64,000 nucleotides of DNA, taken from contig NZ_JBKKAD010000168.1 in the NCBI RefSeq assembly GCF_046714715.1, positions 38,152 through 102,151 on the forward strand. The letters are read 5' to 3'. This DNA is from Conyzicola sp. (GTDB lineage Bacteria; Actinomycetota; Actinomycetes; Actinomycetales; Microbacteriaceae). The position numbers and the translations under genes are program-made. Positions 1 through 64,000 of the stretch are shown here, piece after piece (position 1 is the stretch's first letter; the number at the start of each line of letters is the position of its first letter). The notes beneath the pieces are model-generated. The model worked only from the letters and a program-made list of their open reading frames with translations. It was not told the origin of the DNA and did no database searches.

Positions 1-39
1 AGCGCGCGAGCCGGTCACCGCGCGCGTACCGTTGACCCC

Positions 40-420
40 ATGCGTCCCGCCACCCGAACCGCCCTGCTCGCCTTCCTGACCGACGCGGCGCTCGTGCTCG
101 TCTTCGTGCTGATCGGCCGCGCGAGCCACGACGAGAACCCGATGCTCGGGGCGCTCGTGACTTACTGGCCGTTCCTCGTGGCGCTGCTGGTCGGATGGGT
201 GCTCGCTCGCGCGTGGAGGTCTCCGCTCGCCGTGCTGCGCAGTGGCGTGCCGATCTGGGTCACGACGGTCGCGCTCGGCATGCTGCTGCGGGTGCTGGCC
301 GACCAGGGCGTTCAGTGGAGCTTCGTGATCGTGACATCCGTGGTTCTGGGCGTCTTCCTGCTCGGCTGGCGAGCCGTCGCCCACCTGGTGAGCGCGCGCC
401 GTCGCGCCCGCACGAACTAG
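40..420 (+). CDS. small integral membrane protein, DUF3054-like
   Basis: 126-aa ORF with four hydrophobic segments and a GRASHDE motif after the first; family name recalled from that pattern. Confidence 0.55.
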   Translation: MRPATRTALLAFLTDAALVLVFVLIGRASHDENPMLGALVTYWPFLVALLVGWVLARAWRSPLAVLRSGVPIWVTTVALGMLLRVLADQGVQWSFVIVTSVVLGVFLLGWRAVAHLVSARRRARTN

Positions 421-455
421 CCGCTCAGGCCGCCCGGTCGCTCAGGCCGACCGGT

Positions 456-1529
456 TCAGGCGGAACGCTCGACCGGCACCGCGGCCAGATCCACCAGCAC
501 CGACTCGTAGGCGTCGACCATGCCGCCGAACTCGAAACGGCGCGAGGCAGCGAGCGCCTCCGACCTGTCGATGCGCCGGGCGCGGGTGATGGCCGAGGCG
601 AGAGCCGCGGCATCCGTCGACCGTGAAATGCACCCGCCCTGCCCGCCGAGCAGCTCGCTCACCGCGCCGTTCGGCAGAGCCGCGACGGGCGTGCCGCTCG
701 CGAGCGCCTCGACCACGGTGAGGCCGAACGGTTCCTCCCACAGCGGCGACGAGACGAACACCTCGCCCGACGCGAAGAAGCCGGCGAGCTCGCGGTGCTG
801 CAGGTGGCCGCGGTAGCGCACGTCCGCGCCGAGCCGCGGCGCGATCTCGGTCTCGAAGTAGTCGTGGCGCGAGATCGGCCCGGCGAACTCGAATTGCATG
901 CCGGCGCTGCGGGCGGCGTCGATGGCGAGGTGCAGGCCCTTCTCGCGCGTGATGCGCGCCGCCCAGACCGCGAGGCCGGGGGTGTGCGCGACCGTGGGAC
1001 GCCAGCGTTCGAGCTTGATGCCGTTGGGCACTACGTCGACCTCGGGCAGCATGCCGCGCCAGCCGCGCGCGTTCGACTCGGACACGGTGACGTACCGGTG
1101 CAGCGCACTCGGCGTCCAGCCGGGTCGGCTCACGATCGCGGTCACGTCGTCGAGGTTGGCGGGCGTGTGCAGGATGGTGAGCATCGGCAGCTCGCGCATC
1201 GCGCTGAACGGCTGCGAGCTCAGCGAGTTGTTGACGACGACGTCGAACCGGCCGTCGTGGATCACCGCGATGCTGTGGTGCACCGCCTCGGCGAGGAAGC
1301 CCTGCTGCTGCTTGCGCACGAGCGGGCTGGCCAAGTTGGTGAACTCGAAGTCCGCCGGCACGAGTGGGTAGACCTCGGCGTCGCTGACCGATCCCTCCTT
1401 CGCGAACAGGGTCACGTCGTGCCCGCGGGCCACCAGCTCGTCGGCGAGCATCGCGGTGTGCGCCTCGGTGCCGCCTTCGTAGGGCTCGGCGATGGCGTGG
1501 TGCATGTGGCTGAGCAGCGCGATTCTCAC
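456..1529 (-). CDS. glycosyltransferase, GT-B fold (GT4-like)
   Basis: 357 aa; N-terminus RIALLS..GGTEAHTAMLADELVARGHDV and C-terminal SSPLWEEPFGLTVVEALASGTPV (E-x7-E type); GTG start overlaps the stop of the upstream gene (GTGA). Confidence 0.85.
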   Translation of the reverse strand: MRIALLSHMHHAIAEPYEGGTEAHTAMLADELVARGHDVTLFAKEGSVSDAEVYPLVPADFEFTNLASPLVRKQQQGFLAEAVHHSIAVIHDGRFDVVVNNSLSSQPFSAMRELPMLTILHTPANLDDVTAIVSRPGWTPSALHRYVTVSESNARGWRGMLPEVDVVPNGIKLERWRPTVAHTPGLAVWAARITREKGLHLAIDAARSAGMQFEFAGPISRHDYFETEIAPRLGADVRYRGHLQHRELAGFFASGEVFVSSPLWEEPFGLTVVEALASGTPVAALPNGAVSELLGGQGGCISRSTDAAALASAITRARRIDRSEALAASRRFEFGGMVDAYESVLVDLAAVPVERSA

Positions 1530-2347
1530 GTGGTGACTCCGATTCGGGTGTAGAGGCCGGCCGCGTCGCGACCCACGAGGCCGCGGCGTTCGAACTCGTC
1601 GAGCCAGCCGCGCATGGGCCAGAACCCCCAGCGGCTTTCGAACAGGGCGGCGTTGGTGAGGATGTCGTCGAGGTGCTGCACCGGCGGGTCCTGCGTCTCG
1701 TGGAACTGGTGGTACGCGACGGCGCCGCCCACCCAGACCAGGTCGATGCCGGCGTCGTCGGCCGCGAGCCCGAAGTCGGTGTCTTCGCCGCCGTACCCCG
1801 TGTATCCCTCGAAGAAGCCGTCGAGGTCGCGCCAGGCGGCACGGTCGACCGCGAACGACAGCGACCAGAACAGCTCGTGGCGGCCGCGGTCGATCTCGCC
1901 CGGCGAGGGGTTCGGACGGAACGCGTGCACGTGCGCGACGTCGTCGAACGAGGCCGGGCGGTTGTAGTCGACGCCCTCGGGCAGGTAGCCGACAGGACCG
2001 GTGAGCAGAGACCGCGGATGCTGCTGCGCGGCCTTCGCATACAGGTCGAGCAGCTGCGGGTGGGGGATGCAGTCCACGTCGAGGAACACTACGACGTCGG
2101 CGCCGCGTTCGAGCGCGAGGTCCGCGCCGCGGTTGCGCGCGGCGGCGAGCGGCAGCCGCCCGTCGACGGGCACGTCGACGACGAACGGAGCAGGGGCACC
2201 GCCGGGCGCCCAGCCGCCGAGGGCGGCGTCACCCATGGCCACCACGATGTAGTCGTCGGCCGCCCGGGTCGAGCGGGCGAGTGCGGCGTGCTGCCGCTCG
2301 AGATGCTCGTGCCGGCCGGAGACGATGGTGACGACGGCGACTCTCAC
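1526..2347 (-). CDS. glycosyltransferase family 2
   Basis: Only the last 273 codons of the 568-aa ORF look protein-like (VRVAVVTIVSGRHEHL.., FLDVDCIP DxD-type motif, GYGGEDTDF); GTG at 2347 overlaps the upstream stop (GTGA); the Arg-rich N-terminal part of the ORF is rejected. Confidence 0.8.
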   Translation of the reverse strand: MRVAVVTIVSGRHEHLERQHAALARSTRAADDYIVVAMGDAALGGWAPGGAPAPFVVDVPVDGRLPLAAARNRGADLALERGADVVVFLDVDCIPHPQLLDLYAKAAQQHPRSLLTGPVGYLPEGVDYNRPASFDDVAHVHAFRPNPSPGEIDRGRHELFWSLSFAVDRAAWRDLDGFFEGYTGYGGEDTDFGLAADDAGIDLVWVGGAVAYHQFHETQDPPVQHLDDILTNAALFESRWGFWPMRGWLDEFERRGLVGRDAAGLYTRIGVTT

Positions 2348-3492
2348 GCTGCGTCGGTCCGGGGGAGCGCGGGCGAGGGAGGGGTGCCGGGGTCGAGAGC
2401 GGGCGAGGGAGCGGTGCCGGCGTCGCGAGCGGGCGAGGGAGCGGTGTCGGGTGGTGGCGAGGCGGGGGCGTCGTCGGCGTCGCCGGCATCGCCCGCGCCA
2501 ACGGGTCGCGCGACGCGGCGCACGATGGCCGCCGCACGCGCGGCGGCGCCACCGTCGCACCAGACGCTCCACGCCTCGCCGTCGAGTGCCGCCGTCTCGC
2601 GCACGAGCCGCGCCCAGTCGACCGGCGACGCATCCACCGTCGGATCGACGATAGCCACCGGCATGTCGCTCGCCGCGAGCGCGCGCCCCATCGCGTGCTG
2701 CTCGTCGTGTGGCCGGTCCTCGGGCAGGATGATCGCCGGCACCCGCGACGCGGCGATCTCGGCGAGTGCGTTCTCGCCGCAGTGTGCGATCACGAGCGCC
2801 GAGGTGCGCAGCGTGTGGGCGACCGTCGCGCTGTCGGCGCCGGACAGCACGACCCAGTCGGCGTCGGGCAGGGCGCGCCGCGCTTCGGCGACGGCGGCGT
2901 CGAGCGCACTCACCCCGCGTGTGCCGAGTCCGGCGAGCACGGCGATCTGCCCGGCGACGCGGGGCAGCGAATCGACGGTGGCAATGCGGCTGATCGCGCC
3001 GACGGGCTCGATGCGGGGTGCGACGTCGTCCGCGACAGTCAGGGCGGCGATGTCCGGCGGCCAGACGGCGACGATCGCGCTCGACGCGCGGTAGCCCAGC
3101 GAGTGGGGCGCATCCGCCCGATCGCCCGGTTGGGCAATGGAGATGACCGGGATCCCGTGCAGCCGCACCAGCAACGCCACCTCGACCGACACGTCGACCA
3201 CGACCGCCGACGGCGTCTCGCGTCGCAGCCACTCGGCGATGAGGCCCATGCGCTCGCGCAGTCCGTCGGAGCCGAGCGGCGCCCAGTGCAGCGCGTCGTG
3301 CGCCGTGGCGTCCGCGTCGGCGTCACGGTCGTGCGGCGAATGGTCGAGGGGGAGGTCGACCCAGCCGCCAGTCCAGGCCGCGGGTCGCGGGGACGACGAG
3401 AGGATGGTCACCTCGTCGCCCAGCTCGTGCGCGATCGACATGGCGCGGTGCAGGTGGCCGGCGCCGCGGTGGTGCGCGTAGTACCCGATCAC
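2344..3492 (-). CDS. glycosyltransferase, MurG/GT28-like GT-B fold with Pro/Ala-rich C-terminal repeat tail
   Basis: 382 aa; N-terminus MIGYYAHHRGAGHLHRA (G-x-G-H loop as in MurG-type enzymes); first gene of a GTGA-coupled three-gene operon; tail has three copies of a 10-aa (T[AP]PSPA[RL]D[AP]G-like) repeat. Confidence 0.6.
   Translation of the reverse strand: MIGYYAHHRGAGHLHRAMSIAHELGDEVTILSSSPRPAAWTGGWVDLPLDHSPHDRDADADATAHDALHWAPLGSDGLRERMGLIAEWLRRETPSAVVVDVSVEVALLVRLHGIPVISIAQPGDRADAPHSLGYRASSAIVAVWPPDIAALTVADDVAPRIEPVGAISRIATVDSLPRVAGQIAVLAGLGTRGVSALDAAVAEARRALPDADWVVLSGADSATVAHTLRTSALVIAHCGENALAEIAASRVPAIILPEDRPHDEQHAMGRALAASDMPVAIVDPTVDASPVDWARLVRETAALDGEAWSVWCDGGAAARAAAIVRRVARPVGAGDAGDADDAPASPPPDTAPSPARDAGTAPSPALDPGTPPSPALPRTDAA
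2368..2457. repeat. 3 x 30-bp tandem repeat inside the 3' end of the GT-B gene
   Basis: gggcgaggga recurs at 2371, 2401 and 2431 with similar flanks; encodes the decapeptide repeats of the C-terminal tail. Confidence 0.8.
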
Positions 3493-3671
3493 AGGGCACC
3501 ACGGGCAGAAGTCATTTCTTCACGGTATGTGCGCGCGCCGGATCGGAGCAGGCCTTGCTTTTCCCCTGCGTATCCGCAAGACCGCGCAGCGATGCGGATG
3601 TCGCGGGGCCGGTCGATGCCGTCGGGGTGCGTCGATCGGTCTGCGGCGGGGGCGTCGCCCTGCCGTGCGCC

Positions 3672-4133
3672 CTATCCCGCGAGCGCGCCGACCACCGGCG
3701 TCGTCAGCAGCACGAACCCGGCGACGTTCACCGCCGCGGTAACCCAGAAGACGGCGCGGAACGACCGCTTGGCCGTCTTGTGCCGCAGCATCTGCTGCGC
3801 GATGAGGGCGGCCGGCCAGCCGCCGACGACGGCGAGCAGGTGCAGCGTGTTCTCCGAGACGCGACGCCTGCCGGTTCCGGCGGCCCGCTTGTCGACGGCG
3901 TAGACGACGAAGGTGACGACACCCGCGACCAGGTAGAGCGCGTGCACCCAGACGGGGAACGGCCACTCGACCCACACGCCGAGATACAGCGCGGCGAAGG
4001 CGGCGAGCAGGATGTATCCGGGCAGGGCGGGCGCCGCTTTAGTGCGCGAAGAGCTCGTGGCCCTGCCTCGTGTGCCAGAGCCACGCACGTCGCGACCAAC
4101 GCCGCCCGTCGGTCGTCGCCCGTCAGATCCCAT
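3672..4133 (-). CDS. DUF1294 family membrane protein
   Basis: 153 aa; YAVDKRAA..RRRVSENTLHLLAVVGGWPAALIAQQMLRHKTAKRSF matches the DUF1294 signature as I recall it. Confidence 0.75.
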   Translation of the reverse strand: MGSDGRRPTGGVGRDVRGSGTRGRATSSSRTKAAPALPGYILLAAFAALYLGVWVEWPFPVWVHALYLVAGVVTFVVYAVDKRAAGTGRRRVSENTLHLLAVVGGWPAALIAQQMLRHKTAKRSFRAVFWVTAAVNVAGFVLLTTPVVGALAG

Positions 4134-4200
4134 CTGTCGAGGATAGCCAGCCGCCGCGGCTGCGAGCGCGAGCCCTGATTTCAGAGCCGCGCGGCCCGAG

Positions 4201-4620
4201 CTACGCCGGCCACACCCCGATGATCAGCGCCATGATCACGAGCGTCACGAACTCGTGCGCGATGTTCAGCACGGTCAGCCCGCTCGGACGCCCCTCGAAG
4301 GCGTCGTGCGTGATGAACCGCGCGGCGGTGAAGCCCGCCCACAGGATGATCGTGGTCACGAGCGCGTTCACCAGAAAACTGCCGCCGTAGAAGTCCCACG
4401 AGATGTAGGCTGCCCCGGCCAGCACCCACGCCGTGATGAAGCTCACGATGAGCGTGATCACGATCGGCCACGCCGCGTCCTTCGCGTTGCCGGAGGGGGT
4501 GACCTTCGCCACCCGCATCCAGTAGGTGCCGAAGACCTTCGGCGTGTACCAGACCGTACCGACGATCATGCTCGACAGGGTCGCGAGAATGACCGCCCAG
4601 TAGTTGATTTCGGGAGCCAT
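4201..4620 (-). CDS. DUF1761 family membrane protein
   Basis: 139 aa; N-terminus INYWAVILATLSSMIVGTVWYTPKVFGTYW is typical of DUF1761; four TM segments. Confidence 0.7.
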   Translation of the reverse strand: MAPEINYWAVILATLSSMIVGTVWYTPKVFGTYWMRVAKVTPSGNAKDAAWPIVITLIVSFITAWVLAGAAYISWDFYGGSFLVNALVTTIILWAGFTAARFITHDAFEGRPSGLTVLNIAHEFVTLVIMALIIGVWPA

Positions 4621-4673
4621 GATGTCCTTTCGCCGTGCGGTTGACGGAATTCTATGACTAACCTCGAAGAATC

Positions 4674-6035
4674 ATGAGTACCACCCGACCACCGGAACGC
4701 CTTCTCTCCCCGCAGTATCTCTGGACCACGGTCGGAGCCATCACCCTGATCTTCCTCGGCGCGTTCGAGTCGCTCGCCGTGACCACGATCATGCCCACCG
4801 TCAGCCGCGAACTCGACGGCGAGGCGTTGTATTCGCTCGCCTTCTCGGCCACCCTCGCCGCGAGCGTCATCGGCATGGTCGTCGCCGGCGGCTGGTCCGA
4901 CCGGCGCGGTCCGTCCGGACCCCTCATCGCGTCGATGGCGGTGTTCGTCGTGGGTCTCGCGCTGTCGGGCACGGCGGAGAACATGTACGTGTTCATCGTC
5001 GGCCGGTTCCTGCAGGGCCTCGGTTCCGGCGCGACGATCGTCGCGCTCTACGTCGTGGTCGCGCGCATCTACCCGCCCGCGCTGCATCCGCGCATGTTCG
5101 GCGCGTTCGCGACGGCCTGGGTGCTGCCGTCCCTCATCGGCCCGCCTGTCGCGGGCGCCGTCGCCGACACCGTGGGCTGGCACTGGGTGTTCCTCGGCGT
5201 CGGCGTGATCTCGCTGGTCGCGGCCGGCGCGATCGTTCCCGCCCTGCTGCACCTTCGGTCGGTGGTCGTCGCCCCCGGAACAGCGGGCGCCCGCTGGGCC
5301 GTGCTCTGGGCGATCGTGGTCGCCGTCGCGGTGCTCGCGATCGGGCTCGGCGGCGAGAACGGCGGCCCGTTCGCCTGGCCCATCGTGGTGGTCGCCTTCG
5401 TGGTCGTGGTGCTGGCCCTGCGCCCATTGCTGCCGCGCGGAACCCTGATCGCCCGACGTGGCCTGCCCGCGACGGTGTTGCTGCGCGGCGCGGTCGCGGC
5501 GCCGTTCTTCGCGACGGAGGTCTACCTGCCCTACCTGCTGCACGAGCAGTACGGCCTGCCGTCGTGGCTGGCGGGGCTCATCCTCACGGTCGGCGCTCTG
5601 TCGTGGGCCGCCGGATCGACGCTGCAGGGACGACTCGGTGACCGGATGTCGCATTCCGCGACCCTGCGCATCGGTGCCGCCATCGTCTTCGCCGGTATCG
5701 CGGTGCAGCTGCTGACGGCCGCGCTGCTGCTCTCACCGATCGTCGCGGCCGCCGGATGGCTGCTCGCCGGCGGCGGTATGGGTCTGCTCTTCCCGCGCCT
5801 CTCGACCCTCGTGCTGTCGCTGTCCAGCGACACCGACCAGGGTTTCAACAGCTCCGCGCTGACCATCGCCGACTCGACCGCCGCGGCAACGGCGATCGCG
5901 TTCGCCGGTCTCGTCTTCACGGCGTTCGGTGCGGCGACCGGCGCCGGCTTCGTCGCGGCTCTCGCGCTGACGACGGTGCTGGCACTCGTGGCCATCCCGA
6001 TCGCCGCCCGCGTCCAGACCCGCACCGACGCCTGA
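4674..6035 (+). CDS. MFS transporter
   Basis: 453 aa with 12-14 hydrophobic helices; GWSDRRGPSGP loop (MFS motif A-like) between TM2 and TM3. Confidence 0.85.
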   Translation: MSTTRPPERLLSPQYLWTTVGAITLIFLGAFESLAVTTIMPTVSRELDGEALYSLAFSATLAASVIGMVVAGGWSDRRGPSGPLIASMAVFVVGLALSGTAENMYVFIVGRFLQGLGSGATIVALYVVVARIYPPALHPRMFGAFATAWVLPSLIGPPVAGAVADTVGWHWVFLGVGVISLVAAGAIVPALLHLRSVVVAPGTAGARWAVLWAIVVAVAVLAIGLGGENGGPFAWPIVVVAFVVVVLALRPLLPRGTLIARRGLPATVLLRGAVAAPFFATEVYLPYLLHEQYGLPSWLAGLILTVGALSWAAGSTLQGRLGDRMSHSATLRIGAAIVFAGIAVQLLTAALLLSPIVAAAGWLLAGGGMGLLFPRLSTLVLSLSSDTDQGFNSSALTIADSTAAATAIAFAGLVFTAFGAATGAGFVAALALTTVLALVAIPIAARVQTRTDA

Positions 6036-6075
6036 CCCGTAAGCCGCTTTTATCGCCGCATTGCCTCGAGCGCGG

Positions 6076-6549
6076 TCAGCGCAGTATCGCCTCGAGCGCG
6101 GCTACCGCCGGCACCTGGCCCTTGACCAACCTTGAGCGCGCGACGTCGGCCGGGCACCACTCGGCACGGTCGATCTCGGGGAAAGTGATCTGATGACCGC
6201 TTCCCCGCGGCCACTCGACGGTCACGGGGTTGCTCGCGAACTCGTGCTCCGCGAATCCGAGATCGCTTTCGGCCGCGAACACCGTGACGATCTTGCCCGA
6301 CACGTAGCGAAAGTCGCCGAGCCGAACGTATTCAGCCTCCGGTGCGGGCTGCCCGATCTCTTCGGCGAACTCGCGTCGAGCGGTCGCGAAGTCGTTTTCG
6401 CCGGGTTCGATGAGTCCTTTGGGGATCGACCACGCCGCGGCATCGCGCCTCGCCCAGATCGGACCACCCATGTGGCCGATGAACACCTCGAGGCTCTCCC
6501 GGCGCCGGTACAGCAGGAGGCCCGCGCTGTGATCGGCGGAGGTAGGCAT
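6076..6549 (-). CDS. NUDIX hydrolase
   Basis: 157 aa; Nudix box GLIEPGENDFATARREFAEEIG (G-x5-E-x7-REUxEExG). Confidence 0.85.
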   Translation of the reverse strand: MPTSADHSAGLLLYRRRESLEVFIGHMGGPIWARRDAAAWSIPKGLIEPGENDFATARREFAEEIGQPAPEAEYVRLGDFRYVSGKIVTVFAAESDLGFAEHEFASNPVTVEWPRGSGHQITFPEIDRAEWCPADVARSRLVKGQVPAVAALEAILR

Positions 6550-6560
6550 CCCTCAGCCTA

Positions 6561-6601
6561 AAACGACGAGGGCCCCGACAGCAGAAGCTGCGGGGCCCTC
6601 G
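6561..6601 (-). terminator. rho-independent terminator candidate downstream of the SRPBCC gene
   Basis: 11-bp GC stem cgagggccccg / cggggccctcg with a 13-nt loop, followed on the minus strand by tcgTTTT. Confidence 0.5.
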
Positions 6602-6685
6602 AGGTAACGAACTGGCCACACCTCACGGTAGGCTCTCCGGCTGGTTCGAGCGTTGTGCTCGCGCGTACCAGTCGAACGCGCGGTG

Positions 6686-7141
6686 CTAGTTGGCGACGTC
6701 TCCGCGCCAGGCTCCGGTCGCGGTGTGCTGCTCTTCGATGAACTTCTTGAAGTTGTCGAGGTCGCTCTTGATGATGTGGTCGTCGACACCCAGAACGGCG
6801 CCGGCCTTTTCGGCGAGGCCGCTGGCCTCCCAGTCGAGCTGCACGGTCACGCGCGTTTCGTCGTCTTTCAGCTTGTGGAAGGTGACCACACCCGCGTGGT
6901 TCTCTTCGCCGCCTACGCTGTTCCAGGCGACGCGCTCGTCGGCGTGCTGCTCAGTGATCTCGGCGTCGAATTCGCGCTCGATTCCGGCGACCTTCACCTT
7001 CCAGTGCGTGAGGGTGTCAGTGGTCTGGGTGATCGACTCGACGAAGCTCAGGAACTTGGGGAACGTCTCGAACTGGGTCCACTGGTTGTAGGCCGTCGAA
7101 ACGGGAACGTTGACGTCGACGGTTTTGATGACCTGGGGCAT
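6686..7141 (-). CDS. SRPBCC family protein (polyketide cyclase/dehydrase-like)
   Basis: Start moved to ATG at 7141 (MPQVIKTVDVNVP..), which has AGGAAG about 9 nt upstream; sequence YNQWTQFETFPKFLSFVESI...WNSVGGEENHAGVVTF is typical of the family. Confidence 0.8.
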   Translation of the reverse strand: MPQVIKTVDVNVPVSTAYNQWTQFETFPKFLSFVESITQTTDTLTHWKVKVAGIEREFDAEITEQHADERVAWNSVGGEENHAGVVTFHKLKDDETRVTVQLDWEASGLAEKAGAVLGVDDHIIKSDLDNFKKFIEEQHTATGAWRGDVAN

Positions 7142-7382
7142 TGCTATCTTCTTCCTGTTGATCTCTCTGGTGGATTGATCTGTCGGTTGCATTGATGTGC
7201 GGGCCACAAGGTTCGTGGCCACCCCTTCGACGTTACGGAGCCACCGGAGCGCTCGCTGCCCCTCGCCAGCGCGACGGTCGGGTGCTAGTGTCCCGCGTCG
7301 ACCGCCCGTTCACAGGTTCGCCCGATTCACGCGTTCGCTGGTTCGATCTAGCAGACAGCGCTCCACCCGGCCGCCTCCCTGG

Positions 7383-8891
7383 CTATCCTGCCGCCGCTCT
7401 CTCCAGGTCGTGCAGCGCGGCGCTCTTCGAGGGCATCGCGCGCGGAACACGGTCGGGGTCGACGTCGGCCGGCGGCACGAGCCAGTAGTCGGCACCGCTT
7501 CGCGTGATCTCCCAGTTGTTGTCGTGCAGCAGCAGATGGTGATGTCGGCAGAGCAGGATGCCGTTCACAATGTCGGTGGGGCCGTGATCGCGTTTCCAAT
7601 GTCGAATGTGGTGCGCTTCGGTCCACGAGGGTGGCCGATCGCAACCGGGCCAGCGACAGCCGCCATCGCGGGCCGCGAGGGCCACGCGTTGCCGCGCGGT
7701 GAAGAGCCTCTGTTCGCGGCCGACGTCGATGGGTTGCCCGGTAAAGAAGTCGATCGTGAGGGTGCCCACGTCGCAGGCGTTGCGTTCGATAGTCGCGATG
7801 GAGACCGGGATGTCGAGACCCTCGATGCGTCCGTGGCTGGGGGAGGGGGCTGTTGCGACGCCAGCACCAGCACCGACACCAGCGCCAGCACCAGCACCAG
7901 CACCGGTACCAGTTCCACCACCACCAGAACCGCCAGCGCCGAACGCCGAGCCCGCACGGGCGCGTTTCGCCGCTTCCAGCGCGGTCACGTTGGCGAGCAA
8001 CCGCACCGCGGGCACACGGGAGCCGACCATGATGCGCGACTCGTCGGCCGCCGACCCCGCCCGCAGCACGTGCAGGAACGCATCGTGCACGTATTGGTCG
8101 GTCGTGCGGCCATCGGCGACGACAGCGTCGGCCCAAGCCTTGTCGTCGGGGTCGACGAACCGCGGCCCGCCCCGGCGTGGCGAGCTGATCGAGTCGTAGA
8201 GCGAGTCGAGGAACGCCGTGGACTCGAGATCGGCGTCGACGATGTAGCGGTTCAGGCCGTTCGCGCGTCGAACCCGGCGAACCGCCCGCTGCTCATAGAT
8301 CTGGCGTTCACGTTCGACGATGCCGGCTTCGTCGAGGTCGTCGCGAAGTTCGCGGGCGCGCTTGAACATCGCGTCGGCATCGAGCGGGAGCGCGACCAAC
8401 GATGCCGCCGCAGCGCTCAGCTGTTCGGCAGTGACCCCGACCCCCGGCTCACCGAGCCCGGCCTGAATGGCCGTCGCAGCCGCGACGGAAAGCGAGCCGC
8501 CTGCAACCGCCCGCCCGACGTCGCGCATCCAGACGGCACCCGAGGGTGTCGGCTCGTGGGCGTCGAGCACCAGCGCCCCGGCCTTCACCAGTGTCACTGC
8601 GTCGCGGGCGGTAGACCCCGTCTCGTGCTGCACGAGCTTCTCGGGCGTGCGGAAACCGGAGCGCTGAGCGAGGCCGGAATGCCCGAGCGACGGGTCTGAG
8701 CGGCGCCCGACCTCGCCCGCGACGACCGCGGCAGCGGTGTCGACCGCGCGTCGCACCGCCGCGAGCGACCGCTGGGCCGCCAATAGCTCGTCATCGGAGA
8801 TAGACGTGAAGACCGTGGCATCCGAGGGCACCGACTCGGCGCACTGCAACAGCGTTGCGAGCGACGCATCGAGTGGGGCCGTGGAAGACAT
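7383..8891 (-). CDS. HNH endonuclease, DUF222 (13E12-repeat) family
   Basis: C-terminal CRWPGCDRPPSWTEAHHIRHWKRDHGPTDIVNGILLCRHHHLLLH HNH motif; N-terminal DUF222-like region; alternative start at 8939. Confidence 0.85.
   Translation of the reverse strand: MSSTAPLDASLATLLQCAESVPSDATVFTSISDDELLAAQRSLAAVRRAVDTAAAVVAGEVGRRSDPSLGHSGLAQRSGFRTPEKLVQHETGSTARDAVTLVKAGALVLDAHEPTPSGAVWMRDVGRAVAGGSLSVAAATAIQAGLGEPGVGVTAEQLSAAAASLVALPLDADAMFKRARELRDDLDEAGIVERERQIYEQRAVRRVRRANGLNRYIVDADLESTAFLDSLYDSISSPRRGGPRFVDPDDKAWADAVVADGRTTDQYVHDAFLHVLRAGSAADESRIMVGSRVPAVRLLANVTALEAAKRARAGSAFGAGGSGGGGTGTGAGAGAGAGVGAGAGVATAPSPSHGRIEGLDIPVSIATIERNACDVGTLTIDFFTGQPIDVGREQRLFTARQRVALAARDGGCRWPGCDRPPSWTEAHHIRHWKRDHGPTDIVNGILLCRHHHLLLHDNNWEITRSGADYWLVPPADVDPDRVPRAMPSKSAALHDLERAAAG
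7861..7945. repeat. hexanucleotide-type microsatellite (ccagca/ccggta)n inside the HNH gene
   Basis: Run ccagcaccagcaccgacaccagcgccagcaccagcaccagcaccggtacc..; encodes the GGSGGGGTGTGAGAGAGAGVGAGAGV linker. Confidence 0.8.
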
Positions 8892-9019
8892 GTATGAATT
8901 TTCCCAAGCGACCGTCGCGCGTGGTGAAGATCCGGCCAAACTCGGGAGCGTTCTCCACAGGCAATATCTGTGGAGGACCGGTTGACCCGCCCCCTACCCC
9001 CGCGAGTACGGTCGTGCCC

Positions 9020-9352
9020 ATGGCGAACATCGTGGAAAAGATCGCGCAACAGGTCACATCCGTTGGCGCGAAGGCAAGCTATGGAGAACCGGTCACCGTC
9101 GGTGGAGTCGAGCTCGTTCCCGTCGCGCTGGTCTGGTTCGGATTCGGCGGCGGAAGTGACGAAGCCGAGCAGGGCGGAGGAGGCGGCGGAGGCGCCAGTA
9201 TCCCGGTCGGCGCCTACGTGCGCGGGCCGGACGGCGCCAAGTTCAAGCCGAACCTCGTGGCGCTGCTCGCGGTCACCGTGCCGATCGCCTGGGCGGTGAG
9301 CTGGGGAATCGTGGGTATCGCGCTGGCAGCGTCCGGTCGACGCAAGCGGTAG
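9020..9352 (+). CDS. GerW/YtfJ-like protein
   Basis: Start at internal ATG (MANIVEKIAQQV..SYGEPVTVGGVELVPVA..GGGGG..PVGAYV), the pattern of the YtfJ/GerW family; C-terminal TM segment. Confidence 0.65.
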   Translation: MANIVEKIAQQVTSVGAKASYGEPVTVGGVELVPVALVWFGFGGGSDEAEQGGGGGGGASIPVGAYVRGPDGAKFKPNLVALLAVTVPIAWAVSWGIVGIALAASGRRKR

Positions 9353-9359
9353 CGGGGCA

Positions 9360-9417
9360 GGTTTCGATACGGGCGCGGGCGCCCTACTCAACCAGCAGAC
9401 GGCCCTACTCACCCAGC
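9360..9417. repeat. GAGTAG-element, right-half copy plus duplicated terminal arm
   Basis: ggtttcgatacgg-gcgcgggcgc-cctactcaaccag followed by cagacggccctactcacccag. Confidence 0.8.
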
Positions 9418-9526
9418 GACGAAAAACCTAATCCGTGTCATCCGGTATATATCCCGCAGCGACAGGCGTTGGCTTGGGGGTGTGGCGCGATCCGCCACTG
9501 TTCCGCAATGTAAGGAGAACGGCTCT

Positions 9527-10360
9527 ATGAGTGCAGTACCCACCATCAAACTGAATGACGGCGTCGAGATTCCGCAGCTCGGATTCGGCGTGTTCCAGGT
9601 GCCGCCCGAGGACACCAAGAAGGCCACGCTCCAGGCGCTCGAGGTCGGCTACCGCCACATCGACACCGCCGAGATGTACGGTAACGAGAAGGGCGTCGGC
9701 GAGGCCGTCGCCGAGTCGGGAATCGCGCGCGACGAGATCTTCGTCACGAGCAAGCTGAACAACACGTTCCACGCCCGCGAAGACGCGCTCAAGGCGTTCG
9801 ACACCACCATGGAGGCGCTCGGATTCGAGACGCTCGACCTCTTCCTCATCCACTGGCCGATGCCCGCCGTCGGCGATTACGTCGAGACGTGGAAGGCCAT
9901 GGAGGAGATGAAGGCATCCGGCCGCGTCCGCTCGATCGGCGTGTCCAACTTCCAGCCCGCGCACCTTCAGCGTCTGTTCGACGAGACCGAGACCGTGCCC
10001 TCGGTCAACCAGATCGAGGTGCATCCGTACCTCACGAACGAGGTCGCCCGCGCGTTCAACGCTCAGCACGGTATCGCCACCGAGGCGTGGTCGCCGATCG
10101 CCAAGGGCAACGTGCTCACCGACCCCGTCGTCACCGCGATCGCCGAGCGGGTCGGCCGCAGCGCCGCCCAGGTCACCCTGCGCTGGCACATCCAGCGTGG
10201 CGACATCGTGTTCCCGAAGTCGGTCACGCGCAGCCGGGTCGAGGAGAACCTCGCCCTGTTCGACTTCGAGCTCACCGACGCCGACATCGACGCCATCGCG
10301 AAGCTCAACCGCGATGAGCGCACGGGTCCCGACCCCGACACGTTCAACTGGATTCCGTAA
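9527..10360 (+). CDS. aldo/keto reductase (2,5-diketo-D-gluconate reductase-like)
   Basis: ATG at 9527 with AAGGAG 8-14 nt upstream; LNDGVEIPQLGFGVFQ, GYRHIDTAEMYGNE and IHWP motifs. Confidence 0.9.
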   Translation: MSAVPTIKLNDGVEIPQLGFGVFQVPPEDTKKATLQALEVGYRHIDTAEMYGNEKGVGEAVAESGIARDEIFVTSKLNNTFHAREDALKAFDTTMEALGFETLDLFLIHWPMPAVGDYVETWKAMEEMKASGRVRSIGVSNFQPAHLQRLFDETETVPSVNQIEVHPYLTNEVARAFNAQHGIATEAWSPIAKGNVLTDPVVTAIAERVGRSAAQVTLRWHIQRGDIVFPKSVTRSRVEENLALFDFELTDADIDAIAKLNRDERTGPDPDTFNWIP

Positions 10361-10377
10361 CCCCCGGTTAAACGAAA

Positions 10378-10403
10378 CTGCCCGCCTCGATCGAGGCGGG
10401 CAG
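10378..10403. terminator. bidirectional hairpin terminator candidate
   Basis: Perfect palindrome ctgcccgcctcga/tcgaggcgggcag between convergent genes. Confidence 0.6.
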
Positions 10404-10415
10404 TTCTGCGTTCAG

Positions 10416-10553
10416 CTACTTGGTCGACTCTGACTCTTCGTCTTCTTCGGGGTTGAAATTGCTGTCGGCCCCGAGGGTCACCGCGATTCCGTCGTCGGAG
10501 TTCGGGATGGTCTGATCGTCTCCGAGTCCGTCTGGCTTCTTTTTGTCGTTCAT
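10416..10553 (-). CDS. hypothetical small acidic protein (45 aa)
   Basis: Not in the ORF track (under 60 aa); MNDKKKPDGLGDDQTIPNSDDGIAVTLGADSNFNPEEDEESESTK; AGGTG 7 nt upstream; sits just upstream of the hairpin at 10378-10403. Confidence 0.35.
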   Translation of the reverse strand: MNDKKKPDGLGDDQTIPNSDDGIAVTLGADSNFNPEEDEESESTK

Positions 10554-10723
10554 GTTCAACACCTAACTGTCGTGTGCCTCATGTCTACGCCGGGCCCTCG
10601 AGGTGATCAAGCGTCCGGGGCGGATTATGAGACTGGGCGCCTCGTGCGGTAGCGCGTCGCGTCGAAGAAGACATTCGGATGCTGCGCCGACACCCTCTCG
10701 GACGACCCCGTGCCGCCCGCCCG

Positions 10724-11233
10724 TCACCCGAACATCGCCCCGAGTACAGCCGCGAGCGCCACGCCGACCCCGGCCACGCCCACCGCCCAGCGCCACCGGA
10801 TGACCCGCATGGCCGCTGCCGGCACGGTGAACAGCGGCGGCACGAGGAAGAGCCAGGAGAAGTCACTCGACGTCGTGACCAGCGGCACGGCCAGTATGGC
10901 CATGCCCCGCGACATGCCCGAGAACACGTGCACGGCCAGCAGCACGATCGCGAAGACCACCGTGAATCGGCCGCCGTGCTCCCGGTTGCGCATGCCGACC
11001 CCGACGATGATGACCGCCACCATGTAGCCGATCACCAACCCGAGAGCGGCTCCGAGCAGGATCGTCTGCAGGCCCGATACCTCGTTGCGCGCTTGGGCAG
11101 AGGCGACCAAGACGATGGTCCAGCGCACCGCGGCGGCGCCGACGAACGACCCCGCGACGACGGCCAACGCGAAGCGCCAGGTGAGCGGCCGGTGAACGGC
11201 CGGGCGGCTCGCAAAGGCGCTCTCGTCCGCCAT
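10724..11233 (-). CDS. hypothetical integral membrane protein
   Basis: 169 aa with 5 hydrophobic segments; no recognisable motif. Confidence 0.5.
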   Translation of the reverse strand: MADESAFASRPAVHRPLTWRFALAVVAGSFVGAAAVRWTIVLVASAQARNEVSGLQTILLGAALGLVIGYMVAVIIVGVGMRNREHGGRFTVVFAIVLLAVHVFSGMSRGMAILAVPLVTTSSDFSWLFLVPPLFTVPAAAMRVIRWRWAVGVAGVGVALAAVLGAMFG

Positions 11234-11309
11234 CTACCGCCCCCTTCACCGTGTGGAAAGCTCAGGTTACGTCATCGATCGAAGGGCGTCGATCGCAACA
11301 CGCACGAAA

Positions 11310-11338
11310 GAACCGCCCGCGTCAGACGCGGGCGGTTC
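11310..11338 (-). terminator. hairpin terminator candidate
   Basis: 14-nt arms gaaccgcccgcgtc / gacgcgggcggttc, followed on the minus strand by cttt. Confidence 0.5.
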
Positions 11339-11360
11339 TTCGGGTGGTGCCGGAGTGGCC

Positions 11361-12161
11361 TTACTTGCCGAGACCCGCGCGGTCTACCTTGCGGTGGTAG
11401 CGCATGCCGGCGAGACCGCCGAGAACCGCTCCCGCGAGGCTGACGGCCACGGCGAGCAGCGCGGTGATGATGCCGGCCGCGGTGAGTTCGCCCTCGCCGA
11501 TCGGGATGCGCGGGAACGTGTCGAGGTTCGACAGCACGTTGTACTGGTTGCCCGCGATGGCGCCGACGATGGCCAGCACGATGGCGATCACGATCGCCCA
11601 GAGCCACACGGCGACTCCTTGCTTCGCGCCGCTGAACCGTGCCATGCGCCCGGCGACATATCCGCCGCAGTAGTACGCGATGAGCAGAATGACGAGAACC
11701 GCGATGGCCCCGATGATTCCGATCGTCTCGGCATCGGCCTGCGCGACGTCGGTCACATCGTCGCGCGTGGTCTCGGTTCCGAGCCCGAGGGCGGCGCCCG
11801 CTCCGGCGACGAGCGCGGTCAGGATCACGACGGTGCCGGTGGCGGTCAGCCAGCCGAAGAAGGCCGAGCCGAACTTGAACCCGCCGAACTCCTCCTTCTC
11901 GCGTGCGACGACGTTCTGCCGAACCGTGCGGCCGTCGGCGCTCGGTTCTGTTGCGGGCCGACGCTCGGAGGCGACGTTGCCAGCGGATGTCACGGGCTCT
12001 TCGTACACGACGGGACGTTCTCCGACCGGAGTGCTGTTCGCATCGACGGTGCGAGCGGGCTCGGCGTCGACCGGGCGGTCTGCCCGGTGGCCGGCCGCTG
12101 CGTCGGCTGCTGCGGCGTCGCGTCGACGGTCGTTTTCGATGGGATCGTTTGTGTTGGTCAT
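11361..12161 (-). CDS. hypothetical membrane protein with disordered N-terminal region
   Basis: Start chosen at MTNTNDP (AAAGGGG upstream); about 110-aa low-complexity region followed by 4 TM helices. Confidence 0.6.
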   Translation of the reverse strand: MTNTNDPIENDRRRDAAAADAAAGHRADRPVDAEPARTVDANSTPVGERPVVYEEPVTSAGNVASERRPATEPSADGRTVRQNVVAREKEEFGGFKFGSAFFGWLTATGTVVILTALVAGAGAALGLGTETTRDDVTDVAQADAETIGIIGAIAVLVILLIAYYCGGYVAGRMARFSGAKQGVAVWLWAIVIAIVLAIVGAIAGNQYNVLSNLDTFPRIPIGEGELTAAGIITALLAVAVSLAGAVLGGLAGMRYHRKVDRAGLGK

Positions 12162-12311
12162 GGTGTTACCCCTTTGTGCGTTGTGGTGCTGTATACCCAC
12201 TAAGCACCCTCGGGCTGCCGACGGGCAATGGTCAGCGCAGTAGTGGCGCTAGGCACGAATGTGTGCCTGAGGGAATGAGGCGGGTGCGCGTCAGCAGGCT
12301 AGGCTCTCGCC

Positions 12312-12551
12312 ATGACTCCCCAGCCTCCTACCGCCCGAGCTACGTGGACTCGGATCGCTCTCTTAGCCCTGATCGCTGGCGCCCTCGCGGCCTTGGGTCT
12401 GGTCGGTCAGCAAGTTTTCGAATCGGCCGGCGGATTCGCAGCGCTCTTTCTCGCGATCACCTCGACGCTTTCGGTAGTGCTGGCGCTCGTCGCCATAATC
12501 GGCGCGGTGAGGCTCCTCAGCACGAATCGCCGCTCGACCCCCACCAAATAG
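12312..12551 (+). CDS. hypothetical small 2-TM membrane protein
   Basis: 79 aa with two clear hydrophobic helices; no homology recognised. Confidence 0.4.
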   Translation: MTPQPPTARATWTRIALLALIAGALAALGLVGQQVFESAGGFAALFLAITSTLSVVLALVAIIGAVRLLSTNRRSTPTK

Positions 12552-12792
12552 CCCCGTTGCCCGCGCGCTCTCGACAGGGGGCCTTGGTTTGCGGAGAAGC
12601 GACGTGCTTGGGAGATGCGACCAGACGGGTAGGGGATACCGGATGTTCTCTGAAGTGGGGATCTCTTATCGCGCAGGCGCTCACCGGAAACCGAGGGGCC
12701 GGCTCTGGGTGTCCGTTTGACGATCGGTCACCGGGACGTTCGCAGGTCCTCGATGTCGTAGCGTGCTCGCAATCGAGCTTCTCGAAAATGAT

Positions 12793-13605
12793 TCAGTCGC
12801 GGATGGTTCTGTTGAGCGCCGTCCATCCGAGCCCCGGTGGTGTGGAGATGGTGGCTTCGGGGAGGTTGAACATGGTCGAGGCCCATTCTTGCGCCACGCT
12901 GTAAGCGGCTTCCGCGATCGCCGATCCGGCGCTGACACGACTGGCGCCGGCTCGCGCGAGGTCGCCGATTGGCAACGTGCCGGGACCGAAGGCGACGTTG
13001 ACCGGCAGTGTGATCGTGTTCACGAGGGCCGAGATCGTGTCTGTCGACAGGGCGCCCAGGACGAGAATGCCGCTCGCCCCTGCACTGGCGTACGCCGTCG
13101 CCCGCTTCATCGTCTCCTCGAGCCAGTCGTCGCTTCCTGGGTCTCCGAGAAGGTGCGTGTCGATGCGAGCGTTGATGAACAATGGGATGCCCTTCTCCTC
13201 CGCGGCGTCACGCGCAGCCCGGATACGCAGCTCTTGCTGCTCGATCGGGCTCAAGGAGTCCTCTATGTTGACGCCCGCGACCCCAATGTCGAGGAACGCG
13301 TCGACGGTCGCGGCGACGTCGCTCGGTGTCTCGCCGTAGCCACGCTCGATGTCAGCGGTAACGGGGACGTCCACGGCTGCCGTAATGCGCTCCACGGCGA
13401 GCAAAGCGCTGTCGCGCGGCAGGTCGTTGCCGTCACGGTGGCCGCCTGACCATGCGACGCCGGCGCTGGTCGTCGCGATCGCGCGTGCTCCGGCAGCGAG
13501 GACCACGCGCGCCGAGGCGACGTCCCACACATTCGGTAGGACGATCGGCGTGCCGGGCTCATGCATCGCTCGGAAGCTCAACGTGCGTTCAAGGTGCGTA
13601 CTCAT
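12793..13605 (-). CDS. isocitrate lyase/PEP mutase family protein
   Basis: 270 aa; LPNVWDVASARV..ATTSAG..VPVTADIERGYG..GVNIEDS, the hallmark pattern of the ICL/PEPM superfamily. Confidence 0.85.
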   Translation of the reverse strand: MSTHLERTLSFRAMHEPGTPIVLPNVWDVASARVVLAAGARAIATTSAGVAWSGGHRDGNDLPRDSALLAVERITAAVDVPVTADIERGYGETPSDVAATVDAFLDIGVAGVNIEDSLSPIEQQELRIRAARDAAEEKGIPLFINARIDTHLLGDPGSDDWLEETMKRATAYASAGASGILVLGALSTDTISALVNTITLPVNVAFGPGTLPIGDLARAGASRVSAGSAIAEAAYSVAQEWASTMFNLPEATISTPPGLGWTALNRTIRD

Positions 13606-13714
13606 CGGACCATCCCATCACATCTGGCAACGGCCTTGAGGGCCGATGTCGTCCCGGGACGTACATGTGAGGCAAAGGATGCCCCACCGGGCCGAGGTCC
13701 GCCTGGCGTGCTGC

Positions 13715-14059
13715 CTAATCGACGATGAAGAGTTTGGCCCCGTCTTCCGTGCTCGATCGGTGGGCTTCCATGCCCGTGCCGACCTGGTAGCTCTGCCCCG
13801 CCGTGAGTTCGACTACCCGGCCGTCATCGAGTTCGGTGGTGAGTGACCCGTCGAGCACCAAGAGAAGGTGCCCGCGTGTGCACCAGTGATCGGCCAGATA
13901 GCCCGCGCTGTAATCCACCATTCGGAGTCGCGTCGCGCCGATCTCGACCGACCGCCAGCGAGCTTCGCCCGTGGAGCCGTTATGCACGGTGTGTTCGACG
14001 GACTTCCATTCGATGGTCGAGAAGGGATGCGCAGCGAATTCCATCGCCGTACCATACAA
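13715..14059 (-). CDS. cupin domain protein (DHCW-motif type)
   Basis: 114 aa; LADHWCTRGHLLLVLDGSL..ELTAGQSYQV beta-barrel pattern. Confidence 0.7.
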   Translation of the reverse strand: MYGTAMEFAAHPFSTIEWKSVEHTVHNGSTGEARWRSVEIGATRLRMVDYSAGYLADHWCTRGHLLLVLDGSLTTELDDGRVVELTAGQSYQVGTGMEAHRSSTEDGAKLFIVD

Positions 14060-14379
14060 CAGTCATGAGGGGCACGTCGGCGACGAGAGGGTCGGACTGT
14101 ACGATTCGCTCGCCCGGCAGCCCGGCAACGCCGAGCGTGATCAACGTGAACCGATAGACCATCGACTATCGGGCGCGCGAACTAGATGCGGACGATCGCG
14201 AATGCTTCGACGAGAAGCCGGTCCGGGGGTGTTGAGCCATCGCGGTTCGTCCATTACGCCAGCGCGACGTCAAGACTCGACAGCGATGCATGGACGCGGG
14301 TCTGAGCCCGGAACATAACACTTTCATCCGTCCCGTCAGGTCGCTCGACAATGACGGGTTCGAGCATGGCTCCGTCCGG

Positions 14380-15300
14380 TCAGGCGCGAGTGACGATGGT
14401 GAATGCAGGTACGTGCTCGGCTCGGTCGAAGGTGGCGATGGTCTTGTCATAGACGCGTTGAACACCGTCCTCGACGGGGAGGGCCCGTAGCTCTCGCGAG
14501 ATAATTTCGACGCCCCAGTGGCCACGCCATCCGGCGTCGTGGAGTGCGGCGACAAAGGCCGGGGTGTCCAGTGCACCGTCTCCGGGCATCCGTCGGTTGT
14601 TCACCGTGTCGTCCCACAGGGTGCCGACCACGTCGGCGTCGGCGTCGTCGAGTTCGACGACGAAAACGTGCTCCATCGGCAGTGTGTCGATCATCGCCTG
14701 GTAGTCGGTGCCGCCGCGACGCACATGCCAAGCGTCCACGACGAGGCCGGCAGCGGGGTTGGCGATCTCCCGAACGAGGTCAGCTCCGGCGGTGATGGTG
14801 GTGATGTTGGACATAGGCATCGGTTCCATCGCGACCCGCAGGCCGTGCGTCGCCGCGTCGGTGGCGAGCGAGTCGAAGGATTCGCGGAAGCGGTCGGGCG
14901 TGACGGGGTGCTCGACACCGAACGACTGCAGTTCGGCGCCGACCTTGATCGTCGTGGCCCCGAGAACGCTCGCTGCCGCGAACAGGTCGGCGCGCACGGC
15001 GTCCGAGGCGTCGCGCAGACTGCCGTTCGCCCACCAGTTGCTGATGAACTCCAGCTCGACCGTGGCGATGCCGTGGCCGTCGAGGAGCGTTTTCAGTTCG
15101 CGCACACCGATGGCCTCGACGATCTTCATAAGATCGCTGTGCACGAAGCCGACTCCTGTCCAGCCAGCCTTCTGCACGGCGGCCAGGCGGGAGCGGATGT
15201 CGAGCGGGCTTGTCTCGTCGCCGATCGCAGGGCCGGCGTTCCCGGACCAAGTCCAGACCGTCGCAAGCAGATCGCGGTTCGTGATGGTTCGAGTCGTCAC
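14380..15300 (-). CDS. sugar phosphate isomerase/epimerase (xylose isomerase-like TIM barrel)
   Basis: GTG at 15300 with GGAAAG upstream (alternative ATG at 15378); ..LGATTIKVGA.., ..RVAMEPMP.., ..VFVVELDD.. are typical of the family. Confidence 0.75.
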   Translation of the reverse strand: MTTRTITNRDLLATVWTWSGNAGPAIGDETSPLDIRSRLAAVQKAGWTGVGFVHSDLMKIVEAIGVRELKTLLDGHGIATVELEFISNWWANGSLRDASDAVRADLFAAASVLGATTIKVGAELQSFGVEHPVTPDRFRESFDSLATDAATHGLRVAMEPMPMSNITTITAGADLVREIANPAAGLVVDAWHVRRGGTDYQAMIDTLPMEHVFVVELDDADADVVGTLWDDTVNNRRMPGDGALDTPAFVAALHDAGWRGHWGVEIISRELRALPVEDGVQRVYDKTIATFDRAEHVPAFTIVTRA

Positions 15301-15407
15301 AATGATCACTTTCCACGGAACTCGGTCGGAACGTTCCGTCGGTCCATCGTCCGCCCTGCACGTCGATCCGTCCAACACATAGATGCGCTCAGACCGATCG
15401 CTTCTGC

Positions 15408-16379
15408 TTATGGCAGCGTGCCGGCGACCGCCGCATCCTCGGCGGACTTTCCCAGGAATCGGTAAGAGGCTTCGTCGACGAAAACCTCAGCTGCGCGGGA
15501 GAGACGCGCGGGGTTGAACACGAGACTGACCGGGTGGACAGCGTCAGGGTCGGCCAAGGGAATGACCGCGAACGCCTCGACCGCGTTCTCGGCCTCCAGA
15601 GCGTCCGTCCGTGGCACGATCGTCACGCCGATGCCGTGGCCGGCGAGGCGGATCATGTCGATGATCTGTCCCACTTCGAAGGAGCCGACCAGCGGTGCGC
15701 CGGCACGGGCGAACCCGTCCTCGACGCGTCGGCGCAACCCCGAGCCTTTGGCAAAGTGGATGAACTGGCCCTGCGTGACGAGTTCGGGGATACTCACAAG
15801 GCGCCGCGAGGCGAGCGCGTTGTCCTTGGCGACGACCGCAACCAGCGGGTCGACGGCCAGCAGCAAGGAGGACACGGTCGCGGGCAGTTCGTGCGGTTCA
15901 AGGCCCACCAGCGCCACGTCCAAATCACCGGCTGCTACCGCAGTAGCCATCTGCTCTGACGGGGAGTCGGTGATGGTGAAAGTAATGCCAGGGTATCGCT
16001 CGTGGAATGAACCCATGACCTGCACGACATCGATCGACGTCGCTGGGGACTGGAGCAGCCCGATCCGCAGAGTTCCCCGTCGCAGGCCTGCACGTGCATC
16101 CATCTCGACGTTGATTGCCTCTACGTCCCCGAGGACACGGCGAGCCAACGGTAGGAGGGCCTCGCCGGCGTCGGTGAGCGAGACTGATCGAGCGCCGCGT
16201 TCGAAAAGACGCACATCGAGCTCGCGCTCGAGCCCCGCGATCTGCTGGCTCAGCGCAGATTGCGCGACGAGCTGCTGTTCTGCGGCGCGCGTGAAATTCA
16301 ACGCCTCGGTGACAGCGACGAAGTACCGCAGGTGCCTGAGTTCCACAGTGTCTCCTCGCGTGCGTGAGGCGGGCGTCAT
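15408..16379 (-). CDS. LysR family transcriptional regulator
   Basis: ELRHLRYFVAVTEALNFTRAAEQQLVAQSALSQQIAGLEREL HTH; start uncertain (16379, 16394 or 16436). Confidence 0.85.
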   Translation of the reverse strand: MTPASRTRGDTVELRHLRYFVAVTEALNFTRAAEQQLVAQSALSQQIAGLERELDVRLFERGARSVSLTDAGEALLPLARRVLGDVEAINVEMDARAGLRRGTLRIGLLQSPATSIDVVQVMGSFHERYPGITFTITDSPSEQMATAVAAGDLDVALVGLEPHELPATVSSLLLAVDPLVAVVAKDNALASRRLVSIPELVTQGQFIHFAKGSGLRRRVEDGFARAGAPLVGSFEVGQIIDMIRLAGHGIGVTIVPRTDALEAENAVEAFAVIPLADPDAVHPVSLVFNPARLSRAAEVFVDEASYRFLGKSAEDAAVAGTLP

Positions 16380-16717
16380 GCGACGGGCAGCCATGGAGAA
16401 CGTTACGCACTGCACAGCGTTTTCCCGTACCCTCACGACGCATCTTTGGCGATCTCCCTAACCTGACTGAGGCTGTTCCGCGATCAGGAAGGCAGGCCGG
16501 ACAGATGATCGTTGTTTCGCTTCTAGGATCTGCCCGGACCGGGTCGATCACCGCGCGCAGTTCATCGCGGTTCGGCCTCCTGCGCCATTGGTTGCTCAAA
16601 TGCCCGTTTACCCCGCCCGGTGAAATCGCCTGCGGGGGTACGCCAAGTGCAACCCGCTTTAGCGGGGACTCCCATGCGAAGTTGACTGCGGGAATGAAAT
16701 TCGACGCCCGGCGTTAA

Positions 16718-16738
16718 CTTGAGTCGAAGGCACTCAAG
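16718..16738 (+). promoter_or_regulatory. HAIR operator (HspR-associated inverted repeat)
   Basis: cttgagt-cgaaggc-actcaag is an exact match to the published consensus CTTGAGT-N7-ACTCAAG; lies 19 nt upstream of the TTG start of the Clp ATPase gene. Confidence 0.75.
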
Positions 16739-16756
16739 TCTTACCGGGAGGTCCCA

Positions 16757-19285
16757 TTGCCTAACACACCAGATGCCAGCAGCTCGTTCGACGAGTTCCT
16801 TGCGCGCTACCTACAGGGCGAGCGCTCGGCCGAATCGCCGCGCGCCATCAACATCGGCCGCCTGCTCAGCCGCAGCAGCCGTGAGATGCTCGCCGAGGCC
16901 GGCCAGTTCGCCCTCGACCACGGTCACAACGAGCTCGACGCCCTCCACATCCTGCGGGTGCTGGCCGCGAACGAGCCCGCCGCGGGCGCGATCCGCGGTG
17001 TTGGCGCGAGCCCGGACGCCGTCGTCGCCGCCGTCGAGAAGCGTCTGCCCGAGGCATCCGGATACGCGGGTGACGAAACCCCGTCGCTGACGCGATCCGG
17101 CCAGCGCGCGATCTTCCACGCCCTGCAGGTGGCCCGCGCCGCCGGCAGTACCTACATCGACCCCGAGCACCTCTTCTTCGCGCTCGTTCTCAACCAGGAC
17201 TCGCCCGCCGGCCAGGTGCTCACCGCCGCCGGCGTCACGCCCGAGGCCCTGCAGAACAACCTGCGCGAGACCGTGACCACAGCCCCGCAGACGGACGAGA
17301 CGGCGGCAGAGCCCGCATCCGAGACCCCGACCCTCGACACCTACGGCACCGACCTCACCGAGCGCGCCCGCAACGGAGAGCTCGACCCCGTGATCGGTCG
17401 TGCCGACGAGATCGAACAGACCATCGAGATCTTGTCGCGCCGCACGAAGAACAACCCCGTTCTCATCGGCGAGGCCGGCGTCGGCAAGACCGCGATCGTC
17501 GAGGGGCTGGCCCAGGCCATCGTCGACGGCGGCGTTCCCGAGCAGCTGCGGGGCAAGCGCCTCGTCAGCCTCGACCTGCCCGCCATGCTCGCCGGAACCA
17601 AGTACCGCGGCGACTTCGAAGAGCGCCTCACCAAGCTCATGGACGAGATCAGCGCCCACAAGAGCGACCTCATCATCTTCATCGACGAGATCCACACCGT
17701 CGTCGGCGCCGGTGGCGCGGGCGAGGGCGGCATGGACGCGGGCAACATCCTGAAGCCGCGTCTGGCCAAGGGCGACCTGCACCTCGTGGGCGCCACCACG
17801 CTCAAGGAGTACCGCTCGATCGAGAAGGACCCCGCGCTCGAGCGGCGTTTCCAGCCCGTGCAGGTGGGGGAGCCCGGCATCGAAGACGCCGTTCTCATCC
17901 TGTCGGGGCTGCGCAAGGCTTACGAAGACCACCACGCTGTCAGATATACGGATGCGGCCATCCGCGCCTCGGTCGAGCTGTCGGCCCGGTACGTCACCGA
18001 CCGGTTCCTGCCCGACAAGGCCATCGACCTCATCGACCAGGCTGGGGCACGGTTGCGCCTCAAGCTGGGTTCGAAGGTCGACGTCTCGGCGCTGCTCGAG
18101 GAGCTCGCCGTGCTCGAAGGCTCGAAGAACTCGGCCGTCGCGGCCGAGAAGTACGAGGAGGCGTCGAAGTTCCGTGACGACATCCAGGCGGTGCAGGCCA
18201 AGCTCGACGGCTCCACGTCGTCGACGCGGGCCGACGCGGTGGTCGACGAGGCCGAGATCGCCGCGGTGATCTCGCGCGCCACGGGTATCCCGGCGGCGCG
18301 CCTCACCGAGGCCGACCGTTCGCGACTCGCCAAGCTCGAGACCGAGCTGCACGCCCGTGTGATCGGGCAGCACGACGCGGTATCCGTTGTCGCCAAGTCC
18401 GTTCGGCGCAACCGCACGGGCATGGGTGACCGCAACCGGCCCGTCGGCAGCTTCCTCTTCCTGGGCCCGACAGGCGTGGGCAAGACCGAGCTGGCGAAGG
18501 CTCTGGCCGAGTCGCTCTTCGGCGACGAGAAGGCCACGCTGCGCTTCGATATGAGCGAGTTCGGCGAGCGCCACACGGTCTCGCGTCTCGTCGGTGCCCC
18601 TCCCGGATACGTCGGCTACGACGAGGCCGGGCAGCTCACCGAGCGCATTCGCCGCAACCCCTACTCTGTCGTTCTGTTCGACGAGATCGAGAAGGCCCAC
18701 CCCGACGTCTTCAACCTGCTGTTGCAGGTTCTGGATGACGGACGACTCACCGACGGCCAGGGCCGCACCGTGGACTTCCGCAACGCCGTCATCATCATGA
18801 CCTCCAATGTGGGGGCTGAGGTGCTGGCCAGCCGCAGTGGTGCCATGGGCTTCGTGGGGTCGACGACCGCCGATGGATTCGCGCCGGAGAAGGATCTGCG
18901 CGACCGGGTGATGGGCAAGCTGCGCGAGGCGATGCGCCCCGAGTTCCTCAACCGCATCGACGAGATCGTGCTGTTCCGCAAGCTCGACAAGGCCCAGCTG
19001 CGCGAGATCGTGCGGCTGCTGCTCACGGCGACGCAGGCGCGGCTCGAGGGTCGTTCGATCAGCCTGGCCGTCACGGACGCCGCCGTCGACTGGATCGCCG
19101 ATCACGGCTACGAGCCCGAGTACGGTGCCCGCCCGCTGCGCCGGTTGATCCAGCGCGAGCTCGACGACCGCATCGCCGACCTGCTGGTGACCGACGCGCT
19201 GTTCGACGGCGGAGCCCTGACGGTCGACGCAGTCGATGGCGCTCTTACGGTCACGGTCGCTGAGGGGTTGCCCCTCGCGGCTTAG
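16757..19285 (+). CDS. AAA+ chaperone/unfoldase, ClpC-like paralog (Clp ATPase class I)
   Basis: 842 aa; TTG start with GGGAGG 6 nt upstream; two Walker A sites (GEAGVGKT, GPTGVGKT); short UVR-like middle domain (AAEKYEEASKFRDDIQAVQAKL) rather than the long ClpB M-domain; MGF loop; atypical N-terminal extension. Confidence 0.9.
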   Translation: MPNTPDASSSFDEFLARYLQGERSAESPRAINIGRLLSRSSREMLAEAGQFALDHGHNELDALHILRVLAANEPAAGAIRGVGASPDAVVAAVEKRLPEASGYAGDETPSLTRSGQRAIFHALQVARAAGSTYIDPEHLFFALVLNQDSPAGQVLTAAGVTPEALQNNLRETVTTAPQTDETAAEPASETPTLDTYGTDLTERARNGELDPVIGRADEIEQTIEILSRRTKNNPVLIGEAGVGKTAIVEGLAQAIVDGGVPEQLRGKRLVSLDLPAMLAGTKYRGDFEERLTKLMDEISAHKSDLIIFIDEIHTVVGAGGAGEGGMDAGNILKPRLAKGDLHLVGATTLKEYRSIEKDPALERRFQPVQVGEPGIEDAVLILSGLRKAYEDHHAVRYTDAAIRASVELSARYVTDRFLPDKAIDLIDQAGARLRLKLGSKVDVSALLEELAVLEGSKNSAVAAEKYEEASKFRDDIQAVQAKLDGSTSSTRADAVVDEAEIAAVISRATGIPAARLTEADRSRLAKLETELHARVIGQHDAVSVVAKSVRRNRTGMGDRNRPVGSFLFLGPTGVGKTELAKALAESLFGDEKATLRFDMSEFGERHTVSRLVGAPPGYVGYDEAGQLTERIRRNPYSVVLFDEIEKAHPDVFNLLLQVLDDGRLTDGQGRTVDFRNAVIIMTSNVGAEVLASRSGAMGFVGSTTADGFAPEKDLRDRVMGKLREAMRPEFLNRIDEIVLFRKLDKAQLREIVRLLLTATQARLEGRSISLAVTDAAVDWIADHGYEPEYGARPLRRLIQRELDDRIADLLVTDALFDGGALTVDAVDGALTVTVAEGLPLAA

Positions 19286-19287
19286 TG

Positions 19288-19368
19288 CCGGTTGAGTAGG
19301 TCGCTCAGCGACCGTATCAAAACCCCTCCACAGGTCTCGATACGGCCGCGGGCGGCCTACTCGACCGG
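19288..19368. repeat. GAGTAG-element, full copy
   Basis: ccggttgagtagg-tcgctcagcga-ccgtatcaaaacc-loop-ggtctcgatacgg-ccgcgggcgg-cctactcgaccgg; lies between convergent genes. Confidence 0.85.
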
Positions 19369-19376
19369 CGTGACCG

Positions 19377-20072
19377 CTACCAGGGCATAACCCCGTCGCG
19401 CGCCACGAACGTGCCCGTCGGTCCATCGGCGCCGATCGTCGCCATCGCCACGACCGCGTCGGTTCCCTCGGCCACGGTCTGCGTGCCGCTGTTGCCGTTC
19501 AGGTCGGTCGCCGTGTACCCGGGGTCGACCGCGTTGACGCGCATGTCGGGAAACGCCTTGGCGTACTGCACCGCGATCATCGTGGCGGCCGATTTCGACG
19601 AGCCGTACGCGATCGTCGCGAAGGTCGACTCGATGTGCGCCGGGTCGTTCACCCGGTCGAACGAGCCGAGTCCGCTCGATACGTTCACAATGACCGGCGA
19701 CTGTGACTTGCGCAGCAGCGGGAGCATCGCGTGCGTTACTCGCACGACGCCGAAGACATTGACGTCGTACACCTCGCGCACGATGTCGGCCGTCACGTCG
19801 GCAGAGTCGGCCTGCGACCCCGAGATGCCGGCGTTGTTGACGAGCACATCGAGGTGGCCTGCTTCTTCGAGGATGGATGCCGCAGCGCCCGCCACAGACG
19901 CGTCATCCGTCACATCGATCTGTACGAATCTCGCGCCGAGCGATTCGGCCGCGGCCGCTCCCTTCTCTGCGTCGCGGGCTCCGAGATAGACGGTGTGGCC
20001 GAGTTCGATGAGGCGTCGTGCGGTTTCGAAACCGAGACCTTTGTTGGCTCCTGTGATGAGTGTTGTTGTCAT
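19377..20072 (-). CDS. SDR family oxidoreductase
   Basis: 231 aa; TGANKGLG Rossmann motif, NNAG, YGSSK catalytic motif. Confidence 0.9.
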   Translation of the reverse strand: MTTTLITGANKGLGFETARRLIELGHTVYLGARDAEKGAAAAESLGARFVQIDVTDDASVAGAAASILEEAGHLDVLVNNAGISGSQADSADVTADIVREVYDVNVFGVVRVTHAMLPLLRKSQSPVIVNVSSGLGSFDRVNDPAHIESTFATIAYGSSKSAATMIAVQYAKAFPDMRVNAVDPGYTATDLNGNSGTQTVAEGTDAVVAMATIGADGPTGTFVARDGVMPW

Positions 20073-20173
20073 GGCTCCAGCGTGCGGCGGGTGTGTTTCG
20101 TGGAGAAGGCACGCTGTTGACTATGGACTGCGAGTACCACCCTCCCGCGGCGCGGAGGGTGGAGACTGAAGCA

Positions 20174-21031
20174 ATGAACGACGTCGCGCCGCACGAACTC
20201 GCTGTCATCCTGCGCGCCTGGCGCGACCGGCTGGCGCCCGAGGCGGCGGGCATGCCGCGCGGTAGCGGTCGTCGCGCTCCAGGTCTGCGGCGCGAGGAGC
20301 TGGCGTCCCTCGCCGGTGTTTCCGTCGACTACCTCGTGCGGCTCGAGCAGGGGCGGTCGACGAGTCCGTCTCCGCAGGTCTTGGCTTCGATCGCCCGCGC
20401 GTTGCGACTGACCAACGAGGAGCGCGACCACCTCTACCGCGTCGCCGGTGCGGCCGTGCCCACGAGCGCGGAGGTGCCGCGACACCTCACCCCGAGCATC
20501 CAGCGCATCGTCGACCGGCTCGGCGACACCCCGGCCGCCGTGTTTTCGGCGACCTGGGATCTGATCAGCTGGAATCCGCTGTGGGCGGCGCTGCAGGGCG
20601 ACCCGTCCTTGTATTCGGGCAAGGCGGCGAACGTCGCGTGGCGCGTATTTATGGCGGGGGAGAATCCCGAGATCACCCAGAGCGTCGAGGAAGCCGATAA
20701 TTTCGAGCACGACCTCGCCGCCGACCTGCGCTCGGCCTCGGGCCGGTACCCGAACGACAGGGCCCTCGCCGAGCTGATCGCGACGCTGCTGAAGTCGAGC
20801 CCGCGGTTTGCCGACCTCTGGTCGTGCGCCCGGGTGGCGACGCACCTTTCGTCGAAAAAGATCGTGCACACGGCGATGGTCGGCCCCATCGCCCTCGACT
20901 GCGACGTGCTGATGGCGCCCGGCAGTGACCTGCGCGTCGTCGTCTATACGGCCGAACCGGGCTCGACGGACGCCGCCCGCCTCGACCTGTTGCGCGTGGC
21001 GGGGCTGCAGCAACTGACCGCTGTCGGTTAG
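20174..21031 (+). CDS. MmyB-like helix-turn-helix transcriptional regulator
   Basis: LRREELASLAGVSVDYLVRLEQGR HTH plus a long C-terminal ligand-type domain; divergent from the SDR gene (a common pairing); start chosen at MNDVAPH with GGAG upstream. Confidence 0.75.
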   Translation: MNDVAPHELAVILRAWRDRLAPEAAGMPRGSGRRAPGLRREELASLAGVSVDYLVRLEQGRSTSPSPQVLASIARALRLTNEERDHLYRVAGAAVPTSAEVPRHLTPSIQRIVDRLGDTPAAVFSATWDLISWNPLWAALQGDPSLYSGKAANVAWRVFMAGENPEITQSVEEADNFEHDLAADLRSASGRYPNDRALAELIATLLKSSPRFADLWSCARVATHLSSKKIVHTAMVGPIALDCDVLMAPGSDLRVVVYTAEPGSTDAARLDLLRVAGLQQLTAVG

Positions 21032-21075
21032 GTCGCTCTGCGTCCTCCGGCCGGGGCGTGTCTGACAGAGACGTT

Positions 21076-21102
21076 CCTCACATTCCGGATGGCTATGTCG
21101 TC
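21076..21102 (+). promoter_or_regulatory. ECF41-type promoter candidate
   Basis: cCTCACA-16 nt-CGTC compared with the published ECF41 motif TGTCACA-N16-CGTC; lies 32 nt upstream of the oxidoreductase ATG. Confidence 0.45.
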
Positions 21103-21134
21103 ATGAGTAGTGAAGGTCTATCTCAGGAGGACAA

Positions 21135-22334
21135 ATGAAAACGATCGTCATCGTCGGAGGCGGGTACGCCGGCGTCATCTGCGCCAACCGCCTGCGCTCG
21201 TCGCTCAGCGATGCGGAAGCAGCCAGCGTCCGCATTCGTCTGATCAACCCCGATGAGCATTTTTACGAGCGCATCCGCTTCCATGAGGTCGCCGCAGGCA
21301 CCCGTGACACTGCGGCCATCCCACTCGCAGACATGCTGCACCCCGATGTGCAGCTCACTATCGGCACGGCGGCGCACATCGATCCGGCAAAGCGCGTAGT
21401 CGACGTGCGCGAGGCGAGAGGCGGTCTCTCCACCTACGCATACGACAAGCTCGTCTACGCGGTGGGAAGCGGCGACTCCACAGACCGAGTCAAAGGCGCT
21501 GGCGAGTTCACGTATGCAATAGCTGACCCTCATTCGGCTACAGCGGCGGCGGGATCGATCGCCGCTGCCCGAGCTGGACAACGTGTCGTCGTCGTCGGAG
21601 GCGGTTTCACCGGAGTGGAGACGGCCGCTGAGGTCGCGGAGAAGAATCCGGAGCTGCGGGTCACTCTGGTCACGTCAGGGCCCCTGGTCAGACCAATGCG
21701 TGCTCGGGCGCGGCGCAGCATCACCAAGCGTCTCAACCGGCTGGGCGTTGATATCGAGAACCGCCCTTTTGTATCCTCCGTGACCGAAGGCACTCTGCAT
21801 TTCGTCGACGAGTCGACGATGGTGTTCGACGTCTGCTTATGGACAGCGGGATTCTCAGTGCCCGACCTCGCTCGGGATAGCGGTCTCGCCTGCGATGAGG
21901 TCGGGCGGCTACGAGTCGATGAGCATCTCCGCTCGATCGACGTCCCGGATATTCTTGGCGCCGGTGACGCCGTGCGACTCCCCGAGCAGTACGGACAGCA
22001 CCTGCGCATGGGTTGCGCGGCGGCGCTCCCGCTTGGCGGCGCGGCGGCCGATGTCCTCCTCGCCCTCCTGCGTCGCCGACCATTGCCGATCACGTCAGTC
22101 GGGTTCTTGGTGCAGTGCATCAGCATCGGTCGGCGCGACGGCTACGTTCAATTTGTGAGGTCGAACGACACAGCAACACCTTTTGCCATCGGTGGCTCAC
22201 TTGGTGCACGGTTTAAAGAGATGATCTGCACGATGACTGTCGACGGTCCGCGTAAAGAGCGGAGCAAGCCGGGAGCATACTGGGCACCCAAGGGGCCCAA
22301 GCCACTGGCCGACGGGGAGCTGACTCGCGCATGA
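21135..22334 (+). CDS. NAD(P)/FAD-dependent oxidoreductase (type II NADH dehydrogenase-like)
   Basis: 399 aa; two GxGxxG dinucleotide folds (IVGGGYAG, VVGGGFTG); AGGAGG RBS. Confidence 0.85.
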   Translation: MKTIVIVGGGYAGVICANRLRSSLSDAEAASVRIRLINPDEHFYERIRFHEVAAGTRDTAAIPLADMLHPDVQLTIGTAAHIDPAKRVVDVREARGGLSTYAYDKLVYAVGSGDSTDRVKGAGEFTYAIADPHSATAAAGSIAAARAGQRVVVVGGGFTGVETAAEVAEKNPELRVTLVTSGPLVRPMRARARRSITKRLNRLGVDIENRPFVSSVTEGTLHFVDESTMVFDVCLWTAGFSVPDLARDSGLACDEVGRLRVDEHLRSIDVPDILGAGDAVRLPEQYGQHLRMGCAAALPLGGAAADVLLALLRRRPLPITSVGFLVQCISIGRRDGYVQFVRSNDTATPFAIGGSLGARFKEMICTMTVDGPRKERSKPGAYWAPKGPKPLADGELTRA

Positions 22335-23242
22335 CCGTTGCCGCACCGGGGAGTGCTGATCACCGTCGGCTATTCGGCGTCGCCTACCGTATCTTCGGTT
22401 CGGTTCATGACGCCGAAGATGCGGTCCAGGAGGGGCTCATACGCTGGCACCGTCTGGATCAGGATCAGCGCGACCTGGTGCGAGAGCCAATGGCCTGGCT
22501 CACTCGCGTCGTCAGTCGGATTTGCCTAGACGAATTGGGGTCGGCACGAGCTCGTCGCGAACAGTACACCGGCATTTGGCTGCCCGAGCCACTCATCGGC
22601 TCCTATGCCGGGGAAGGTTCGGGTCGTGGAGCGATGGACCCGGCCGATTCCATCAGTCTGGACGAGTCGGTGTCTCTGGCACTCCTCGTCGCGATGGAGA
22701 GATTGAGTCCGGGGGAGCGGGTCAGTTTGATCCTTCACGACGTCTTTGGTCTCAGTTTCGATGACATCGCCGAAATCGTCGGGCGGACAACCGGATCATG
22801 CCGACAGCTCGCCTCCACCGCTCGACACAAGATCGGCGCGCCTCCGCGGCCGACGTCGAGCACGTCGGACCAGAAGGAACGCGACGGAGTAGTAGAGGCC
22901 TTTCTCGGTGCGTGCATGGGCGGCGATTTGGAAGCGCTCGTCCGCGTCCTAGACCCGAGCGTCGTGTCGAGAGCTGATGGTGGTGATCACACCCGGGCAG
23001 CAAGGAAGGCTGTTGTCGGATCGGACCTCGTTGCTCGTTATCTTCTCGGAGTCGTGGGGAAGCAGCGTCAGCTCACGGCGACGCTAGCAACCACGATTGA
23101 AATGGTGAACGGTCGCACCGGAATCGTCACGCGTGAGGGGGACAGGATCATCGGCGTCTTCGATCTGGAGATCGTTAGTGGTCGAGTCACCGAGATCGCG
23201 ATCCAAGTCAACCCGGAAAAGCTTCACGTCTACACGCCCTGA
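22331..23242 (+). CDS. ECF sigma factor, ECF41/SigJ-like with C-terminal SnoaL-like extension
   Basis: 303 aa; region 2 (DAEDAVQEGLIRW), region 4 (DDIAEIVGRTTGSCRQLASTARHKI) and a roughly 110-aa extension; 4-nt overlap with the upstream oxidoreductase. Confidence 0.8.
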   Translation: MTVAAPGSADHRRLFGVAYRIFGSVHDAEDAVQEGLIRWHRLDQDQRDLVREPMAWLTRVVSRICLDELGSARARREQYTGIWLPEPLIGSYAGEGSGRGAMDPADSISLDESVSLALLVAMERLSPGERVSLILHDVFGLSFDDIAEIVGRTTGSCRQLASTARHKIGAPPRPTSSTSDQKERDGVVEAFLGACMGGDLEALVRVLDPSVVSRADGGDHTRAARKAVVGSDLVARYLLGVVGKQRQLTATLATTIEMVNGRTGIVTREGDRIIGVFDLEIVSGRVTEIAIQVNPEKLHVYTP

Positions 23243-23299
23243 GATCGACTCCTCCTCCCACCCAAACTCCGCTCAGGTTCGCCCCTTACCCTCGAACCC

Positions 23300-23962
23300 A
23301 TGCCCACCGACATCGCCGATGGTTCCCAGCTCACAGGTTTCGCGGATTGGGCGGTCGGGGTGATGGAGACGCTCGGCGCTCCCGGTGCCGGTCTCGTGAT
23401 CGCAATCGAGAACCTGTTCCCGCCGCTTCCGAGCGAAGTAATCCTTCCGCTCGCCGGTTTCACCGCGAGCCGCGGCAGTTTCGGTCTCGTCGACGCAATC
23501 GTCTTCACCACGCTCGGCTCGATCGTCGGCGCGTGGGTGCTCTACGCGCTCGGCGCCTGGCTCGGCCGCGCCCGCGTGCGCGCAATCGTCGACAAGCTGC
23601 CGCTCATGAGCGCGGAGGACTTCGACAAAACCGAGGTCTGGTTCGGCAAGCACGGCACGAAGGCCGTCTTCTTCGGGCGGATGGTCCCGCTCTTCCGCAG
23701 CTTCATCTCGCTGCCCGCGGGAGTCGAGCGGATGAACCCGCTCGCGTTCACCGCCCTGACGGCCGCCGGCAGCCTCATCTGGAACTCCATCTTCGTCATC
23801 GCCGGCTTCTACCTCGGCGAGAACTGGCACGTCGTCGAGCAGTATGCGGGCGTGTTCCAGAAGATCGTGATCGCCGTGGTGGTCGCGCTCGTCGCCTGGT
23901 TCGTGGTGACGCGGGTGCGCAGCATCCGGGCCCGCAAGCGGGAAGAGTCGCTGGTCGAGTAG
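23300..23962 (+). CDS. DedA family membrane protein
   Basis: 220 aa; ENLFPPLPSEVILPLAG..., FFGRMVPLFRSFISLPAG signature. Confidence 0.85.
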   Translation: MPTDIADGSQLTGFADWAVGVMETLGAPGAGLVIAIENLFPPLPSEVILPLAGFTASRGSFGLVDAIVFTTLGSIVGAWVLYALGAWLGRARVRAIVDKLPLMSAEDFDKTEVWFGKHGTKAVFFGRMVPLFRSFISLPAGVERMNPLAFTALTAAGSLIWNSIFVIAGFYLGENWHVVEQYAGVFQKIVIAVVVALVAWFVVTRVRSIRARKREESLVE

Positions 23963-24053
23963 CTCGCGCAGCGAGCGGCCACGCTGGTTGAGTAGCTCGC
24001 GCAGCGAGCGGCCACGCTGGTTGAGTAGCTCGCGCAGCGAGCGTATCGAAACC
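23951..24053. repeat. GAGTAG-element variant: outer-left arm plus side hairpin in about 2.8 tandem 33-bp copies, then one inner arm
   Basis: ctggtYgagtagctcgcgcagcgagcggccacg at 23951, 23984 and 24017, ending gtatcgaaacc; the first copy encodes the last codons and TAG stop of dedA. Confidence 0.85.
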
Positions 24054-24055
24054 CG

Positions 24056-25192
24056 CTAGCCGGCGTTCTTCAGCGTCATTACGCGTCGCGCCGCGGCATC
24101 CACCAGGTTCGCAAACTCCGGGTCGCTCTGCGCCTTCGCGACGACCGCGTCGATCATCTCGGCGGCGATAGCGGGCGATCGCGACACCAGCACGATGTCG
24201 CAGCCGGCCTCGATTGCGAGCACCGCGCGGTCCGCGGGCGACCACGCCGTCACCTGCGCGGCCCCCGACAGGTCGTCGGTCATGATCACGCCGTCGAACT
24301 CGAGCCCGCCGCGCAGCAGCCCGGTGACGACGGTGGGGGAGAAGACGGCGGGCGCCCCCGAGTCGATCTGCGTGTAGATCGCCGACGACATCATCACCAC
24401 GTTCGCCCCCGACGCGATCTCGCTGCGGTAGATGCCCACGCTGTCGCTCTGCGCGTTCGTGGTCGTGTCGGTGACGCCCGCGGTGTCGTCGGTGTTCGCC
24501 GTGATCGCGCCGAGCCCCGGAAAGTGCTTGATCACGCTCGTGACCCCACCCGCGCTCATGCCGGCGCGAAACGCGTCCGCGTGAGCCACGATGCCCGGGG
24601 CGTCGAACGCGAACTCGCGGTCGTACCCTCCGATGGGCGGGTTGGATGTCGCGGCCTCCCTAGAAGCGATGAGATCCACCACCGGCGCGAGGTTCATGGT
24701 CACCCCGGCCGAGGCCAGTTCGCGGGCCCAGGCGGTGGCGCCAGTCTGCAGGCTGGCCGCATCCATCGCCCCTTGTTCCAGAGCGGACGGCATCTCGCTG
24801 AACCCGGGCCCCCTGAGCACCTGCACCTGGCCACCCTCCTGGTCGGTCGAGACCAGAAGGGGGCGATCCGGCGGAGCGGCGGCGGTGAACTGCGCGACGA
24901 CGGCGGCGGTCGCGGCCGTTCCCGCGCTCGACCGGCCCGACAGGAAGACGCCGCCGACGAACCGGTCGCGTACTGCAGACAGCGTCGCGGCCTCTGCTGC
25001 CGACGCTGTGGTGCCGACCATGAACACCTGGCCGACGCGCTGTTCGAGGGTGAGCCCGGCCAGCGGGTCGGCAGTGGCGGTCGGCGTGGGAGTGGGCGGC
25101 AGGGTGGTCGCGGCGGGCTGCGGCGCGGGCGAAGCGCACCCCATGAGCATCAGCGCCACAGCGGAGAGCACAATCCACGAGCGCGTCTTCAC
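24056..25192 (-). CDS. glycoside hydrolase family 3 lipoprotein (NagZ/LpqI-like beta-N-acetylhexosaminidase)
   Basis: 378 aa; lipobox LMGC; KHFPGLG motif and GH3 N-terminal domain pattern. Confidence 0.8.
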   Translation of the reverse strand: MKTRSWIVLSAVALMLMGCASPAPQPAATTLPPTPTPTATADPLAGLTLEQRVGQVFMVGTTASAAEAATLSAVRDRFVGGVFLSGRSSAGTAATAAVVAQFTAAAPPDRPLLVSTDQEGGQVQVLRGPGFSEMPSALEQGAMDAASLQTGATAWARELASAGVTMNLAPVVDLIASREAATSNPPIGGYDREFAFDAPGIVAHADAFRAGMSAGGVTSVIKHFPGLGAITANTDDTAGVTDTTTNAQSDSVGIYRSEIASGANVVMMSSAIYTQIDSGAPAVFSPTVVTGLLRGGLEFDGVIMTDDLSGAAQVTAWSPADRAVLAIEAGCDIVLVSRSPAIAAEMIDAVVAKAQSDPEFANLVDAAARRVMTLKNAG

Positions 25193-25218
25193 CCTCCCAA
25201 CCCTACGCGTGCTGCTCT

Positions 25219-25275
25219 GCTGGTTGAGTAGCGCGGTGGAGCTATGGCAATCGCGCCAGCGATTGCGCGACCCCA
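25219..25275. repeat. GAGTAG-element, degenerate left-arm copy
   Basis: ctggttgagtag followed by a different side hairpin (caatcgc-gcca-gcgattg). Confidence 0.4.
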
Positions 25276-25303
25276 GCGCCGACTGAGCCTGCGAAGGAGG
25301 GCC

Positions 25304-26281
25304 CTACGGCCGCAACAGCACCTTCCCCGCACGCCCCTCGACGAAGTTGGCCTTGCTGGCCGCGCCCGCCTCGTCGAACGAGTAGGTCGCTTCGACGGGC
25401 AGGGTCAGCGATCCCTCGCGGATGCGCAGGCCGAGTTCGCCCAGCAGGCCCGCGCGCTTGTCGGCGCCCATCGAGCCCATGACCTTGCTGCCCCAGAAGC
25501 CCTTCACAGTGATGTTGTTGAAGATGATGGCGCCCGAGCTGATCTCCATCACGGGCGAATCCATGGCGCCGAAAACGATCAGTGTGCCGTTGGGGGAGAG
25601 CAGCGACACCAGGTCGCCAGAAGCGCTACCGCCGACGGAGTCGAGGGCGATCGTGATGGGGGCGCCGGAGGTGATCTCCTTGACCTTGTCCTGCCAACCC
25701 TCGCTGTCGGTCGCGACAATGTTGCTGATGCCCTGCTCCTCGAGCTCGTCGACGCGGGCGGCCTTGCGCACTAGGCCGATCACGTTGATGCCGCGGGCGG
25801 CGGCGAGCTGTGCGACGAGGCGCCCGACGGCTCCGTTCGCGGTGTTCTGAACCATCCAGTCGCCCTCCGCCAGCTCGAGGGTGTCGAGCAGGCTGATCGC
25901 GCTGAAGGGCATCGACACCAGCTGCGCGGCGACCTCATCGCTCAGTGAGTCGTCGACGGGAATTAGGGCTGCCGCCTTGGCGATGAAGTACTCGGCCCAG
26001 ACGCCGAAGGTTCCGCCGGTGGCGACCCGTTGGCCGACGGTGAGGTGCGTGACATCCGCACCAATGGCGTCGACGACGCCGACCGCTTCGGTGCCGGCGC
26101 GGGCGGGCATCTCGGGCTTGAATCCGTAGGTGCCGCGGATGGTCCACAGGTCGTGGTTGTGGATCGGGCTCAGCAGGGTGCGCACGCGCACCTCGCCCGC
26201 GCCGGGCTCCGGCGTTTCGACGTTCTCGACCGCGAGAACCTCCGAGGGCTCTCCGAACTGGTGATGGATGATGGCGCGCAT
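25304..26281 (-). CDS. zinc-binding/quinone oxidoreductase family (MDR superfamily)
   Basis: Start at MRAIIHHQFGEPSEVL (ATG 26281); GAVGRLVAQLA Rossmann-type motif. Confidence 0.85.
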   Translation of the reverse strand: MRAIIHHQFGEPSEVLAVENVETPEPGAGEVRVRTLLSPIHNHDLWTIRGTYGFKPEMPARAGTEAVGVVDAIGADVTHLTVGQRVATGGTFGVWAEYFIAKAAALIPVDDSLSDEVAAQLVSMPFSAISLLDTLELAEGDWMVQNTANGAVGRLVAQLAAARGINVIGLVRKAARVDELEEQGISNIVATDSEGWQDKVKEITSGAPITIALDSVGGSASGDLVSLLSPNGTLIVFGAMDSPVMEISSGAIIFNNITVKGFWGSKVMGSMGADKRAGLLGELGLRIREGSLTLPVEATYSFDEAGAASKANFVEGRAGKVLLRP

Positions 26282-26324
26282 GGCGACCTCGACTTTCTGT
26301 GAACTGGACGTTTTACTATACTGC

Positions 26325-26360
26325 AATGACCGGTTCAAAAAGAATGACCGGTTCAAAAAG
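26325..26360. promoter_or_regulatory. 2 x 18-bp perfect direct repeat, candidate TetR operator
   Basis: aatgaccggttcaaaaag twice in tandem, each with an ACCGGT core palindrome; in the 94-bp divergent intergenic region between the TetR gene and the oxidoreductase. Confidence 0.5.
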
Positions 26361-26375
26361 CAGGGGAGCCTGGAT

Positions 26376-26960
26376 ATGGGTCGCTCGAAGACATTCGCCG
26401 ACGTCGAAGTCGTGCGCGCGGCGCGAGAGGCGTTCTGGAGCAAGGGCTACGAGAGCACCGGCATCGCCGACCTCGAGACCGCGACCGGGCTCAACCGCTC
26501 CAGCATCTACCACGCGTTCGGCAGCAAGCGCGGACTGTTCGACGAGGCCGTCGAGTCGTACCTCGACGACGTCGTGCGTCCCCGCCTCGCGCCCCTCGCT
26601 GCCGAGGTGGTCGCCCCCAACGCGCTCGAGACCTACCTGCGAGGACTCCGTGACGCGATGGTCGACGAGCCGACCTCGCTTGCGGTGAACGGATGCCTCT
26701 TGCTGAACGCCACAGCGGCGCTCCTCGGTCACGAGGGCGGACTGCAGCAGGTCGTGACGCGTTACTGCGCCGAACTGCGCGCTGGCGTCACTGCTGGCGC
26801 GATCGCGCGGCACCCCGACGTCGACGCCCCGACGATCGAACTCATCGCGACCACAGTCACCGGCCTGGTCTTCGCGTCGATGGTCGTCGTGCGCGTCGAC
26901 CGCACCGCCGCGGGCCGCACGCTCGACGCCGCACTGAGCGCCGCAGAAAGATCAATGTAA
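26376..26960 (+). CDS. TetR/AcrR family transcriptional regulator
   Basis: MGRSKTF..REAFWSKGYESTGIADLETATGLNRSSIYHAFGSKRGLF HTH; GGGGAG RBS. Confidence 0.85.
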   Translation: MGRSKTFADVEVVRAAREAFWSKGYESTGIADLETATGLNRSSIYHAFGSKRGLFDEAVESYLDDVVRPRLAPLAAEVVAPNALETYLRGLRDAMVDEPTSLAVNGCLLLNATAALLGHEGGLQQVVTRYCAELRAGVTAGAIARHPDVDAPTIELIATTVTGLVFASMVVVRVDRTAAGRTLDAALSAAERSM

Positions 26961-27014
26961 AACATTCTTGACACGCGCTACCAGCGCGCCCTACTCTTCC
27001 CATGTAAAGAAACT

Positions 27015-27452
27015 TTGACATGGGAGAGACCGATGACACTCGAAGAACGCCGCTCGTGGACCTACCTCGCCGTGGCCGTCGTCGTGTACGGGGGCTACCT
27101 GTTCTCCGTGCTGGGGAGGGCCGCATCCGCCCCTCTCGTCGACGTCGACTACGTGCCCGCGATGCTCTGGTCGATCGGTATCGCGATCGTCGCCGGCATC
27201 GTCATCAACATCGTGATTGGCATGTTCACGCCGCGTCGCGACCAGAAGACGGACGTGCGCGACCGCGACATCGGCTACCTCGGCGACCGGGTCGGGCAGT
27301 CGTTTCTCGTGATCGGCGCCCTCGCCGCCCTGCTGCTGGCCATGATCGAGGCGGACTACTTCTACATCGCGAACGTGCTCTACCTGGGCTTCGTGCTGTC
27401 GGCGGTGCTCGGCGCGATCACCAAGGTCATCGTCTACCGCAGGGGTTTCTGA
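27015..27452 (+). CDS. hypothetical membrane protein (partner of the small XRE regulator)
   Basis: 145 aa with 4 TM helices; immediately upstream of the HTH gene, a recurrent gene pair. Confidence 0.55.
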   Translation: MTWERPMTLEERRSWTYLAVAVVVYGGYLFSVLGRAASAPLVDVDYVPAMLWSIGIAIVAGIVINIVIGMFTPRRDQKTDVRDRDIGYLGDRVGQSFLVIGALAALLLAMIEADYFYIANVLYLGFVLSAVLGAITKVIVYRRGF

Positions 27453-27454
27453 CC

Positions 27455-27676
27455 GTGGTCAAGGCGACGAGTGTCACTAACAACATCCGTGCGTTGCGCG
27501 CCTCAACCGGCGAGATGACGCAGGCCGACCTGGCGGAGCGCATCGGCGTCACCCGCCAGACCATCATCGCCATCGAGCAGGGACGCTATTCGCCCTCGCT
27601 CGAGGTGGCGTTCCAGATCGCGCGCGAATTCAAGGTTCCGCTCGACGACGTCTTCCAATACGGAGGTTCCAACTGA
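27455..27676 (+). CDS. XRE-family helix-turn-helix transcriptional regulator (YozG-like, 73 aa)
   Basis: GTG 2 nt after the upstream stop; NIRALRASTGEMTQADLAERIGVTRQTIIAIEQGRYSPSLEVAFQIAREF. Confidence 0.75.
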   Translation: MVKATSVTNNIRALRASTGEMTQADLAERIGVTRQTIIAIEQGRYSPSLEVAFQIAREFKVPLDDVFQYGGSN

Positions 27677-28650
27677 TGAAAGCGATAGTGCAAGACCGAT
27701 ACGGCGACTCGTCTGTGCTGCACCTCGACGACGTGCCCATGCCGACGATCGGCGACGACGACGTGCTGATCGAGGTGCGCGCCACCTCGCTCAACATCGG
27801 CGACATCCATCTCATGACGGGACTGCCGCTGATCATGCGCCCGTTCGTGGGATTCAAAGGTCCCAGACAAAGAATCAGGAGCATGGATGTCGCGGGGCTG
27901 GTGCACTCCGTCGGCCCTCGTGTCACGGCCTTCAGGCCCGGCGACGAGGTGTTCGGCGTCGTCGACGCCGGTCTCGCCGAGTATGCCCGCGCCTCGGTCA
28001 AGAAGATCGCCCCGAAGCCGGCCTCGCTCTCGTTCGAGCAGGCCTCGGCGATCCCCACGTCCGCGGCCACCGCCCTGCACGCGCTGCGCGACACCGGTCA
28101 CGTGCAGGCCGGGCAGAAGGTGCTGATCATCGGAGCGTCCGGCGGTGTCGGCATCTTCGCAACCCAGCTCGCGAAGGCGTTCGGCACACACGTCACCGGC
28201 GTCGCCAGCACCGCGAAGCTCGACCTGGTGCGCTCGCTCGGCGCCGACGAGGTCATCGACTACACGACGACCGACTTCACCCGGTCGGGGGAGCGCTACG
28301 ACCTGATCGTCGACATGGCGAGCACGCACACGTTCGGCGATCTGCGCGGCGTTTTGGCACCCGACGGCACGCTTGTGATCGTCGGGGGAGAGGCCGGCGG
28401 CCGCTTCACCGGCGGCGTCGGTCGCGCGATGACGGCACCGCTGCGGGCCATCGGCTCAAAGCAGAAGCTGAAGGGCCTGATCTCGCTGACAACCGCCGCC
28501 GACCTCGCCATGCTCACTGAGTTCGTCGAAGCGGGCAAGCTGGCGCCCGTGATCGACGCCGCGCATCCGCTGGCGGATGCATCCGAGGCAATGGCTCACC
28601 TGCAGTCATCGCGCGGGTCAGGCAAGCTCGTGCTCACACCTGCCGGTTGA
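27676..28650 (+). CDS. NAD(P)-dependent alcohol dehydrogenase / quinone oxidoreductase (MDR)
   Basis: 324 aa; IIGASGGVGIFATQLAK Rossmann motif; ATGA overlap with the upstream stop; its stop TGA lies inside a GAGTAG-element. Confidence 0.85.
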   Translation: MKAIVQDRYGDSSVLHLDDVPMPTIGDDDVLIEVRATSLNIGDIHLMTGLPLIMRPFVGFKGPRQRIRSMDVAGLVHSVGPRVTAFRPGDEVFGVVDAGLAEYARASVKKIAPKPASLSFEQASAIPTSAATALHALRDTGHVQAGQKVLIIGASGGVGIFATQLAKAFGTHVTGVASTAKLDLVRSLGADEVIDYTTTDFTRSGERYDLIVDMASTHTFGDLRGVLAPDGTLVIVGGEAGGRFTGGVGRAMTAPLRAIGSKQKLKGLISLTTAADLAMLTEFVEAGKLAPVIDAAHPLADASEAMAHLQSSRGSGKLVLTPAG

Positions 28651-28679
28651 GTAGGTCGCTCCGCGACCGTATCGAAGCC
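28643..28679. repeat. GAGTAG-element, left-half copy
   Basis: ccggttgagtagg-tcgctccgcga-ccgtatcgaagcc; truncated exactly where the low-GC island begins. Confidence 0.8.
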
Positions 28680-28684
28680 TGCTT

Positions 28685-28732
28685 TCGAAAAGCGAGCCGC
28701 CACTATCACTATCCAACATGGCGGCGGCTCGC
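28685..28732 (-). terminator. rho-independent terminator candidate ending the small Cys-rich ORF / helicase transcription unit
   Basis: 10-bp stem gcgagccgcc / ggcggctcgc (21-nt loop) followed on the minus strand by TTTTCGAAA. Confidence 0.5.
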
Positions 28733-28789
28733 CCTCGTGCGTAACTGCGACGTCAGGCAGCTAAGGCTCGACGAGCATTTTGCTCTTTA

Positions 28790-28939
28790 TTAACCCATAG
28801 CGATGCATTGCTTACAGCGGTCGTTTCCGCCGGTACCGGAAACACGATTGCTCGCGGGGATCTGTTGTCCCGTGGGGCAATGTTCGTGATCATGATAGAC
28901 GTCGGGATCCGACGGGTTTGACGAGTGATATGCGCTCAT
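28790..28939 (-). CDS. hypothetical small Cys-rich protein (49 aa)
   Basis: Not in the ORF track; MSAYHSSNPSDPDVYHDHEHCPTGQQIPASNRVSGTGGNDRCKQCIAMG; strong AAGGAG 6 nt upstream of the ATG; C-x20-C-x2-C spacing. Confidence 0.55.
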   Translation of the reverse strand: MSAYHSSNPSDPDVYHDHEHCPTGQQIPASNRVSGTGGNDRCKQCIAMG

Positions 28940-29017
28940 GACGTTCTCCTTTGAAACATCGTGAGGAGCAAGGTGCCCCTACAACGCAACTGTATGTAAC
29001 GGATGCGGCACAGGGGC

Positions 29018-31105
29018 CTACGAAACGCCGACCCACAGCCCGTCACGCGCTCGCGTCATCGCCACATACAGTGCGCGGCGATCAAGTTCTCGACGCTCGC
29101 TCGATGCGTTGTCAGCGGCGGGTGCAGATTCGAGAAGTGAGCGGGGTGTACGTGCCATCAGTACCTGTTTGAACTCGAGCCCCTTCGCCCGGTGAACGGT
29201 TCCGACCTTCACCGCATCAACTGCTTGACCGCTGTAATGCGTCAGCTCAACCGTGGGGATTCCGGCAGCCTGCAGCGCCTTGACCATGTGAGCAGCCTGC
29301 CAATTGGCGAGTGCGAGCACACCCACATCGCCGTAACTCGTGCCCGTCGCCTTGACAGCCAGAACGTGGTCCACAAGCGATTCGTCGTGGAGGGTGGTTG
29401 AAGCGAACCGTGTAATCATTGGGGCGGGGCCGTGCCTCAGGATCTCCTGTGAAGCATCCGCCATGCTTATCGCGCCCTCGATGTCGACGAATTCGTCGCC
29501 GGCGACAAGCGAGGCGGCGAACTCTACGATCTCGAAGGTATTTCTGTAGTTCGTGGTCATGACAACGCCGCGGCCAGCGATCGACACATTCGCCTCGGCA
29601 AGAGTGAAGCCGCCAGGGTAGATCGTCTGTTGGCCGTCGCCGATCAGGTTGAGCCCGTCGGGCTTGTTGCCAACGAGCGAGTGCAACATTCGCACCATCA
29701 TGCACGTGAGATCCTGAGCCTCGTCAATGATGACCGCGCTGTAGCCTTCGAGCGGCTTCGTCCGTAGCGAGGCAGCGGCGTGCAGGATGACATCGGGGAA
29801 GTCGTAGATCTGGGCTGCGATTCGAGCCTTCTCGTAGGCAACGTAGAAGCGCCACACGTGGCGGCGCTGCTCGACAGTCAGCCGTCGACGTCGCCCGGAA
29901 CGCGCCAGAGCGGAGTACTGATCGATGGTCCGGATGCCACGGCCTTTGATCACTGCATTGATCTCGTCGAGCCAGTAATCGGCTGAAGGGTCGAGCACCT
30001 CAAGGTCGGCGCCATAACGGGACCAAGTGGCGTCGAAGAGGCTCTCAGCCTCTTCATGTTGAAGATTGACGTGCACGCCTCGCTGTTTGAGTACGTCGAG
30101 GGCGAACGAATAGACGCCGTGAAACTCGACGCGGTCACTCACATCGGGAGCGAGCCGCGCGAGTAGCGATTCGAGCACCGCAGGGAGGGTTCGGACGAAC
30201 GCCGTAACGAGTACCTTGCCCTGATTCGATCGCGCCAAATAGGCCGCGCGATGCAAACCGACGACGGTCTTTCCCGTCCCGGCAGCGCCGCGAATCCGCG
30301 AAGGACCGGAAAAGGTCCGATTCACGAGCTTCGCCTGCGTCGGGTGCAGGAACGCCATCCAATCTTCGATCGGAAGCGCCATCACTCCCTCGACGAGTGC
30401 GCTCTCGATCTCGGCGGCCGTCAATCTGTTCACATAGACGGCTTCAGGCAAAAGGTCCGGTAGGTCTTCGGGCAGAACGGGTTCGACGAACGACAGATCC
30501 AGCTCCAGTGAATTGTCGGTCTCATAGATGGGAAAAAGCTCGTCTAAGGCCTCGACGACGTTCGCCAACTGAGCGGTGGAGAGTCGCGCGCCCGCTCGCG
30601 AGATGCGCGTCACCACCTCAGCTTCGGAGAGGAGGGTGACCCCGTAGAGGTCCGTGCTCTTGAAGTTCCGCTTGTCAGTGAAAACCGCCAGCGCGTGAAC
30701 TTCGCCGGGCGCTAGCCCGATGTCCGCGAGAATTGTGCGGGTGGAGTCGGCTAGGTCAGCGATGTTGGCGAAGTCATCCGTGACATCCGCCTGATCCCGA
30801 AAGACGGCCCCGCCGGCGACAGTCACGTCGCGCCACGCTTTGGCGTCGACGATGAAGACTCCGCCCGGACCAGCGACGATGAAGTCGACCTGCGCGCGAC
30901 GGCTTTTCGGCCACCGACGGTCGGCCAACACCGTGTAGCCGCGGCTCTCGAGCACTTCGAGTGTGTGCGCTAGGCGCCGCTCGCTGTGTGCGGCCGCAGC
31001 AAAGCGTCGTTCCATTTCCTTTGCGGCGGTCGCGAGGCGTTCGAGTTCTCCGGCCAGCAAGCCCTGGCGGTGCGACTCGAGTGCGGCGGAATCACCTGCG
31101 GGCAT
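29018..31105 (-). CDS. NERD nuclease domain - UvrD/REP-type SF1 helicase fusion protein
   Basis: 695 aa; NERD-type PD-(D/E)xK motif QVDFIVAGPGGVFIVDAKAW; helicase Walker A GAAGTGKT, motif II VIIDEAQDL, motif VI VGTVHRAKGLEFKQV. Confidence 0.85.
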   Translation of the reverse strand: MPAGDSAALESHRQGLLAGELERLATAAKEMERRFAAAAHSERRLAHTLEVLESRGYTVLADRRWPKSRRAQVDFIVAGPGGVFIVDAKAWRDVTVAGGAVFRDQADVTDDFANIADLADSTRTILADIGLAPGEVHALAVFTDKRNFKSTDLYGVTLLSEAEVVTRISRAGARLSTAQLANVVEALDELFPIYETDNSLELDLSFVEPVLPEDLPDLLPEAVYVNRLTAAEIESALVEGVMALPIEDWMAFLHPTQAKLVNRTFSGPSRIRGAAGTGKTVVGLHRAAYLARSNQGKVLVTAFVRTLPAVLESLLARLAPDVSDRVEFHGVYSFALDVLKQRGVHVNLQHEEAESLFDATWSRYGADLEVLDPSADYWLDEINAVIKGRGIRTIDQYSALARSGRRRRLTVEQRRHVWRFYVAYEKARIAAQIYDFPDVILHAAASLRTKPLEGYSAVIIDEAQDLTCMMVRMLHSLVGNKPDGLNLIGDGQQTIYPGGFTLAEANVSIAGRGVVMTTNYRNTFEIVEFAASLVAGDEFVDIEGAISMADASQEILRHGPAPMITRFASTTLHDESLVDHVLAVKATGTSYGDVGVLALANWQAAHMVKALQAAGIPTVELTHYSGQAVDAVKVGTVHRAKGLEFKQVLMARTPRSLLESAPAADNASSERRELDRRALYVAMTRARDGLWVGVS

Positions 31106-31251
31106 TCGCGGATCCTGTCGTCGTGACGCTCACGGCCGAGCGTCCGTCTCATCCTGCACTAGCTGAGCCTCCCTCGACAGAGGCCAGTTGTGGGGGTAGC
31201 TGACTCCCGTCAGAATTCAATAATGCTGAGATTTACTAGTAGTTTGAACGC

Positions 31252-32973
31252 ATGTTGTCTTGGGGAGTTAGTGATTTCAAATCGCTCGTGTCAGCTCGAT
31301 TGAAACTCGACGGGCGACGGTTAAGCGTTGTGAGCGGTACCAACAGCTCCGGAAAATCGTCACTTTTGCAATCACTATTGCTCCTATCGCAGTCAAGTGC
31401 CGGAGGAGGCGAGCTTGCGCTCAACGGTCGACTGGTGCGTCTGGGTGCGCCTGATGACGTGGTGCGTAACGGTCAAAAGAGTCTCGAGCTCGCCTTCGAA
31501 TTCTCTCCGGTCGAAGGTAGATCGCAAGGACAGACCGCTCCTGAAATGAAAGTGCAGTTTTCCCTTGCCCCAAACGGACCTAGGCTCACCGTCGTTGATG
31601 TCGAGATTTTGGACCTAGCCGACGCAACAGTTGTTTTCGAGGCGACGGTGACTCGGCTGAACCGGGCAGACGTAAAGGCGCTATCTGACCTGCTCAGGGA
31701 CGATTCACTAACGGTGCTCCGAATATCTACGGAGAACCAACGACGCGCTGCAAACAGGATGTATTTGGTTCTGCGAGGTTTGATGCCGGTGGGAATCGCA
31801 CTGATCAGATCGGCCTCGTGGATAGAAAAAACCTATAACGGCTACGTCGAGGACTCGAGCTTCAAGAGCCCCAACGTTCAGGAGAACCCAAACCGGCTAC
31901 GTTCCTTTGTGACGAATGAACTCAGTTTGCTGGTGAACAAACGGGAGTTCATGGCCTCGCACCCCGAAATCGAACCGATTGAAGATCAGTCGCCGATGTA
32001 TCGAACTCGGTGGTCACTTCAAGAGTGGCGATCAATGGAAGCGAATGTCCGCCAAGAGCTGGTGGATTTGGCTATTCGTCAGCGTTCTCGGAACCCCTGG
32101 GTGGTCATTTCGACCAATGGCGCTCGTTTCGACGGGCGGAATCCCACGCGCTATCAAGGGCTCGTAGAGAACGTGGTGGCAAGCGAACACGAGCTAGCTC
32201 TACACCTACTCGCGACAGTGGGGGAGGAAATTGAGAACACGGCGGACGATATCGCATACCTCGGGCCGCTGAGGGACGAACCGAGGGTTGTCCATAGCGC
32301 TTGGGACGAGCGAATGGAATCTTTGCCTGTTGGTATTCGTGGCGAGTTGACTGCCGAAGTGCTAACCCGGCTAAAAGATCATCGGGTGACGTATGGCGAT
32401 TGGGATGGTAAAACCCGAACAGAGAGGCTACCGGAAGCGGTCAGTCGCTGGTGCGAGTACTTGGGCATTGGAGACCACATTGAGGTGATCGATCACGGGA
32501 AACTGGGACGCGGCGTTCGACTTAGAGTTGAGGGCGTTCATCGAGACCTTACGACGATTGGCGTGGGTGCAAGCCAGCTGCTTCCGGTCTTAGTCGCGGC
32601 ATTGGCTATCGACGAGAATTCAATACTTTTGATTGAGCAGCCCGAACTTCACCTGCATCCCGCGGTCCAGTCCCGCCTGGCAGACTTCTTCTTGTTCGCC
32701 CGCCCTGACGTTCGACTCATAGTAGAGACCCATAGTGAGTATCTCGTGACTCGCCTGCGTCGTCGTGTTGCTGAGGGCCGTACGCCTAGCGACGGCATAG
32801 CGGTCATATTCGTGGAGCAGGAGAACGGAGCGTCGACTCTCCGCACCCTTTCGATCGATCAATTCGGGGACATGTCGGAATGGCCCACGGGGTTCTTTGA
32901 CGCGCAGGATTCTGACTCGCTCGCGATTATGAAAGCTGTAGCTAGGACGATGCAAGCCGGGCTCGATTCGTGA
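31252..32973 (+). CDS. ABC-type (AAA_15/AAA_21-like) ATPase with DUF3696-like C-terminal tail
   Basis: 573 aa; N-terminus DFKSL..VVSGTNSSGKSS (Walker A), GVGASQLLPV signature-like, ILLIEQPELHLHP (Walker B/D-loop), VETHS (H-loop), terminal WPTGFFD; no TOPRIM region. Confidence 0.85.
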   Translation: MLSWGVSDFKSLVSARLKLDGRRLSVVSGTNSSGKSSLLQSLLLLSQSSAGGGELALNGRLVRLGAPDDVVRNGQKSLELAFEFSPVEGRSQGQTAPEMKVQFSLAPNGPRLTVVDVEILDLADATVVFEATVTRLNRADVKALSDLLRDDSLTVLRISTENQRRAANRMYLVLRGLMPVGIALIRSASWIEKTYNGYVEDSSFKSPNVQENPNRLRSFVTNELSLLVNKREFMASHPEIEPIEDQSPMYRTRWSLQEWRSMEANVRQELVDLAIRQRSRNPWVVISTNGARFDGRNPTRYQGLVENVVASEHELALHLLATVGEEIENTADDIAYLGPLRDEPRVVHSAWDERMESLPVGIRGELTAEVLTRLKDHRVTYGDWDGKTRTERLPEAVSRWCEYLGIGDHIEVIDHGKLGRGVRLRVEGVHRDLTTIGVGASQLLPVLVAALAIDENSILLIEQPELHLHPAVQSRLADFFLFARPDVRLIVETHSEYLVTRLRRRVAEGRTPSDGIAVIFVEQENGASTLRTLSIDQFGDMSEWPTGFFDAQDSDSLAIMKAVARTMQAGLDS

Positions 32974-33842
32974 GGACGATCGTCTTTGACCCTGGTCTGG
33001 CGCTTTCAACTTTCAGCTCTCCAGTGGAACAAAGTCGTTTCTGGGTTCGTTTTGTCGAATGGGAGCGCGATGAACGCGTCGCAATGGGCAGTGAAACGCA
33101 TGGAGCAGTGAGTCACTTCTACGCGACGCGAGTATGCAGCAGCGGCAGTAGCGTGCCGGCAGGCATGTCCAAAGGGGTGCATCGAGCAATGAAGGCTCTG
33201 CTGAGCCGGCCCCCGCTCAAGAACGCTGATTCGTTTAGAGAGCGAACACTGGACGTAAAGTACCTTGGCAAGGACGCTAACGCCACTATTCTCGCGATTG
33301 ACATCGGGGCCATGCAGCATGCATCCGAGTTGCACCTCGCGATCGCCGCCGAATGCTGGCCTGCTGGTGTAACGGTTGGGCGCGTACTACCCGCTCCGCC
33401 GGAGCGGGTCTTCTTCCAAACGGTGCCGAACTCACCAACTGAATCGGAAAGGTGGGAAGCTCGCGCAGACGCGCTACAAGACTTCAAACTTCTTGTCGTC
33501 GGCGGCCAACCAGACAGGTCTGTTGCGGAATCACTACTTGCGAAACTGAATGTCGACAGATCTCGACTTGTATGGGTCCCCTGTGAGAAGTCCAAACCTC
33601 CGCGAAATCTGGATGCGCAAATCAAAGGTACCCGGGACTCACAAACGATTGTGATTTGCATCACCGGGAAGATGGGGCATTCGACGTCTAACAAAGTTCG
33701 GGAGAACTGCACGAAGGTGGGGATCCCGCTTGTCAACGTGGAGTCTGCGGGTGAGATATTGCCGAAACTTGGAAAGTACGCCGATGCGTTGGTCGCCGCC
33801 GCTCGTCTGGCTCTGAGCACCGGTGCTGACGTGGGAGCCTAG
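32970..33842 (+). CDS. hypothetical protein with DUF2325-like C-terminal domain
   Basis: 290 aa; GTG overlaps the ATPase stop (GTGA); C-terminus LLVVGGQPD..(about 45 aa)..TIVICITGKMGHSTSNKVRENCTKVGIPLVNVES fits the DUF2325 pattern as I recall it; N-terminal 170 aa unrecognised. Confidence 0.6.
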   Translation: MRTIVFDPGLALSTFSSPVEQSRFWVRFVEWERDERVAMGSETHGAVSHFYATRVCSSGSSVPAGMSKGVHRAMKALLSRPPLKNADSFRERTLDVKYLGKDANATILAIDIGAMQHASELHLAIAAECWPAGVTVGRVLPAPPERVFFQTVPNSPTESERWEARADALQDFKLLVVGGQPDRSVAESLLAKLNVDRSRLVWVPCEKSKPPRNLDAQIKGTRDSQTIVICITGKMGHSTSNKVRENCTKVGIPLVNVESAGEILPKLGKYADALVAAARLALSTGADVGA

Positions 33843-33929
33843 AACCACAGCCCCCACATAGAAACCGCATAGCCGCCCCTGTCTAACTAGTCACACCTCG
33901 TTCACCGACTAGTAACCCAGGAGCGCACC

Positions 33930-34547
33930 ATGGTTTCCGCCGTAATGATCGCCATCGATCTGTTCGCCATCTCGATCATGACGTTCGGCATGTATTTCCC
34001 GCGTCACCGGCGCCGCGATCTCGTGGTCGCATTCCTCGGCGTCAACGTGGGCGTGCTCGCCGTGGCGACCGTGCTGGGCTCTTCGGAGGTCGGCGTCGGC
34101 CTGGGGCTCGGCCTCTTCGGCGTCTTGTCGATCATCCGGCTGCGGTCGTCTGAGATCTCGCAGACCGAGGTCGCCTACTACTTCGCGTCCCTCGCGCTCG
34201 GCCTGATGGCCGGACTCAGCACGACTATCAACCCGCTCGTAATCGCCCTGATGGCGCTCATCGTGCTGGTGCTGTTCGTCGGCGACAACCCGCGCCTGTT
34301 CAAGCAGTACCGCCAGCAGACGGTGCAGCTCGACACGGCCTACGCCGACGAGACCAAACTGCGGCTCGAACTCGAGCGCATGCTCGGCGCCCGCGTTCAG
34401 AAGGTCACCGTGCAGCACCTCGACCTCGTGAACGACACGACCCTGGTCGACGTGCGCTACCAGGCCATCAGCAAGCCGCCCACCCAGGCGCGGTTCCTGG
34501 CAGCGGATGACGCCGAGCAGCGCGACCTCGTAGGGAGCACCCGATGA
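33930..34547 (+). CDS. DUF4956 domain membrane protein
   Basis: 205 aa; FGMYFPRHRRRDLVVAFLGVNVGV..GLFGVLSIIRLRS pattern; AGGAG RBS. Confidence 0.75.
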   Translation: MVSAVMIAIDLFAISIMTFGMYFPRHRRRDLVVAFLGVNVGVLAVATVLGSSEVGVGLGLGLFGVLSIIRLRSSEISQTEVAYYFASLALGLMAGLSTTINPLVIALMALIVLVLFVGDNPRLFKQYRQQTVQLDTAYADETKLRLELERMLGARVQKVTVQHLDLVNDTTLVDVRYQAISKPPTQARFLAADDAEQRDLVGSTR

Positions 34548-35287
34548 ACCACCTCGACACCATCTCGCTCGACGAGCTGATCGCCGCCGCCGCGCTGCAG
34601 ACCCGGGTCGACCGCAAGTACATCCTTCGGGCGCACGAGGCGGATGCCGTGCTCGAAAAATTGGATGCGACGACGCGCGTTCTCGAGATCGACGGGCAGC
34701 GGGCATCCAACTATGAGTCCGTCTACTTCGACACCCCCGGACTGCTGAGCTACCGCATGGCAGCCACCGGACGCCGCCGGCGCTTCAAGCTACGCACGCG
34801 CAGCTACGTCGACACCGCCGAGTCGTACCTCGAGATGAAGACGCGCGGCGCCCGCGGCACGACGATAAAAGACCGCCTGCCCTACCTGATGCGCGACCGC
34901 GACGCCCTCACACCCGACGGGCGCGAATATGCGGATGCGGCCCTCGATGGCATCGGAATCGACCACCCGGAGCAACTCGACCTCGTGCCCACCCTGGTCA
35001 CCCGCTACCGCCGAGCGACTCTGTATGTGCCGAACTCGCAGAGCCGCGCGACCGTCGACACCGACCTCAGTTGGGAGACCAACGACGGCGCAGTTCTGCG
35101 GCTGCCGCGCTCGGTGATCATCGAGACCAAGTCTGGTCAGCGCACCAGCGACGTCGACCGACTCCTCTGGTCGCACGGACACCGCCCGGCCACGATCTCC
35201 AAATTCGGAACCGGCTTAGCCGCCATGCGGCACGATCTTCCCTCCAACAAATGGGCGCGCGTACTGCGCCACCACTTCGACGCTTAG
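34544..35287 (+). CDS. VTC domain (polyphosphate polymerase-like) protein
   Basis: 247 aa; RVDRKYIL.., YESVYFDTPGLLSY, RRRFKLRTRSY, EMKTRG motifs; 4-nt overlap with the upstream gene. Confidence 0.75.
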   Translation: MNHLDTISLDELIAAAALQTRVDRKYILRAHEADAVLEKLDATTRVLEIDGQRASNYESVYFDTPGLLSYRMAATGRRRRFKLRTRSYVDTAESYLEMKTRGARGTTIKDRLPYLMRDRDALTPDGREYADAALDGIGIDHPEQLDLVPTLVTRYRRATLYVPNSQSRATVDTDLSWETNDGAVLRLPRSVIIETKSGQRTSDVDRLLWSHGHRPATISKFGTGLAAMRHDLPSNKWARVLRHHFDA

Positions 35288-35297
35288 GACCCACATC

Positions 35298-37058
35298 ATG
35301 CGCAAAAAGTTCGCCCTCCCAATGACCCTCACCTCCCTGCTGCTCGGCGCCGTGATCCTCACGGCCTGTGCGACAACGACAACAGAGGCCACCGACGCAG
35401 CCGCATCGAGCAGCTCGGCCATCGCCGACGTCGACGCGACGCTCACCGCCGAGGCGGTGCTCGCCGCGAACGAAGACGCCACCACGACGAACGACGACGA
35501 GTGGTCGATGGACGACGCCGTCGAGATCACGCTCGACGGAGACACCGCGACATCCGATTCTGAGAACGTCACCATCGACGGATCGACCGTCACCATCGAC
35601 GGATCGACCGTCACCATCACGGCGGCCGGCACCTACGTGCTCAGCGGCACGCTCGACGACGGGCAGATCGTGGTCGACTCCGTCGACGAGGGGGTCGTCG
35701 CGCTCGTACTCGACGGCGCCGACATCTCCTCCACAACGGAATCGGCGATCACGTTCACCACGGCGACCAACGCGGTCGTCTCGCTCGCCGACGGCAGCGA
35801 GAACACGCTGAGCGACACGTCCGCGTACGCCGACACGGCCGAGGCCAACGCCGCGCTGTACGCCGACACCGATCTCACCATCACCGGCACCGGAAGCCTC
35901 ACCGTGAACGGAAACGGCAACGACGGCATCACCTCGACCGACGATCTAGTCGTGCTGTCGGGCACGATCGCGGTGGACGCGGTCGACGACGGCCTGCGCG
36001 GCAAAGACTCGCTCACCGTCGAGGACGGCGACATCACGGTCACCGTCGGCGGCGACGGACTCAAGAGCGACAACGACGAAGACCTGACCCGCGGCTACAT
36101 CGACATCCAGGGCGGCACACTCGACGTGACGGCCGCCGGCGACGGCGTCGACGCCGAGACCGACCTCGTGATCACCGGCGGCTCCGTCACGGTCGCGGCC
36201 GGCGGAGGCGCGAGCAAGCAGGTAACCGACACCTCGTCCAAGGGTCTTAAGGGCGGCACCTACGTGATCGTCGAGGGCGGCACGATCGACGTCGACTCCT
36301 CCGACGACGCGGTGCACTCGAACGGTGCGATCCACCTGGGCGGCGACGCCGAGGTCACCCTCGCCAGCGGCGACGACGGCGTTCACGCCGACACCGCGCT
36401 GCTCATCGACGGCGGCACGGTCGCGGTCACCGAATCCTACGAGGGGCTCGAGAGCGCCACCATCACCGTCGCGGAAGGCACGGTCGACGTGACGGCGAGC
36501 GACGACGGCATCAACGCGTCGGCCGGCACGACGACCGAGACCACGGGCGGCGGCATGGGCGGCGAGACCGGCGGCACCGAGATGGTCTCCATCACCGGCG
36601 GCGACACGACCATCCACGCCGACGGCGACGGGTTCGACTCGAACGGATCCGCCGAGATCAGCGGCGGCACCCTCACCGTCTACGGGCCGACGAACGACGG
36701 CAACGGCGCGCTCGACGTCAACGGAACCCTCGAGGTGAGCGGCGGCACGGTGCTCGCTGCCGGCAGCTCGGGCATGGTCGTCTCCCCGAGCGATGACTCC
36801 GCGCAGGGCTTCCTCGCCGCGACGGCCAGCGGCGAGGCCGGCTCCGAGGTCGAGATCCGAGACGCGGATGGCACGGTGGTCACGTCGTTCACTTCTGAGA
36901 AGCAATTCGCGTCGGTCGTCTACTCGGGTAGCAAACTCGTGGCCGATGCCGAGTACAGGGTCTACGTCGACGGCTCCGAGGCGGGCACGGCGACCGAGGG
37001 CGTGGCGGCCGCCGGCGGAATGGGCGGTGGCGGAATGGGCGGCGGCGAACGGCCGTGA
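35298..37058 (+). CDS. secreted lipoprotein, Cthe_2159-like carbohydrate-binding beta-helix repeat protein
   Basis: 586 aa; lipobox LTAC; many repeats of ..G(T/S)(L/V)T(V/I)..GDG(I/L/F)(D/K/T)S..; Gly/Met-rich tail. Confidence 0.7.
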   Translation: MRKKFALPMTLTSLLLGAVILTACATTTTEATDAAASSSSAIADVDATLTAEAVLAANEDATTTNDDEWSMDDAVEITLDGDTATSDSENVTIDGSTVTIDGSTVTITAAGTYVLSGTLDDGQIVVDSVDEGVVALVLDGADISSTTESAITFTTATNAVVSLADGSENTLSDTSAYADTAEANAALYADTDLTITGTGSLTVNGNGNDGITSTDDLVVLSGTIAVDAVDDGLRGKDSLTVEDGDITVTVGGDGLKSDNDEDLTRGYIDIQGGTLDVTAAGDGVDAETDLVITGGSVTVAAGGGASKQVTDTSSKGLKGGTYVIVEGGTIDVDSSDDAVHSNGAIHLGGDAEVTLASGDDGVHADTALLIDGGTVAVTESYEGLESATITVAEGTVDVTASDDGINASAGTTTETTGGGMGGETGGTEMVSITGGDTTIHADGDGFDSNGSAEISGGTLTVYGPTNDGNGALDVNGTLEVSGGTVLAAGSSGMVVSPSDDSAQGFLAATASGEAGSEVEIRDADGTVVTSFTSEKQFASVVYSGSKLVADAEYRVYVDGSEAGTATEGVAAAGGMGGGGMGGGERP

Positions 37059-37068
37059 CGCTAGCGTG

Positions 37069-37184
37069 CTGGTTGAGTAGGTCGCCCAGCGACCGTATCG
37101 AAACCCCGCCGAGGTTTCGATACGGGCCGTAGACGGCCCTACTCAACCAGCGGGTACCCGCCGCAGACGGCCCTACTCGACCGG
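37069..37184. repeat. GAGTAG-element, full copy plus an extra right terminal arm
   Basis: ctggttgagtagg-tcgcccagcga-ccgtatcgaaacc-ccgccga-ggtttcgatacgg-gccgtagacggc-cctactcaaccag, then ..cagacggccctactcgaccgg. Confidence 0.9.
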
Positions 37185-37276
37185 CTGTTTCGGTACGGTG
37201 ATGTCGAGAACACCGGCCCGGCTCCGACTCCTGTGTGAGACGCCCGCCCCGGGCATCCGAAAACGAGGAGTGAACG

Positions 37277-37636
37277 ATGAAGTACATGATCGCAATGTTC
37301 GGAAGCGCCGAGGAGATGGGCGCCACGAAGACACCGGAGTGGATCGGCGAGATGATCCAGTTCATGATCGCCATCGACGGGCGCCTGCGCGACTCGGGCG
37401 AGATGGTTTACAACGAGGGACTCGCCGACCCCAGCCAGGCCAAGGTCGTGCGGCTCGAGAACGGACAGCCGGTCGCGACCGACGGTCCGTTCGCCGAGGC
37501 GAAGGAGTCGGTCATCGGCTTCTGGGTGGTCGACGTGGCGAGCGAGCAACGCGCGCTCGACATCTGCGCCGAGATCGTCGTGTGGTCTGAGGTGGTCGAG
37601 CTGCGTCCCGTCCCGTCGGGGCCGCCCGAGCAGTGA
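37277..37636 (+). CDS. YciI family protein
   Basis: 119 aa; MKYMIAMFG.., DGPFAEAKESVIGFWVVDV motif. Confidence 0.8.
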   Translation: MKYMIAMFGSAEEMGATKTPEWIGEMIQFMIAIDGRLRDSGEMVYNEGLADPSQAKVVRLENGQPVATDGPFAEAKESVIGFWVVDVASEQRALDICAEIVVWSEVVELRPVPSGPPEQ

Positions 37637-37646
37637 CAGACAAGCA

Positions 37647-38864
37647 GTGACAGACGAGCGCGTCGTCGTCGGCCTGCTGCGCGAACTCGCGCCGCAGGTC
37701 GTCGGCGTGCTCGCCCGCCGCTACGGCGACTGGTCGGCCGCCGAAGACGCCACCCAGGAGGCGCTGCTCGCCGCCTCGACCGCATGGAGCACTGACGGGA
37801 TTCCGGATCATCCGCGGTCCTGGCTCATCACGGTCGCCTCGCGCCGGGTCATCGACTCGCTGCGCAGCGACATCGCCCGCCGCGAGCGCGAATACAGTGT
37901 CGCCGCGCTCGAGGTTGCGACGGCCGTGCCCGGCGACGACGACTCTCTCACCCTGCTCTACCTGTGCTGCCACCCGGCGCTCTCGCAGCCGTCGCAGCTC
38001 GCGCTCACCCTGCGCGCCGTGGGCGGGCTGACGACGGCCGAGATCGCGCGCGCGTTTCTCGTGCCCGAATCGACCGTCGCGCAGCGCATCAGCCGGGCGA
38101 AGCAGCAGATCCGCGCGGCCGGGCTGCGCTTCGAGCCGCCTCCCGCACACGACCTTGACGCGCGGCTCGCCGTCGTGCTGCAGGTGCTCTACCTGATCTT
38201 CAACGAGGGCTACACGCCAGGTTCGCGGTCGGTCGCCGCGGGCGCGGACCTGACGGACGAGGCGATCCGCATAGCCCGGATGCTGCGGGCCAGCCTCCCG
38301 GCGGACGGCGAGGTAGCAGGGCTGCTCGCCCTGATGCTGCTCACCGACGCCCGCCGGGCAGCCCGCGAACTGCCCGACGGCATGCTCGTTCCGCTCGCCG
38401 AACAGGACCGCAGGCTCTGGAACGCCGCGCTCATCGCCGAGGGCACCGCGCTGCTGACCGCCACCCTCGGCTCAGTCGCGGTCGGGCCGTACCAGCTGCA
38501 GGCGGCGATCGCCGCGCTGCACGACGAGGCCGCGACCCCGGATGACACGGACTGGCCGCAGATCCTCGCGCTGTACACCGTGCTCGAGCGCATCGCGCCG
38601 GGACCGGTGGTCACGCTCAACCGCGCCGTCGCGGTCGCGATGGTCGACGGGCCGCTCGCCGGACTCGCCCTGCTCGGAACGATCGCGGGGGAGGCGGGGC
38701 TGGCGCACACGCACCGGTTCGACGTGGTGCGCGGGCACCTGCTCGAGCTCGCCGGGGATGCCGTCGGCGCGGTGGAGGCGTACGGCACCGCGATGCGCGG
38801 AACGGTCAGCGTGGCCGAACGCCGCTACCTGGCGCTGAAGGTCGCGCGGCTCGCTGCCGGTTGA
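37647..38864 (+). CDS. RNA polymerase sigma factor (ECF-like, long C-terminal TPR-like extension; YciI-associated type)
   Basis: 405 aa; region 2 EDATQEALLAA..HPRSWLITVASRRVIDSLR, region 4 TTAEIARAFLVPESTVAQRISRAKQQI; stop TGA inside a GAGTAG-element. Confidence 0.8.
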   Translation: MTDERVVVGLLRELAPQVVGVLARRYGDWSAAEDATQEALLAASTAWSTDGIPDHPRSWLITVASRRVIDSLRSDIARREREYSVAALEVATAVPGDDDSLTLLYLCCHPALSQPSQLALTLRAVGGLTTAEIARAFLVPESTVAQRISRAKQQIRAAGLRFEPPPAHDLDARLAVVLQVLYLIFNEGYTPGSRSVAAGADLTDEAIRIARMLRASLPADGEVAGLLALMLLTDARRAARELPDGMLVPLAEQDRRLWNAALIAEGTALLTATLGSVAVGPYQLQAAIAALHDEAATPDDTDWPQILALYTVLERIAPGPVVTLNRAVAVAMVDGPLAGLALLGTIAGEAGLAHTHRFDVVRGHLLELAGDAVGAVEAYGTAMRGTVSVAERRYLALKVARLAAG

Positions 38865-38938
38865 GTAGCGCCCTCTAGGGCGCGTATCGAAACCCTCGCG
38901 AGGTTTCGATACGGTCGCTGAGCGACCTACTCAACCAG
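38857..38938. repeat. GAGTAG-element, full copy
   Basis: ccggttgagtag-cgccctctagggcg-cgtatcgaaacc-ctcgcga-ggtttcgatacgg-tcgctgagcga-cctactcaaccag; supplies the stop codons of both convergent flanking genes. Confidence 0.9.
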
Positions 38939-39739
38939 CAGCGTCGCCCGCTCGCGCTCGGCCTTCTCCAGCGCCCGCGCGGCTGTCGTGCGCTTGCGCT
39001 CGGCCGCCTCGAACGCCCGTGCCGCATCGGCGAGTTCGCCCTCCACGTCGGCGAGGTGCTCGCGCAGTTCCTCGCGCTCGAGCGTCAGCGACTCCTTCGC
39101 GCTGCCCGCCTGACGCGCCGTGCGCTCGGCGTCGGCGGCGGCCGCCCGTGCGGTGGCGACCGCAGCATCCGCGGCCTCGACCTTCTTCTTCGACGGCGCC
39201 TTCTTCACGGGGGTCTTCGCCTTCCCGCGCGCCCGGGCGTGTGGCAGCGGACCGGCCACCGCGTCGTCGAGGTCGACGGCTTCGAGGCCGTCGCCCGAGA
39301 GCGCCCGCACCAGCCGTCCGGATGTCACGGCCGCGGCAGCGGCAGCATCCGACATGCCGGCCTGCAGGGTCCGTTCGACATCGATGATGGCCGCCGCATT
39401 CACCGGATGCCCCGCGTCGGCGGCGAGGGAACCCGCCTGCTTCGCGAGTGCCGCGACCAGGGCCCGCCGCTGCGAGCCGAGCTTCGTGAGCGTCGCGCGA
39501 TCGAAGCCGTCTTGCGCGTTCCGCAGTGAGTCACCGAGCGCGAACAGCTGAGCGACGTCGTCGGGCCGCTCCCGCGCGAGCAGGTTGACGGCCCACGCGG
39601 CCGCCGACGGTCTCGGCAGCGACTTGACCTCGGTGCCGAGGGTGCCGCCCTCGCTCTTCGCGCGCGCGTTGCGGGCGGCGGTGAACTCCGTCGGCAGCAG
39701 GGCGTAGAGCTCGGTCGCGACGGCGGCGAGTTCGGTCAT
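38927..39739 (-). CDS. hypothetical protein with C-terminal coiled-coil
   Basis: 270 aa; protein-like composition; no motif recognised; ends LLVE* within the repeat. Confidence 0.55.
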   Translation of the reverse strand: MTELAAVATELYALLPTEFTAARNARAKSEGGTLGTEVKSLPRPSAAAWAVNLLARERPDDVAQLFALGDSLRNAQDGFDRATLTKLGSQRRALVAALAKQAGSLAADAGHPVNAAAIIDVERTLQAGMSDAAAAAAVTSGRLVRALSGDGLEAVDLDDAVAGPLPHARARGKAKTPVKKAPSKKKVEAADAAVATARAAAADAERTARQAGSAKESLTLEREELREHLADVEGELADAARAFEAAERKRTTAARALEKAERERATLLVE

Positions 39740-40674
39740 ACAGCCAATTGTGCACGCTGAGCCGTGGGCCGGGCCGCCGCGAGCGACGCTTCGATGCCCC
39801 GCGCGACCGGCGTCGCCGCCACCCCGAAGGTCGTCTCGAACGCACGCGAGTCGAAGACGTACGGGGCCGTGTACTGGTACGCCATTTCGAGCGTCTCCCG
39901 CGCCGCGGAGTTGAATAGCGAGCCGATGCGCATCATCGTGTTGCCCATCACGCCGGCCCGGCCGCCGGCGAGCTCGATGTACTGGCGGCCGGTGAGCGCG
40001 GGCGCCGTCGGAACGTGCCAGGTGCCGCCGCGCGCTTCGTGTGTTCTGCCGACGAGGGCGAGCGCGTCGCCGATGTCGGGGGTGTACGTGAGCGAGTGCG
40101 GCTGGTCGGCGTCGAAGAGCCAGGTGCCCGTCTTGCCCGCGGCGATTTTGTCGAGGGCGAACGAGTTGAACACGCTCGTCGTCGCGCCGGGACCGTAGAA
40201 GTCGGCGCTGCGCACGGTGGTCACGTCGAGTCCGCGATCGGATGCCGCGGCGAGCGTCTGCAGCGCGGATGCCCGCACGCGCCCCTTCTTACTGCACGGA
40301 TCGATGGCGGTCTGCTCGGTCATTGCGCCGTCGACCAGGCCGTAGGCGTACACGTTGTCGAAGTAGACGAGGTGGGTGCCGTGCTCGACCGCGGCGTCGA
40401 TCGCGTTGCGGATGACGATCGGCCACTGCTCGGCCCAGACGCGACTGGAATACGGCAGCCCCGCCGTCAGGTAGGCGACCTCGGCTCCTCGCAGCGCGAG
40501 ACTCACGGCCGCCGGGTCGAGGAGGTCGCCGATCACCGAACGCACGCCCTGCGCGGTCGAAGCGCGACGTCCGACGGAGGCGGGTGCCTCGCCATGTTCG
40601 ACCAGTGCGCGAACGGTCTCGCGCCCGATGATGCCGTTGCCGCCGAGAACGACGTGGGTGGAGGTGGCGGTCAT
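39736..40674 (-). CDS. NAD-dependent epimerase/dehydratase family protein
   Basis: Start at MTATSTHVVLGGNGIIG (Rossmann GxxGxxG); 4-nt overlap with the downstream gene. Confidence 0.8.
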   Translation of the reverse strand: MTATSTHVVLGGNGIIGRETVRALVEHGEAPASVGRRASTAQGVRSVIGDLLDPAAVSLALRGAEVAYLTAGLPYSSRVWAEQWPIVIRNAIDAAVEHGTHLVYFDNVYAYGLVDGAMTEQTAIDPCSKKGRVRASALQTLAAASDRGLDVTTVRSADFYGPGATTSVFNSFALDKIAAGKTGTWLFDADQPHSLTYTPDIGDALALVGRTHEARGGTWHVPTAPALTGRQYIELAGGRAGVMGNTMMRIGSLFNSAARETLEMAYQYTAPYVFDSRAFETTFGVAATPVARGIEASLAAARPTAQRAQLAV

Positions 40675-40780
40675 GGTTGCGCTCGTTTCGTTTGGGGAGC
40701 TGGAATGAATAGAGAGTAGCACTATCTATTTGTAGAAAGCGAGCAAAATTGTTGTCACCTTTCCCGGTTGCTGGGATGCT

Positions 40781-41287
40781 GTGCGGATGGGGAACCCGAC
40801 GTACCGCCGCGCTGCCGCGATTGCCGTGGCGGTGGCCGTGTCATCCGCTCTCTCCGGATGCACCGCCGCCCCGATATCCACCGACACCGTGCAGACCGCC
40901 GCCCCGACGCCGACGTCCGACGTGACCTATGGAATGACCATCACCCAGTCGCCGACCCCGCAGGAGATCTGCGCGGAGTTGATCGACGTCAACACGCTGC
41001 TGCACAACGAGGGCGTCGCGTTCGTCGAGGGACGTGTCGGGCAACAGGAACTGCGCGCGTCACACCAGTTGGTCGGCCGACTCGTGCAGCGTATCGACAC
41101 GTCGATCGGCACCGACCTTTCCGATGCCGTGAAAGACATGAAAGTGGCCGTCGGCGAGGGTCGCCCGGGTGCGCCGACCACGTTCGACCCCGCCACCGAA
41201 AGCTGGTCGAGCGCGTTCGCCGAGGCGAAGGCGGAATGCGCCCAAGCCGGTGTCGAGGTCTATGCCGAAGGCTGGACCGGCGGCTGA
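40781..41287 (+). CDS. hypothetical lipoprotein
   Basis: 168 aa; signal peptide plus lipobox LSGC. Confidence 0.55.
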   Translation: MRMGNPTYRRAAAIAVAVAVSSALSGCTAAPISTDTVQTAAPTPTSDVTYGMTITQSPTPQEICAELIDVNTLLHNEGVAFVEGRVGQQELRASHQLVGRLVQRIDTSIGTDLSDAVKDMKVAVGEGRPGAPTTFDPATESWSSAFAEAKAECAQAGVEVYAEGWTGG

Positions 41288-41312
41288 GCTCGCTCGCGGC
41301 GAGAATAGACGC

Positions 41313-41627
41313 ATGACGTTGAACAAACGCGAGCGCGCCGCCACGAGCGAAGAACAGCGGGCCAACCTCGAGCTGGCGGGCCTCAGCGAGGCCGACCTGC
41401 AGCGCACCCTGGGAATGGACGACGAGCGGGTGTCAGCCGCGCTCGACGTCACCGACTCCGATCCGATCGACGTCTGGCTCGTGCGCGACTACCTCGAGCG
41501 CACCGTGCTCGAGCGCGGGCGTAAACCGCGCCCGTACTCGGTGCTCACGCCGGCGGCGCGGGCGTCTGCCGAAAGATGGTTCGCGCTGTACGACCTCGAC
41601 GAGGTGCTGAAGGACAGCGCGGGCTAG
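41313..41627 (+). CDS. DUF2316 family protein
   Basis: Internal ATG (MTLNKRERAATSEEQRANLELAGLSEADLQR..VWLVRDYLE..PRPYSVL) matches my recollection of the DUF2316 pattern. Confidence 0.6.
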   Translation: MTLNKRERAATSEEQRANLELAGLSEADLQRTLGMDDERVSAALDVTDSDPIDVWLVRDYLERTVLERGRKPRPYSVLTPAARASAERWFALYDLDEVLKDSAG

Positions 41628-41698
41628 GTTTCGACAGGCTCAACCCGCAGGGTTTCGACAGGCTCAACCCGCGGGGTTTCGACAGGCTCAACCCGCGG
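41627..41698. repeat. 3 x 24-bp tandem repeat (condensed GAGTAG-element right arm)
   Basis: ggtttcgacaggctcaacccgc[a/g]g three times; spans from the stop of the plus gene to the stop of the convergent minus gene. Confidence 0.9.
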
Positions 41699-42470
41699 GC
41701 GCCCGCAAAAACTCGAGCGCGGCGTCGCGGAACGCCCGCGAGGTGGGCGCGTTGAAGTGGTTGCGGCCGGGGATCTCGAAGAACTCGCCTTCCGCCGCCA
41801 TGGCCAGTGCGCGCGACTTCGGCAGGATTCCGTCTTCGCTTCCGGTGGCGAACAGCGTCGGCTGGTCGGGCGCGTTATCGGCGCTCGGCTGCGGGCCGCC
41901 GCGCATGCCCTCGACGAGGGCGACGAGGGCGGTCAGGTCGTTGCCCTCGATGCCGCTCGCCATCTGCAGATACGCGCCGGTGAGCCGGTCCTCCACGACG
42001 TGGCCGCGTTCGATGTGCGCGCGGGCCGCATCGACCTGGAAGCGCGTGAGCGGGTCGCCGTCGGGGATGCCCCCGAGCACCGCCTTCGTGATGCGCTCGG
42101 GCAGCTCGCGCGCCGCCTCCCAGCCGACCCGTGCGCCGAGCGAGTAGCCGACATACGCCACCTCGTCGAGCATGAACGTGTCGAGCACGGCCAGCACGTC
42201 GTCGACGAGCGCGGCCATCGTGTACGCGTCGGGGGAGTGCGGCTTGTCGCTCGCGCCGTGACCGCGCTGGTCGATCGCGATCACGTGGAAGTCCGCACGC
42301 AGCAGGTCGCGGATCCACCCGGTGGAATGCCAGTTCAGCAGCGCGCTCGACGCGAAACCGTGCACTGCGAAGACGGTGGGCGCATCCGGGTCGCCGAATT
42401 CGTAGGTGGCGATGTTGGTGACGTCCGGGGAAAGCACGGAGCGGGCTGGCGGGATCTCAGGCGTTAGCAC
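41688..42470 (-). CDS. alpha/beta hydrolase
   Basis: 260 aa; HGFASS.., nucleophile elbow GYSLGA. Confidence 0.85.
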   Translation of the reverse strand: MLTPEIPPARSVLSPDVTNIATYEFGDPDAPTVFAVHGFASSALLNWHSTGWIRDLLRADFHVIAIDQRGHGASDKPHSPDAYTMAALVDDVLAVLDTFMLDEVAYVGYSLGARVGWEAARELPERITKAVLGGIPDGDPLTRFQVDAARAHIERGHVVEDRLTGAYLQMASGIEGNDLTALVALVEGMRGGPQPSADNAPDQPTLFATGSEDGILPKSRALAMAAEGEFFEIPGRNHFNAPTSRAFRDAALEFLRAPAG

Positions 42471-42482
42471 CCGTCAATTCAA

Positions 42483-42695
42483 TCAGTCCTTCAGTTTGCG
42501 CAGCGCCGATCCCTTGTGGGCCGCTTGAGCGCCGCTCTTCTCCGATTCGACGACGAAGGCCGGGTCGTCGGATGTCGCGGTGAAATGCTGCCCGGCGAAC
42601 TCGAAGTCATGCGTCTTCTTCTCGACCACGTGCCCGCGGGTGCGGCCCTGCGGGGTGTTCCAACTGACGCGGTCGCCTTTGCTGAGATTGCTCAT
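42483..42695 (-). CDS. DUF2945 (HVA1/Tudor-like) small protein
   Basis: 70 aa; KGDRVSWNTPQGRTRGHVVEK..SDDPAFVVESEKSG pattern. Confidence 0.75.
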   Translation of the reverse strand: MSNLSKGDRVSWNTPQGRTRGHVVEKKTHDFEFAGQHFTATSDDPAFVVESEKSGAQAAHKGSALRKLKD

Positions 42696-42769
42696 CCCCT
42701 CAACCTACGTTCCCCTCCGCGGCTCGCAACCCCCTCGATTCGCGGCGGGGGCGTTCGTAGCATGAGCCA

Positions 42770-43582
42770 ATGGACGGCGAGCAGACGGTCATCAGGGCCG
42801 CGACCTGGAACGTGTGGTGGATCTTCGGCGACGAATGGCACCTGCGCGAGCGCGGCATCGTGGCGACGCTCGAAGACTGGAACCCCGACATCGTCGGGCT
42901 GCAGGAGGCGTGGGCCTTGGGCGACCGCACCCAGCCCGACGCGCTCGGCGAAGAACTCGGCATGTATTCGGCGTTCGTCGAGCCCGGCATCCCCGTGCCG
43001 CCCGACCCGGTGCAGAACCCCGACCAGTACGGCGTGCGCATGGGGCTCGGGCTGCTGAGCCGCTGGCCGATCACGATGGTGGAGGCGCACCCGATGCCGT
43101 CGCAGGGGCGCGACCTCGTGGCCCTGATCGCGACGGTCGCGCACCCGCTCGGCCCGTTGCACGTCGTGGTGGGTGCCACCAGCTGGGAGCCGGACCGTCT
43201 CGACGAGCACTCCGCCCAACTCGCCGAGCTCGGCGAGATCGTGAGCGGGCCGCTGTCGAACGGCGAGCTGCCGTCGTTGCTGCTGGCCGACCTCAACGCC
43301 GATTTCGCGATGCCGGCGATGGCCCGCCTGCGCGAGACCCTCATCGACACGTGGGGCGATGCGAACGACTTCACCGCCGACCCCCGCACCTTCTCCGACA
43401 CCAACACGTTCGCGACCCACGAAGCGAAACGACAGTTCAACCGCCGCATCGACCACGTGATGGCGCGGCCGGGTCGCGCCGCCCGCCCGGTCACCGTCGT
43501 GGGTTCGTGGATCGTGCGCGACGAGCCCGACGGGCTTCCGCCGAGCGACCACTACCTCGTGGTCACCGATCTGCGGGTCTGA
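42770..43582 (+). CDS. endonuclease/exonuclease/phosphatase (EEP) family protein
   Basis: 270 aa; TWNVWW.., DIVGLQE, ADLNA, SDHYLVV motifs. Confidence 0.8.
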   Translation: MDGEQTVIRAATWNVWWIFGDEWHLRERGIVATLEDWNPDIVGLQEAWALGDRTQPDALGEELGMYSAFVEPGIPVPPDPVQNPDQYGVRMGLGLLSRWPITMVEAHPMPSQGRDLVALIATVAHPLGPLHVVVGATSWEPDRLDEHSAQLAELGEIVSGPLSNGELPSLLLADLNADFAMPAMARLRETLIDTWGDANDFTADPRTFSDTNTFATHEAKRQFNRRIDHVMARPGRAARPVTVVGSWIVRDEPDGLPPSDHYLVVTDLRV

Positions 43583-44786
43583 CCTCGGCCGCCCGCCGCT
43601 CGAGGTAGAGCCGCGACGGACCGTCGGTAGTGAGCGAGATCGCCTTCGAATAGGCGGATGCCGCGGCATCCGTCACACCGAGCGTGGCGTGCAGGTGCGC
43701 CCGTGTGGCCCACGCCGGCTGAAACCTCTCCGCGCCGTCGATGTCGTCCAGCGCGGTCAGCCCCGCGCGCGCTCCTCCGACGTCGGCGAGCACGGCGGCC
43801 CGCGCCACCCGCGCGCCGAGCGTGGGGGAGACGCGCACGAGCGCGTCGTGCAGGGCGAGCAGCGCCACAGCGTCGGGTTCGCCCGGCGCGCAGTGCGCCG
43901 ACTGGATGGCGGCCTCCAGTTGGAAGCGCGAGATGCGGCCGAGGGCGTGGGCGCGGTGCAGCAGGCGCTCGCCCTCGCGCACGAGCTCGGGCCGCCAGAG
44001 CGCCCGGTTCTGGGTGGCGAGCGGCACGAGGCATCCGTCGTCTGCCACCCGGGCATCGACGCGGGCGAGGGAGAACGCGATCAGGGCCGCGAGGGCGAAC
44101 GCCTCGGGCTCGTCGTCGAGCAGCTTCGCGAGCGTCGTGGCGAGGTAGAGGGCCTCGGCCGCGAGCGAATCGCGCACGGTCGGGCCCGACACGAGCTGCC
44201 AGTCGATCGCGTAGGCGCCGTAGACGGCCTCGAGCACGGAGGGCAGGCGCGCGGGCATGTCCTGCAGAACGGGAACGACGAACGGCACCCGCGCGCTGCG
44301 GATGCGCCGCTTGGCCCGCACGAGCCGCTGCGCCATAGTGGTCGCCGGCACCGCGAACGCCCGGGCGATGTACGCCGCGTCGAAGCCGAGCACCGTGTGC
44401 AGCATGAGCGGGGTGCGGATCGCCGCGTCGATCGCCGGATGCGCGCACACGAACATCAGCTCGAGGCGCTTGTCGGGGATCGCCTCGACATCGACGAGAT
44501 CGAGAACGCCCGGCTCGACGTCGAGCGGTGCCGACGTGCGGTAGGCCGATGACTTGACCACGTCGCGGTGCCGGTTGCGGGCCACCGTGACGAGCCAGGC
44601 CTCGGGGTTCGAGGGGATCCCCACTTGCGGCCAGGTGGTGAGTGCGCGCTCGAACGCACCGGCCAGCGCGTCTTCGGCCCGCGGGATGTCGCCCGTCTCG
44701 GCGGCGAGGATCGCGAGCAGCCGCCCGTAGGAGGCGCGGGCCACCTGCTCGGCCCGCGCCCCGGCGGTCAGGCGGGCGTCTGCCAC
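43563..44786 (-). CDS. RNA polymerase sigma factor (YciI-associated ECF-like type), paralog of 37647-38864
   Basis: 407 aa; same architecture and clear similarity to the other copy (..NPEAWLVTVARNRHRDVVKS.., ..IARAFAVPATTMAQRLVRAKRRI..). Confidence 0.8.
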   Translation of the reverse strand: MADARLTAGARAEQVARASYGRLLAILAAETGDIPRAEDALAGAFERALTTWPQVGIPSNPEAWLVTVARNRHRDVVKSSAYRTSAPLDVEPGVLDLVDVEAIPDKRLELMFVCAHPAIDAAIRTPLMLHTVLGFDAAYIARAFAVPATTMAQRLVRAKRRIRSARVPFVVPVLQDMPARLPSVLEAVYGAYAIDWQLVSGPTVRDSLAAEALYLATTLAKLLDDEPEAFALAALIAFSLARVDARVADDGCLVPLATQNRALWRPELVREGERLLHRAHALGRISRFQLEAAIQSAHCAPGEPDAVALLALHDALVRVSPTLGARVARAAVLADVGGARAGLTALDDIDGAERFQPAWATRAHLHATLGVTDAAASAYSKAISLTTDGPSRLYLERRAAEVRPADR

Positions 44787-45145
44787 GCGCCGTCGCGGTA
44801 GGCGATCGCCGACGGGCGGATCTCGACCACGCCGTACTGGGCGCCCGGGTTCTTCTCGGCCCAGGCGATCGCCGCGTCCACATCGGGCACCTCGATCACG
44901 AAAGTGCCCGCCAACTGCTCTTTCGTCGCGGCGAACGGGCCATCCTGAATCTGCGGCGCACCGTCGCGCACGGCGACCGTGGTCGACGCCGACGAACCCT
45001 GCAGGATGTCGATGGCCACGAGCACGCCCGCGGAATCGAGCGATTTGGCATAGACGTCGAAGGCCGTCTGGAACTCGGCCATCTGTTCGGCGCTGACGTC
45101 GGCGTCGCCGGGTTCCGGCGCGTGGAGGAGAAGCGAATACTGCAT
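44768..45145 (-). CDS. YciI family protein
   Basis: Start at MQYSLLLHAPEP (GAAGGGA upstream); DGPFAATKEQLAGTFVIEV motif; overlaps the sigma gene start by 19 nt. Confidence 0.8.
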   Translation of the reverse strand: MQYSLLLHAPEPGDADVSAEQMAEFQTAFDVYAKSLDSAGVLVAIDILQGSSASTTVAVRDGAPQIQDGPFAATKEQLAGTFVIEVPDVDAAIAWAEKNPGAQYGVVEIRPSAIAYRDGAWQTPA

Positions 45146-45290
45146 TGGGTGTCCCTTCGGTGAACTGATACTGACACCTGTATGACGCGCCAGACAGGGG
45201 TCGATCGACACATTTCTAGATGTTGTTTTCGCCATCCGCCCGGGTCTACTTTGTGAGCCATCATCCACATCCCACGACCCGGAGGTACCC

Positions 45291-46019
45291 GTGAATTCTG
45301 AGCTGAAGCCCACCATCGTTCTCGTCCACGGCGCATTCGCCGACGCGTCGGGCTGGACGGCCGTGATCAAGAACCTGCAGCGCGACGGATACACCGCGCT
45401 CGCGCCGGCGAATCCGTTGCGCTCGCTCGCGGGCGACGCCGAATACCTGCGCGCGGTGCTCGCGACGATCGAGGGTCCGGTGGTGCTGGTCGGGCACTCC
45501 TACGGCGGCGCGGTGATCACCAACGCCGCGACCGACATCCAGAACGTGGTGTCGCTCGTCTACATCTGCGGTTTCGCACTCGACGAGGGCGAACCCGTGC
45601 TGCAGGCGCTGGGTCTCGGCGGCGGCCACTCTGCTCTCGGTGAGCACACCCTCGTGCGTCCCTACCCGGGCGCCGCCGAGGGTGATGCCGACGGCTACAT
45701 CGATCCGGCCTACTTCAAGGAGCTGTTCTGCGACGACCTGAGCGACGAGGACGCGGCCGCGATGGCGGCGGCGCAACGCCCCGCGGCGCTCAACACGCTG
45801 GGCACTCCCTCGGGGGTGCCGGCCTGGAAGACCATCCCCAGCTGGTTCCTCATCGGGTCGGACGACCGCACCATCCCGCCGGAGGCGCACCGGGCGATGG
45901 CCGAGCGGGCGGGCGGCATCGCCGTGGAGATCGAGAGCTCCCACGTCGCTATGATCAGCCACCCCGACGCTGTCTCCAAACTCATCGTCGATGCGGCGAA
46001 GAACGCGGTACCGGCCTGA
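45291..46019 (+). CDS. alpha/beta hydrolase
   Basis: 242 aa; GTG start with GGAGG upstream; VLVHGAFADASGW, GHSYGG nucleophile elbow. Confidence 0.85.
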   Translation: MNSELKPTIVLVHGAFADASGWTAVIKNLQRDGYTALAPANPLRSLAGDAEYLRAVLATIEGPVVLVGHSYGGAVITNAATDIQNVVSLVYICGFALDEGEPVLQALGLGGGHSALGEHTLVRPYPGAAEGDADGYIDPAYFKELFCDDLSDEDAAAMAAAQRPAALNTLGTPSGVPAWKTIPSWFLIGSDDRTIPPEAHRAMAERAGGIAVEIESSHVAMISHPDAVSKLIVDAAKNAVPA

Positions 46020-46021
46020 CC

Positions 46022-46603
46022 ATGGGCGACCTGATCGTGCACCAGTTCGTGAGCGCCGACGGTTTCGCGGGAGACGAGAGCGGCGAATTCGCGCTCTTCG
46101 ACGGTTCCGGCCCCTCCGAGGAGCTCGACCGAGACACCCTCTCGCGGCTCGAAACCGTCGACGCGATCGTGCTCGGCGCCACGACCTACCGCATGTTCGC
46201 CGCCTTCTGGCCGACCTCCGACTCCGACCAGGAGCTGCTGGCACGGCCCATCAACGAGCTGCCGAAGTTCGTGGTGTCGACGACGCTCGAGGAGGCGCCC
46301 TGGGGCGAGTACCCGCCGGCGACGCTGGTTTCGGATGACGCGGCCGAAGCCGTGCGCCGCCTCAAGCGCGACCTCCCGGGCGACCTCATGGTGTGGGGGA
46401 GTCTCACGCTCACCGACACCCTCTTCGCCGCGGGCCTCGTCGACACCGTGCGCCTCGCCGTGCTGCCGAGACTGCTCGGCCACGGTCGCTCGGCGTTCCC
46501 GTCCGGTTCCAGCGACCTCGACCTGCACCTGGTGCGCGTCGAAACCTACGACTCGGAGATCGCCGTCATCGAATACCAGAATGAACGAAAGGAGTCTTCC
46601 TAG
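46022..46603 (+). CDS. dihydrofolate reductase family protein (RibD C-terminal domain-like)
   Basis: 193 aa; DAIVLGATTYRMF.., PGDLMVWGSLTL pattern. Confidence 0.75.
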   Translation: MGDLIVHQFVSADGFAGDESGEFALFDGSGPSEELDRDTLSRLETVDAIVLGATTYRMFAAFWPTSDSDQELLARPINELPKFVVSTTLEEAPWGEYPPATLVSDDAAEAVRRLKRDLPGDLMVWGSLTLTDTLFAAGLVDTVRLAVLPRLLGHGRSAFPSGSSDLDLHLVRVETYDSEIAVIEYQNERKESS

Positions 46604-46624
46604 CCGACGCACGATACCCTGACG

Positions 46625-47491
46625 GTGATGACAACGACGCCTCACGCCCCAGATTCTGTTTCCCGCCGCGACTCCATCCCCGCCGAAATCGCCCGCTCGT
46701 GGCTGCTCGTTTCGGCGACCCGAACTGAGACCTTCGACTCGGCGTTCGCCTCCCGCGCCGACCAGATCGTGCTCGACATCGAGGACGCCGTCGACCCCAA
46801 GCTCAAGCCGAAGGCGCGCGAAGACGTGGTCGAGTGGCTCTCCGGCGGCGGCGACGGCTGGGTGCGCATCAACGACCGCACCACCGACTTCTGGAGCGGC
46901 GACGTCGACGCCCTCTCCGGCGTCTCGGGGCTGCGCGGCGTGATGCTCGCCAAGACGGAGTCGCCGGCCGACGTCACCGAGACCTTCGACCGGCTCGGCG
47001 GCCACACGCCCGTGCTCGCGCTCATCGAATCGGCGCTCGGCATTGAAGAGGCCGTGTCGATCGCCCGTGCCCGCGGAACGTTCCGACTCGCGTTCGGCAG
47101 CGGCGACTACCGCCGCGACACCGGCACGAGCGCCGACAACCTCGCCATGGCGTATCCGCGTTCGCGCCTGGTCGTGGCCAGCCGCATCGGCGACCTGCCC
47201 GGCCCGATCGACGGACCGACAGTGGGCAGCAGCCACCCGATCCTGCGCGAGCAGTCGCAGATGACGGTGGCCCTCGGGCTCACCGGCAAGCTGTGCCTCG
47301 ACCCCGAGCAGACCCCGGTGATCAACGAGGTCATCAGCCCGACGCAGAGCGATGTGAGCTGGGCGCGCGATTTCCTCGACGACTTCGAGGCTCGCGGACG
47401 TGTCATCCGAGACGGAAGCGACCTTCCCCGCCTCGGCCGCGCGCAGAAGATCGACAAGCTGGCGCGCGCGTTCGGCGTGCTGCCCTCCTAG
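46625..47491 (+). CDS. HpcH/HpaI aldolase / citrate lyase beta (CitE)-like CoA ester lyase
   Basis: 288 aa; DQIVLDIEDAV, ALIESALGIEEA, FGSGDY motifs. Confidence 0.8.
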   Translation: MMTTTPHAPDSVSRRDSIPAEIARSWLLVSATRTETFDSAFASRADQIVLDIEDAVDPKLKPKAREDVVEWLSGGGDGWVRINDRTTDFWSGDVDALSGVSGLRGVMLAKTESPADVTETFDRLGGHTPVLALIESALGIEEAVSIARARGTFRLAFGSGDYRRDTGTSADNLAMAYPRSRLVVASRIGDLPGPIDGPTVGSSHPILREQSQMTVALGLTGKLCLDPEQTPVINEVISPTQSDVSWARDFLDDFEARGRVIRDGSDLPRLGRAQKIDKLARAFGVLPS

Positions 47492-47499
47492 CGCCTTCG

Positions 47500-47536
47500 C
47501 CGGTTGAGTAGGTCGCTCCGCGACCGTATCGAAACC
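47500..47536. repeat. GAGTAG-element, left-half copy
   Basis: ccggttgagtagg-tcgctccgcga-ccgtatcgaaacc. Confidence 0.85.
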
Positions 47537-47547
47537 CGCCCAGCTGG

Positions 47548-47646
47548 TTCTCGTAACTCAGGCAGGATGCGCGGGGTGAGCCGCCCTGGCCCCGCCGTCG
47601 TGTGGCTCGAGCCGCGGCATCCGCGATTCTGCCTGAGTTGCGAAGA
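47548..47646. repeat. 99-bp TIR element, copy 1 (imperfect arms)
   Basis: ttctcgtaactcaggcagga ...59 nt... ttctgcctgagttgcgaaga; internal sequence nearly identical to copy 2. Confidence 0.8.
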
Positions 47647-47762
47647 GGAGTGTTCGTGATTCCGGATGATCCGGGGTTGCTGTCGTGCTCGGGGGCGTGA
47701 TCGCGCGGCTGTACAGCGCGCGGAAGAGCAGTCCTCCTGAATGACGAACGCCGGACAGCCGG

Positions 47763-47861
47763 TTCTCGCAACTCAGGCAGAACGTGCGCGGGGTGCCGTC
47801 GTGGCCCCGCCGTCGTGCGGCTCGAGCCGCGGCATCCGCGATTCTGCCTGAGTTGCGAGAA
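47763..47861. repeat. 99-bp TIR element, copy 2 (perfect 20-bp terminal inverted repeats)
   Basis: ttctcgcaactcaggcagaa ...59 nt... ttctgcctgagttgcgagaa (exact reverse complement). Confidence 0.85.
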
Positions 47862-48485
47862 TCAGCGGCGCCGGATCTCCGACTCGACGATCGTCGTCAC
47901 TACCTCGACGATGTGCGGCGACGCGGGGGCCGACCCGAAGCCGAACCGCACGGGCGGGTGCAGGCGTGCCAGAGCGCCGAGGTCGTCGCCGTCCCACGTG
48001 GCGGTGACAGCGGTGATGGCCCGCGCGGACGTGACGCCGTAGTACTCGCGCCGCCCCTGACCCGCCGACCCTGCCGTGCGAGCGCCGGGCACGAGCACGC
48101 GCGCCACCGGGTCGATGAGCCGCAGCCAGCCGGGACGCGTGGCGATGCCGCGCGGCACGATCCGCAACAGCCGGCCGAGGGGCGAGATCGTGCCCACCGT
48201 GAACCGCGCGTTCAGCGGCCCGGCCGCGACGGTGATCTCGCGGCCGGTGCGCGTGTAGGCGACGGGCACGATGCGCACCTCGTCGAACACGTAGGTGGCG
48301 CCGACGAACTCGGCGACGGCCTCGCTCGGCGCGAGCAGGATGCGGTGACCGTCGGGCCGCTCGACCATCACGTCGGCGAAGCTGCCCAGCGGGGATCGCG
48401 GCCACATGCCGACGACGAGGCGAACGCCCGAGCCGGTGCCGAAACCGGCGATGCGGCCGTGGAAGCGCAGGACGGTTCGGGGCAT
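47862..48485 (-). CDS. hypothetical protein
   Basis: Start chosen at MPRTVLRFHG; protein-like composition; no motif recognised. Confidence 0.5.
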   Translation of the reverse strand: MPRTVLRFHGRIAGFGTGSGVRLVVGMWPRSPLGSFADVMVERPDGHRILLAPSEAVAEFVGATYVFDEVRIVPVAYTRTGREITVAAGPLNARFTVGTISPLGRLLRIVPRGIATRPGWLRLIDPVARVLVPGARTAGSAGQGRREYYGVTSARAITAVTATWDGDDLGALARLHPPVRFGFGSAPASPHIVEVVTTIVESEIRRR

Positions 48486-48650
48486 GCGTCCAGCGTATGC
48501 CCGCGGCACCTGCCGAGGGTCTGAGCGCGCGCCAAACCATCTGGCCGCACCGCTTAACAGGATCACATCTCCCCGATCGCCGTTCAGCAGGACGATTTCA
48601 GCCTTCGTGAGGCTGGTGTCCTGTTGAACGGGCGCGCGCGGGAGAGGCGT

Positions 48651-49772
48651 CTAGAGCACGACCTCGAAGTCGGTGCGCGTGTGGCGTTCTCCGTTGATCT
48701 GCAGTTCGAGCGTGTGCGTGCCGGCGTAGTGCACACGCGTCGTCATCTGGCGCAGCGCGTGCCGCTTCGCGATCGTGACGCTCTCGCCGGGCGCGAGCGT
48801 CACCGCCGTGAGCTTGAACACCTTCTCGGCCGGCCGCCCGTTGCTCTTCATAAAGTGCACGACGTAGTCGACGGCCATGCGCTCGGTCGTCGGGCCGTCG
48901 TTGGTCAGGATGAACCGGAAGCCGAGGTTTCCCGGAAGCGTGACCACGGTCGCGTCGAGCACCGGATCGCTGACACTCACCGCGACGGGCGCGAAGCCGA
49001 GCAAGCCGAGGGCCCCGGGATGTGCCTTCTTCACCAGCGTGCGCAGGCCGTGCCGCACGACCCAGGCGGTGTTCTCGTCGGGCGCGTCCAGCCAGCGCGC
49101 CGCGACCTCGACGACCAGGTCGGGGTTCTGCCGGGCGAGATCGTTGAGGTGGTTGGCGACCGAGCGGCGCACGTAGTCGCTCTCGTCGCGGTACAGCGCG
49201 TCGAGAATCGGCACCGTGGCCTCGGGGCGGCCGTGCAACGCCCGCACGCGAACGGCCCACGGCAGGTACACGCGCGTACCCTCGCTCGCGAGGCGCCGCA
49301 CGTGCGGGTCGGGGTGGGTGGTCCACGACAGCACGATGGCGAGGGCGGCGTCGATGTCGTGGTCGAGCAGGCGGCGGATCGGGAACTCCGAGGTGAGCCG
49401 CGGCGTCAGCTCGGCGAGCAGCCCCAGGGCGTCGGCGAAGTGCTGCGGCTGCTTGAGACCGAGGGTGGTGACGGTCTCGCCGACGGGCCAGATCGTCCAT
49501 CCGGCGAACGCTGGATCGGCCAGGGCCCGCCGGTAGACGGTGGCCACCTCGGAGTAATCCGCCGGGAGGTCGGTGAGCAGTGCGGCGCTCACTCGGTCGG
49601 TGCGCTGGCGCAGCGACGCGTCGCCGAATCCCGCGGCGACATCGGCGAGAGCCGGGAACTCGAGGCCTGGCGCCGCGGAGGCGAGGCGCGCGCGGAGGCC
49701 GGCCACGGCATCCGCGTCGATCAGTTCGTTCATGGCGCCCATTCGCCTCACGCTACGCGACACCTCGGACAC
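48651..49772 (-). CDS. DNA alkylation repair protein, AlkC-like (HEAT-like repeats plus C-terminal Ig-like beta domain)
   Basis: 373 aa; ..HPDPHVRRLASEGTR.., ..DESDYVRRSVANHLNDLARQNP.. HEAT-like repeats; beta-rich roughly 110-aa C-terminus; start uncertain (Met 1, 11 or 14). Confidence 0.6.
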   Translation of the reverse strand: MSEVSRSVRRMGAMNELIDADAVAGLRARLASAAPGLEFPALADVAAGFGDASLRQRTDRVSAALLTDLPADYSEVATVYRRALADPAFAGWTIWPVGETVTTLGLKQPQHFADALGLLAELTPRLTSEFPIRRLLDHDIDAALAIVLSWTTHPDPHVRRLASEGTRVYLPWAVRVRALHGRPEATVPILDALYRDESDYVRRSVANHLNDLARQNPDLVVEVAARWLDAPDENTAWVVRHGLRTLVKKAHPGALGLLGFAPVAVSVSDPVLDATVVTLPGNLGFRFILTNDGPTTERMAVDYVVHFMKSNGRPAEKVFKLTAVTLAPGESVTIAKRHALRQMTTRVHYAGTHTLELQINGERHTRTDFEVVL

Positions 49773-49836
49773 ACGCTGCGCCTAGGCTGGAACCCGTACC
49801 CAGGAGGACACCATTTCCGAGATTTCGAATTCCGTC

Positions 49837-50145
49837 GTGGAGATCCACGTTCCGCTCACCCCGTTGATCGGGCTGCCGGAGGGCGAAGACCCGTTCCCGT
49901 GGATCGACGAGGTCATGGACTACATCACCGAGCTCGACGAGCGCGGCGAGGCCGCTCTCTACGACGACGGCGGCGAGTTCGGCGACGTGTACGTGTTTCT
50001 CATCAACGCGGCATCCGAAGAGCGCCTGCTCGCGGTTGCCGCGCGCATCGCCGACCTGCCGGGCGTGCCCGCGGGCGTCTACGCGATGGTCACCGACGAC
50101 GAGGCCGAAGAGTTCGGGCTGGGGCGTCGCGTCGACCTGTCATAG
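49837..50145 (+). CDS. hypothetical acidic protein
   Basis: 102 aa; GTG start; no motif recognised. Confidence 0.4.
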   Translation: MEIHVPLTPLIGLPEGEDPFPWIDEVMDYITELDERGEAALYDDGGEFGDVYVFLINAASEERLLAVAARIADLPGVPAGVYAMVTDDEAEEFGLGRRVDLS

Positions 50146-50152
50146 AAAAACG

Positions 50153-50234
50153 CCGGTCGAGTAGGTCGCCCCGCGACCGTATCGAGACCCTCGGAGGGTT
50201 TCGATACGGGCCGCAGGCGGCCCTACTCAACCGG
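50153..50234. repeat. GAGTAG-element, full copy
   Basis: ccggtcgagtagg-tcgccccgcga-ccgtatcgagacc-ctcggag-ggtttcgatacgg-gccgcaggcggc-cctactcaaccgg. Confidence 0.9.
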
Positions 50235-50247
50235 CGTATCTGTCTGC

Positions 50248-51807
50248 CTAGTGCCCGATCGGAGCCTGCGCGCCGTTCGACGCCGGTTTGCGCACGAAGA
50301 ATGCCAGCGGAATGGCGATCAGCGAGATGATCGAGCCGTAGACGAAGGCCGAGTGGATGCCGGCGGCGGTCGCCGCGACCTCGCTCGAGCCGTCGGCCAT
50401 CATGTTCGCCGCACGCGACGACAGCACCGTGATGAAGAGCGCGATGCCCGAAGCGCCGGCAAGCTGCTGCACCGTGCTGAGGATGGCGCTTCCGTGCGAG
50501 TACATCTTCGGTGCCAGACCGGCCAGCCCCGACGTGAAGAGCGGGGTGAACAGCAGGGCGAGCCCGATGCTCAGACCGACGTGCGCGACGAGCACCCACC
50601 AGATCTCGGTGTTCTGGCCGAGCATGGTCATGCCCCAGAGCGCGAGGCTCACGATGACCGAACCGGCGATCACGAGTGCCGTCGGGCCCTGGCGGTCGTA
50701 CAGTCGGCCGACGAACGGCGCGAGCAGACCCATGATGAGGCCGCCGGGCAGCAGCAGCAGGCCGGTGGTCAGGGTGTCGAGGCCGAGCACGTCCTGCGTG
50801 TAGAGCGGCAGCAGGATGAGCGTTCCGAACAGCGAGATCATGCTGATCATCACGAGGCCGATCGAGATCGAGAACGACCGCGTCTTGAACGTGCGCAGGT
50901 CGAGCAGCGCGATGTCTCTCTTCTGCAGGCCCAGCTGGCGCACGATGAACAGGGCGAGGGCGACCAGGCCGATCGCGAGCGGGGCCCACGCCTCGACGGC
51001 GGTGATGCCGCCGACGGCGGTGCCCAGGTTGCTGAGTCCGAAGACGATTCCGCCGAAGCCGAAGGCCGCGAGGATCACGGAGAGCACATCGAGCGGGGTC
51101 TTGCGCGTCTCGGAGACGTTCGGAATGCGCATGGCGCCCAGCAGCAGGGCGACGACCGCGATGGGCAGCACGATGATGAACATCCAACGCCAGTCGAGCA
51201 CGCTCAGGATGAGGCCGGAGATCGTCGGGCCGACGGCAGGCGCCACCGAGATCACGATCGAGATGTTGCCCATTATGCGTCCGCGGTTGTGCTCGGGAAC
51301 GAGTGTCAGCACGGTCGTGAAGAGCAGCGGGATCATGATCGCGGTACCGACGGCCTGCACGACGCGAGCGACGAGCAGCACCTCGAAGCCGGGGGCGATC
51401 GCGGCGATCAGGGTGCCGACGCTGAAGATGGTCATCGCGGTGATGAAGATGCCGCGCGTGGTGAAGCGCTGCAGCAGGAATCCGGTGATCGGGATGACGA
51501 CGGCCATCGTGAGCAGGAACGCGGTGGTCAGCCACTGCGCCGCACTCGCGGTGATGTCGAGGTCTTCCATGAGGTGCGGCAGGGCCACGCTCATGATCGT
51601 CTCGTTGAGGATCACGACGAAGGTCGACACCAGAAGGATGGTGATGGCGAGGGTATTGCGAGCGCCGATGCGCTTCTCTTCGATCGCTGCGGCCGACTCG
51701 GCTGCCGCGGGAGCGGTGATTGTTTCTGACAAAGGGGTGTCCTGTCCTGCAAGAGGGCTGATGTGGAGGGCGGGCGACGGTACCCGGATGTCGCGGCGAG
51801 ATTTCAC
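50248..51807 (-). CDS. MFS transporter, DHA2 (EmrB/QacA, 14-TMS) family
   Basis: 519 aa with 14 hydrophobic helices; start may be downstream of Met 1. Confidence 0.85.
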   Translation of the reverse strand: MKSRRDIRVPSPALHISPLAGQDTPLSETITAPAAAESAAAIEEKRIGARNTLAITILLVSTFVVILNETIMSVALPHLMEDLDITASAAQWLTTAFLLTMAVVIPITGFLLQRFTTRGIFITAMTIFSVGTLIAAIAPGFEVLLVARVVQAVGTAIMIPLLFTTVLTLVPEHNRGRIMGNISIVISVAPAVGPTISGLILSVLDWRWMFIIVLPIAVVALLLGAMRIPNVSETRKTPLDVLSVILAAFGFGGIVFGLSNLGTAVGGITAVEAWAPLAIGLVALALFIVRQLGLQKRDIALLDLRTFKTRSFSISIGLVMISMISLFGTLILLPLYTQDVLGLDTLTTGLLLLPGGLIMGLLAPFVGRLYDRQGPTALVIAGSVIVSLALWGMTMLGQNTEIWWVLVAHVGLSIGLALLFTPLFTSGLAGLAPKMYSHGSAILSTVQQLAGASGIALFITVLSSRAANMMADGSSEVAATAAGIHSAFVYGSIISLIAIPLAFFVRKPASNGAQAPIGH

Positions 51808-51915
51808 GCGAAATCGTGCGTCTGAGGGTGCAGCGATTCTGAGGGAGGCTTTATTCCTGATTCGACATGCGAATACAGTGGCAGAAAGTTCACACTGTCC
51901 ACAAGTGCGGTTTCG

Positions 51916-53337
51916 CTATACCCGCCGCCCCACGGTGTGCAGCAGGCGCGTGGGCCCGAACGACACGTTCTGTTCCACGGTGAGGGTGACCTCGTCGTCG
52001 CGGAAGTCGAGAACCAGGGTCACCGAGAACGGCGTGGTCGTGAGGAAAACGGTGACGAGGTAGGAGTCGTCGTCGGCCCACGCGCCGGCCGCGGCCGCGG
52101 GTGCCGGCGCATCCGCGAGCAGCGTCGACTCGCCGGGCGCCCACCGTTCGCTGCCGCACACGATCTCGTCGGTGCCGCGCTCGGCGACGACGGTGAGCCG
52201 TGCCTCGTCGCCGTCGAAGGTGAGCGCCACCGACTCGAGACCGAGAGAATTCTTAGGCAGCGCGTACTGCACGCCGGAGACCCGCTGCGCGGTGAGGGAG
52301 CGCGTCGAGCCGTCGGGCAGGGCGAGCGACAGTGTGCCGAGCCTGTCGGCGAGCGTCGCGACCCCGGTCGCATCCGGAGCCTTCTCGACGCCGCCGAGAA
52401 CCGGCAGGAGGTGGTCCCACACAGTGTTCAGGGCGCGCGGGTCGTCGAGGCCGCTGGTGATCACGAGCAGCGCATCCTGCTCGGGCATCGCGATGGACCA
52501 CTGGCCGAACGCGCCGTCGGCCCGGTAGGTGTTGTGACGGCTGCGCCAGAACTGGAAGCCGTATCCCTGCGTGTTGTCGTCTGCGGCGCCGGGGTCGCCG
52601 TTCTCCACCTGGAGTGTCGTCGCGGCCCGCACCCACTCGGCGGGCACGACCTGCCGCCCCTCGAATACGCCGTCGCGCAGGTAGGTCTCGCCGAACGCGG
52701 CGATGTGCTCGGTGGTGATGCTGAGACCCCAACCGCCCACATCGATGCCGCGCGGGCACTGCTCCCACGTGGCGCCCGCGATGCCGAGCGGCTCGAACAG
52801 GCGCGGGGTCAGGTAGTCGAGCACCCGCTCGCCCGTGGCCCGCTGCAGAATGTCCGACAACAGGTAGGTGGCGCCCGTGTTGTAGACGAACGTCGTGCCG
52901 GGGGCGTGCTCGACGGGCAGGGCGAGGATCGCCCGCGACCAGTTCTGTTCGGGCCCGGAAGTCGCGTCAACCGTGTCGACGGAGTGACCCGAGGTCATCG
53001 TCAGCAGGTGGCGCACGCGCATGGCGGCGAGGTTGTCGCCGACGACCTCGGGAAGGTCGTCGGGCAGCAGGTCGACCACGCGGTCGTCGATAGACAGCAG
53101 GCCCTCGTCGACCGCGAAGCCGACCGCGGTGGAGACGAAGCTCTTACTGATCGAGAAGAGCGAGTGGGGCAGGTCGGCGCGGTAGGGCGCCCACCACCCC
53201 TCGGCGATCACGTGCCCGTGCCGCACGAGCATCATGCTGTGCACCTCGTGCAGGTTGCGCTCCAGGGCATCGACGAACCGGACGATGGCCGCGGACGACA
53301 CGCCCTGCGCCTCGGGCGTGCTGCGGGGTAGGGTCAC
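51916..53337 (-). CDS. serine hydrolase (class C beta-lactamase/esterase family)
   Basis: GTG at 53337 overlapping the upstream stop (GTGA); S-x-x-K (SISK) and YNT motifs; the N-terminal 340 aa of the 813-aa ORF are rejected. Confidence 0.85.
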   Translation of the reverse strand: MTLPRSTPEAQGVSSAAIVRFVDALERNLHEVHSMMLVRHGHVIAEGWWAPYRADLPHSLFSISKSFVSTAVGFAVDEGLLSIDDRVVDLLPDDLPEVVGDNLAAMRVRHLLTMTSGHSVDTVDATSGPEQNWSRAILALPVEHAPGTTFVYNTGATYLLSDILQRATGERVLDYLTPRLFEPLGIAGATWEQCPRGIDVGGWGLSITTEHIAAFGETYLRDGVFEGRQVVPAEWVRAATTLQVENGDPGAADDNTQGYGFQFWRSRHNTYRADGAFGQWSIAMPEQDALLVITSGLDDPRALNTVWDHLLPVLGGVEKAPDATGVATLADRLGTLSLALPDGSTRSLTAQRVSGVQYALPKNSLGLESVALTFDGDEARLTVVAERGTDEIVCGSERWAPGESTLLADAPAPAAAAGAWADDDSYLVTVFLTTTPFSVTLVLDFRDDEVTLTVEQNVSFGPTRLLHTVGRRV

Positions 53338-54611
53338 GCGTCCACCGACTCCCGCACCCTGGCCGGCCAGCGGCCGAGCAGCAGAACGGCGGCGCCGAGG
53401 CAGGCGGAGCCGAGGATCGCGAGCGGCAAGTCGAGGAACCACTGCATCACGCAGAACGCCGGGATGAACGTGAGCGCGGCGGCGATGCCCACGATGTAGC
53501 CGGGCGGGGTGTCGCCGACCTCGCGCGGGGCCTCCCAGCGGGCGACAAGGAACGACAGGCCGAACAGCGCGACGGCCACGATCACGAAGAACACCGGGCG
53601 GGTGAGCCACCACGCCTCGCTGCCGGGCGGCGGGCTGGCCCCGGGGATGAGCAGCGCGACGCCGCTGAGCGCGATGATGAGGGGAAGGTGCCACAGGTAG
53701 ATCGTCATGAGCCGGGTGCCGATCACGAACACGACGGCTCTCGCGACGTGCGTGTTCATGAGGGCGGCGAGCGCCGGTCGGATCAGCCGCAGCACGCAGG
53801 CCTGCGCGAGCGCGAGCGCCACGAGCGGCAGGGTCGGCGGGTTGAGGTTGGTGAGCATGTCGTCGCTGTAGGGGCCGATCATCGTGAACGGGAACAGCGT
53901 GGCGTAGGCGCCCACCGCGATGAGTGCGAGCTGCCAGCCGGAGCGGGCCGCGAACCAGCCGTCGGCGTACCAGAATCCGATCTGCTGAACCAGCAGCCAG
54001 ACGAAGAACAGGTTGACGAGACCGATCTCGGTGATGCCCGTCGCGAAGCGCAGGGTGTCGACGAGGATTGCTCCCAGCAATAGCACTGCGAGCGTCGCCC
54101 GCGGGGCCCTCGCGTGCCATCCGGCCATCAACGGAACGAACGCCTGGCACAGCGCATAGGCGGCGAGGAACCAGAGCGGCAGTCCGGCGCCGACGATCAC
54201 GACGTCGAGCAGCTGCGGGTCGACGCCCGCCAGCCGCGCGCCGCCGATCACCACGACATAGAAGAGGAAGAGCGGCAGTGCGGGCTGGGCGAGGCGCAGC
54301 ACCCGGTTGCGCACGTACTGGGCCGCTCCACCGCCGCGACGGTTCAGGCTGCGCCACGCGGTGAGGCTCGCGAAGCCGCCGACCACGAAGAACAGGGGCA
54401 TGATCTGGCCGGCCCAGGTGGCATAGGCGAACCAGGGCTGCTCTTCGAGTGGACGGCTGACGACGAGCGCGCCCGCTTCGTCGAACCCGACGCCGATCAT
54501 CAACAGGTGGATGATCACGACGAGTACGACGCAGAACACCCGAGCGATGTCGAGCGTGAGGTCGCGCTTCGAGAGATCGATCGAGGATGCGGCCGAGCTG
54601 GCGCCGCTCAC
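53334..54611 (-). CDS. acyltransferase family 3 membrane protein
   Basis: 425 aa; LDIARVFCVVLVVIIH motif; about 10 TM helices. Confidence 0.85.
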   Translation of the reverse strand: MSGASSAASSIDLSKRDLTLDIARVFCVVLVVIIHLLMIGVGFDEAGALVVSRPLEEQPWFAYATWAGQIMPLFFVVGGFASLTAWRSLNRRGGGAAQYVRNRVLRLAQPALPLFLFYVVVIGGARLAGVDPQLLDVVIVGAGLPLWFLAAYALCQAFVPLMAGWHARAPRATLAVLLLGAILVDTLRFATGITEIGLVNLFFVWLLVQQIGFWYADGWFAARSGWQLALIAVGAYATLFPFTMIGPYSDDMLTNLNPPTLPLVALALAQACVLRLIRPALAALMNTHVARAVVFVIGTRLMTIYLWHLPLIIALSGVALLIPGASPPPGSEAWWLTRPVFFVIVAVALFGLSFLVARWEAPREVGDTPPGYIVGIAAALTFIPAFCVMQWFLDLPLAILGSACLGAAVLLLGRWPARVRESVDA

Positions 54612-54727
54612 GCGTCAGTGCCCGTTCGAGTCGATCGGGCGGGCTGGTCTGCGGCGGCCATCATGCTCACACTCTAGGGGTGCCGCGCGGTGGCGTGCGT
54701 TGCGGCCGAGCGGGCGGGCGCGCCGAG

Positions 54728-54776
54728 TTGCGCCATGTGGGGCGCTTCGGCCGCGGAACTGCCCCAAACGGCGCAA
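54728..54776. repeat. 49-nt hairpin repeat, orphan copy
   Basis: ttgcgccatgtggggc-17 nt-gccccaaacggcgcaa; arms identical to the copy at 55765-55813, loop differs at 4 positions. Confidence 0.8.
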
Positions 54777-54836
54777 ACCACGGCGCCCTGTGGATGATTC
54801 GCTTGGGGACCCGCTTCAGAAAGTGAGAATAGCCGG

Positions 54837-55794
54837 ATGCCGCAGCGCTCCGACCTTCCCGAACCCCTCGGCCGGGAGCCTTTCGCCGTGCGCGACGCCA
54901 TCGCCCGCGGCGTGACGCGCGACCGGCTGCGGTCGAGCGACCTGCAGCGGGTATTCCACGGAACGCGATCGGTAGGCCTCGACCTGACCTTGCTCGTCGA
55001 CCGCTGCCGCGCGTACCTGCCACGGATGGCCGAGGGCAACGCGTTCAGCCACCTGACCGCCGCCGAGTTGTACGCCTTTCCGCTGCCGCTCGGCGCGCTC
55101 GAGCCCGTGAACCTGCACGTGACGACGCCCGCTCCCGCAAGGGCGCCGGCCGGCCATGGGGTCACCGGTCATCGCGCACGCCTGCTGCCCGCCGAGGTCG
55201 TCGACTTCGTGGGTCTGCCGCTGGTTTCGCCGGCGGTCGCCTGGTGCCAGCTCGCCGAGAAGCTCAGTGTCGACGACGCGGTGGCCGTCGCAGACTGGAT
55301 CGTGACGGGCAACCCGTACCTGAACCTGCTGCCGCTCGCGACCCTCGACGACCTGACGTCCGCCGCCGAACTGCGGCGGGGCGGGGCACCGCACGCGGGC
55401 GTCTGCGCTTCCGCTTGTGCGCGAGGGGCCGCTGTCTCGGCCGGAGTCGTTGCTGCGGCTCCTGCTGGTGCGCGCCGGGTTACCCGAACCGCTGCTCAAC
55501 GTGCGATGCGTCACGACCGACGGTGTCGACCTCGGCATGCCCGATCTGGCCTGGCCCGAGTACCGCACCGTCGGGCAGTACGAGGGCGAGCACCATCGCA
55601 GCGTGCAACAGCAGCGCAGTGACATCCGGCGCGACGAGAAGTACTTCGATCACGACTGGAAGGTGGTGAAAGTGAGTGCGGACGACCTTTCCCGCCAGCC
55701 GGTCGAACTCGCGGACCGGTTCGCGCGCCGACTGGCCTCGCAGGGATGGCAGGGCGCCATCGATTTGCGCCATGTGGGGCACTTCGACCGCTGA
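54837..55794 (+). pseudogene. DUF559/endonuclease-domain protein gene, disrupted by frameshift(s) near 55385-55420
   Basis: N-terminal part in frame 0 (ORF 54837-55622) and conserved C-terminal part (SRPESLLRLLLVRAGLPEP..DLAWPEYRTVGQYEGEHH..) in another frame (ORF 55417-55794). Confidence 0.6.
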
Positions 55795-55813
55795 GCTGCC
55801 CCAAACGGCGCAA
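55765..55813. repeat. 49-nt hairpin repeat at the 3' end of the DUF559 gene
   Basis: Same arms as 54728-54776; the gene's stop codon lies in the loop. Confidence 0.8.
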
Positions 55814-55843
55814 ACCGTGGCAGCCGGGCTAGAACGTGCGCGG

Positions 55844-57460
55844 CTACTCGGGCTTCCGCCGCTGCATCGCGAGCGCCGTCTCCTCGGAGTCGATGCTGCG
55901 CAGCACGTCGCGCACGGCCCGTTCCTGGTAGCGGCCCTCGGCGCGCGCCCGCAGCACCGCCTCGCGCTCGGCCTCGATCATCGAGCGGCGCAGCCGGCCG
56001 TAGGCGGCGAACGACGGCTCGGACTCGTCGGGCACCGCGCGCGCCATCGCCTGCGAGAGGAATTCCGCGTTGACCCGCAGCCGCGCGACCGCGGCGGGGT
56101 CGTCGTCGGGCGTCGTCTCGGCCTCGAGCCGGGCGAGGCCCGCGCTCTGCGCTTCCGCGAGCAGATTGTGTTTTTCGACGCGTTCCTGGGTCGCATCCGG
56201 TGGCGGCAGCTTCAATGAACGGATGATCCGGGGCAGCAGTAACCCCTCGACGAGTGTGCCGACCACGACCGCGAACGCGAGAAACTGCAGCAGCTCGCGC
56301 TCCGGGGTCTCCTCGGGCAGCAGGAACACGGCGGCCAGCGTCACTACGCCGCGGATGCCGGCGGATGACACGGCGGTCGCGGTCGGCCAGCTCCACGCCC
56401 GGCTGCGTGTGTACCGGGGGCCGACCATGTAGAACAGCGTGGTCGCGAACACGAACGCGAAGCGGGAGACGACGAGTATGGCCAGCACGAGTACCGACAG
56501 CAGGGCGATGTGCCAGAAGCCGTAGTCCGAGCCGGCGACACCGGCGAGGATGCCGGCCAGGCTGAGGCCGATGAACAGGAACACGGCGTTCTCGAGCAGG
56601 AAGCGGATCGTTCGCCAGTTGATCGACTCGGCGATGCGGGCCTCGGCGCTCTGCACGAGCGGTGCGCGCTGGCCGAGGAACAGCCCGGCGACGACCACGG
56701 CGAGCACTCCCGAACCGCCGAGCAGCTGGGCCGGGATGAACGCGATGTACGGGATCGCCAGCGACAGGCTGGTGTCGAGCACGGGCGCGCGCAGGCGTTT
56801 GCGGATCGCGGAGATCACGAAGCCGACGGCCAGCCCCACGCCTATGCCGCCGACGAGTGCCATGCCGAACTCGCCGACGACGTCCCACGGGTTGAGCACG
56901 GTCACGATCGCCGCGATGGACGCGTTCAGGGCGACCAGTGCGGTCGCGTCGTTGAGCAGGCTCTCGCTCTCGAGCACCGTGACGACGCGGCGGGGGAGCC
57001 GCAGCCGGCCGGCGATCGCGGTGACGGCGACCGCGTCGGTGGGGGCGACGACCGCCCCGAACGCGAAGGCTGCGGCGAGCCCGACGGTGGGCAGCAGCCA
57101 CCAGAGCGAGAAGCCGACAGCCGCGACGGTGAAGGCCACGAGCCCGACCGAGAGCACGAAGATGCTGTCGCGCCTGGCGAGGATGTCTTTCAGCGGCGTG
57201 CGGATGGCCGCGGCGAACAGCAGCGGGGGCAGGATGCCGTACAACACGAGGTCGGGTTCGACCGTCAACTGGGGAACGCCGGGAATGAACGAGACGAGCC
57301 CTCCCACGGCGACGAGCGCCACGGGAGCCGACCAGCCGACCCGGCCGGAGAGGCCGGTCACGGCAACTGTCACGAGCACAAACGAGACGATCCAGATGAT
57401 CGTGGTGACGATGTCGATTTCGATGGCGCTGTCCCTTCGGCGATCCGCTGCGCTCATCAT
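55844..57460 (-). CDS. Na+/H+ antiporter (CPA1 family)
   Basis: About 538 aa; 11-12 TM helices followed by a roughly 130-aa cytoplasmic tail; ..ESLLNDATALV.. motif; start at Met 17 or 18 of the ORF is likely. Confidence 0.85.
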   Translation of the reverse strand: MMSAADRRRDSAIEIDIVTTIIWIVSFVLVTVAVTGLSGRVGWSAPVALVAVGGLVSFIPGVPQLTVEPDLVLYGILPPLLFAAAIRTPLKDILARRDSIFVLSVGLVAFTVAAVGFSLWWLLPTVGLAAAFAFGAVVAPTDAVAVTAIAGRLRLPRRVVTVLESESLLNDATALVALNASIAAIVTVLNPWDVVGEFGMALVGGIGVGLAVGFVISAIRKRLRAPVLDTSLSLAIPYIAFIPAQLLGGSGVLAVVVAGLFLGQRAPLVQSAEARIAESINWRTIRFLLENAVFLFIGLSLAGILAGVAGSDYGFWHIALLSVLVLAILVVSRFAFVFATTLFYMVGPRYTRSRAWSWPTATAVSSAGIRGVVTLAAVFLLPEETPERELLQFLAFAVVVGTLVEGLLLPRIIRSLKLPPPDATQERVEKHNLLAEAQSAGLARLEAETTPDDDPAAVARLRVNAEFLSQAMARAVPDESEPSFAAYGRLRRSMIEAEREAVLRARAEGRYQERAVRDVLRSIDSEETALAMQRRKPE

Positions 57461-57576
57461 GCCACCCGGCGGTCGCGGATGTGACGCGCCATCGGCGTCG
57501 CTTCGCAAGGCCTCGGTGAGCGAAGGGCCCCGTCGTATCGTTGACCTTTCTTGTTCGACGTTGAGCGGAGGATCCT

Positions 57577-59010
57577 GTGACCGAGACGACCCCGAAGACC
57601 AATCTCAAGGTGATAGCGCTGGCCGTCGCGGGAGCCGTAGGCGGCTTCCTCTTCGGCTTCGACTCGTCTGTGGTCAACGGCGCCGTCGACGCGGTGCAGG
57701 GTCAGTTCGACCTGTCGTCGTCGCTCACCGGCTTCGCCGTGGCGAGCGCCCTGCTGGGTTGCGCGGTGGGAGCCTACGGTGCAGGCCGTATCGCCGACCG
57801 CTGGGGACGCATCCCGGCGATGCTCGTGGGGGCCGTGCTGTTCTTCGCGAGCGCGCTGGGCACCGGGTTCGCGTTCGGCGTGTGGGACCTCGTGTTCTGG
57901 CGTCTCATCGGCGGTCTCGGCATCGGCATCGCCTCGGTCATCGCGCCGGCCTACATCGCCGAGATCTCGCCCCGGCACATGCGTGGCCGGTTGGCGTCTC
58001 TGCAGCAGCTCGCCATCACGATCGGTATTTTCGCCGCCCTGCTCTCCGACGCGCTGTTCGCCAACGGCGCCGGGGGAGCGGCCGAGCCGTTCTGGTTCGG
58101 TCTCGAGGCCTGGCGGTGGATGTTCCTCGCCGGCGCGCTGCCCGCGGTGGTCTACGGCCTGATCGCTCTGAAGCTGCCCGAGTCACCGCGCTTCCTCGTG
58201 CTCAAGGGCCGCGACGACGACGTGCGCGGCATCTTCGCCCGTCTCTGGCCCGGCGACGACGTGGAACGCGCGATCCGCGACATGCGCGACGCGATCGAGG
58301 CCGACCAGCAGGGCTCCAAGAAGGGGGCGCTCAGCGGCGACAGGTTCGGCCTGAAGCCGATCGTCTGGGTCGGCATCATCCTCTCGATCTTCCAACAGTT
58401 CGTCGGCATCAACGTGATCTTCTACTACTCGACGACCCTCTGGAAGTCGGTGGGGTTCGAAGAGAGCGACTCGTTCACGATCTCGGTGATCACGTCGGTG
58501 ACGAACATCGCCGTCACGTTCGTGGCGATCGCGCTCGTCGACCGTGTGGGTCGCCGCCCCATCCTGCTGTTCGGATCGGCGGGAATGGCGCTGTCCCTCG
58601 CGACTATGTCCGTCGCGTTCAGTCAGGCCGTGCAGGTCGACGGCGAGCCGAGCCTGCCCGGCGCATGGGGCCCGATCGCGCTCGTCGCCGCCAACGTGTT
58701 CGTCGTCAGTTTCGGCGCCTCGTGGGGTCCCGTCGTCTGGGTGCTGCTCGGCGAGATCTTCCCCACCCGCATCCGCGCCAGGGCGCTGGGGGTCGCGGCC
58801 GCCGCCCAGTGGATCGCCAACTTCGCCATCACCGTGTCGTTCCCGCCGCTCGCCGCCTTCTCGCTCGTCTTCACCTACGGCATGTACGCGGCGTTCGCCC
58901 TGCTCTCCTTCTTCTTCGTGCTGCGGGTGATCCCCGAAACCAACGGCATGTCGCTCGAGGAGGCCAACACCCTGCTTCCGCCGAAGGGAAGTGCGAAGAA
59001 ACGCGCCTAG
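57577..59010 (+). CDS. sugar porter family MFS transporter
   Basis: 477 aa; GFLFGFDSSV, GRIADRWGRI, PESPRFL, VDRVGRRP, PETNG signatures. Confidence 0.9.
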   Translation: MTETTPKTNLKVIALAVAGAVGGFLFGFDSSVVNGAVDAVQGQFDLSSSLTGFAVASALLGCAVGAYGAGRIADRWGRIPAMLVGAVLFFASALGTGFAFGVWDLVFWRLIGGLGIGIASVIAPAYIAEISPRHMRGRLASLQQLAITIGIFAALLSDALFANGAGGAAEPFWFGLEAWRWMFLAGALPAVVYGLIALKLPESPRFLVLKGRDDDVRGIFARLWPGDDVERAIRDMRDAIEADQQGSKKGALSGDRFGLKPIVWVGIILSIFQQFVGINVIFYYSTTLWKSVGFEESDSFTISVITSVTNIAVTFVAIALVDRVGRRPILLFGSAGMALSLATMSVAFSQAVQVDGEPSLPGAWGPIALVAANVFVVSFGASWGPVVWVLLGEIFPTRIRARALGVAAAAQWIANFAITVSFPPLAAFSLVFTYGMYAAFALLSFFFVLRVIPETNGMSLEEANTLLPPKGSAKKRA

Positions 59011-59022
59011 TAGTGTCGGGCT

Positions 59023-59847
59023 ATGCGAGTACGCGCGGTGTCGGCCCTGCTCGTGTTCGCCGCGCTCGCGGGGCTGGCCGGCTGCGCCACTGTCACCCCC
59101 ACGGTCACCTCGGAGGGCGCCGCGGAAGACCGGGCGCGCCGCACCGTGCTCGACCTCGTGCAGAGCCTCACCACCACGCGCCCGAACATCGATGACTTCG
59201 CGCGGGCGATCAACGAACAGTTCTCCGAACGGCTCGCGATCACCATCGTCGCCGTCGAGGAGTACCCGGACGCCGTGCACGGTGACCCGTTCGGCCGGCT
59301 CACATTTCTCGTGCCCGACCAGCCGATCGAGGGCGGGTTCGGCGGTACCGCCGAGGTTCACGGGCCGTTCTGTTTCGCGGTCGAGTTCTCCTACTTCGGC
59401 TACGAGGGCGACCGGCAGTTAGGCGACGGCGTAGACGCGGTCGACTGTCCGCCCAACCCGGTGCCGGCCGTCATCCCCGAAGACACCACGGTGCGCGCCG
59501 TGCTCGCACCCAACGCGGCGGACGCGGCACGCCAGGTGCTCGCCGCGCTCGGCACCGGCCCCGTGTCATCCGAAGCACTTGATGCGCAGCAGATCTCCGC
59601 CGCGATCGCCGCGCTGCTCGTCGATCCCGAGGGCGACTACACGACCGCGGCGCAACCCGACGTCGTGGTGCGCGACTCGGCCGTCGGGGTCGCGATGGGC
59701 GATGGGGACGACTGCGTGCTGGTGTCCTGGGTGGCTGGCACGGTCGCCGACGTCTATGCGCCCGCCGTGCTGCTGCAGTCCGGCGAACTCGGCTGCCAGG
59801 CCGGCACCGCCATCGCCGACCCGGATTCTCTGCGCTCACCGCACTAG
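59023..59847 (+). CDS. hypothetical lipoprotein
   Basis: 274 aa; signal peptide plus lipobox LAGC. Confidence 0.55.
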   Translation: MRVRAVSALLVFAALAGLAGCATVTPTVTSEGAAEDRARRTVLDLVQSLTTTRPNIDDFARAINEQFSERLAITIVAVEEYPDAVHGDPFGRLTFLVPDQPIEGGFGGTAEVHGPFCFAVEFSYFGYEGDRQLGDGVDAVDCPPNPVPAVIPEDTTVRAVLAPNAADAARQVLAALGTGPVSSEALDAQQISAAIAALLVDPEGDYTTAAQPDVVVRDSAVGVAMGDGDDCVLVSWVAGTVADVYAPAVLLQSGELGCQAGTAIADPDSLRSPH

Positions 59848-59867
59848 TGGGTCTAGGGTCGTGAACC

Positions 59868-61238
59868 ATGACCGAACGCATCGACACGCTCATCATCCTC
59901 GGCGCCGGCGGCGACCTCGCCTCGCGCCTGCTCCTGCCCGGCCTGGCCTCGCTGCTCGCCTCCCCGCGGGGCGAGGCTGTGCAGCTGATCGGGGTCGACA
60001 GGGACGAAGTGACGGATGCCGCGTGGCAGTCGACGGTGTCCGCCGCGTTCGCGACGGAGGCGTCCGATCTCGGCAGCGCTGTGGCTGCGAAGTCGTTCTA
60101 CCTCCGGGGCGACGCGACCGACCCGGACGATCTGCGACGCGCGTTCGACGCCGCCACCGGGCGAATCGCCCTCTACTTCGCCTTGCCGCCCGCCGTCACG
60201 ATCCTGGTCGTGAAGGCGCTGTCGTCGATCGACCTGCCGAAGGGCATCGTCTTCGCGCTCGAGAAGCCGTTCGGCACCGACCTGGCTTCTGCTCGGGCGT
60301 TGAACCGGAGGCTCGAGAAGCTGGTGCCCGAGGAGCAGATCTTCCGGGTCGACCACTTCCTCGGCAAGTCGACGGTGCTCAACCTGCTGGGACTGCGGTT
60401 CGCGAACCGCATCTTCGAGCCGCTCATGTCGGCGCCGAATGTTGAGAAGGTCGAGATCGTCTTCGACGAGAAGCTCGCCCTGGAGGGCCGCGCCGGGTAC
60501 TACGACAGGGCGGGCGCGCTGGCCGACATGATCCAGAGCCACCTGCTGCTCGTGCTCGCGCTCACCGCGATGGAGCCGCCCGCGAGCGTGGATGCCGACG
60601 ACCTGCGCGGCGGCATGGCGCAGGTGCTGCGCGCCACCCGACCGTGGAAGAAGGACGGCTCGTCCAGTCGCCGCGCGCACTACACGGCGGGCACGGTCGA
60701 CGGCCGCGAACTGCCGGCCTACACCGACGAAGACGGAGTCGACGCGGCCCGCGAGACCGAGACGCTCACCGAGGTCACCCTCGCGATAGACAACTGGCGG
60801 TGGGCCGGGGTGCCGTTCGTGCTGCGTTCCGGGAAGGCCATCGGCGAGGCGAAGCAGCAGATCGTGGTGACGCTGCGCGCCGTGCCGCACCTGCCGGTGG
60901 GCCTGCACGGCCCCTCCGGACCCGCACAGTTGCGCATCGCCATGAAGCCCGCCGCGCTCGAACTCGACCTCATGGTCAACGGCGAAGACGACCCGTTCGA
61001 GCTCGAGCGGGTCGTTCTCGACAGCCCGCTGCGCGCCGGCGAACTCAGCGCCTACGGCGAGGTGCTCTCGGGGCTGCTCGAGGGTGACCCGTCGCTCGCC
61101 GTGCGCGGCGACATCGCGGAGCAATGCTGGCGCATCGTTGCGCCCGTGCTCGCCGCGTGGAAGCGGGGCGACGTGTCACTCGAGGGATATGCGGCGGGTT
61201 CGGGCGGACCAACCGCGTGGAACCGACCTCGGGGGTAG
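59868..61238 (+). CDS. zwf: glucose-6-phosphate dehydrogenase family protein (short paralog)
   Basis: 456 aa; ILGAGGDLASR (NADP site), EKPFG, RVDHFLGKS (active-site motif RIDHYLGKE-like), IQSHLL. Confidence 0.8.
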   Translation: MTERIDTLIILGAGGDLASRLLLPGLASLLASPRGEAVQLIGVDRDEVTDAAWQSTVSAAFATEASDLGSAVAAKSFYLRGDATDPDDLRRAFDAATGRIALYFALPPAVTILVVKALSSIDLPKGIVFALEKPFGTDLASARALNRRLEKLVPEEQIFRVDHFLGKSTVLNLLGLRFANRIFEPLMSAPNVEKVEIVFDEKLALEGRAGYYDRAGALADMIQSHLLLVLALTAMEPPASVDADDLRGGMAQVLRATRPWKKDGSSSRRAHYTAGTVDGRELPAYTDEDGVDAARETETLTEVTLAIDNWRWAGVPFVLRSGKAIGEAKQQIVVTLRAVPHLPVGLHGPSGPAQLRIAMKPAALELDLMVNGEDDPFELERVVLDSPLRAGELSAYGEVLSGLLEGDPSLAVRGDIAEQCWRIVAPVLAAWKRGDVSLEGYAAGSGGPTAWNRPRG

Positions 61239-61297
61239 AGTCGTACGGGTCGTTCCAGCGTGGTGATGATGACTCACCACACGAAAGAAGAACGACG

Positions 61298-62740
61298 ATG
61301 TCACGCACCACCGAAAAGTCCGGCACGAACCTCAAGGTCATCGCTCTCGCGGTGGCCGGCGCGGTCGGCGGCTTCCTCTTCGGTTTCGACTCCTCCGTGA
61401 TCAACGGGGCGGTCGATCCGATCCAAGACCAGTTCGGCCTGAGCGAGTCGCTCACCGGGTTCGCCGTCGCGGTCGCGCTGCTCGGCTGTGCCGTGGGCGC
61501 CTACGTCGCCGGCCGTCTCGCCGACTGGAAGGGCCGCATTCCGGCCATGCTCGTCGGCGCGGTGTTGTTCCTCGTCAGCGCCGTCGGCACCGGTCTCGCC
61601 TTCAACGTGTGGGACCTCATCGCCTGGCGCCTCGTCGGCGGCCTCGGTATCGGCATCGCCTCGGTGATCGCCCCCGCCTACATCGCCGAGATCTCGCCGA
61701 AGAACCTGCGCGGTCGCCTCGGCTCGCTGCAGCAGCTCGCCATCACGATCGGTATCTTCGCCGCGCTGCTCTCCGACACGGTGTTCGCCAACTGGGCCGG
61801 GGGCGCAGGCCAGGAGCTGTGGCTCGGCCTGGAGGCCTGGCGATGGATGTTCCTCGCCGGCATCGTGCCCGCCGTGGTCTACGGCCTCATCGCCCTGAAG
61901 CTGCCCGAGTCTCCCCGATTCCTCGTGCTCAAGGGGCGCGACGACGAGGTGCGCGGAATTTTCGCCCGACTCTGGCCGAACGACGACGTCGAGCGCGCGA
62001 TCCGCGACATGCGATCGGGCATCGAGACCGACGCCCATGGCTCAAAGAAGGGGGCGCTGCGCGGCAACCGCTTCGGCCTCAAGCCGATCGTCTGGGTCGG
62101 CATCATCCTGTCGGTGTTCCAGCAGTTCGTCGGCATCAACGTGATCTTCTACTACTCCACCACCCTCTGGAAGTCGGTCGGATTCCAGGAGAGCGACTCG
62201 CTCACCATCTCGGTCATCACCGCCGTCACCAACATCGCGGTCACCTTCGTGGCGATCGCCCTCGTCGACCGTGTCGGCCGCCGCCCCATCCTGCTCTTCG
62301 GGTCGGTGGGCATGACGGTCGCCCTCGCGACCATGGCTATCTCGTTCAGCCAGGCCGTGCAGGTCGACGGCGCGCCGAGCCTGCCCGGCGCCTGGGGCCC
62401 GGTCGCTCTCGTCGCCGCGAACGTCTTCGTCATCAGCTTCGGCGCTTCGTGGGGCCCCGTGGTCTGGGTGCTGCTCGGCGAGATCTTCCCGAACCGCATC
62501 CGTGCGCGTGCCCTCGGAATCGCGGCCGCCGCCCAGTGGATCGCGAACTTCGTGATCACCCTGTCGTTCCCGCCGCTCGCGTCGGTGTCGCTCGTGCTCA
62601 CCTACGGCCTCTACGCCCTGTTCGCCGCGCTGTCGTTCGTGTTCGTTCTCAAGGTCGTGCCCGAGACCAATGGCCTCTCGCTCGAGGAAGCCGAGACGCT
62701 GTTCACCAAGAAGGTGAAGGCGCCCGCCGCCCAGAAGTAG
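61298..62740 (+). CDS. sugar porter family MFS transporter (paralog of 57577-59010)
   Basis: Start at MSRTTEKSGTNLKVIAL; same signatures; more than 80% identity by eye to the other copy. Confidence 0.9.
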   Translation: MSRTTEKSGTNLKVIALAVAGAVGGFLFGFDSSVINGAVDPIQDQFGLSESLTGFAVAVALLGCAVGAYVAGRLADWKGRIPAMLVGAVLFLVSAVGTGLAFNVWDLIAWRLVGGLGIGIASVIAPAYIAEISPKNLRGRLGSLQQLAITIGIFAALLSDTVFANWAGGAGQELWLGLEAWRWMFLAGIVPAVVYGLIALKLPESPRFLVLKGRDDEVRGIFARLWPNDDVERAIRDMRSGIETDAHGSKKGALRGNRFGLKPIVWVGIILSVFQQFVGINVIFYYSTTLWKSVGFQESDSLTISVITAVTNIAVTFVAIALVDRVGRRPILLFGSVGMTVALATMAISFSQAVQVDGAPSLPGAWGPVALVAANVFVISFGASWGPVVWVLLGEIFPNRIRARALGIAAAAQWIANFVITLSFPPLASVSLVLTYGLYALFAALSFVFVLKVVPETNGLSLEEAETLFTKKVKAPAAQK

Positions 62741-62744
62741 TCCG

Positions 62745-64000
62745 CTAGCGCCGCACGGGGAGGGTGATCCCGAACGTGGACCCCTCGCCGACCACCGAGG
62801 TGACGGAGATCTCGCCCCCGTGCGACCGTACGATGTCGTTCACGATGGCGAGCCCGAGTCCGGTACCGGGCACGACCTCGTCGCGGGCGTTCGTGGCGCG
62901 GAAGAACCGGTCGAAGAGCTGGGGGATGTCGCCGGTCGGAATGCCCATGCCGGTGTCCGCGACCGAGACCCGAACGGCGGGCCGGCCCGCCAGGGCGATT
63001 CCCGAAGCGACGCCGACGTGCACCGACCCTCCGGCGGGCGTGAATTTCACGGCGTTCTCCATGACGTTCGTGAAGACCCGCTCCAGGTGCGCCTCGTCGC
63101 CCTCCACGATCGCCGCGTCACCGCAGTCGATCGTGAACTGCACCTCCCGAGACTGAGCGAACGGGCGCAACGATTCGGCCGACCGGCCGAGCACGCGGGT
63201 GAGCTCCACGGGCGCGGTGGCGAGGGTCGCATCGCCCGACTCCAGACGCGTCAGCACGAGCATGTTCCCGACGAGCGTGTGCAGTCGCTGGGCGTTGCGG
63301 TCGACGACGAGCAGCATGTCTCGCGCCGACTTAGGGAGCGTTCCTCCCGCGTCGTCCAACACGAGTTCCAGGAAGCCGAGGATGGAGGTCAGGGGTGTGC
63401 GCATCTCGTGGCTCACCGTGCCGATCATGTCGCTCTTCGATTTGTCGAGCGCGGTCAGGCGCGCGACCACCTGTTCCTGTCCCTCGAGCACTCGGGCGAG
63501 CATCGACTGCCGGAACATGACCGGAACGGCCGAGAGCGCGACCGCCGCGGCGGCCAGCACGAACGCAACGGTCGGCACGCGTGTCTGCGTTGCGACCAAG
63601 AGCACGACGACCCCGGCGAGAACGGCCAGGGCCGGCACGGGCAGCAGCCGCCCGCGGGACGAGGCCGAGGGCAGAACGGGGCGGACGCGGTCGACACCGT
63701 CGACCCACAGTGCGATGAACGCCACCCCGGCGGTCCAGGCGACGTCGAGCGGCGTCCCGCTGACGTACGCCCCCTCGTGGTTCAGCAGCGCATAGGCGAT
63801 ATCAGCCCCGGTGAACAGCACCAGGCCGGTCAACAGCAACTGCCATCGCGGTCCGAGGCGTAGGAGCGGCGACGCCGAGATTCCCACAACGGTTGCGACC
63901 AGGAGCAGGTCGAAGAGCGGGTAGAGCGCGGCAATCACCGCGTCGATCGGTGTCGTGTCGGCAGCCTCATTGAAGACCGGCGCGAGCACCACCGCGAGAA
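62745..64000 (-). CDS. sensor histidine kinase (5' end outside the window)
   Basis: H-box SHEMRTPLTSILGF; N, G1 and G2 boxes (NAVKFTP, DTGMGI, GTGLGLAIV); reading frame stays open to the window edge. Confidence 0.85.
   Translation of the reverse strand, partial: LAVVLAPVFNEAADTTPIDAVIAALYPLFDLLLVATVVGISASPLLRLGPRWQLLLTGLVLFTGADIAYALLNHEGAYVSGTPLDVAWTAGVAFIALWVDGVDRVRPVLPSASSRGRLLPVPALAVLAGVVVLLVATQTRVPTVAFVLAAAAVALSAVPVMFRQSMLARVLEGQEQVVARLTALDKSKSDMIGTVSHEMRTPLTSILGFLELVLDDAGGTLPKSARDMLLVVDRNAQRLHTLVGNMLVLTRLESGDATLATAPVELTRVLGRSAESLRPFAQSREVQFTIDCGDAAIVEGDEAHLERVFTNVMENAVKFTPAGGSVHVGVASGIALAGRPAVRVSVADTGMGIPTGDIPQLFDRFFRATNARDEVVPGTGLGLAIVNDIVRSHGGEISVTSVVGEGSTFGITLPVRR

Follow-up and report, generated by a model that had tools for sequence, protein, structure and literature searches.

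GTAG-hairpin modules at gene ends of Conyzicola sp. as probable cognate repeats of a small GIY-YIG nuclease

In a 64,000-nt stretch of DNA from Conyzicola sp. (67% G+C; the whole of it is called the window here), gene ends carry a dense family of nested palindromic elements. Most probably they are the cognate repeat of a small, Ssn-like GIY-YIG nuclease, dispersed as singles, in tandem and in head-to-head pairs. Their basic unit is a module rather than the 82-bp element that first catches the eye. The modules form a repeat family with a fold backed by covariation and a wide distribution, and they are tightly associated, on both sides, with genes for small GIY-YIG proteins. The architecture is already known from the Ssn systems described in 2025; judged by sequence comparison, what is new is the distinct recognition motif.

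Module copies in the window

Two short motifs of the elements are strongly overrepresented. With up to two mismatches, the inner-arm motif CCGTATCGAAACC occurs 15 times in the window (1.4 expected) and the outer-arm motif CYGGTYGAGTAGG 28 times (5.6 expected), and none of 100 shuffles reached either count. A covariance model (R1), trained on 107 copies from other genomes (alignment A1) and on none out of the window, detected twelve complete modules, all with E <= 2e-9. Eight of these form four head-to-head dimers, and mini and truncated copies are present besides (Table 1). Of the three minis at 41619-41701, R1 picks up two (E ~1e-4); the next-best match is noise (E = 0.21), leaving a clear gap below the real copies. 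Enrichment over shuffles and R1 matches thus bear out the copies that an earlier note on this DNA had listed as full, half and variant forms. The sites are real, but the unit is the module: the 'full' copies are head-to-head pairs and the 'half' copies singles. Among the variants, 23951-24053 comprises two truncated copies and a complete one and 41627-41698 three minis, whereas 25219-25275 has only a 5' arm.

Table 1. Copies of the module family in the window, with scores of covariance model R1
Feature	Position	Strand or modules	Evidence and remarks
Complete module and truncated 5' copy	9352..9417	-	module 9352-9401; R1 56.1 bits, E = 5.9e-14
Truncated 5' copy CTGGGTGAGTAGGGCCGTCTG	~9396-9417	-	precedes module 9352-9401 on the minus strand
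Head-to-head dimer	19282..19374	19282-19332(+), 19325-19374(-)	R1 40.5 and 47.3 bits
Tandem cluster	23949..24061	+	truncated 23949-23981 and 23982-24014, then complete 24011-24061; R1 58.2 bits; repeat family D7
Possible remnant: 5' arm CTGGTTGAGTAGC, then unrelated palindrome	25219..25275	+	pattern with 1 mismatch; no R1 match
Single module, tail variant CGAAGCC	28637..28687	+	R1 40.9 bits, E = 1.5e-9
Flagged locus: head-to-head dimer and extras	37063..37198	37063-37113(+), 37105-37156(-)	R1 55.4 and 53.9 bits
Head-to-head dimer	38851..38944	38851-38902(+), 38894-38944(-)	R1 53.5 and 53.3 bits
Three tandem mini modules without variable hairpin	41619..41701	-	R1 25.5 and 24.0 bits; core scan
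Single module	47494..47544	+	after HpcH/HpaI aldolase gene; R1 54.7 bits
Head-to-head dimer, convergent genes on either side	50147..50240	50147-50197(+), 50189-50240(-)	R1 46.9 and 49.7 bits

At the flagged locus, the dimer is followed by a truncated minus-strand copy at 37152-37184, which consists of head and hairpin without the tail, and by a degenerate tail at 37186-37198. The truncated copies of the tandem cluster have the same composition. The mini form in the window reads GGTTGAG-CCTG-TCGAAACC (full string GGTTGAGCCTGTCGAAACC on the minus strand) and was also found in Treponema (L078) and beside GIY-YIG genes of Arthrobacter, Amnibacterium and Cellulophaga. Three of the dimers (19288, 37069 and 50153) share one pair of hairpin types, and in the fourth the first of these types is joined to a third; the recurrence of an identical combination suggests that the dimer itself was copied as a unit.

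Every window copy sits at a gene end, which bears out the placement at gene 3' ends given in the earlier note. By a rough count made by eye on simple GC3 gene calls, about seven of about twelve convergent junctions in the window carry the family, together with two to three co-directional junctions and none of the divergent ones. The dimer at 19282..19374, for example, occupies the gap between convergent Clp ATPase and SDR genes. At several sites the module provides the stop codon: the upstream VTT/DedA gene takes its TAG from the first copy of the tandem cluster (gene end 23962), the upstream zinc-dehydrogenase gene stops at the TGA within GGTTGA of the module at 28637..28687 (gene end 28650), and the dimer at 38851..38944 does the same for the two genes that converge on it, one for an ECF sigma factor and the other a 270-aa ORF (ends 38864 and 38927). 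Stop-codon supply was considered as a role and rejected: some genes do end in GGTTGAGTAG, but among 193 modules such ends are not more frequent than random stop codons would give. The genes flanking the window copies are ordinary chromosomal ones (Clp ATPase, dehydrogenases, ECF sigma factor, MFS transporter and others). GC skew across the window is flat, and hits per chromosome are too few to read orientation relative to replication. The Logan contigs of run SRR31159429, which belongs to the window's genome, are short and end at these repeats.

Architecture and fold of the module

The 82-bp 'full' elements are two modules placed head to head, with their CGTATCGAAACC tails facing each other across a loop of 7-8 nt. 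Comparison of the window copies gave a unit of about 35 nt, YGGTT-GAGTAG-(GC hairpin)-CGTATCGAAACC; the consensus of the 107 distinct copies of A1 is CGNT-GGTT-GAGTAG-hairpin-CGTATCGAAACC. In its general form the module reads CGNY-GGTT-GAGTAG-(variable hairpin)-CGTATCGAAACC and is about 45-50 nt in length, with a conserved 3' tail of 12 nt. Head-to-head dimers outnumber tail-to-tail dimers by 25 to 4.

For a structure written by hand, 83.5% of the cells in A1 are paired, compared with 71% after shuffling and 33-44% when the partner was slid, and double changes number 230 versus 100 in shuffles. In the variable hairpin (P2), the pairs covary across the 107 copies and both sides change freely. 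In the outer helix (P1), the combination GGTT+GAAACC was counted 179 times, GGTC+GAGACC 20 times, mismatched combinations 6 times and the fourth class not at all (Fisher p = 8e-23). Together with GGCT/GAAGCC, a third such variant found in four copies, these compensatory variants confirm the outer helix, which is longer, at 8-14 bp and again with covarying pairs, where modules of Chloroflexota, Treponema and viral contigs stand alone. The earlier note had described nested inverted repeats whose side hairpins vary with their pairing kept, and had proposed a check for covariation; the 107 copies from other genomes support both the description and, by their strong covariation, the stems. Its further suggestion, that G-U wobbles in the arms hint at selection on an RNA fold, found no support. 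The 'wobble' in the dimers at 50153 and 19288 is a compensatory change within one module, because GGTC/GAGACC keeps the intra-module pairing and breaks the inter-module pairing; the variant belongs to the left module of the former and the right-hand module of the latter dimer.

The module folds on one DNA strand, CGNY-GGTY pairing with RACC-RNCG to form the outer helix. In the core, GAG would lie opposite CGA, most simply as two sheared G·A pairs (both in Y-GA-R context) closed by a G-C pair, followed by UA/UA with two bulged bases and then by the freely varying GC hairpin. We infer this sheared-G·A layout as the simplest reading of the conserved bases. Predicted folds are very stable (z = -7 to -9.5; for the flagged locus z = -9.5 as DNA). 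A four-way junction had been proposed for the elements: a cloverleaf is indeed the predicted minimum-energy fold of the dimers at 37069 and 38857, whereas the other two dimers are predicted to form extended hairpins.

Distribution in other genomes

An exact-pattern scan over one genome per species returned at least 119 stretches. About 120 would be expected by chance in uniform random sequence of the collection's size. The matches are nevertheless not chance, because among the matches listed GGTT lies upstream of 160-181 of 182 copies although it was absent from the search pattern, a CG further upstream is conserved, the gap nearly always forms a hairpin and many loci are multi-copy. The matches listed include many genera of the Microbacteriaceae, Propionibacteriaceae, Nanopelagicales, many Chloroflexota (Anaerolineae, Caldilineaceae and Dehalococcoidia) and four Treponema genomes; the module was also found in 16 stretches of viral contigs. 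The similarity is therefore not confined to the window; confinement to it was among the conditions that the earlier note had set for abandoning its proposal. The same module is present in other Microbacteriaceae, other Actinomycetota, Chloroflexota, Treponema and some viral contigs.

R1 gave 217 matches in 710 kb of module-anchored loci and none in a control of 80 other, mostly actinobacterial loci (716 kb). In other taxa, singles are commoner than any other arrangement. Plasmid and phage collections gave no BLAST match to the element. Rfam produced no match at gathering threshold in the window or in ten loci, and at E <= 10 only chance-level matches of the miRNA-hairpin type. Full-text literature searches with motif strings, or with REP combined with these taxa, returned nothing relevant. 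The description of the element as REP/MITE-like, as a possible protein-binding site (suggested here by analogy) and as no named RNA family has thus proved apt.

In syntenic locus pairs from related genera, orthologous junctions hold different family members or arrangements, which shows turnover, though not a clean insertion event: no clean empty sites were seen in these pairs, and the difference between L222 and L224 is an 815-nt block rather than a clean indel. A search for close relatives of the window genome, for insertion polymorphism, found none.

A small GIY-YIG nuclease gene bracketed by the modules

Candidate partners were defined as ORFs enclosed by two modules 300-1700 nt apart and were subjected to a domain scan. 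Two module-enclosed ORFs encode small GIY-YIG proteins, where about 0.16 would be expected by chance. One of them (L033:58-360; PF01541, E = 3e-16) has modules within about 50 nt of both ends; the other, in Homoserinibacter (L008, the module-richest Microbacteriaceae locus), is homologous to it but frameshifted.

Relatives of the L033 protein are encoded in 80 genome loci (254 kb) from Nocardioides, Arthrobacter, Agromyces, Microbacterium, Flexivirga and a few Bacteroidota. R1 gave 240 matches (E < 0.01) in these loci, nearly all within 500 nt of the gene. Around the gene, matches are on the plus strand upstream and on the minus strand downstream, with the tails facing the gene, and this two-sided arrangement is present in 26 of the 80 loci (R1, E < 1e-5). 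Per kb, a generalised core pattern (N4-GAG..CGA-N4') is found 8.5 times close to the gene, against 1.0 times in the remainder of these loci and 0.48 times in control loci; it occurs beside the gene in 79 of the 80 loci and on both sides in 65. An independent metagenome scan with a 20-protein alignment led to GIY-YIG contigs with 223 R1 matches in 147 kb, and the 150 best matches fall in 47 metagenome loci, 24 of them two-sided. Among the metagenome contigs are some of 46-55% GC whose modules take the form GGTCGAGTAG..CGTATCGAGACC; their loops are rich in T, a trait shared with the Chloroflexota genomes. For the Treponema and named Chloroflexota genomes that have modules, it is metagenome contigs of matching composition that show the nuclease gene. 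Dispersed modules and the module-flanked gene occur together in two MAGs, JAEZVO01 (L029, L038, L040, L090 and L246) and JBFWWZ01 (L033 and L244).

The relatives constitute a family of 91-108 aa (the 15 examined measure 90-108 aa to the stop codon) and align with invariant Y, G, R, H, E and W positions. No second domain, including an extra DNA-binding domain, was found in them. Loci missed by R1 carry variants of the motif, namely CGTTGAG..ACGAAACG in Microbacterium, GGTCGAGCTTGTCGAGACC in Arthrobacter and GGCTGAGCGTAGTCGAAGCC in Cellulophaga, and on a Sphingomonas plasmid the variant GGCTGAGCGAAGTCGAAGCC adjoins a GIY-YIG homologue. All of these keep the same core and a covarying outer stem. 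That each protein variant is bracketed by its own motif variant suggests that enzyme and repeat have evolved together.

The nearest solved structures are those of UPF0213 (1ZG2, E = 3e-14, and 1YWL), and NCBIfam holds no family for the protein. The CDD family that defines Ssn is cd10448 (PMC11893778); with UPF0213 structures as nearest neighbours, the protein may belong to a sister clade instead. No GIY-YIG gene lies within the 64-kb window, and on the cognate-repeat reading the gene would lie elsewhere in the window's own genome.

Alternative explanations

The elements could primarily act as structured 3'-UTR RNA, that is as a bidirectional terminator, mRNA stabiliser, protein-binding motif or ribozyme, which we regard as quite improbable. 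Such a role would suit the gene-end placement, mostly between convergent genes, the very stable predicted folds and the conserved unpaired bases alongside covarying stems; moreover, relatives of the Clp gene have ordinary hairpin plus T-tract terminators at the corresponding place. Across loci, single modules were counted at 37 convergent and 11 divergent junctions. Between co-directional genes, however, they show no orientation preference (44 sense versus 31 antisense; 10 versus 8 when only genomes with less than 58% G+C, whose ORFs are called reliably, are counted). Nor is there a G·U excess: the 162 distinct hairpins contain 690 Watson-Crick pairs, with G·T (3) no commoner than A·C (7), and the earlier hint of selection on an RNA fold is supported neither by this nor by the orientations. 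The hairpins are not followed by a T-tract, no Rfam family matches, and an RNA role would leave the bracketing of one particular gene unexplained. C-GNA-G loops and Y-GA-R tandem G·A pairs are unusually stable in DNA. On the GAGTAG strand, C-GNA-G triloops account for 46 of 132 loops, and the loops are strand-asymmetric; such asymmetry without transcription bias implies that one strand matters, though not as a transcript. The absence of a transcription bias and of a G·T excess and the asymmetric loops point, as far as sequence can tell, to ssDNA rather than RNA as the functional form. Like Rho-independent terminators, the modules are GC-rich hairpins right after stop codons, often common to convergent genes. 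They differ from them by the missing T-tract, by an unpaired core that is conserved across phyla, and by their occurrence in tandem arrays and around one specific gene. A secondary effect as terminators at gene ends may nonetheless accompany them.

GTAG directly 5' of a hairpin is the hallmark of REP sequences, as in the GTAG repeats of Di Nocera et al. 2013 (PMC3733652), and a RAYT was therefore sought, as the earlier note had recommended, by an HUH-motif regex and by phmmer with E. coli RayT and IS608 TnpA sequences as queries. The structural traits of REPs are all present in the module, with GTAG 0-2 nt 5' of an imperfect palindrome, extragenic position, high copy number and inverted dimers. 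We still judge it very improbable that the modules are REP/REPIN elements of the classical sort, moved in trans by a RAYT. Besides the GTAG immediately 5' of the GC hairpin and the dense extragenic copies, the preference for head-to-head dimers, like that of the GTAG repeats (PMC3733652), would fit this explanation, and so would a RAYT-like ORF about 180 nt from a dimer in L009. This ORF (Y1_Tnp, E = 0.0035), however, is the sole Y1-transposase-like ORF in 1.78 Mb of loci plus the window, it is bracketed by hairpins of its own and of a different kind, and relatives of 82-84% identity to it lack modules up to 2 kb away. No RAYT gene flanked by the modules was found in the same 1.78 Mb and the window, and only Y1 genes of the IS200 type are reported for the Actinobacteridae (PMC6006769). 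The association with the small GIY-YIG nuclease, the partner that is actually linked, accounts for the data. Least credible of all is a MITE descended from an insertion sequence of the DDE type, whose terminal inverted repeats would be the outer 13-nt arms. Inverted repeats at the ends, the shortness of the element and its many copies agree with it, but the prevalence of single modules in other taxa does not, and the covariation shows the arms to pair within the module. Target-site duplications are absent at the four dimers and no transposase recurs near the copies; all-against-all clustering of the neighbouring proteins gave generic families only (ABC transporters, regulators). Many GIY-YIG enzymes are homing endonucleases, and a selfish homing-type gene might have inserted into the loop of pre-existing dimers, with the repeats as its target and spreading by other means. 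The gene occupies the exact place of the dimer's 7-8-nt loop, and one MAG has two copies of it (L228 and L244). We consider homing unlikely all the same, since protein variants are flanked by their own motif variants in Microbacterium, Arthrobacter, Cellulophaga and Sphingomonas, the protein is without an extra DNA-binding domain, and the relatives already published target ssDNA at their repeats (PMC11893778); recognition of the module by the nuclease would hold under homing as well.

Several other identities were tried and rejected. An integron attC site would have the inverse core RYYYAAC at its 5' side and the core GTTRRRY at its 3' side; here the order is reversed (GTTGAGT 5', ACTCAAC 3'), and the copies are not in cassette arrays. 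The tail resembles a crRNA handle of CRISPR repeats (types I-C and I-E), but the spacers would be 12-14 nt long and alike, and there are no cas genes. A promoter reading, TTGAGT-17-TATCGA, has a poor -10 element. For hammerhead, sarcin-ricin and kink-turn motifs, the conserved bases fit no consensus when compared by eye, and Rfam gave no match.

Relation to Ssn systems and proposed mechanism

The cognate-repeat reading has a close precedent. In N. meningitidis, the 94-aa protein SsnA consists of a single GIY-YIG domain, and its gene lies between NTS/SRM hairpin repeats that number in the hundreds; SsnA binds and cleaves NTS solely in the form of ssDNA, on one strand and upstream of the motif (PMC11893778). 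Thousands of SsnA homologues have their own 'Ssn-related motifs' (PMC11893778; Chenal et al., Nat Commun 2025). The family described here resembles Ssn in its single-domain GIY-YIG protein of about 90-100 aa, in a gene bracketed by inverted hairpin repeats of 20-50 nt, in the dispersal of the same repeats as many intergenic copies, and in the directional character of the repeats, which have conserved non-palindromic flanks and occur across phyla. The sequence of the motif, in contrast, is unrelated, the module being GGTTGAGTAG-hairpin-CGTATCGAAACC and the Ssn repeat CGTCATTCCCGCG..GCGGGAATCYRG. The published SRM consensus, HGTCWYN(0-2)YYVSBRHN(0-5)WNVSBRGN(0-2)RNCYNB, has no match in the window and two in the 254 kb of GIY-YIG loci; by this comparison the module is a motif class different from the published SRM. 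None of the host groups found here (Actinomycetota, Chloroflexota, Treponema and Bacteroidota) is mentioned in the main text of PMC11893778.

With REP, BIME and REPIN sequences the modules share the mixture of single, head-to-head and clustered copies, a nuclease gene that is single-copy and has inverted copies on its flanks, and a gene-less dimer that behaves as a replicating unit, with A+B dimers occurring three times in the window. They differ in that the linked gene encodes a GIY-YIG nuclease and not an HUH/Y1 transposase, in that GTAG lies inside a larger conserved helix and not at the element's end, and in the conserved 12-nt 3' tail. The subterminal hairpins of IS200/IS605 and their MITE derivatives (PATEs) are likewise imperfect hairpins served by a small nuclease, with strand-specific recognition of ssDNA, which for the module is proposed by analogy. 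Unlike them, the modules have no TnpA or TnpB nearby and no left-end/right-end asymmetry, and the enzyme fold is another.

Where the nuclease gene is present, it stands between two inverted modules whose tails point inward. The 82-bp element has the same layout with the 7-8-nt loop in place of the gene, which suggests that it is a gene-less derivative. In the mechanism that we propose, by likeness to SsnA and NTS of N. meningitidis (PMC11893778), the nuclease would recognise the folded module only as ssDNA and on one strand only, and would cut nearby. The repeats might then mark chromosomal DNA for cleavage when it is single-stranded, e.g. as incoming DNA or at replication. Multiplication would have carried the copies to gene ends as permissive sites, and their hairpins may double as terminators there.

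Tentatively, and with some reserve, one may go further and regard the family as a distinct nuclease-repeat class found across phyla, defined by a short helix closed by tandem G·A (YGAG..YCGAR) and a covarying outer stem outside the SRM consensus, perhaps with a GIY-YIG clade nearer to UPF0213 than to cd10448, and filling the REP/REPIN niche in the Actinomycetota, a group reported to lack RAYTs. If so, the Ssn enzyme toolbox would gain a new ssDNA specificity. Ssn enzymes are under development as site-specific ssDNA cutters, and a well-defined motif with clear covariation rules is a candidate for a further specificity among them.

The partnership of the Ssn type, described in 2025 mainly from Pseudomonadati, would be extended to the Actinomycetota, to Chloroflexota-like organisms and probably to Treponema, with a recognition motif quite unlike the known Ssn motifs. 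A GTAG-tagged, REP-like repeat need accordingly not imply a RAYT. The cognate-repeat reading would account for a dense and so far unassigned repeat family in the Microbacteriaceae and other high-GC Gram-positives, and also for short-read assemblies of such genomes breaking at the modules.

Modules, coding ends and hairpin structure

As four gene stops lie inside the GGTTGAGTAG head, the element, a hairpin repeat of ~45–50 nt, overlaps coding ends in the window. Among 193 modules from other genomes, the frequency of a stop codon within the module was not above that for random stop codons.

Several imperfect palindromes were observed among the variable hairpins of loci from other genomes (L037, L062, L019, L067, L081 and L104), with the sequences GCGAGC..GCGAGC or GCGAG-GAA-CGAGC. 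Such hairpins would form a second tandem G·A (CGAG/CGAG), a non-canonical motif that is also found in the conserved core of the module.

Coordinates of repeats, genes and modules
Feature	Location	Remarks
Stop codons (TGA or TAG) in GGTTGAGTAG head	window 23960-23962, 28648-28650, 38862-38864, 38927-38929	four genes
NERD-UvrD helicase gene	window 29018-31105	within low-G+C stretch
Second repeat family, two copies	window 47545-47648, 47758-47866	directly after the single module at 47500
Direct repeat, 61 nt	window 54724-54784, 55761-55821	89% alike
Direct repeat, 300 nt	window 57598-57897, 61325-61624	76% alike; within two neighbouring genes
RAYT-like gene	L009:4660-5300 (Anaerolineae MAG)	HUH motif 'THLHLV' and 'YIHHNPV'; Y1_Tnp, E = 0.0035
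Modules	L078 (Treponema MAG) 3573-3607, 6711-6745	inside prophage-like region

Arrays, a prophage-like region and a separate REP/RAYT pair

Long module arrays with a period of 43–60 nt, in tandem or alternating orientation, occur at L069:1050-2100, L053:4100-4240, L257 and L387, and some of them adjoin a gene for the small GIY-YIG nuclease. Such arrays could be confused with CRISPR arrays, a reading that we rejected given that the spacers are 12–14 nt long and similar to one another. The Treponema modules are located between the genes for the portal protein and the large terminase, beside a HicB-like gene; their flanks are extended and conserved, and a mini module adjoins.

The RAYT-like gene of the Anaerolineae MAG is flanked by inverted hairpins of its own (CAAYGC-TCT-GCGTTG), with which it constitutes a separate REP/RAYT pair, GIY-YIG-type modules being present in the same genome.

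Other repeats and composition of the window

The two copies of the second repeat family, each of ~100 nt and 87% alike, carry terminal inverted repeats of 18–25 nt (TCTCGYAACTCAGGCAGRA / TTCTGCCTGAGTTGCGAGA) that enclose a middle part of 57–59 nt; a search of Rfam at the gathering threshold gave no match for this family. The 61-nt direct repeat, which contains internal inverted repeats (TTGCGCC..GGCGCAA and TGGGGC..GCCCCA), may be a further small palindromic element. The genes holding the 300-nt repeat (57577-59010 and 61124-62740) are probably paralogues.

G+C content is 0.61–0.64 at ~28000-36000 versus 0.66–0.70 in the rest of the window, and this stretch may represent an acquired island.

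The only public contigs with exact window proteins were L200 and L217 from the Logan assembly of run SRR31159429; they are 1.8–2.4 kb long and end at the hairpin repeat elements. The hairpin repeat family breaks short-read assemblies of the window organism.
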